DNA from: Folioceros fuciformis
Taxonomy: Eukaryota
Assembly: GCA_049999805.1 (NCBI GenBank)
Contig: JBNGIO010006382.1
Span: 388,182-431,819, forward strand
Direction: 5' to 3'
DNA: 43,638 bases
A program made the translations under genes and the position numbers. Positions 1 to 43,638 of this stretch are shown piece after piece (position 1 is the first letter of the stretch; each line of letters opens with the position of its first letter). A model generated the notes under the pieces. It did no database searches. It was not told the origin of the DNA and saw only the letters and a program-made list of their open reading frames with translations.

Positions 1-1399
1 CCATCACGCTCACATTCGAGAGCCTACAGCGACGGTTGCCCTGCCTGCAGATTCCCCAAATCCTCTCCAACTTTCTATTACACCTTCAACTGTAGCAAGA
101 TCCGCATCCTCGAGCTCCGATTCAAGGGCCTCGGTTGGATGTTCGACGATATGATCTGCAGCTTTGGCGAGAAGGGCCTCCCCTTAAAGTTGATCCTTAA
201 AAGTCTGCTGCTGGGATGGAGCACATGCAGACACGCTGGATTGTGCGCTTACTCGCCGAGATTGGACCTAAATTCCGCTGAAGGACTGAATGATGCTGCA
301 TAGTCGGTGGTCCATGTGTGGCGTGTATATTATTAGTGTGTAGATGCATTCCTGGTTTGCTCAAGTCAAGTACGCAGTTTACATTATGCGTGTCATGTGG
401 AGGCGTTTGGAGGTAGCCGGTTTGAAATACCTACATTTCATTTTGACGTATGCTAAGGCTTGATTAACAGCTGATGCACTCTAATCTTCTGGGAAGCTTG
501 ATTCAATCTGGTATTGTGAATTACATCTATTTTGTGTTCCCATTGAAGTACTCCTTGTTCAAGATGCGCTCTCGATTCGTCACATTGAGCTAGAACTTTG
601 AAACTATCTTTGAATCTAGAACTTTGAAACCATCGCAAGCCTAAAATATGAGATGCACCCATGAGGTTTGAAGGCCATCAAGGCATTGGCTTTTGCGCCT
701 AGATTCGAAAAGATCAACAAGTTTTCAAACCTCCAAGAGAGGATGCTACCCTATTCCGGGCAAACTATACTTTCTCTAGAATTCTGGAAATCAAATCTAA
801 TTTTATCTTCTAACGTATCATCAAATACCAAGAGGTGTACAACATGGAGGAACAACGTTTGTGTTATCTTCTTCGTCACGTTACTGAAAGTGAACACCAC
901 GTCAATACTGCCTACTAAGTTTCTGGTGAGGTCGAACGTCACACGCTTACTCTTCCTGGTGTCGCCTGTGGGCGTCCTCTGACCCGCCGATGAAGAACAT
1001 AAGGAGACCCGTGATGGTTGCCATTAGACAGCCCAATTTGAGCCCGACTGGGAGTGCTTCAGTTCCGGGAGGATATATCACTTCGGAGAAGAAAATGGTG
1101 GTCACGACGGGTATGACACACAGTGCGATAAGCCATACCAATAGTGCCCCAGTTAGAGCCATCTTGAAAGTCTCACGGCCCGAGTGATGTCGCAGCAACT
1201 AGCTCGCCTGGTTATACTGTGGCCCGTCGTAACGTTTGGCCTTGGATGATGAGGAGGTGAAGCCTGCTGACGATCCAGTGCCAAATTTCCAAGCTTCCTA
1301 AGCTGATCCGCCGTGAACCTAAGATGATCCGATCCGCCATGACCCTAAGCTTCTAGGTCGAGGAAGACACAACGCTAGAGAGGTAGACAGAACGTTACC

Positions 1400-3281
1400 T
1401 CAAAGGTTAGATACTACAGGCTGCAGAGTGGCCATTCCGGAGAGGACGACTTGCCCTCGTTCCCTCACTTTGCTCCTGAAAACGACTCTGCAAACATCAC
1501 TCCATCAGCTGAGCTCAGCTCATGGCGTAGATGTAGTTGCAGGCACAGCTTTCAAGCACAAGAGGAAGCCGCACCTGGAATTTGCAACGTCCCTCCACAT
1601 CTCCGTCACGAGTGTCTCACCAGGATACACGTGGTGCAGAAACCGACCTTGGACAGCCCTTACGCGGGATGGCTCTCCACCACAGAAGGAGCGTATCACA
1701 GCTCGGGCAGCAAACCCGAGAGAACAAAGGCCATGTAAGATTGGTTGCTTGAAGCTAAGCAGAGTGGAAACAACTGTGTAGTCAGAACAAGCCAATCTGA
1801 TACTTCAGGACCCCGACAGTTGACAGAAGAAAGCAGAATGCCTACCCTGCTTTTGCAGCCAACATCGGGTCAACATGCAAAGGATTGTAGTCTCCGGATA
1901 AACGGTATAACAGTGCCTGAACCAAGCCTTGCCACATGAGCTGGGATCCCAACGCAAAGATGCTAACCGAACTGGCAGTGAGAGCATATGCAACCTGGAC
2001 CAAAATCCACACCTGGCTGGGATGTATAAGTTGCTCGAAAGTAGCTTCCGGAGGACCATCAAAACTCGGAATTCCCTTGCTGCCAGATGCCTGTGCGTTT
2101 ATTCTTGAAGGGGTTCGAGATGAAAAGGAGAAGGGTGTAGCGGAAGAAGCCGAGAAGCCACCTGCTCCTCGTAGGAAACACGTACATCTACGACCAAACA
2201 AAATGGCATACCCACTGTAAGGTAACAAGGCAGGAAGGCGTCTCCAATGGATGGGCAGATTTGGATTCGGGAATCGAACACCACCTGTTCAAGCAGAGTA
2301 GCTCCCCAGTATCAAGGTTTTGACTTGAGCACTCCAGATCGATGATGGCCGCTTTTCCTACAAAGGCACTAAATCCCACTTTTATTCTCATCAACTGGGA
2401 TCGACAAACTCAAAATTGTTGAGAAACAAGTGGCTTTAGTTCCAAACAATACCTTTGTCATACAGTCCAGCAACCCGCATCCTGTTTTGGATCTGAATCA
2501 AGGTAAAAGTTTCAGCATGGTTTGAGAAAAGAGGTTGATGCGGCTGAGAACATGGAGCATTACTACCTTTGCTTGTGTAGGGAGCGGCTTGTAAATTTCC
2601 AGATACTGCTCCCCATGCAACAACAAAGCTGGATCGAAGCTGCAAAAGTGACTGACTGTCTCACAAAACTACAAAACTAAGCCTCCCCAGAGCTGGCAGA
2701 CATGGGAAACAGGCTACCAAGGTCCGCCAATAAACTACCCGAAGCATCCGCCACGAGAGACATACTTACTGCAAACCAGGAACCGATCTGAGAACGTCAA
2801 CCACCCTGGCTGGAAAGAGCACAGCAAATGTTGGCAACACCTGCAAACAGCAGCGACTTCAATTGCCATTGCATCATATCTCATACCGACCACAAGGAGG
2901 GGGAGAAGTTCAATTCAATCCAACCTTGATAGAACCCTGCCCCTCCGCGTGATACAGATAGGGCAGCTCCAAAGGATCTAGCTGGTCCTCCCCTGGTGCT
3001 CCAACCCCCAGCGCGTACAGCGCCACATCCCTGCCACGGAAATGCAAGACAAGCAGCAATTACCCAAATTGAAGAGGCCTTCCTCGCAGCAACAAAAATC
3101 TAAACATAAATGGCCCAAACCTTTCCGTGTAGTTGAACTCATCCTGAAGCAAAGGGGTAGCACCGTCAGCTTCCAACCCATCAAGAGCAACAGGACATAC
3201 CGATTGCAGGCAGCAGCAATCAAGACAGACCTCACTGAACCGATAGGACACCACGAGCTCAGGCTGGATGCGGGGAATCAT
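1400..3281 (-). CDS. ECH2: Peroxisomal enoyl-CoA hydratase 2 (MaoC/double hot-dog fold), 11 coding exons
   Basis: Exons joined at GT-AG sites in consistent phase: 3281-3231, 3143-3121, 3030-2925, 2840-2770, 2639-2567, 2492-2453, 2357-2285, 2187-2013, 1916-1846, 1754-1575, 1487-1400. The protein reads YTERDVALYALGVG...LLLHGEQYLEIYKPLP...ALLYRLSGDYNPLHVDP (hydratase-2 motif)...PILHGLCSLG and ends in a PTS1-like SNL*. Confidence 0.95.
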
Positions 3282-3928
3282 GGCTGCTTGCTGCACCGGC
3301 GGATCGTGAACTGGAGGGAGACAAAAACAGTAGTGGATATGCACACAGTTCCCGAAGTCATGAGGCTTCACAGAATGCACGGGTCTCCAGAATGTCCGGT
3401 GAGATGCAGTTCTGGCGTTTACTGCAGGTAGATTCCAACTAGGGTTAAAGAAAGAAAGTAACCAATGGAAGATGACATGTGTACAGAGCACTCTTTTATG
3501 GGCGCTAGGAGCAAGCACTGCCGATCCCGTCCTGTCGCCGCCACAGCATCCCGGCGCCGGATCGCTTGCCGGTCGGTTGACATTTGAAATTTGCGCACGG
3601 AATTCGAGATTTTGCGGCCGCGGGGTGTGGAGGATTCGAGCGGCCTGCGCTGATTTGCAGGACTGTGGAGGCCGCCGAGGCTTAGTGGGCGGTTGATGTG
3701 CGGAGGAGGTGGAGTGGCGGGGATGGGTGGAGGCCTGTGCTGCTGTCTTGCGATTCGGATTAGGGCTGCGCTGTTGTAGGATCAGCAGGTGCGGGAAGCG
3801 CGGGCGGCCGAGTGGAGATGAGAGTGTACTGGAGCTGTGGGACATCTTGTGTGCGTGAGGTTGTTGCTGGTGGCGTCGAGCTCATGAGAATCGGTCGGAG
3901 TCGGTGAGTTGGAGTACAGTTAGGAGCC

Positions 3929-6551
3929 ATGGCAGCCGCGAACGGTAGGACAAATGTGGATGCCGCGGAAGCGTGGAAGGTTTCTGCGAATGCTGCGTTT
4001 CAAGGTGAGCGAGGAGGATTCTTGTGGGTGCGGAGTAGGCGGTGTGAATTTGGTGGGTCTGACCGCTTGTGTCGGTTTGGTTGCCTCAGCGCATCACTAC
4101 CAGAAGGCCATAGAGCTGTACACGGAGGCCATAAAGCTGAATCCGGACAATGCGGTTTACTGGTCAAACAGAGCGTTTGCCCATACCAAGGTGGAGGAAT
4201 ATGGAAGTGCGATTGCGGATGCCACCAGGTCTATAGAGATCGACCCCAAGTACTTTAAGGTGAGGCATTTGATTGAGGAGGTGCTGTCAGCTCGACCAGA
4301 AGATAGAAGCCTTCCTGTGACATGTATGGCTGCAATTGTTTCTTGTCCAGGGATATTATAGGAGAGGGGCGGCGTACCTGTCTATGAGCAAGTTTGAGGA
4401 CGCCCTCAAAGACATCAGGCAGGTGAGTGGCACATCCTAGTACTCCCCTTTGTGCTTGACGAGGTATGGAGCCCAGCTATCAGTTGATCGATTGGCTGTT
4501 GCGGGGAGGAGCAGGTGTGCAAGATCTTCCCGAAAGATCCGGATGCAGAAAAGAAGTTGAAAGAGTGCGAAAGGCAAATTCGGAAGATCAAATTTGAGAA
4601 AGCAATCGCAAGTGATGATCATGAGGAAGAAACTATCGATGATAATTTCTATCTCTCCATAGGTGGACATCAGATCCTTATCTTTCTCTCAGTGCATAGT
4701 GTGAGGCATCGTTTTTGTGTTACTTTGATTGTGCATAATGTCTTCACTTCTACCGCTTATCGTTTGTTTTTGCCTTTGCAGAAGTTGAAGAAGGTTACAG
4801 TGGGCCTAGATTAGAGGGTGACCAGGTAACGTTGGAGTTCGTGAAACAGATGATGGCCCAATTCAAAGTCCGGCAAAAGATCCACCGGCGGTAATGGCCA
4901 GAATGCCTTTAACACAGTCAATTAGCATTGCAGCATGGAATAAATGCCTTACCAACGCCTGTTTGTTTTGTTGGCAGTTATGCCTTCCAGATTTTGCTGC
5001 AGACAAGGGCATTGCTCCGGGCACAACCAACTCTGGTGGACATAACCATTCCAGACAAGCAACATTTTACTGTTTGCGGGGATATTCATGGTCAGGTGAG
5101 GGCCTATGACATGTTGGTCAAGTGCGTTGGCTTTTCGTTTACACAAATATGTTGTTTTATGAACATCCCTATTTTGCTGTACTATGAGTTCGTTGCTTTA
5201 TCGTTGCATGTTCCTAACACACCTCTTTTGCAGTACTATGACTTACTCAACATTTTCGAGTTGAATGGCCTGCCATCCATGGAAAACCCATATCTTTTCA
5301 ACGGAGATTTTGTAGACCGAGGATCTTTCTCTGTGGAGTGTATATTCACTCTGTTTGCGTTCAAATGTCTCTACCCTTCAGGTACCTCTGTGCTGCGAGC
5401 GCACTTTGTCTAGAGGTTTGCATGCCTTGAAGTTACTAGATCTGATTGTCAATGGCCGACAGGTATGGCCAGGCAGTCGGCCGTTTTGATGGTCAATTTC
5501 TTAACTTGGTTGACATTTTGTGCAGGACTGTATCTGTCGAGAGGAAACCATGAGAGCAAAAGCATGAATAAGATTTATGGGTTCGATGGTGAAGTCAAGG
5601 CCAAATACAACGCGTTAATGGCAAACTTGTTTGCCGAAACTTTCTGCTGCTTGCCACTAGCCAACCTATTAAACAACAAGGTTCTTGTGATGCATGGTGG
5701 GCTATTCAGCACTGATGGTGTGAAATTGTCAGACATCCGAAGTATTGACCGGTTCAGGGAGCCACCTGATGAAGGTTTGTCTTCATTGTGCTGAGTTTCA
5801 TTGACTCACTTTTGTGGTCAGGTGGAAATCGATATTTTTAGTTTTTTTTTCCAAAGATGATTTCTTTTTCTCCCTAGATGTTTAAATCTCTAACTCGGCA
5901 ACTTTGTTTGCAGGTCTCATGTGTGAACTTCTTTGGAGTGATCCCCATCCGGGCGTGGGGCGGATTGCAAGCAAGCGTGGGGTTGGAGTTGCCTTCGGAT
6001 CAGATGTTAGTCACAACTTCTTGAAAGACAACAACTTAGGTGCGTGGAAGGTCCAGTTTTCTGGTAAAGTCTTTGAATGGACAACGAGCTTTTCTCGCTG
6101 ACTGAGGTTTCCCTTTTCAGATCTTTTGGTAAGGTCTCATGAGGTACAGGAGAATGGGTACGCCGAAGATCATGGTGGGAAAGTAATTACGGTGTTCTCT
6201 GCTCCCAATTACTGTGACCAGGTGGGTGCACATCACATCTTCCTGGTGGTGGCTGGTGTTCTCTTTGAGTAGCATGGGGCCTGATTTCCTGGAGTCCCTG
6301 ACCCGTTTTGTTGCATCGGCAGATGGGAAACAAAGGCGCTTTTATAAGATTCGTGGCACCGGATTTGAAACCCCACTATACGTGTTTCTCTGCTGTGGTA
6401 CGTATCCTGTTTGGACGCGAATCTAGGTTTCCTGTGTCTTCTGTCTCCGTAGGCTGCTGTCACGTCACCCTATGTAACTGCTTCCCGTTGGTACTCGCAG
6501 CCTCACCCAGACGTGAAGCCCATGGCTTATGCACTCAGCCTATTGGCTTAG
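3929..6551 (+). CDS. PP5: Serine/threonine protein phosphatase 5 (TPR repeats plus PPP catalytic domain), multi-exon
   Basis: TPR exon [31 protein letters not shown] motifs [41 protein letters not shown] and VFSAPNYC. Last exon 6501-6551 reads [16 protein letters not shown]. Confidence 0.96.
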
Positions 6552-7019
6552 TGTTTGCTCAGTTCTGTCGGCCAAGAAGCTCGGCTGTCGTGCTGGCATG
6601 CTCTTGCACCCTAAGGGACGGGGCTGAGTTGAGGTAGGTTGTTAGTGAGTGCATGCAGAAGTGCGCCTGTCCACCGTCGGCCGCATTTTCTGCGTCACTG
6701 CGGCACTTAGGTGAAGACCTCCCCCGTGAAGACGGATCAAATTGATTTGCAAGTGCGGGTGTAATATATGTTCTGCACGATCGGGAGGAGTAGAGGTAGC
6801 AGAGGATTGTCACAGTGGAGGGTCATGTGCGAGTTTTGCTGGACATAAGACGTCATACATACATAACCAAGGGTCTACAGTGGTGACATTGGATGGGGTT
6901 CGTCACTAAGCCAGTTCACAGCTGTGACAAAAATAAAGTATCGATGAGCTATTGTCTGGTTGGCAGTCCGGCTCCTGGGCAGCATCCTTCCCTGCAGTTG
7001 GGGCTGGTTCCTCTGATTC

Positions 7020-8339
7020 TCACGGAGTTACATCCAGGCGGGGCACGAAACTGCCCATAGAAGCACTGGTGCCGAGCAAGCGGTGCAAAACCTCCTCCGT
7101 CTTGCGGATGTGGTCAGGCAAGCTACTCCAGCCGTCGGGCTTGGAGCGATCGTACATGACAACGCCGTTGAAGGGGCTGGAAGAGCTGGTGATGTAGAGC
7201 ATATGTCCCCCTCCCGAGCAGTTGAGGTACCCACAGTATTCTTGGGCGAAGCAGTCGCTCACCTTCATGTCGGCCTTGCCCACCCAGATCCTCCGCTCCC
7301 GGTCATATCCCACGACGAAGATGCGTTCCGTGATGGGCATGGGCTCGTCGGGAGCCTTGGGCAGATCCGTCCTGCCCACAAGCTCGATCACCGACGGCTG
7401 CCCACGGGATGTCCCCGGCATCACCACCACCTGGAGAGTGAACCAGTTGAGCTGCAGCAGCGAGAGGCAGGGCAGCACCGCGGACGAAGGCACGGCGATG
7501 GCGAAGCTGTCCTGCTCCACATGATACGCCAGCACCACCACCCGCTTGTTGGCGAACCCGCCGGGACTGCAGTCCAGGCCCAGGCAGTAGATGACTCCCG
7601 CGGAGGCGGTGCTGGAGCTGGGGAGCAGCATCAGGTCGTCGTCCGCCATGGTTGCCCCCTTCCGCCACTCCCGGGTGCCCGAGTGGTATACCTCGGCCGC
7701 CCAGTGGAAGCAGGATGCGCCCTGACAGATGCGCACCAGCTTGTACGACTGCGTGGCCTCGTCCACCAGCAGCTGGTGCAGGATCTTGTCGTCGTGGCCG
7801 CCACCGTGCGGGAGCGCGCCTGCGCTTAGCGCCACCCTCTGCCACTTGTTGGTCACTGGGTTGCCCACCCAGTAGCAGGGCGCGGCCCCGGCCAGCCCCC
7901 GCATCACCACCAGCCCCGACGCCCCTGCTTCCGACCTCAGGACGGTGACATCCGTCTCAGGCCGCAGCTCCGGGAACGACATCGTGTACCACCGCCTGGC
8001 CTGTGGGTCGAATGCCCAGCACTCCACCACCCTGTGCTGCATCGCCTCCTCGTCCTTGTGCATCGCTACCGGACAGCACACCAGGCACCATGGCCACCGC
8101 CGCGCCGTCGCCTGCACCTCCTCGCCCTGCCCCGGGAAGCCCTTCCCTGTCAGCAGCCTGTTCCATTTCTTGCACACGCTTCGAGCTCGGACCAAGCTTG
8201 GCACCGGCAGACAGCACAGAACTTTGCACACCAGATCATCATCTGCCAGGAATCCCTCCTCTTCTTCCTCCTCCCTCTCCTGCTCTTGCTGCTCGACATC
8301 ACCACCACCGTCTCCAGCTGCTGCTGCTAGTGGTGCCAT
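7020..8339 (-). CDS. F-box protein with C-terminal beta-propeller/kelch-like region, single exon
   Basis: Uninterrupted GC-rich ORF. F-box motif LADDDLVCKVLCCLPVPSLVRARSVCKKWNRLL, followed by AFDPQARRWY, WVGNPVTNKW and AEVYHSGTREW, typical of plant F-box-associated domains. Start placed at ATG 8339 (MAPLAAA). Confidence 0.85.
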   Translation of the reverse strand: MAPLAAAAGDGGGDVEQQEQEREEEEEEGFLADDDLVCKVLCCLPVPSLVRARSVCKKWNRLLTGKGFPGQGEEVQATARRWPWCLVCCPVAMHKDEEAMQHRVVECWAFDPQARRWYTMSFPELRPETDVTVLRSEAGASGLVVMRGLAGAAPCYWVGNPVTNKWQRVALSAGALPHGGGHDDKILHQLLVDEATQSYKLVRICQGASCFHWAAEVYHSGTREWRKGATMADDDLMLLPSSSTASAGVIYCLGLDCSPGGFANKRVVVLAYHVEQDSFAIAVPSSAVLPCLSLLQLNWFTLQVVVMPGTSRGQPSVIELVGRTDLPKAPDEPMPITERIFVVGYDRERRIWVGKADMKVSDCFAQEYCGYLNCSGGGHMLYITSSSSPFNGVVMYDRSKPDGWSSLPDHIRKTEEVLHRLLGTSASMGSFVPRLDVTP

Positions 8340-8596
8340 CCTGTGACACAAGGCACGGGATGATGGAAGGACGGACAGCATGAACTGGCACGACGGCACT
8401 CCAACACAGGTCACGCCTCCGTACATCTCTGCCTGGAGATGGCCAGGGTAACGAAACCTCAACGGAAAACCGTTTCACCGGTTGGGGACATCCAATAAAC
8501 CCAATGCCTAAGTTCGTTAGCGAGGATTGGACAAATATGTTAGTCTCCCACAGGCCACCTAGTAATAATTAGCACTGTCTGTTATCTACCTGCTTG

Positions 8597-11500
8597 TCAC
8601 TGGGACAGGAGCGTCCGCAGTGCTCTGTTCTGCCGCTCTTCACTCACCTCCATCAGCAAAGAGAGAAGGGCCTCACACATTTCAGCCGAATCTGCCTCCT
8701 TGTCATCTTTTTTAGCTGGAGAATACACCATCCATGCATGATCCAGTTTCCTCTCTGGTTTCACAACCATAGAACCCGGGATTTCAGCATCTTTCCTGGC
8801 TACTAGCCCGTCACTCTTCTCTCCGTACCGAAGTTCCAAGTGGAGAGCGCACACTGCCATGGCAGCTGCTAAAGGGATCACGACTGGGAGAGTCTTCGTG
8901 GCAACCGCTTCATCCGTTGCCTGGGTGTTGCTGGACCCTGGCAACCATGGAAGCTCCGCGTGTGCTATCTGTGACATGGTCGATAGCACGCCGGGAGCCT
9001 TGCTGGCCTCACTGTGGAAGGAGATAGTTGGGAATTCTGGAGGAAGAGTGTATTTTTCAAGGAATTGCCGCCTTTTCTGATAAGTTAGGTCTTCCAGAGC
9101 TCGCATATCACCCTGAAAGTCACCATCCAGGTCAGCACCTATAACAATTAATCAATTGAGACAAAGGAGCTGATGTGTGCATATCCGGTTATTGTACCTT
9201 GATGATTTTGCAGATCACCATCTCCATGATCCTTCTTGTTTCGATATCTGCAATTTGCCCTTCTCGGAGGATGTCGGATGCAATTGGGCTGCCCCCGTAT
9301 GGTGATTGCACAGCTACCAGCCCAACCACTTTGTCCCTCAGCTGATCCCAGTATATTGACAAAGCTGCAGCTGCATCCACTCCCCCTTTGCTGTGGCCAA
9401 GGAGAACAACACGCTTGCCTGTGCCCCAGAACAACTCGTCAATGTAGTCCTTGAGCTGCTGGGCGTTCGTCTCCACTGCAGCCTGTGACAAACCGCTATG
9501 CCCTTCAGTTACTCTGACTCTGAAATCCTGTCAGAGTCACTGACTTCATTCACCCGGTGCCATCAACTAACAAAAATGGAGCTGATACCTCACTGTGAAT
9601 CTTGGCTATGTAGCAAGAAAGCCCCATCTTGGAGAAATACTTTTTGGTGTCTACAAAATATAGTGGCCCATGATTGCTGAACAGACCTGTTATGAATCAG
9701 CAACAAATGAAGTATGTTCAGAACAAGCAGAAGTATTCCAGATCCGTCGTCTCGTCGTGTATCCACATACCAGGAACTAGAAGATAGACGAGATTATTGG
9801 GTAGCACATGCACCCCATGCCTGCAGAGGCAAACACTCACGTCAGAGAACATCGTCTCACGAGCCTTGAGTTTGTCAGTTTGAAATTACGAAACATACTG
9901 ACCGAATTCGTTCGAGATGCTCATGAAAACGCTCAGTTCCATCTTCCACAGGGGGCAAGCCAGGCATCTTCTGAAGCCAACCTATGTCATCTCCTGACCC
10001 GCGCAAAGTTGTTTGCACCCTCGCCACAACCCTATCCACATTGAAATCGTGCAAATGGACTTTGAGAAATGGGGACATGCTTTACGATAGCATGCCCTTT
10101 TGCTCTTGTCCAGTCAGACACTTTGCAGATCAAAATGAACAACTGCAAATCATCGTATCAATTGACAAATGGACAGGCCGAGCAATTGTCCACAACTGAC
10201 AGACACACACAAGGGACTCCAGGCCATGGCTCACTCTAGACAGCTGAGGATTCTCTCTGTCGGAAAGCTCACCGCTTCCATCTGGCACGTGTGCGCTCTA
10301 TGCGCCTCAGGACAAAATTAAGAAATGAAAAGGCCAACCGCCAAGCAAATCCAAGGCCTGTGAATTCAAAGATATACCTGCGTCACAAGAACTGTGAGAG
10401 GCAGAACACCTAAGGGGGTCCCAAACAAACTAACGTGAAAGGGCATGCCAACCCTGTGAGTAAGATGCATGCTACCAACATGTGGAGAGAAAGCTCCACA
10501 CCTTCTGGCTATGTCCATGCTAACAAAGATCTGATACGCGCACGTACTGGGTATTGTTTAGAGTAATCTCTATCACAGGAAGTACCCATGCAAACTCCAG
10601 GAGCTCTCCTCACAGGCTATCTGCTTCAAAATATACTACACGTCTTAGCAAACAGCAGGCAGAACAATTGACCCAGACCTTCAAGGAGGTAGCTGCACCA
10701 TCCATGGACCACACCAAGCATGACCAGGTCTGCATGAGTAGCGTGTGTCCACCAAACCCTCTTACATCACCATAGAAGCATCTGACAACACGTGATCACA
10801 AGAAGGCAAGTAAGTGAGGCCAGGCATTACTAAGAACTTTGATGCACAGGAGTGCTCACCCTTGCCAAAATGAAGGTGAAGAGATCAGCCAATTTTGACC
10901 GATTCCCATAACAGCTGAGCTAGTCTGTGCGAAGATTGAACTTGGTCGCTCCACCCGAACATTGCTAAGACCCGTGCTGGTCTCCGTACCCATGCCAGTG
11001 CTACTGGTGTCGGGGGATGTCTCCGGTACTGCTCCACCTGCTTCAGCATCGAGGCTACCCGATGCAGCTGCAGTAGATGGTTCTCCAGAGGACTGAGATG
11101 TCAAGTCCCGAGTAACAGCTTCCTCTGAAAGGAAGCTCACAATAATAAGTGTCCATAATATCACTTTCTAGTTAACCCCAAACAGCAAGCATACAATCAG
11201 TGAACACACGCAGAGTCGCTTTGGCCCAGGATAGACAACCTCTACTAACAAAGGTAGCAAGCCGGCGCCCAATATCAGAGGCAGTTTGAGCAATTCGCAC
11301 AGATGCCTCATTTATGGCAGGGACTGCTGCAGCCAGTGGAGGAATGCACCATTGATCTTCAAAACCCCCATGCTGCAGGATTGAATTTACCTGGTGGACG
11401 GCCAGAGGCATAAAGACTGATGAAAACCCTAGGATGCCTCACATGCACCAGCACAATTGCATCCAATGGTAAGACTGCAGGCAAAGAAAATGGGTGTGCA

Positions 11501-11797
11501 ACAAGTGGTCTACTGGAATGTACATAGGCGAGAGGTATCTCTCGTGAGCCATCTGCTGAAAGCTGAACGTTGGCAGGAGCCACCAAGTCTTCCAGTTCCA
11601 CATCTTGGTCTTCGGGCTGAGATCGGCCAACTGAGGATGCAACATGTAGCACATAGCACTGCTCCGGTCAAATAATGGCTGTACTACCTGTACTTCCATC
11701 TGCCAAGGGCATGCACTGCAAGATGATGACCCCAACTCGCACACATCCCCCTGTTGTATACAGTTAGCTCACCACTTTTGTTTGGTCTGAGAGCCAT
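8597..11797 (-). CDS. Alpha/beta-hydrolase superfamily protein (lipase-like, At2g44970 type), multi-exon; 5' end uncertain
   Basis: Exons encode YLLVPG/LFSNHGPLYF, KRVVLLGHSKGGVD (GxSxG nucleophile elbow), QSPYGGSPIA, SDGLV and LDHAWMVY. Stop at 8597-8599. ATG 11797 is inferred from a GTGAGC donor and phase compatibility only. Confidence 0.85.
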
Positions 11798-13056
11798 TAC
11801 GGAGAAGGCCTCCTTGTCAGCTCATTCTCATTTTATTCCGCGCTGGAATTCAGACGCGGAACCCCCTTCCCCTTCGATCTGTCTCCAGGACAGGACACCG
11901 AGAATTGGAAAACTCTAAGAGTTCCCTGGAACATCCAGACCAGACATCAAGGGTGCAAGAAACCATGAGAAACCAGTGACCCAATTCATCAGAAGAAAGG
12001 GGCAAAAGAAGAGGAGGCGTTGCTGGCCTCACAACGCAGGGGCGAGAAGAAGTCGCCCTACGTGCACTCGCGAGGGTTGCTTCGCTGTCAACTAGCACAT
12101 TCCTCGCACTCCTCCCTGCTTTCTCTGCCCACCCCCCTGAACCGAAGTGCCCTTAACTGAGAATAGCGCTCATCTACCGGTACAAGGTTGAGGAGCGCGC
12201 ATCTCGCCGGAGAAGACCAAAGAGCAAAGGCGAATCGGGAAAACAAATTGGGAGAACTGATGGCATGTGGCATGCGAGGAGATTGGCACGAAGAGACGTG
12301 AGTGGACGGTTTTGCTGTGAAGGTCCCTCTCCCGTTCTTTGCGTGGCAAAGCGAAAATCTCAACAAATCCACGCATGCACCGCGAATGAAGACAGGCGGA
12401 GGGCGTGAGGTGCCACAGCCGCACTAGTAGCACAGAAGTCGGTCTGTCCAGCCATCAGCAAGGATGGTAAAGGGAGCAGCCAAGTTTTGTTTGGAGCTGG
12501 CCTTTCGGGTCCTTCCAGAAGACAAGGTGATGCCATTCTTGGCTACAGTTTTCAAACTGCCATCAAGTCGGCCAAACATGCCGTTTCCAGGATTGCGTCC
12601 ACCCGACTGGGGTTCCGACTTCGACAATCGTTCGAGCGTCCTGATACTTGTTAGGCATTGCCATCGACGGGCTATGAGAATGCTTGAGCAAGAGCTGTGC
12701 GAACATATGCTTTGCGGTGAATTAGACAGGTGAGAACTCGTCCTCAGCACGGCATGACAGTCACAGCATCTACCTGGTCCGGGCCGTTGGTATTATATGA
12801 ACGAAGAAAGGTTCCAGCAAGGAGTTTCACAAGGCCCGGATCATCGAAGGTTTTCGCACAAGCACATGCGACATGATGATGATCCAGGAGAAGGCGGGGC
12901 CCATTTCCTGGTTGCTGGAATGATGGTGCCGACATTTGTGAACACATGGCGGAGGCAAAAGCTGGTGCAATGCGCAGATTAAAGGGCCCTGTCGGCGAAA
13001 GTTGTTACCGTATTCGACTAAATGACCTCCCATGTGATGTCACGCGTGGGACGCAC

Positions 13057-24260: not shown

Positions 24261-26030
24261 TCACAAGGGGCAGCTTTTCAGAATTGTCGCTTCTATGGTG
24301 ATGCCAGGGCCGAAGGCCATGATGGCGCCCCAGTCGCTGCCCAGGCCTGTCGTCGATTTCCCTTGCTCCTTCGACAACTTGAGCATCCGATCCATAACGA
24401 AGAATATTGACGATGACGCCAGGTTGCCGTAATTCGCCAACATCCAGCGAGTGCACTCCAACTTGCTGGCGGACAGCTGCAGACCCCGCTCCACCCCGTC
24501 GATGATCGCGGGACCCCCCGGATGCATGATCCAGAACATGTCGTTCCAGGTCAGATCGCTGCCCTGCGGATCCGGACGCGGCTGTGTGTGCATCTGCCTC
24601 GCGTACTGCGGCCCCCAGTTGGCGCCACTCGCCATCGCAAGTTGGAGAATAGCGAACTCCTCCGCCAACTTGTGGTAGCTCCGGGAGCTGACGTCCGCAA
24701 AATGTCGATGTCTGGCTGCGTTCATCACGTGGTTCATCCCCGCCGCAGTGACGACCCCGGTCATAAAGTCCTTCACGTTCCGCTCCACCAGATTCGGTAG
24801 ATCCTTGTCCAAGCGGTACACGAAGCCGGCCTCTGTGGTGTTGCCGGTCACGGCGTAAGCGCTGCCCGGGATCAACCGCTGCCCCGCCCAGTGCAGATCG
24901 TAGAGCGGCCGCTCCATCCCGGGCCTGGGATCCGTCCCTAGAACCAGGGCAGCAGCGCCGTCTCCGAACAATGCAGACTGCACCAGCGCGTCCTTCTTCG
25001 CTTGACTGGGAGGTTGGAAATGCGCCAGGGTCACCTCACTCGTCACCACCAGAACCCGCGACCCGGGATTGTTCTCCGCGAAATTCTTGCCGACGCGCAG
25101 CGCGGTTCCGCCTGCAGAGCAAGCCTGATCGACGCCAAGCACCAGCGTTAACAACGGGGAAGTTCGCACACTCACGATCAAGCTCGGAAGGGAAAAAATT
25201 TCACAATGAGCTTGCGTCTGCCTGTGTTGCAACCTCGGTCGATCTCAACCATGGTGCACGACGCTCCACTAACTCGCTTACCAGCTGGTACAGCATCACA
25301 CGCTGCGTATCCGGGGCCAGGTCCAGGATTTGGACCAGAGATGCATCCGCGCCGGGGCAGGACACGCCTCCCGTGGCTGCCATCACGACGTGCGTGATCT
25401 CCGACTTGGGCCGCCCCCAGTCCTCGATCGCCTTCATGGCAGCCTTGGCCGCCAGCAACGGGACCTCTCGCTTCATGATCTCCTCTCTGCCGTTGAGCGA
25501 CGGCCCGCCGACCGGCAGCCGCCGCAGCACCTCCTTGGACACGGTCAGGTACCGGCGTGTCACACCCGCGCCCTGGCCTGCACACACACACACACACACA
25601 CACAATCGTCATCATTCCAGTTTTACTCCCCGTGGGCCACCCCGACAGATCATCACGTATCACTCCTCCCAGTCGTGAACCACCGGGTGTCCCCGACTCG
25701 TGACATGACCACGACCAGTCGCCATCACTTCACCACGACGCACTCCGGCAAGGCAAGCAGGTCACACTTACAGATCTGAGTGAACTTTTTCTTGAGGTCC
25801 TCCGTCTCCTTCATCGGCTCCTTCTCGCCCACGCTGTTGCTGCCGCCGCCGAGGAGGAAATCGGGGTAGTCTGCTTGCTCGACGCACTGCGGGGGCACGG
25901 CGGTGCCAAGAGCCAGAATCGCAGCCGAACGCGTCGGCTCCGCACCGGAGTGCATGTGCGCGAGACGCCTCCAGCCGCGGAGGGCGTGGGAGCTCTTCCG
26001 AGCATAATCGGCGATGCGCAGACTCGTCAT
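24261..26030 (-). CDS. Type III polyketide synthase (chalcone synthase superfamily), divergent copy PKS-A, 3 exons, 472 aa
   Basis: Exons 26030-25772, 25577-25282 and 25124-24261. Cys-His-Asn triad present (YQL/ACSAGG, WIMHPGGPAI, YGNLASS), with ALFGDGAAA and AFGPGITIE. Confidence 0.94.
25581..25603. repeat. (CA)n microsatellite in PKS-A intron 1, abutting the splice acceptor
   Basis: An uninterrupted cacaca run lies directly next to ctg (the minus-strand CAG acceptor at 25578-25580). Confidence 0.9.
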
Positions 26031-27713
26031 GGCGTGGAGCTGGTGTGAGGAGCGCGCGCGGAATTGCTATCTAGCTGTGTGGAGCAAGCACACAGGAATA
26101 CTAGCGCTGGCGACGGTGACGGTGACGGTGACGGTGATGCAGAGCGCAAGGCAGGACCGATCTGGTCACTGGAGTGAACCCCGGGGATGCATGCAAGTGC
26201 AGGGCGAGACAGACAACGGCCGAAGCACCTGCCGCATTTATATTACGGCACCCGGGCTGGAGGCTTTGCCGACGTCTGCACAGCGCATTGAATGTGGCGA
26301 CTCCACTTTTGCAACAGGGGGGGGAGGGGCTGGCCCGCGACCATGTGTCTGTCCTCGCGAGGAGGAATCCCGGGTCACAAGACACGAATCGTCGGGGCTG
26401 GAGGACGCCATGCCGGAATTCGTAGAGCGTACGACGACAGGGGAGTGGCGAGTCAGAGCGTCTGCCGCAACCCCTCTCACCTTCCACATCAGTCCCCGGT
26501 CAGCCACGCAGCGGCACCTTGGCCTGACGTCAAGCTCACCAGGCGATAGTTTGGCCCTTGTCCATCGATCCTATGCCCGTCCGTTCGCCAGCCACCACCG
26601 ATAGATATCTTCTTTTCTCCTATTGGTTCGCGGCTTCCAGCGTCTGCCATTGGTCTTAGAATTACAGCTCGTGTCCTGATGCGTGTCTGGAGCGCCGGGG
26701 GCCCGGCGCCCACACCCTGGTTCCTCTTGCTCTCCGGAGCGCCTGCTCATTCCCCATCCACCACGGTACCATCGCCGTGCCTCCCCCACTCAAAACCCGT
26801 ACCGCGTGCGATACCCCCATGGCCCTAGTTTCGCGCCACTCACTTCACGGACCAATGCCTGTGCTCCAAGGTTGTCTCTAGGGAGGATGTGTTTGAGTTC
26901 GGAGAACTTGCAACTCTTCAAAATTCCAAAGTCAATCATTCTCCCAACACTAGCATGCAATAGGATGTTTCTTCGCATTATTTATCGTTCCACTCCTCAT
27001 TCATCCATTTTTATGATGAGGTAAGGGTACGGCAGCAGCTGTTTCATGCACAAGAATGTAGAGGTCATGTCTAAGAATATGGAGGTCATACAGAATAATC
27101 TAATAAGATAGATCCTATTCAGATACATATCGAATCAATCTATATGATACATGACTGACAACATGTCCATATGTCTCGTATCTCATAACCGGAATGTGTT
27201 TTCTTTGTGTTGAAAAATAATGGAAAATCCCATCTACTTCAAAGATTGGAAACACAACCCGAGCAAGGCTAAAAACCATCATAATATATATAATATATAA
27301 ACGTAAAAAAAAGATCAAAAAATTCAATTTAGATTGTGGATAACAAATGACAATCATATGTGTATTCCTAGAGAAAATATCTTGAATATCTATCAAAGAT
27401 CATGAACTACCTTTCATGATCTTTGGTAAGCCATGTGATGTATCGATCCATGGCATATTAAGAGCTATAGATATATGTATGGGTTGATATTTATGGAACT
27501 AGCCCCCTCTTTCAACCAGGCTATGATCTCTCTCCCCCTCCTATGCCTTAAGCTTAAGGTAGCTGGGATCTCCCATGTCTTTTTAAATGAAATATACAAA
27601 AATTCTTGGTTTCGTCCGTACCAGAAGGATAATTCAAGGGAGCTATGTAATATATATATATATATTAAAAATAATAGTGATAATTTTATTAAATTTCAAC
27701 ACTTACTAGTAAG

Positions 27714-28159
27714 TAAGTATTGGTATTTTCTATTATTGAAAAAGATATGAAAGTCCCATCAACTTGAAAGATTGGAGGAACAACCGAATAGGCCAAAGGC
27801 ATACTAGCCCTTTTGAACATTGTTTTCAAAAACTATTTACTACTCCCAAAATGTCATAATGTAGAATGTAGAATAACAAAAGGCGTAGCTACTCTACCTA
27901 GAGGAGTGCCAAAAAAGCTGCTTGACTTGCGCTTGTACTTAAATATTGCGCTTGTATTTAAGTATTGGTATTTTCTATTATTGAAAAAGAGATGAAAGTC
28001 CCATCAACTTGAAAGATTGGAGGAACAACAGAATAGGCCAAAGGCATACTAGCCCCTTCTAACATCATTCTCAAAAACTATTTACTACTCCCAAAATGTC
28101 ACGATGTGGAATAACAAAAGGCCTACCTAAACCCGTGCCGAAGAAGCTGCTTGACTTGC
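27714..28159. repeat. Imperfect tandem duplication, about 245-bp period, 2 copies
   Basis: taagtattggtattttctattattgaaaaaga...gaaagtcccatcaacttgaaagattggaggaacaa starts at 27714 and again at 27959. Both copies end near aagctgcttgacttgc. Confidence 0.9.
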
Positions 28160-28187
28160 TTATGTTGCTATTCTCAAAAACCGCGTT

Positions 28188-28309
28188 AGCCAATACTCTT
28201 TGCAAAGTAATGGATATGAAGGTCATCATAGAGGAAAGAGGGAAAATAAGCCAATACTCTTTGCAAAGTAATGGATATGAAGGCCATCATAGAGGAAAGA
28301 GGGAAAATA
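28188..28309. repeat. 61-bp tandem repeat, 2 copies
   Basis: agccaatactctttgcaaagtaatggatatgaagg(t/c)catcatagaggaaagagggaaaata at 28188 and 28249. Confidence 0.92.
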
Positions 28310-28455
28310 CCATTCCTATGACTCTGATAAGCCTTGGCACGGGAGAACACCATTCCTATAACTCTAATAAGCCTTGGCACGAGAGAACACCATTCCTATG
28401 ACTCTGATAAGCCTTGGCACGGGAGAATTCCTATAACTCTGATAAGCCATGGCAC
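28310..28455. repeat. 40-bp minisatellite, about 3.7 copies
   Basis: Unit ccattcctat(g/a)actct(g/a)ataagccttggcacg(g/a)gagaaca at 28310, 28350 and 28390, plus a partial copy at about 28428. Confidence 0.92.
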
Positions 28456-28619
28456 ACTCCTTGATGAACCTTGAAAAGTCTTCGTCCATGGCCCCATGAG
28501 TCTCAAGAACAAGGGGATGAAAATATATCTATCTCATCTTGTAGGGCAAAATACTTATGGACTTTGGCACTTGCACAACCCTCCGTTCCCTAACCAAGGG
28601 TTGATAATGACGTGCTTGC

Positions 28620-29430
28620 AAATCGAATTTCTAGTGAAATTTGTGACAACCACATCAGTGACACAAACCTATTTCCCTATATTGAAAAAAAGGTCGGTTC
28701 TAAGTGCAACTCTGTTGCACAAAGTATATGGACGCTCCCTATACGAAAGAAACCCACACTCCCTAGTTATTGAGAACATTACATCTTGAACTGCATCCTA
28801 GGTGGCACTGTAGTGCCCCCTAATGAGATAGGGTGCTAGACAGGACCTTGTATCGACAATGGCAACCCCACAACTACATGTAAAGAGAGAAAAGGCCAAG
28901 AAGTGGGCCAAACCTAAGCGAAATCTCATCACGGCGGCGAAAGTTGCAAGTGCAATTCGAAACACCTGGATGCAAAGTCGAGCTAAAAGCCAAAAGCAAA
29001 GAGTCCACTTCTTTACCTGAATAAGAGTGAATACGAGCCCAAGAAGACCTAGAGATAAATGAGTCTGAAAAAAGGGCTCTTAGTGGGTTTTCCAAGAGAG
29101 AGGCTCCTCAACCCTTCCCTAGAAAAGAAGGTGAAAGAAGGTAGAGTCTCCTGAGCCTCCAAAGGTAAAGAGTCCCTAGCTCGCCTAAGAGATACCTTAA
29201 AGGAAAAATGCCCTCCTCAACGCTTGAGATAAAATCTTCAAGAAGAGGAGAATCTTGCAACAAAAAGGGCAAGTTAGTACTGAGAAAGACAGCTAGGGCA
29301 GAGACCTCCATAATCAAAAGACCAAAGGTAACCGACAAGGAAGCCTACTTCCAAGCCAAATCACTGACAACACCCTTGAAGCTGCGTGGACCTATAATGT
29401 CCACAAGAGTGTGCATAACTTGATTGCAGA
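28620..29430 (-). mobile_element. Degenerate non-LTR retrotransposon fragment (CRE/R2-like; C-terminal zinc knuckle plus restriction-like endonuclease region)
   Basis: Minus-strand translation across stops and frameshifts gives DLAWK*ASLSVTFG...WARIHSYSGKEVDSLLLA...SLRFG...TCSCG...HYSAT*DAVQDV...RE...RTDL...TDVVVTNFTR. This is the motif order of RLE-bearing non-LTR elements. Recognised by eye only. Confidence 0.6.
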
Positions 29431-29584
29431 CTTAATAAGAAAACTAGAAGGCGCAACAGTTCTAATAAGATAACCTGGTCATAGGTCACCTACCAAATAA
29501 AGAATACCAAACATAATCTGACATTCATTAATATGTGAGAGGCTCATGATATGAGTCAACATTTGAAAAATAGTAAGGTCCCAC

Positions 29585-29760
29585 AAAATACCAAGACTCG
29601 AAGTCACTGTAACGATATCCCCAAAACACCGATATCCCCAAAACACCAAGACTAGAAGTCACTGTAATGATATCCCCAAAACACCAAGACTCGAAGTCAC
29701 TGCGGGGTAACGATATCCCCAAACACCAAGACTCGAAGTCCCTGTGGACTAATGATATCA
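29585..29760. repeat. About 38-42-bp minisatellite, about 4.5 copies
   Basis: Recurrent accaagactcgaagtcactgtaa(c/t)gatatccccaaaac with small indels. Confidence 0.9.
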
Positions 29761-31029
29761 AACCCTTAATAGAACTAAACCCTACATTTAGACAGCTTCT
29801 TAACCTGACGCCTATCCTAGAGCACCCAAGAAGACAGCTTAACCCTCACGATTATCCTGGAGCACCGAAGGCACCAGAAGAAGGGAAAGGAACAAAGTGC
29901 CACAGTTCTACGGCTCGAGACCAATATATCCACATTGGCCTAGGTAAATCGTTGTTGTGGTTGTAAAGGACAATTCCACTTGAGCAGAAGAGGCATCCAC
30001 CGACCGGCCGGTGCGGCACCAACTACAACTTTAAGCAACATGTTACAGGCCTAAAATCCATAAAAATGTGATGTACACTAAGAAAGAAGAGGCGTCGCAG
30101 GCCGCATTTGATTGAATCTTGGATGAATAGAGTTTCCTGTCGAAGAGTTCTTAATTAATTCATCACCAGGGACCCTGGTGTATGAGATCCAATGAAAAGG
30201 CAACTTGCAGTGGACTGTGAAGCAACTGGAAGGATCCTCTCCTGGTGCACGGATTTGTGATCACAATGGTTATTGCTTGTTCACGCCATTCTGAATTTGC
30301 TCAATTCCCCTTGTGGAGTCCTGCTGCTGATGAACGTGATTCACAAAAAGGATGTAGTACTTCGGCCTCTGCATCACCACAACCGTTGTCCACACAGAGA
30401 TTACAGAACACCTCACCTACACGGCACTCTTTTCCTCACCTGGATGATTGGAAATGCACTTTACGGGAACTGTGACTTCTAACATCAGACGGCATGAACC
30501 CTGTAGGCTACTGCAACTTTGAAGCGATTATGCCAGGCCTTTCCAACTCTCAGGCCCTAGCGCCTGCAGCTGGTGGCGTTGTGCAGAGCAGCAGTCGGAG
30601 GCCATAAATCCTAACCAGTCACAGGACTTGTTCGCTATACGTCATGCCTGTGATTTTGCAGTTTGTATGGCTGGCTATCCTGGGGGGTGGCTTACACCTT
30701 GAAGTGCTTCCTTCTCGATGATCGGCATCCAGGAACACTCTCCTTGCCTCAAGTGTGAGCTCACAGTTCCGTTGAAAACAAACACAGTTTTGATGAAAAA
30801 AGGCTCTTCATGTTTGAGCCTCTTGCAAGCTATGTAAATTATGCAGTGCAACACGTGTCACGATGCCAAGGCTTCAAATGCAAATCCGACAGTCACGTAG
30901 AGCCGTTCTTGACAGAGCACATTCAGGGTCCATGGAAGGCGGTCGTTAAAAATATCTCGTCCTGGAATCCACTCTCTTTGAACCTAGTGTCGTCAAGCTC
31001 CTGCTTCCAGTTCGAGTCCAGAGCGCCTC

Positions 31030-31330
31030 AACTTTCAGCAGTGCAGCAAGCGCAGACAGCGCTGCCAGCGGCTTCCTCCTTCCAGCAGGCTGCGTGGAGT
31101 TAGTGTACCCAGCGCAGCAACGGCGGAACAGTTCCACGAGACTAAGGATGCGCCTGCCCGAAAGGCGGACGAAACAGCCCGGTTCAAGCAAGAGAAGGGT
31201 GACGAGGCCCAGTAACGTGCCCAGGGCGTCAGCAAGACGGCCACGGACAAGGTCAAAAAAGCCGAGGAGGCCGGGAAGGGCGCCTTGGACCGGAGCAAGC
31301 AGGGAACTGCCGATGCCACCAATATCATGA
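31030..31330 (+). pseudogene. LEA group 3-like gene fragment with a premature stop
   Basis: Frame from 31081 reads ATAEQFHETKDAPARKADETARFKQEKGDEAQ*RAQGVSKTATDKVKKAEEAGKGALDRSKQGTADAT. The A/K/E/T/D-rich periodic composition is typical of LEA3. TAA at 31213-31215. Confidence 0.45.
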
Positions 31331-31541
31331 GGACATGTATACACCCCGAACCACAAGTCATGGCCATCTGTACGCTAGGCACAGTTCGTAGTGCAGAGAC
31401 GCTACCCTGGGCCCCGAGACAAGTAGGCATGAAAAAGGTTGTGATCCTTGGATATTGTCCTTCGCTGAAGAAGCTCATGCTTCTTGATGGTGTTCGCTGA
31501 GACTCCTGGCATTTACAGGATTGATTGCGTCAAATTCATAG

Positions 31542-31648
31542 GTAGCCTCCGTTGCGTCACAGCTTGCCGTAGCCTTCGTTGCATCACAAGTTGCCTTCGT
31601 TGCATCACAAGTTGCCTTCGTAGCATCACAAGTTACCTTCGCTGCATC
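31542..31648. repeat. 21-bp tandem repeat, about 5 copies
   Basis: Unit gccttcgttgcatcacaagtt repeated with few substitutions. Confidence 0.88.
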
Positions 31649-33145
31649 CTTTAGAAGTGGGTACTTCCTTCAAGGAGACCCCGATCCCCGGCGCCCTAAA
31701 CACAGCTTAACGACATTCATGAAGAGACTAACCTCTGCAACACATAAGCAGCTGAGAGCAAGAGACTAAACTCTTCAGCACATAAGAAGTTGAGAATAAG
31801 AGCCTAACTTGAACATTTGAGGTGGAGATAGCGCCTCTAGACCCCAGTTCTGTATACCAAAAAAGACATCGTCCACAATGGACGTGGTCAGTCCGTCCCC
31901 ACGCTCATCAATCTTGATGGCGCTCCTAACATTTCTACTCTTAAACCGCGTGAGGTGCACCCTGGCTTCCCCACCGGCCGGTAGGGCTCCAACCGGCGCA
32001 CGCAAGGATCTAGCATGCCCATTTGCCACTATTGTCCTGTAGCATGCTAGATCTTACGATCTTCCCATCCCAGTGCATGTCTGGGTGCTAGCTTTGGATC
32101 TGTAACAATGGACTGCGACGGCGCAACACAAACTGAGCACTCTTTACAATCAATATTGTATTTCATACGCGGCGGAAAGTCTCGATGTGCACATGGCATG
32201 CTGCGGGTGGGCTATGGGTCGGACGAATGGCAGTCGGGGACGGAACATCAGGCGCAGGCGTCAGCATCAGGAGCCTGCCCGCCGTGCCGTACCCGGAACT
32301 TGGAATGTGTAGTCATAGCTCAGCAGCCGCCGCATGGCAGCATCTCACGCATGTTCACTAGTCCATTCACCACTCTTCCTGTGCTGATGGTAGCATCCAT
32401 CACGATTGCGACCTTCCACAGCATCTTAGACTTGATGACACACACATTTGCTCCAGACATTCGGGACTAGCTGTATCTCACGTACAGCAAGAAGGTGGGA
32501 AAAAAAAAAAAAAAAAAGACTTGCTCCTGGCAGAAATTCCTACACATTGTAGGTGACAGTGCAAATCAAATGGCCAGGATAATTCTGACGCTAGCGCAAA
32601 GCACAAACTGGTCCGAATTGCAAGGACTGGTTGCAGAACTGAAGGGGGTGTGAGGTACGACGCACATGCTGTTGCAGGCACCCGTACGGAAGCTTAAGGA
32701 TTGGCCGCGTGAAGGGATCCAGCAGGTAGTGCTGTGAGCGGAAGTCAGGTTAGGCTAGCTAGCGCTCTGGCCTGAAGATGTTACGAGCAAGAACAATGGC
32801 ATGGCCAAGCAGAATCCCCATACAAACATGACTTTGATTCATAAGCATAGTCTTGGTTGAATTATAAGCAATGCCGTGAAAGAAACTTGATCGAGTTGTC
32901 GGTGTACAGGACTAGCATGGGGCGATCTGCTTCCTGACCCCAGGCGACACCCCGATCGCGAACAGCTCGGATCCGACAAAGGATCCCTCTGCTCTGGACG
33001 CTTTGGAACCTTTTGCAAAAGCAAGATGGCGGCAACTGCTGTGCAAGGAACTAAGGTTTGCAGGTGGTATACAAGAGGGACAGAGATCTAGACATGGATA
33101 TATGTACGATACTTGGTTGATAACTGGTGATGACAAGAGGTGGAG

Positions 33146-34675
33146 TTAGGTGGTGATGGCGCAGCTCTTGAGCAGCGAGGCCTCCAGAGTGAGGCCAGGC
33201 CCGAAGGCGATGAGGAAGCCCCATTTCAATCCCTCGCCGGTGGTGTTGGCTCCCAGCTTCTTGCTCCTGTGCCGGATGTGGTCCAGGGCAAACAAGACGG
33301 AGCAGCTGGACATGTTGCCGTAATCAGCCAGGACCTGCCTGGTGGTGGCCAGTTTCTCCTTGGACAGCTGCAGCTTCTTCTCGAACCGGTCCAAAATGGC
33401 GGGGCCTCCGGGATGCACCACCCAGAACATGTCGTCCCAGGAGATGGCGTCAGGGGTACCGAGCCCGGCGGCGGCGGACGCCAAGACATTGGCGTTGTTC
33501 TGGTGGTTAAGCCCGGCCTTGGTGACCGCCCCGCTCAGCGCCTTCTCGATGTTCTTGGCGATGAGCGTGGGGACGTCGCGCATGAGATGGAAGACGAGGC
33601 CGGCCTCCGTCAAGCGGCCCTCGATGGCGCCCTCGCTGTCGGGGAGCAGCATCTCCCCGCTCCAGTGCAGCTCGAAGATGGGGCGCTCGACTCCCAGCAC
33701 CGGGTCGGCCCCGACGATGAGGGCGGCCGCCCCATCTCCGAACAGTGCCGATCCCACCAGCCCGTCCAAGTGCTCCTCGCTGGGCGCGCGAAACGTGACG
33801 ACGGTGAGCTCGCTGGTGACGGCCAGAACGCGCGCGCCGGCGTTGTTCTCCGCCAGGTCCTTGGCCACCCTGGTGACGGTGGCTCCCGCGAAGCAGCCCT
33901 GCCAGCAAGTAGCACACATCGGTGTTACAGTGCCATCATCGTCTCACCGCCTCCTTCCTCCCTTCCCTCACACTTGTCGTTCTCATCATGGCGCTAGCTA
34001 GCGGGTGTCAGGCAACAAATACCTGCTGGTACATCATTATCCGGCGCGTGCTGGGGTTGAGGCCCAGGAGCTTCACCAGAGACACCTCCGCGCCGGGCAT
34101 GCACACTCCGCTTGTGGTTCCAAACACGACGTGCGTGATGTCCGACTTGGGCCGCCCCCACTCCTTGATCGCCTTCGCCGACGCTTGCGCGGCGAGCTTG
34201 GGGATCTCCCGGATGGCGATCTCCTGTCGCGAATTCAGCGACGGCTCCATGTACGTTGCCATGCCGGGGTTGGCCTGCAGGACCTCCTTGTCCAGGTACA
34301 TGTAGCGTCTCTGGATGGCAGTCTTCTGGCCTGCGCAGCGCAATGCAATGCAACCACACACGTTTCGATTCTGATCCATTCACTTCACTCACGCCTGCCT
34401 GCATGACTGCGTGGGAGGAGTTGGAAGCCATGATGGAACAGACTGCGGGTCGGAGCAGCGCACTCACATATGCGGCGGAACTTCTCTTTCAGCTCCACCT
34501 TGTGATCGCAGTTGGTGACGGCAAAGAAGAAATCGGGGTACTCGCTTTGCTCGTACACGTTGGGGGGCAGTGCTGTCCCGATTCCAAGGATGGTGGCAGG
34601 GCCTTCGGCCCGAGATGCCTTCCTCCTCTCTACATCGCTCACCTCCCGGAAGGGAACAGCTGCTTGCACCACCAT
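33146..34675 (-). CDS. Type III polyketide synthase, chalcone synthase-like copy PKS-B, 3 exons, 422 aa
   Basis: Exons 34675-34468, 34330-34023 and 33898-33146. Motifs [65 protein letters not shown] and AFGPGLTLE. Confidence 0.96.
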
Positions 34676-35486
34676 GATTGTTAAAATCAGACAAGCACCT
34701 GTAACCACAACGCCTTGCTACCTAGGTAGCTCCTTCTTGAAGCTGGCCAAGAGCCGGCATGCAAGCTGCGAGCGACCACGTTGAGAGTGCGCTTGTCCAC
34801 ACAATGCAGCTGTCCATTTATTCAAGAAAGTGAGAGGGCCTGGCCTGGCGCCAGATTGCACCTCTCAAGGTAGAAAAAGGGTGAGGCGAGTTGGACAGGC
34901 AGCAGAATTCCAGCAACTCGGCATACTGTTTCAATCAAGCTGTTGCAGCCAGTTGTTCAAGCAAGCCTTCACGGGACGTACCAAGGACGTACAGGAGCGA
35001 AAATGCCACGCATCCTTCACAAGTTGCCTTCACAAATTGCCTTCACTTGTACAAAGACGAAAACGACAGACAGCTTACTTGAAATCAGCTTCACACCGGA
35101 CATGTATACAACCCACGACTTTGGGCTCTGCTTGCTGCTGCCTCAAAAAAGTGAGACATGTCACCTTGCGTAGTGCGTTGGACCTCTCCCTCCTCTGCAA
35201 ACACCCATCGCTCGTGTTCGTACTTGGTGATACACTGCTTTCAAAGTACGCCTCGGTGTCTTGTGGCCAAGCTTTGGAAGGTCTTCGACTCTTCCCCTGA
35301 GACCTTCCTTCGCTGTCGACATTGACGGAAATTTCCGTCTTTCATCGTATGAACTAAGCGGGGGCTGCGACTCGCTCTGTGGCTGGCGGGCTCTGTAGGG
35401 TCTAGCGTCCTTGGCGAACCACAGCCACAACTCACTCAACTCACGCAGTATAGGTAGCTCAGTACGCAAGGGAGAACTAATGCAGG

Positions 35487-37666
35487 TTAATCATCTTTCG
35501 GGTTCGTATGTGGGTATCTCTGATGGATCACAGTACTGACCACTACAAGGGGCAATGCAACAGTGACGTATGGTGACGGTGCGATGCCATCGATTAGGTA
35601 CTGCAGGAGTGCGGTGACGAGCAGCGCAGAAACGATGACAAACCCCTGCACCCCACAGCAACAAAGTCAGGAAAGAACTATGCTGCTGACTGCAGTAGCT
35701 CATTACGCGAACAGGGTAAAGCACAAACCTTCTTCACGCCACCGGAATGGGTTGTCACTAGACCGACCAGAATGCCACCAATGGCATTAGTGAAAATTGG
35801 TATCTGTACACAAAAGGGGTTCAACTGAGCACCAACCAAAAAATGGATGTCTACGAGAGCAATGTCTCAAAGGGTTGAGTTTTCTTACTACAGTGTACCG
35901 CGTCCACCCGGAGAAGAACCCACGCTTAAAAATAGCTCGGCCATCGGGAGACCTGAGCGCGCTAAGTCCAAGCCCAATGCTGCCAAACATGGACATCTCT
36001 ATCGTCATAAGATAAGTATCTTTCCTCTTCACCTGCAGGCAGCACGCAAGTAAGAAAGAATTACCCTTCGAAATCGAAGAAATCAAGCATCAAATGTACT
36101 AGCCCATGTGCATGAGTAGCTATCTTGTACTGACATCTTACTTGAGCTGCCCACTGGCACAGCGTTGAAGCCAGTCCTGATAGGACAGATGCAGCCAGAA
36201 GGGGAATAATACCAAGGAATATAACTTGCTCCGGATTTGCTTCTGGAGAAGCATGGGGAGTACTCTGACCAATGCTCAGAATAGCAGCAGCACACAAGAG
36301 CAGGAGCAACGCAAAAACCTGTTGAGCTGACTGCCTGAACCTGGACCCAGAAACCAGAAACCGTAAGAGCAAACCAGGGGACCAAGAGAGACAGTGCCAA
36401 CTGTATTTGAGATCAAGAATGCGCCGCATATCCCGTAGAAAGCATGGTCTGAAAACAACTCAAATTTTACTGCAAATTGTACCTTTGAAATCGAATCCAA
36501 CGTGACCAACTTACCCAAGAAACAAAAACATGAATAAGGCCGTAAAAACCAGCTTGGTTTGATTCAGCAATGAAAACGTGAGCGCATCGAGGTGAGAATA
36601 TGACAGCTGTAATAGTGTGTTTTGAACTGCGTACAGCAGTGCTGGGAGAGCTGCAGATTGCAAAGCATCACGTAAACTCCAGTGCTTGAAAATTACTCTC
36701 AAGCTACCTCCCCACGTCAGCAGCAGCATTGCACATAAAACCTGCCAACCAGCACCGCCTCTTAGCATGACTCAAGGATGAACGATGTGCCGATACGGTA
36801 GACAGAGATCAACCAAGGTTAGGTCCACACATCAAACAGGCTAGTCAGTTACATCGGGAAGGTTTTACACCACACTGACTTCAAATTGAAAAGCTCTTAC
36901 CTTCACAATTTCACACGAAAGGACGGTTGAGGTCATTATCACTCCTTTCCTGATTATCAACAAAACCAGTTTCTTCAAAGAAAGCGAAAAGAAGCATCCC
37001 TGAACCCCAGGAAACACAGCTGAGCAACCGAATCACACTCAACATTGCCAACTCAGCTATAGAATATAAGGTTATCTACATCCATGAGAGTACCCCCAGA
37101 CTGCGGGTCCGGAAGCAGCTAGGAAGGGGAACTGTAAAGTTAACAAGAAGCTACTGGCAACATTCCCATGGCTGAGAAAGGTAGAATGACAGAGGATGCC
37201 AGAGAAGGGTGGTTCCCTCTGCAGAGTGGTGCAAAGGAGCTCCAGCATATCAAAGGTTTGAATCACTGTTGATCTCAGAACTGCTGAGATGCTTTGAATT
37301 TCCTTTCTTCCCCTGCTTCCGTTAGTATCAAGTGACTAGGAGATGGGATGGCACGTTCAATGCACCTCATCGGAATGGGATCAACGCAGAAATACGCGCC
37401 GTTTCTTGTCATCAAATCAGCTCAAGCATAAATCTCCACCAAGCCAGACAGCATTCCACGCTTTACAGCACAAAGAAAGCCTACCCTGTACAACGCTTGG
37501 ATAGGAGTGGCTGAGCGCCATATTGCAGTGCGAGGGCGATCATGTACAGACGAGCGCGACTTCTCCGCCTCGTTTCCTGTCGGACGCTTTCTCCCTCTTC
37601 CTCCTGCTCGGACTCTGCTTCCGATCGCGGCGGCCGTGTCGCCGATTGGCGCCTCGCCGTCGCCAT
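35487..37666 (-). CDS. ROCK1: Nucleotide-sugar transporter (SLC35A; ROCK1/CMP-sialic acid transporter 5-like), multi-exon
   Basis: LQYGAQPLLSKRC, LPALLYAVQNTLLQLSY, LNQTKLVFTA, AASVLSGLASTLCQWA, YLMTIEMS, NAIGGILVGLVTTHSGGVKK/GFVIVSALLVTALLQ. Stop at 35487-35489. Confidence 0.92.
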
Positions 37667-37943
37667 GGCATGGCCAGATCACAGGGCAGGAGGCCCTAGT
37701 TCAGCGGAACCGGAACACCTGAACCGGAACTACAAGGTTCGCAACCTGGGCGACCGTTTGTGATGAGAACAAAGGGAAAAAATTCAGAGAACATGAGAGT
37801 AGGCTGCCCCTTCTTTCATTTTAAACCTAAGGTGACTTAAACCTCATTTCCTTACGACCCTACGAGTGTGTGCTTTGCTGAGTGAAGAGCGGCAGAGTCT
37901 GGTTTGCTTGTGGAGCAAGTCGGCAGGACAGGGCAGCTCCCGG

Positions 37944-39335
37944 ATGGCTCAATTGGTGCGCAGAGCGGGTCGGCCGCTGCAGCGGGGAGCCAAGAGCTTA
38001 TTGCAGTCGCTTGGCGGCCATGGCCGGAGTCCGGTTGCTCCCATCGCTGCTGTGGAAGAGGTCCACGGCTGGCTCGCGCCGAGCATGGTCCGGTTCATGA
38101 GTAATCCGGCGGAAGCTGTAACTGGCCCGGACCTTGCCCTGTGCCGCGCTCTTCGTTCTGAGATAAAGCACGAGAAGAGCGAATACAAGCAGCCTCCGGT
38201 TGGTCTACTGCCAACGTTGCATGCTTTGTTCTTTGCAATCGGTTTAAGGAGAGTCTGTGAAGAATCGGTTGTGTTCCAGGGCTTGAAATCCTCACTTCTG
38301 CGAGAGAACTGTTCGCTGAACTGATCGGAAGGATCAGGGTTTTTTTAGGGTTTATTTGTTTCTCATGTTCAGGGTTAAACGGAAGTGTCTGTCCGGTTGG
38401 CATTTGATTATTTGGAGCTAGTGTTATGTCCTTTCCTCTGTACTTGGTGTGCTCATGATATCTTTTGATTACTTGGAGCCATCCTTGCATCCTTTTCTCT
38501 GTACTTGGTGTGATGATGATATCTTTGGATTGCTTGGAGCCAGCCTTGCATCCTTTTCTCTGTACTTGGTATGATCATGATATCTTTTGATTGCTTGGAG
38601 CGAGTTTTGCATCCTTTTCTCTGTACTTGGTGTGATCATGATTCCGATTTTGTTTGTTGCAGTTTTTTTCTTTTTGGTGATGACTTCGGTAGGTTTATGG
38701 AGGGGTATATTGACATGTTGTGCGCTTGCTGTTTCAGTTGGTGGGTAGGGGTCCGCCCAAGCCTTGGGAGCTGACTGATACTCCAGGCAAGCAAGAGATC
38801 ATTCTCAGAAGGTCATTTGGTTCAGAGGACATAGCCGTGACTGCCCTCTACCAGCCCAACGAGGGGGGACCGGACCAAAATGACGATGATGAGGATGAGG
38901 ATGACGAGGACGCCAGTGTGGACCAAAACGTTGCCCATCTCACTGTGACTGTCAGTAAAGGAGGAGATCAGCCGACACTGGAGTTCAGCTGTTCCGTGTT
39001 CGACAAGACATACACTATTGATCACGTCGCGCTGTTGGAACACAAGGATGCAAAGGATTCATCAGCATATGATGGACCGGAATATGAGTAAGCTCGTTTC
39101 CCCTTCTCCTTTGACTATTGAACTCTCTTCTGTTGCGCGGAAACTTGCTGAGCGTTGTGCGTTTTGTGAATGCAGCACTCTGGATGATGATCTGAGAAAC
39201 AGGTTTGAAGACTTCCTTGCCACTAGAGGTGTAGACCAAAAGTTGACGAACTACCTCATGCAGCTTCTTCCCGACAAAGAGCAACGCGAGTATACTCGCT
39301 GGTTGCACAATGTGGAAAACTTTGTGCAGAAGTGA
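37944..39335 (+). CDS. Mitochondrial glycoprotein family protein (MAM33/p32), 3 exons, 254 aa
   Basis: Exons 37944-38198, 38738-39087 and 39176-39335. Arg-rich presequence, ALRSEIKHE, acidic loop, YDGPEY, LDDDL...FL..RGV and DKEQREYTRWLHNVENFV. Confidence 0.92.
38429..38642. repeat. 61-bp minisatellite, about 3.5 copies, in intron 1 of the MAM33 gene
   Basis: Unit tccttttctctgtacttggtgtgatcatgatatcttttgattgcttggagcca.ccttgca recurs every 61 nt. Confidence 0.92.
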
Positions 39336-39719
39336 GGCAGTTCTTTGTGGACGTGCCTTGACGTCTGTTTTCTGTGAAGGGAATTTGGGTGTAACTTGCC
39401 AGTCTTAGTAGTAACGGAGAGGCCCAGTTCCTGTGCTCTGGCGGGAATAGCATTAGGGTGTGTTTCGCACCAACAATTTTCTACCCATTGCAGTTTTCTT
39501 CTAGTACGTAAGCTTCTTCCTCTATTGTAAGCGTCTTCTTCTACCATGTCATGTGTTCTTAAAAACTACAATGAAATTGAACCTTCCTAAGATTGCAAGA
39601 AAATTGAACTTCCAAACTCAATTGTGGAGGGGCAGGAAAATTGTGAGATGTCGCCAAGTTCGCAGACAGTATGAAGCTGTCACGCAGGTCGGAGCCTCTG
39701 TCGGGCCTGGCTAGCCAAG

Positions 39720-41371
39720 TTACATGACTAGGTAGTCACGCACAGCGTATCCTATCGGATCAGATGGGTCTGCGCCAGGTCTGTAGAACAGCACGGATGC
39801 ACATCAGCACATACACTGACCTGTCCCCACATAAACCTTAGCGTCTGACCAGAGGCTCCTGCATACTGTTCACCTTTTGTCAATGACGCCGTGATGAACA
39901 TGGAAGCTGCCAGAGGCGATGTCGTCCTTGTACTGTCAAACAGCAACAGCCGTGTGTAGACAGACGTGAAATCATAAAGCAATCACAACAGTACTTCTGC
40001 GAGTGACACTTACGAGTTTCAAGACAACATGTATTGAGGAAAAAGCCAAGTCTTCGAATGGAATGTCGTCCAAACTAAACAGGGCACATTCAAGCGACTC
40101 CGGCCCGGGCGAGAAGTCAGGTTGCTTCAGTTTTGCTCGAAAAATTATGCAGCTCTGCACTGAACATAACACTTTGTCAACCAATCAGGATGCAAAACAG
40201 AAAACACTACGAAATGTGAAGCGCAATTTTGCAGAGAAGGAAATCTAGGCCCTACACACCTGACCCAGAAGCGGAATGTCCAAGTGAGCAAAAAGAGAGA
40301 GAACTTCCACTTGTGCCTGCGCCTCCTCCCATGTTTCTCTGGCTGCTCCCTCCGCTGCCGACTCACCAAGCTCCATGAATCCGGATGGGAAAGTCCTGTC
40401 AGAAACCAGAAAGATCGAAAACATAGTGTCACGGATTTAGTTCGAAGCACAACACAGGACACGATGCAAGGATTCAGCCCATGCCTGACTAAATAGCCAG
40501 GTTCTCCATCCAGCAGGACGTGGACTACGATTACCATAGGCCATACGATGGTTTGATGGCTCTTCTGCACAACAAAACTTTATCCTCGTGTTCCACCAAA
40601 CATCCGACAACCTGCCAATGATCCGGAAACTCACCTCAACCTGCATCAGTGTGAATTCAACGAGGACATCCACAACCACCCAGAGTTCAAAAGGCTCCAA
40701 TCGGGTGCTGCTGTTACCATTTTGGGGTTTTGATAGTGGACAGCGCCACAAATTGTGCAAACGTCACGGAGTTCATGCTCTCCCTCCGGAATTTGCTGCT
40801 TGATTGGTCCCCCGCAAGTAGGGCAGAAGCTCAATTTCGGAACCACACACTGCGCCAGCATACAACAAGATGCAACACTCAACATTCCTTCCCAGACCAG
40901 AAATTCGAAACTCCGCGAATTCCAGTCATCCACGCAAATCACACAGCACTTTATAGCAAACAAGCCTGCATACACCTTCACTTTGGCTGCTATGGGAGAG
41001 AAGACCGCAGAGGTGGACGCCGGAGGCACATCTCCCCCCGCCCGGGTCGCCATATCCCTTCGCCTGCACTTCGCCCCAGCACTGTGATTCACTCTCACCC
41101 TGCAATCCAACGGCTGCACCAATTCCCCGTGTTTCAGCAGCCGGCCATCACACTGCCCCGAGACAGACGGCTTACCCTCGGCCACAGGGATGCTTCTCTT
41201 CCCTACACCCTGAGGCAAGCACTGCTTCCTGTGGTTCAAGGGTCTGCTGCCGGGCAAACAGGGCACCAGCACCGTCGGAATGGCCTTAAGGCAGGGGGCT
41301 GCAGGAGACCTATGCGGAAGCACGCCAGGCTGAGAAGACAGAATGGCCCGCACAATGCTGCCCCCCATCAT
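39720..41371 (-). CDS. NUDX23: Nudix hydrolase 23-like (zinc-ribbon Nudix, FAD pyrophosphatase type) with transit peptide, multi-exon
   Basis: FCPTCGGP...[20 protein letters not shown], Nudix box [36 protein letters not shown] and LAFSS. Terminal exon [20 protein letters not shown], stop at 39720-39722. Confidence 0.92.
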
Positions 41372-41897
41372 TCAGCCACACTCACCAGCGTCTCCAGTCC
41401 GCCATCGCACCAAGCTCGAACTGGAAAGCTACTGTGACAGATAAGGTTCCTCTAAGACTGTGCTAAGGTTCAAGTCAACAAATTAGCCCTAAAGCAGCGG
41501 GGTTCTCATTTATAGGCAAAGCGATTATGAAAGAAAAGGAGGACAACTACGATCACATTTGCCCAAATTACCAGCCAATCCAAGAACTTCGTGATCATGG
41601 ATTCCAAAAAAAGGCCTACCCACTACCAATGCCTAACAAGTGCTTCCCTGCACTCACTCATGTCTTATACATCATGGATATAAATATCCTCTACCTAAAG
41701 ATTGCAATTATATGAGAAAGGGGAAGACTAGTCTAAATCTTGTGGTAGTGATAGGCTCAACCACTACCCTGACAAAAACATGATGAAACTCTTGCTTATG
41801 GGCTCATGCCTACAAACTTGTTTAGACTAGACTTAAGGGAAGGCTATGACTCGGCTCTGGACGTCTTGTACAAAGACGTGTCTCTCTAATCAGCAAA

Positions 41898-42318
41898 TGT
41901 TGGAGACACTCCCAGGTCGAGATCCCCGCTCTGCCGGGGTGAGTAGCGTGTGTGAGAAGCTCCTAAGGGAAGTCGTGAGCATTTCTTCTCGGCCAATGGT
42001 GAGGGGGATGAATCTACGAGAACCACGGCAATGAGGGATTTCTCCTTTCCTATTCCCCGAGTCACCTGTCGTTCTTGGAATTTGAGTGTGTGTGTGCAGG
42101 CCTGCCTTCCGGTTGAGTTACGGTTTATGGATTTACACGCAAGGACGAAGACATTACGGCATCAAACTGTGTGTGTGCTATATTACAAAGGTGTTAAAAA
42201 AAAAGGGTCCTAGTCTTATGAACAGTCGTAACTAATAACTGCCAAGCTAGGGTTAACGTTTCATATCTAATTAAGTATATATCAATGACCTAATTAATAA
42301 TCATTTAATTACTCAACA
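41898..42318 (-). repeat. 3' LTR of the copia element (421 bp)
   Basis: On the minus strand it begins TGTTGAG immediately after the PPT. The + strand TGTTG at 41898 provides the terminal inverted repeat. The partner LTR is outside the window, so the left edge is unconfirmed. Confidence 0.75.
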
Positions 42319-43112
42319 CCCCCTCTCATTGTATATACGACTAAATACCCAAAAAGAAATAGCTAAATTATAAAGCCGGGGTAACTTCATTCCGCGGTCT
42401 TCGTATCATCAGTCTTATGCCTGCTCGTAAGCTGAGCTCCAGCTGCTGATCTCGCTCGTGTCCTGCTTGCCGAAGCTGCGACATGGCTGGTTCCAAGCGC
42501 GCGCTAACCGACCTGTCGTCGGGTGTAAACGCTGAGCCTGTTAAGAAGAACCTTAGCGAGCTGCAGAAGGAAACAAGCGCCATTCTGACCAGGCTCTAGG
42601 AGACAGCAAGCAACATCAGAGCTGCATCAACTTCGACTGTTTCCAGGGAATCTCCTGGTACTACTACCTTGCGGCGTCAGCTGTGCAAGTGTCTTTCAGA
42701 TGCTTCAACGTGCCCTGTTCACCCTAGGGAGACTCCACACAAGATGTCTGACAGAGGGGCTGCCAAGTACTGGCAGAAGTGCTTGATGGAGGCGAACGAG
42801 CCCTAAACCCCTGAAGTATACATCTGCCCTATGTCCAAGGGGACCAAGTTTCGGCCGAACTGGCGGAGATGGGGAGGAGAAGACAACAATTTAGTGGCTT
42901 GATACTGTAAGTTTGCAACATGTCTGACATACGCTCACTGTTGTTGTGACTCGACCTTGTTGCTAACACATGTGTTATTTGGTGATCAATATCCAGGGAG
43001 AGTATGGCTGAGGAGTGTGGGATGATGTGGTTGAATTTGAAGACACACCTAGGTAGAGCAGAAAGTTAGGTTGAACTTTGTCACCACCTACCAGCTTCTC
43101 TACACGAAACTC

Positions 43113-43638
43113 TTACTCTCTGCTGGACATATTTGCTGTGTGAAGCGACCCCATCACTCCTAAAGCCTCCTTGAACTGGTGATGCTTGAGCCTGGGTAAG
43201 GCCTTGGTAAGAAGATCCGCTGCATTTAAATTTGTGGGTATATATTCCAGCTTTACTTCTCCAGTCTCAACAGCATGCCTGATAAAGTGGTGATGCACCT
43301 CTATGTGTTTCGTACAGGCATGGAAGACTGGGTTCTGTGCTAAGGCCAACGCTGACTGGTGGTCACAGAAAATGACTGTAGGTTGCTTTTGTGGTTGTCC
43401 CACATCGGCTAACAGTCTTCTCAGCCACATAGCTTCCTTTGAAGCTTGTGTTAACGCTGAATATTCTGCTTCTGTCGACGAGAGGGAAACTGTTGTTTGT
43501 TTCTTAAATGACCATGTAACAGCACCGCCTGCCAAAAGGAAAGAATAGGCGGAGATAGATCTCCTGGTGTCTGGGTTTGCAGCCCAGTCTGCGTCACAAT
43601 AGCCTAGCAAGGTAAGTTCCTCTGTTTCGCCTACGCGC
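43113..43638 (-). CDS. Ty1/copia pol, C-terminal RNase H domain (partial)
   Basis: GYCDADWA...RRSISAY...VTWSFKKQTTVSLSSTEAEY...CDHQSAL...PVFHACTKHIEVHHHFIR...NAADLLTKAL. Confidence 0.95.
   Translation of the reverse strand, partial: RVGETEELTLLGYCDADWAANPDTRRSISAYSFLLAGGAVTWSFKKQTTVSLSSTEAEYSALTQASKEAMWLRRLLADVGQPQKQPTVIFCDHQSALALAQNPVFHACTKHIEVHHHFIRHAVETGEVKLEYIPTNLNAADLLTKALPRLKHHQFKEALGVMGSLHTANMSSRE

Follow-up and report, generated by a model that had tools for sequence, protein, structure and literature searches.

The window analysed here, a stretch of 43,638 nucleotides from Folioceros fuciformis, carries two type III polyketide synthase (PKS) genes, PKS-A and PKS-B, which lie on the same strand, 8 kb apart (Table 1). 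The host is a streptophyte whose lineage has no proteins in the databases that we searched, the best identity there being 63%, for PKS-B. PKS-A is a three-exon gene, and the coordinates given for it in the first-pass annotation were an exact match to our model. Its exon 1 encodes an N-terminal extension of ~25 residues, an 8-residue insert, K82 (=K55) and Q85 (=R58Q). Intron 1, which includes a (CA)n run, interrupts a Cys codon equivalent to Cys60 of a 389-residue chalcone synthase (CHS) reference, and intron 2 ends immediately ahead of the Ala-Cys-Ser of positions 163-165. Directly downstream of PKS-A is a convergent DFR/CCR-like reductase gene, and the two transcripts overlap. An Rfam scan of the DNA returned a tRNA and nothing else.

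Table 1. Positions, within the window, of PKS-A, its exons, introns and key codons, and of PKS-B (substitutions in CHS numbering are given in brackets)
Feature	Position	Strand	Remarks
PKS-A gene	26030-24261	-	three exons; CDS 1419 nt, 472 aa
PKS-A exon 1	25772..26030	-	M1 to first base of C87 codon
PKS-A intron 1	25578..25771	-	194 nt, GTAAGT..CAG, phase 1
PKS-A exon 2	25282..25577	-	G89 (=K62G), G156 (=S133G), C160 (=M137C)
PKS-A intron 2	25125..25281	-	157 nt, GTAAGC..CAG, phase 0
PKS-A exon 3	24261..25124	-	stop codon 24263-24261 included
PKS-A catalytic C187	25121-25119	-	exon 3
PKS-A catalytic H386	24524-24522	-	exon 3
PKS-A catalytic N419	24425-24423	-	exon 3
PKS-A H220 (=T197H)	25022-25020	-	exon 3
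PKS-A Q234 (=G211Q)	24980-24978	-	exon 3
PKS-A Y288 (=F265Y)	24818-24816	-	exon 3
PKS-A A421 (=S338A)	24419-24417	-	exon 3
PKS-A 60-aa insert, M315-S374	24558..24737	-	where CHS has loop 288-294
PKS-B	33146..34675	-	canonical CHS-like tandem paralogue, 422 aa
PKS-B exons	34675-34468, 34330-34023, 33898-33146	-	

The PKS-A gene is transcribed and spliced. An RNA-derived contig from run X2 leaves out intron 2 exactly (157 bases, CT..AC on the plus strand), a joint that was sought in DNA runs X1 and X3 and was absent there; X2 is taken as RNA since it carries spliced joints that these DNA runs lack. A run X2 contig in which 18 nt of exon 2 are joined to exon 1 at 25771 indicates that intron 1 is spliced as well. 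A second contig of this run reads through intron 1 and represents a retained form, contigs giving no ratio of the forms; with intron 1 retained, the frame meets a stop 14 codons past the end of exon 1, and the protein would be truncated.

Domain content, catalytic residues and fold all place PKS-A among the type III PKSs. Exon 3 scored 159.1 bits against PF02797 (Chal_sti_synt_C, E = 1.1e-46) and 87.2 bits against PF00195 (Chal_sti_synt_N, E = 1.4e-24), the cut-off being 27 for each, and exon 1 alone matched Chal_sti_synt_N at 6.4e-05, under the gathering score for that piece. The Cys-His-Asn triad is present, and the (G/A)FGPG signature loop (PMC11316218) takes the form AFGPG in both PKS-A and PKS-B. 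An AF2 model of exon 3 only (287 aa, pLDDT 83.8) has the thiolase-type fold, and Foldseek matched it to EnPKS2, HsPKS1 and CHSs (E ~1e-25, TMq 0.72-0.76). Matches of PKS-A in the PDB had E-values of 5e-72 to 3e-63, the closest solved proteins being CHS and stilbenecarboxylate synthase (STCS) enzymes. Four of these, Marchantia polymorpha stilbenecarboxylate synthase 2 (2p0u), Huperzia serrata PKS1 (3awj), Selaginella moellendorffii CHS (6dx8) and alfalfa CHS2 (1bi5), have the same two Pfam domains as PKS-A and share with it the triad, Phe215, Gly256, the GFGPG-type loop and the intron that interrupts the conserved Cys codon, a position typical of plant CHS genes. However, PKS-A is only 39-42% identical to them, and it alone carries H197, Q211, Y265, A338, G133, C137, Q58 and G62. 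It also differs from the solved CHS-type enzymes by its N-terminal extension and by a 60-residue insert in place of a loop of ~6 residues (query 126-191 versus 306-311 of 2p0u).

Residues were numbered by MAFFT alignment to a 389-residue Trifolium CHS (C164/F215/H303/N336), a numbering equal to that of alfalfa CHS2, as the query Cys aligns to residue 164 of 1bi5_A. This alignment reproduced all 15 residue calls made for PKS-A in the first-pass annotation. Kept are C164 (C187), H303 (H386), N336 (N419), F215 (F238) and G256 (G279); changed are T197H, G211Q, F265Y, S338A, S133G, M137C, G163A, F165S, R58Q and K62G, with the placement of R58 and K62 fixed by KF..C and RRY and gap-free between them. 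Beyond these calls, PKS-A also carries V196A, I254V, L263F, M337L and Q162L, and also keeps Thr132, Glu192, Thr194 and Pro375. At each of the 15 compared positions PKS-B shows the CHS residue, as had been claimed.

The states found in PKS-A are rare among plant enzymes. In a set of 185 plant-type sequences (homologue-search matches of 330-520 aa, mostly true CHS and thus under-sampling non-CHS enzymes), H197, Q211 and Q58 each occur in 0/185, A338, C137 and S165 in one sequence each, G133 and A163 in two each, and Y265 and G62 in four each. F165S, which is among the changes that had been listed, does not discriminate, since Cys-Ser is also found in the solved chalcone synthase of Selaginella, 6dx8. 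Of 241 aligned sequences, 34 have His197, and most of these are of bacterial type; the PKS-A combination at positions 197/211/256/338 is absent from all 241. The type III domain of Dictyostelium Steely1 (2h84) shares His at CHS position 197 with bacterial-type PKSs and PKS-A, and 'CSLHF' is found both in 2h84 and in the query representative; in these enzymes, however, His197 pairs with Ala211, Trp256 and Met/Leu265, as opposed to Gln211, Gly256 and Tyr265 in PKS-A.

An excerpt of PMC6274091 gives Thr132, Ser133, Thr194, Thr197, Gly256, Phe265 and Ser338 as the pocket residues conserved in CHSs. Four of these seven are changed in PKS-A (S133G, T197H, F265Y, S338A), and PKS-B keeps 7/7. Over the pocket positions listed in excerpts of PMC3602603 and PMC6274091, PKS-A is changed at 7 of 13 and PKS-B at none of 13. 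PKS-A might still be functionally a chalcone (or stilbene-carboxylate-type) synthase using p-coumaroyl-CoA: it has kept Thr132, Glu192, Thr194, Phe215, Gly256 and Pro375, its F165S state recurs in 6dx8, and the solved structures nearest to it are those of CHS and STCS enzymes. We give this little credence, given the four changed CHS-conserved residues, the absence of H197 and Q211 from the plant-type set, and the presence next door of a canonical, separately transcribed PKS-B.

The first-pass annotation had described the active-site cavity as rebuilt. This holds insofar as the triad is intact and the pocket is no longer that of CHS, but not in the sense of targeted change, since PKS-A has diverged everywhere. 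Changes fall on 6 of 12 pocket positions versus 40 of 156 other equally conserved columns, which is not significant (one-sided Fisher p = 0.073); the enrichment is weak (~2x) because the whole protein diverged fast.

The 60-residue insert sits in a surface loop, between the helix matching CHS 271-287 and the W-x-x-HPGG strand, and remains unaligned in the PDB and Pfam matches, each of which splits into two stretches around it. In the insert region, AF2 pLDDT falls below 50 at exon-3 residues 139-158 and 160-181. A search for similarity to the insert elsewhere in the window found none. PKS-B has an insert of ~31 residues in the same loop, and both inserts start G[L/M]NH..NA. The N-terminal third of PKS-A shows smaller length changes, with a 4-residue deletion in addition to the 8-residue insert. 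The frame had been called fully open in the first-pass annotation, and indeed all 472 codons are open, but the 60-residue insert within it had been overlooked.

We considered that the insert is an unrecognised in-frame intron, for which 29 in-frame GT..AG pairs are available (one of them 24728-24564, of 165 nt, with donor CAC|GTGATG). The candidate donors are all unlike the four real ones, and the RNA contig 23856-25123 spans the insert without any joint. The insert moreover has a GC3 of 0.77, as compared to a GC of 0.53-0.57 in the introns, and its start is homologous to part of PKS-B that a spliced contig shows to be coding. The intron was rejected on these grounds, though contigs could miss a rare spliced form.

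Several features point to PKS-B as the closest relative of PKS-A. The two genes have two introns at identical positions and phases, and their proteins are 46% to 49-50% identical, versus 39-42% between PKS-A and any database protein. PKS-B, which is transcribed separately from PKS-A, matches land-plant CHS-type proteins at 59-63% identity, and both of its introns are spliced in one run X2 contig. Trees were built with FastTree on 84 rows and with IQ-TREE on 36 chosen rows. PKS-A falls inside the plant clade with support of 100/99 (IQ-TREE), the base of this clade being unresolved, and in the maximum-likelihood tree PKS-A and PKS-B are sisters with weak support (UFboot 37, SH-aLRT 79). FastTree places PKS-A at the unresolved base, beside an ASCL-like sequence. 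The set represented these two groups by one ASCL-like (Spirodela) and one ORS-like (Spirogloea) row, both identified by signature residues only, and an AU test did not reject a grouping of PKS-A with the Spirogloea sequence (p = 0.114).

Database searches recovered distant homologues of PKS-A. Among proteins of similar lengths there were 1820 matches, the best at 40% identity. HMMER, run exhaustively over 1.84 billion representatives, gave 2878 matches, all at or below 52% identity over the matched parts, and no orthologue; the 20 named representatives checked included none that was close, and the ESM Atlas returned generic type III PKS / KAS III clusters only.

The rate of evolution of PKS-A is about 3.6-5.5 times that of PKS-B. 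With five outgroups we counted 88-93 unique changes in PKS-A versus 23-28 in PKS-B (chi2 34.9-39.0), and the terminal branches measure 1.33 and 0.24, respectively. Between the two genes, NG86 gives pN 0.346 and pS 0.583, or a pairwise dN of 0.46 and a dS of 1.13 that is near saturation; the ratio of ~0.4 leaves room for a much relaxed PKS-A branch. The changes are graded by site. PKS-A retains 64 of the 69 columns that are at least 98% conserved (93%) and 58 of 99 in the 90-98% class, followed by 39/121, 13/60 and 7/35 in successively more variable classes. Four of the five changes in the most conserved class are conservative (G163A, A174G, D176N, L310I), and the fifth is R350L. GC3 is 0.805 in PKS-A and 0.865 in PKS-B, and the two PKS-A introns have a GC of 0.57 and 0.53.

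Such a rate might be expected of a redundant duplicate that is under strongly relaxed selection and becoming a pseudogene, still open and transcribed but with little or no useful activity. The loss of two CoA-binding basic residues, the modelling of the insert as unstructured, the contig with intron 1 retained, the absence of an orthologue from the databases searched, and pocket changes that do not significantly exceed background divergence would fit this course too. Simple decay, which the first-pass annotation had also argued against, is not what we see: intron 2 is correctly spliced in RNA, the near-invariant columns are kept and retention drops steadily with column variability, and GC3, at 0.80 (0.77 in the insert), has not drifted towards the GC of the introns. 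No change has touched the triad, Phe215 or the AFGPG loop, the frame is open, and both introns have canonical splice sites. We therefore consider a gene on its way to a pseudogene unlikely, although it is the alternative to which we give the most weight.

ASCL enzymes act together with TKPR, a DFR-like reductase, in sporopollenin synthesis, and ASCL (anther-specific CHS-like; PKSA/PKSB, PpASCL) and ORS (2'-oxoalkylresorcinol synthase; PpORS), two clades known from land plants and charophytes, are, like PKS-A, divergent non-CHS plant type III PKSs. PKS-A could in principle be a long-chain-acyl enzyme of this kind, an alkylresorcinol or hydroxyalkylpyrone synthase, acting with the adjacent DFR/CCR/TKPR-like reductase. 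The overlap of its transcript with that of the reductase, the FastTree placement, the AU result, and the fact that His197 is characteristic of microbial enzymes that use aliphatic starters (Steely1, for example) would be compatible with this. The diagnostic residues, however, differ. The ASCL signature is Gly225 with Ala/Val240 in PpASCL numbering (PMC11316218), where Gly225 equals CHS Thr197 according to an excerpt of PMC8551677, and where offset arithmetic of our own, rather than a paper, puts position 240 at CHS 212; in PKS-A these positions are occupied by His (197) and Ser (212). The ORS signature is Gln218, Val/Ala277 and Ala286 in PpORS numbering (PMC11316218), which an inferred offset of 21 places at CHS 197, 256 and 265, and the PpORS A286F mutant fits CHS Phe265 (excerpt of PMC8551677). 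PKS-A has His, Gly and Tyr at these positions, and membership of both groups was rejected on the signature residues. Intron positions, insert site and tandem location indicate PKS-B as the parent, and the adjacent reductase has Phe at the site of the catalytic Tyr of 4qtz and 5tqm. An ORS/ASCL-like enzyme thus appears very improbable.

The explanation that we favour, at slightly better than even, is that PKS-A arose from PKS-B by a lineage-specific tandem duplication, has since evolved several-fold faster, is still selected as a working type III PKS, and has probably been neofunctionalised towards a non-chalcone product. A kept catalytic core, a changed pocket and a 60-residue loop would together suggest a polyketide other than chalcone. 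A similar principle is documented in bibenzyl synthase and in the 2-pyrone, aloesone and pentaketide chromone synthases, where larger side chains at 197 and 211 remodel or close off the coumaroyl pocket and shift starter and chain length (excerpts of PMC6274091 and PMC8551677). Gly211Thr contorts this pocket in bibenzyl synthase (excerpt of PMC6274091), and in 2-PS, ALS and PCS starter and chain length are set by positions 197, 256 and 338 (excerpts of PMC8551677 and PMC6274091). PKS-A differs from these enzymes in detail: it keeps Gly256, and has His rather than Leu/Ala/Met at 197, Gln rather than Thr at 211, and Ala rather than Ile/Thr at 338.

Under a duplication of PKS-B followed by faster evolution with retained selection as a type III PKS, Cys187 would still load an acyl starter and malonyl units would extend the chain. 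The small-to-large changes Thr197His and Gly211Gln may obstruct the coumaroyl starter pocket, and Ser133Gly, Met137Cys, Ile254Val and Ser338Ala may loosen the cyclisation side. Taken together, these changes suggest that the starter is most likely not p-coumaroyl-CoA, being perhaps an aliphatic or small one, and that the product would be a pyrone or resorcinol-type compound rather than a chalcone. The proposal that this product is probably of shorter chain was not borne out, as Gly256 is kept, S133G, M137C, I254V and S338A shrink side chains, and only H197 and Q211 enlarge them. Arg58Gln and Lys62Gly, a loss of two of three CoA-phosphate ligands, might together with the flexible 60-residue loop reflect altered substrate delivery; alternatively, the effect of R58Q and K62G may be no more than weaker CoA binding.

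Type III PKSs are a textbook example of how a few pocket substitutions after gene duplication can yield new chemistry, and plants commonly have divergent CHS-like paralogues. PKS-A is therefore not surprising in kind; as judged from its sequence, what sets it apart is a combination of residues absent from 241 aligned relatives, together with the large loop insert. Here a putative parent with every CHS residue and its derived copy stand side by side, so that the pair offers a clean natural experiment on how starter choice and cyclisation are specified, and could be expressed heterologously at little cost.

A broader and more speculative reading would combine PKS-A and PKS-B with the DFR/CCR-like reductase homologue, in which Tyr has become Phe and which overlaps PKS-A at its 3' end, in a small lineage-specific metabolic gene cluster. 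PKS-A would then have been re-tooled, through its His197/Gln211 pocket, the loss of two CoA ligands and a docking-type 60-residue loop, for a non-CoA or unusual starter, and might yield a new non-flavonoid polyketide in a plant lineage that has possibly been reported as flavonoid-less. We regard such a cluster as rather improbable.

The type III polyketide synthase gene PKS-A is interrupted by two introns, the first of which splits a Cys codon after base 1, while the second directly precedes Ala-Cys-Ser, the site of the catalytic cysteine. Its exon 3 matches both chalcone/stilbene synthase domains of Pfam (PF02797, 159 bits; PF00195, 87 bits), and the best sequence match in the PDB is stilbenecarboxylate synthase 2 of Marchantia (2p0u, E 5e-72), with numerous chalcone synthases (CHS) ranking behind it. 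Alignment further revealed an N-terminal extension of ~25 aa, an 8-aa insert just ahead of the helix carrying Lys55/Arg58/Lys62, and a 4-aa deletion behind that helix. PKS-A is best filed as a strongly diverged new plant type III PKS, a transcribed tandem paralogue whose pocket differs from that of CHS and which carries a large insert in one loop.

Features of PKS-A and its surroundings (window positions)
Feature	Position	Strand	Remarks
PKS-A exons	26030-25772, 25577-25282, 25124-24261	-	three open pieces; product 472 aa
PKS-A introns		-	194 nt and 157 nt, both canonical GT..AG
PKS-A insert	24558-24737	-	60 residues, M315-S374, between the helix matching CHS 271-287 and the HPGG-ending strand
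(CA)n microsatellite	25580-25605		3' end of PKS-A intron 1
GACGGT x4.3 repeat	26112-26137		~80 nt 5' of the PKS-A ATG
PKS-B (neighbouring CHS-like copy)	33146-34675	-	same family, 422 aa; introns at exactly PKS-A's two positions
DFR/CCR-like NAD(P)-reductase gene	~22483-24066	+	multi-exon, convergent with PKS-A
High-copy repeat	~27600-29150		between PKS-A and PKS-B
Tandem arrays	28188-28455, 29579-29759		
MaoC dehydratase	1523-2288	-	Pfam
TPR + calcineurin-like phosphoesterase (Metallophos)	3924-5791	+	Pfam
F-box protein with At3g26010-like propeller	7023-8474	-	Pfam
LCAT-like	9192-9530	-	Pfam
tRNA	14876-14947	+	
Dihydrouridine synthase	18353-18811	-	Pfam
Papain-family protease, single-exon	20664-21713	+	Pfam
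MAM33	38714-39332	+	Pfam
Nudix zinc ribbon	40649-41371	-	Pfam

In contigs of the sequencing run X2, PKS-A intron 2 and the two introns of PKS-B (124 and 137 nt) are precisely left out, and none of these joints occurs in DNA runs X1 and X3, which come from the same organism. It follows that X2 includes cDNA and that PKS-A undergoes transcription and splicing. Intron 1 was found in two forms: one X2 contig reads through it, which would lead to a stop 14 codons into the intron, and another joins 18 nt of exon 2 to exon 1. The latter (depth 6.55) continues from this junction across exon 1 as far as 27074, over 1 kb 5' of the ATG; a very extended 5' UTR, another transcript or carried-over DNA could each account for it. 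For PKS-B, X2 has a contig with both introns removed, at depth 1890; the PKS-A contig, on which the 3' end of the convergent gene also lies, has a depth of 47.6. These depths give no basis for ranking expression. No letter differences between the runs were seen.

Every Pfam, PDB and database match to PKS-A splits in two at the 60-residue insert, where 66 PKS-A residues stand opposite 6 in 2p0u. The insert could in principle be an intron that is spliced out, since it offers 29 in-frame GT..AG pairs, one of which (24728-24564) would on removal leave a loop of CHS-like length. The evidence speaks against splicing, however: an X2 contig spans 23856-25123 without a joint, the GC3 of the insert (0.77) is like that of the remaining CDS (0.81) while the GC of the introns is 0.57 and 0.53, and the best candidate donor, GTGATG, is unlike all four real donors and falls within a stretch homologous to the PKS-B insert, which a spliced contig shows to be coding. 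As this evidence comes from contigs, a minor spliced isoform may still exist. The PKS-B insert (~31 aa) occupies the same loop and, like that of PKS-A, starts with the motif G[L/M]NH..NA; no similarity to the PKS-A insert was found elsewhere within the window. When exon 3 was modelled with AlphaFold2 (145 aligned sequences), the core was confident (mean pLDDT 83.8; 181/287 residues at least 90), and exon-3 residues 139-158 and 160-181, within the insert, fell below 50. We take the insert to be a surface loop that is flexible and lineage-specific. It had been overlooked in the first-pass annotation, as had the PKS-B insert, the N-terminal indels and the global divergence described below.

The two spliced products, computed from the window, were aligned with eight land-plant relatives, including a 389-aa Trifolium CHS (P0112) that carries C164, F215, H303 and N336. 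The PKS-A cysteine pairs with residue 164 of alfalfa CHS2 (1bi5), and the numbering is therefore that of Medicago CHS2. The catalytic machinery and the fold are present. The ten substitutions and five retained residues that had been read by eye all recurred in this alignment, and PKS-B keeps the CHS state at 15/15 positions. We then examined 241 of 373 proteins (those <330 aa or >520 aa were left out), among which Gln211 occurs in PKS-A only and its combination of residues in no other sequence. Among the 185 plant-type sequences of this set, His197, Gln211 and Gln58 each occur in none, Ala338, Cys137 and Ser165 in one each, Gly133 and Ala163 in two each, and Tyr265 and Gly62 in four each; since most of its members are true CHS, the set shows less than the real diversity of non-CHS enzymes. 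Phe165Ser has no diagnostic value, as Cys-Ser also occurs in the solved Selaginella chalcone synthase 6dx8. Arg58 (kept in 172/185) and Lys62 (149/185) are, we assume, two of the three basic CoA-phosphate ligands of alfalfa CHS2, both removed in PKS-A by Arg58Gln and Lys62Gly.

Pocket positions were fixed from the literature ahead of counting: a coumaroyl pocket (S133, E192, T194, T197, S338) and a cyclisation pocket (T132, M137, F215, I254, G256, F265, P375), both as listed in PMC3602603, with G211 added from PMC6274091. Of the 13, PKS-A departs from the listed residue at seven and PKS-B at none. In columns at least 90% conserved, PKS-A is changed at 6/12 pocket positions vs 40/156 others (odds ratio 2.9; one-sided Fisher p = 0.073), so that a pocket specially hit appears as a trend and not as a demonstration.

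With five different outgroups, PKS-A had 88-93 unique residues vs 23-28 for PKS-B (chi2 34.9-39.0), and its terminal branch measured 1.33 substitutions per site, vs 0.24. As judged from these comparisons, the divergence of PKS-A is global and not local. Retention of the family consensus drops steadily as column variability rises, from 64/69 in columns at least 98% conserved to 58/99 (90-98%) and then 39/121, 13/60 and 7/35 in the more variable classes; the corresponding PKS-B figures for the two most conserved classes are 68/69 and 89/99. Near-invariant columns carry five changes in PKS-A: G163A, A174G, D176N, L310I and R350L. Over 416 aligned codons, the Nei-Gojobori method gave pN 0.346 and pS 0.583 between the two genes (dN 0.46, dS 1.13), a ratio of ~0.4 that covers the summed path through both genes, is an upper bound for it since dS is near saturation under codon bias, and says little about the PKS-A branch alone. 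Taken together, the retention gradient, dN/dS, open frame and high GC3 fit purifying selection that is relaxed but continuing, and do not fit neutral decay. Plain decay is still a serious rival, albeit an unlikely one. The earlier reading is thus supported in part: the non-CHS pocket and real constraint stand (retention gradient, GC3, spliced contig), and a specifically rebuilt pocket is not supported as proposed, given the global divergence and the p value above.

ASCL enzymes are diagnosed by Gly225 and Ala/Val240 (PpASCL numbering) and ORS enzymes by Gln218, Val/Ala277 and Ala286 (PpORS numbering; PMC11316218); PpASCL Gly225 equals CHS Thr197, and a PpORS A286F mutant is described, in an excerpt of PMC8551677. 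By offset, we infer that the ASCL sites are CHS 197/212 and the ORS sites CHS 197/256/265, a mapping under which PKS-A (His197, Ser212, Gly256, Tyr265) has neither signature. Position 197 sets chain length, and together with 256 and 338 it sets starter choice in 2-PS, ALS and PCS (excerpts of PMC8551677 and PMC6274091); in bibenzyl synthase, Gly211Thr is described as contorting the coumaroyl pocket immediately under the gatekeeper Phe (PMC6274091). His197 and Gln211 would crowd the coumaroyl pocket of PKS-A, and Gly133, Cys137, Val254 and Ala338 may loosen the cyclisation side, with Gly256 staying open; such a pocket would make p-coumaroyl-CoA unlikely as the favoured starter and chalcone unlikely as the product. 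The changes give no specific argument for the shorter chain that had been proposed. The type III domain of Steely1 normally has His197, as have 34/241 aligned, mostly bacterial-type sequences, which is compatible with an aliphatic starter, but those enzymes pair it with Trp256 and Met/Leu265, both missing from PKS-A.

The closest database proteins to PKS-A are land-plant CHS-type enzymes (39-42% identity), and searching 1.84 billion representatives exhaustively turned up nothing closer. PKS-B shares 59-63% identity with CHS from each of liverworts, mosses, lycophytes and seed plants, and PKS-A is nearest to PKS-B (46% by BLASTP, 49-50% over aligned columns). A maximum-likelihood tree (LG+C20+F+G4) was built from 36 chosen rows: the two window genes, 26 source-named plant-type rows, one unnamed Logan row, one ASCL-like, one ORS-like, one from a cluster lacking a taxon name and four bacterial-type outgroups. 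The plant clade is solid (100/99), its base with PKS-A and PKS-B is poorly supported, the two genes are weakly supported sisters (37/79), and placing PKS-A with an ORS-like Spirogloea sequence was not rejected (AU test, p = 0.114). Because of this weak support, the case for tandem duplication lies mainly in position, common intron sites, a common insert site and best mutual similarity. Plant-CHS identity, an F-box/At3g26010-type gene and further plant-type genes mark the host as a streptophyte, conceivably a hornwort, to which no database proteome comes close. Two reviews (PMC9670752, PMC7010833) describe hornwort PKS genes as still uncharacterised and hornworts as without flavonoids. Three Spirogloea muscicola proteins (P0018, P0019, P0020; 947-1036 aa), which have no bearing on this finding, join AMP-binding (PF00501) and type III PKS domains and are marked as fusion proteins in PMC11316218.

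PKS-B retains all pocket and CoA residues of CHS and appears CHS-like by sequence. The repeat between the two genes shows many aberrant joints and loose ends, DNA-run depth rises over it from about 10-15 to 60-670, and no Pfam domains were found in its ORFs. Plant-type genes lie densely at 1-22000 and 35000-43638. The reductase exon at 23491-23700 has matches to dihydroflavonol reductase 4qtz (E 2e-06) and to cinnamoyl-CoA reductases; its LWFALAK corresponds to LWYVVSK in 4qtz and NWYCYGK in 5tqm, so that Phe presumably takes the place of the Tyr that is catalytic in the YxxxK motif of SDR enzymes. In an X2 contig this exon (~23700) is joined to 23856 and the sequence continues into the 3' end of PKS-A, and the two transcripts thus overlap.
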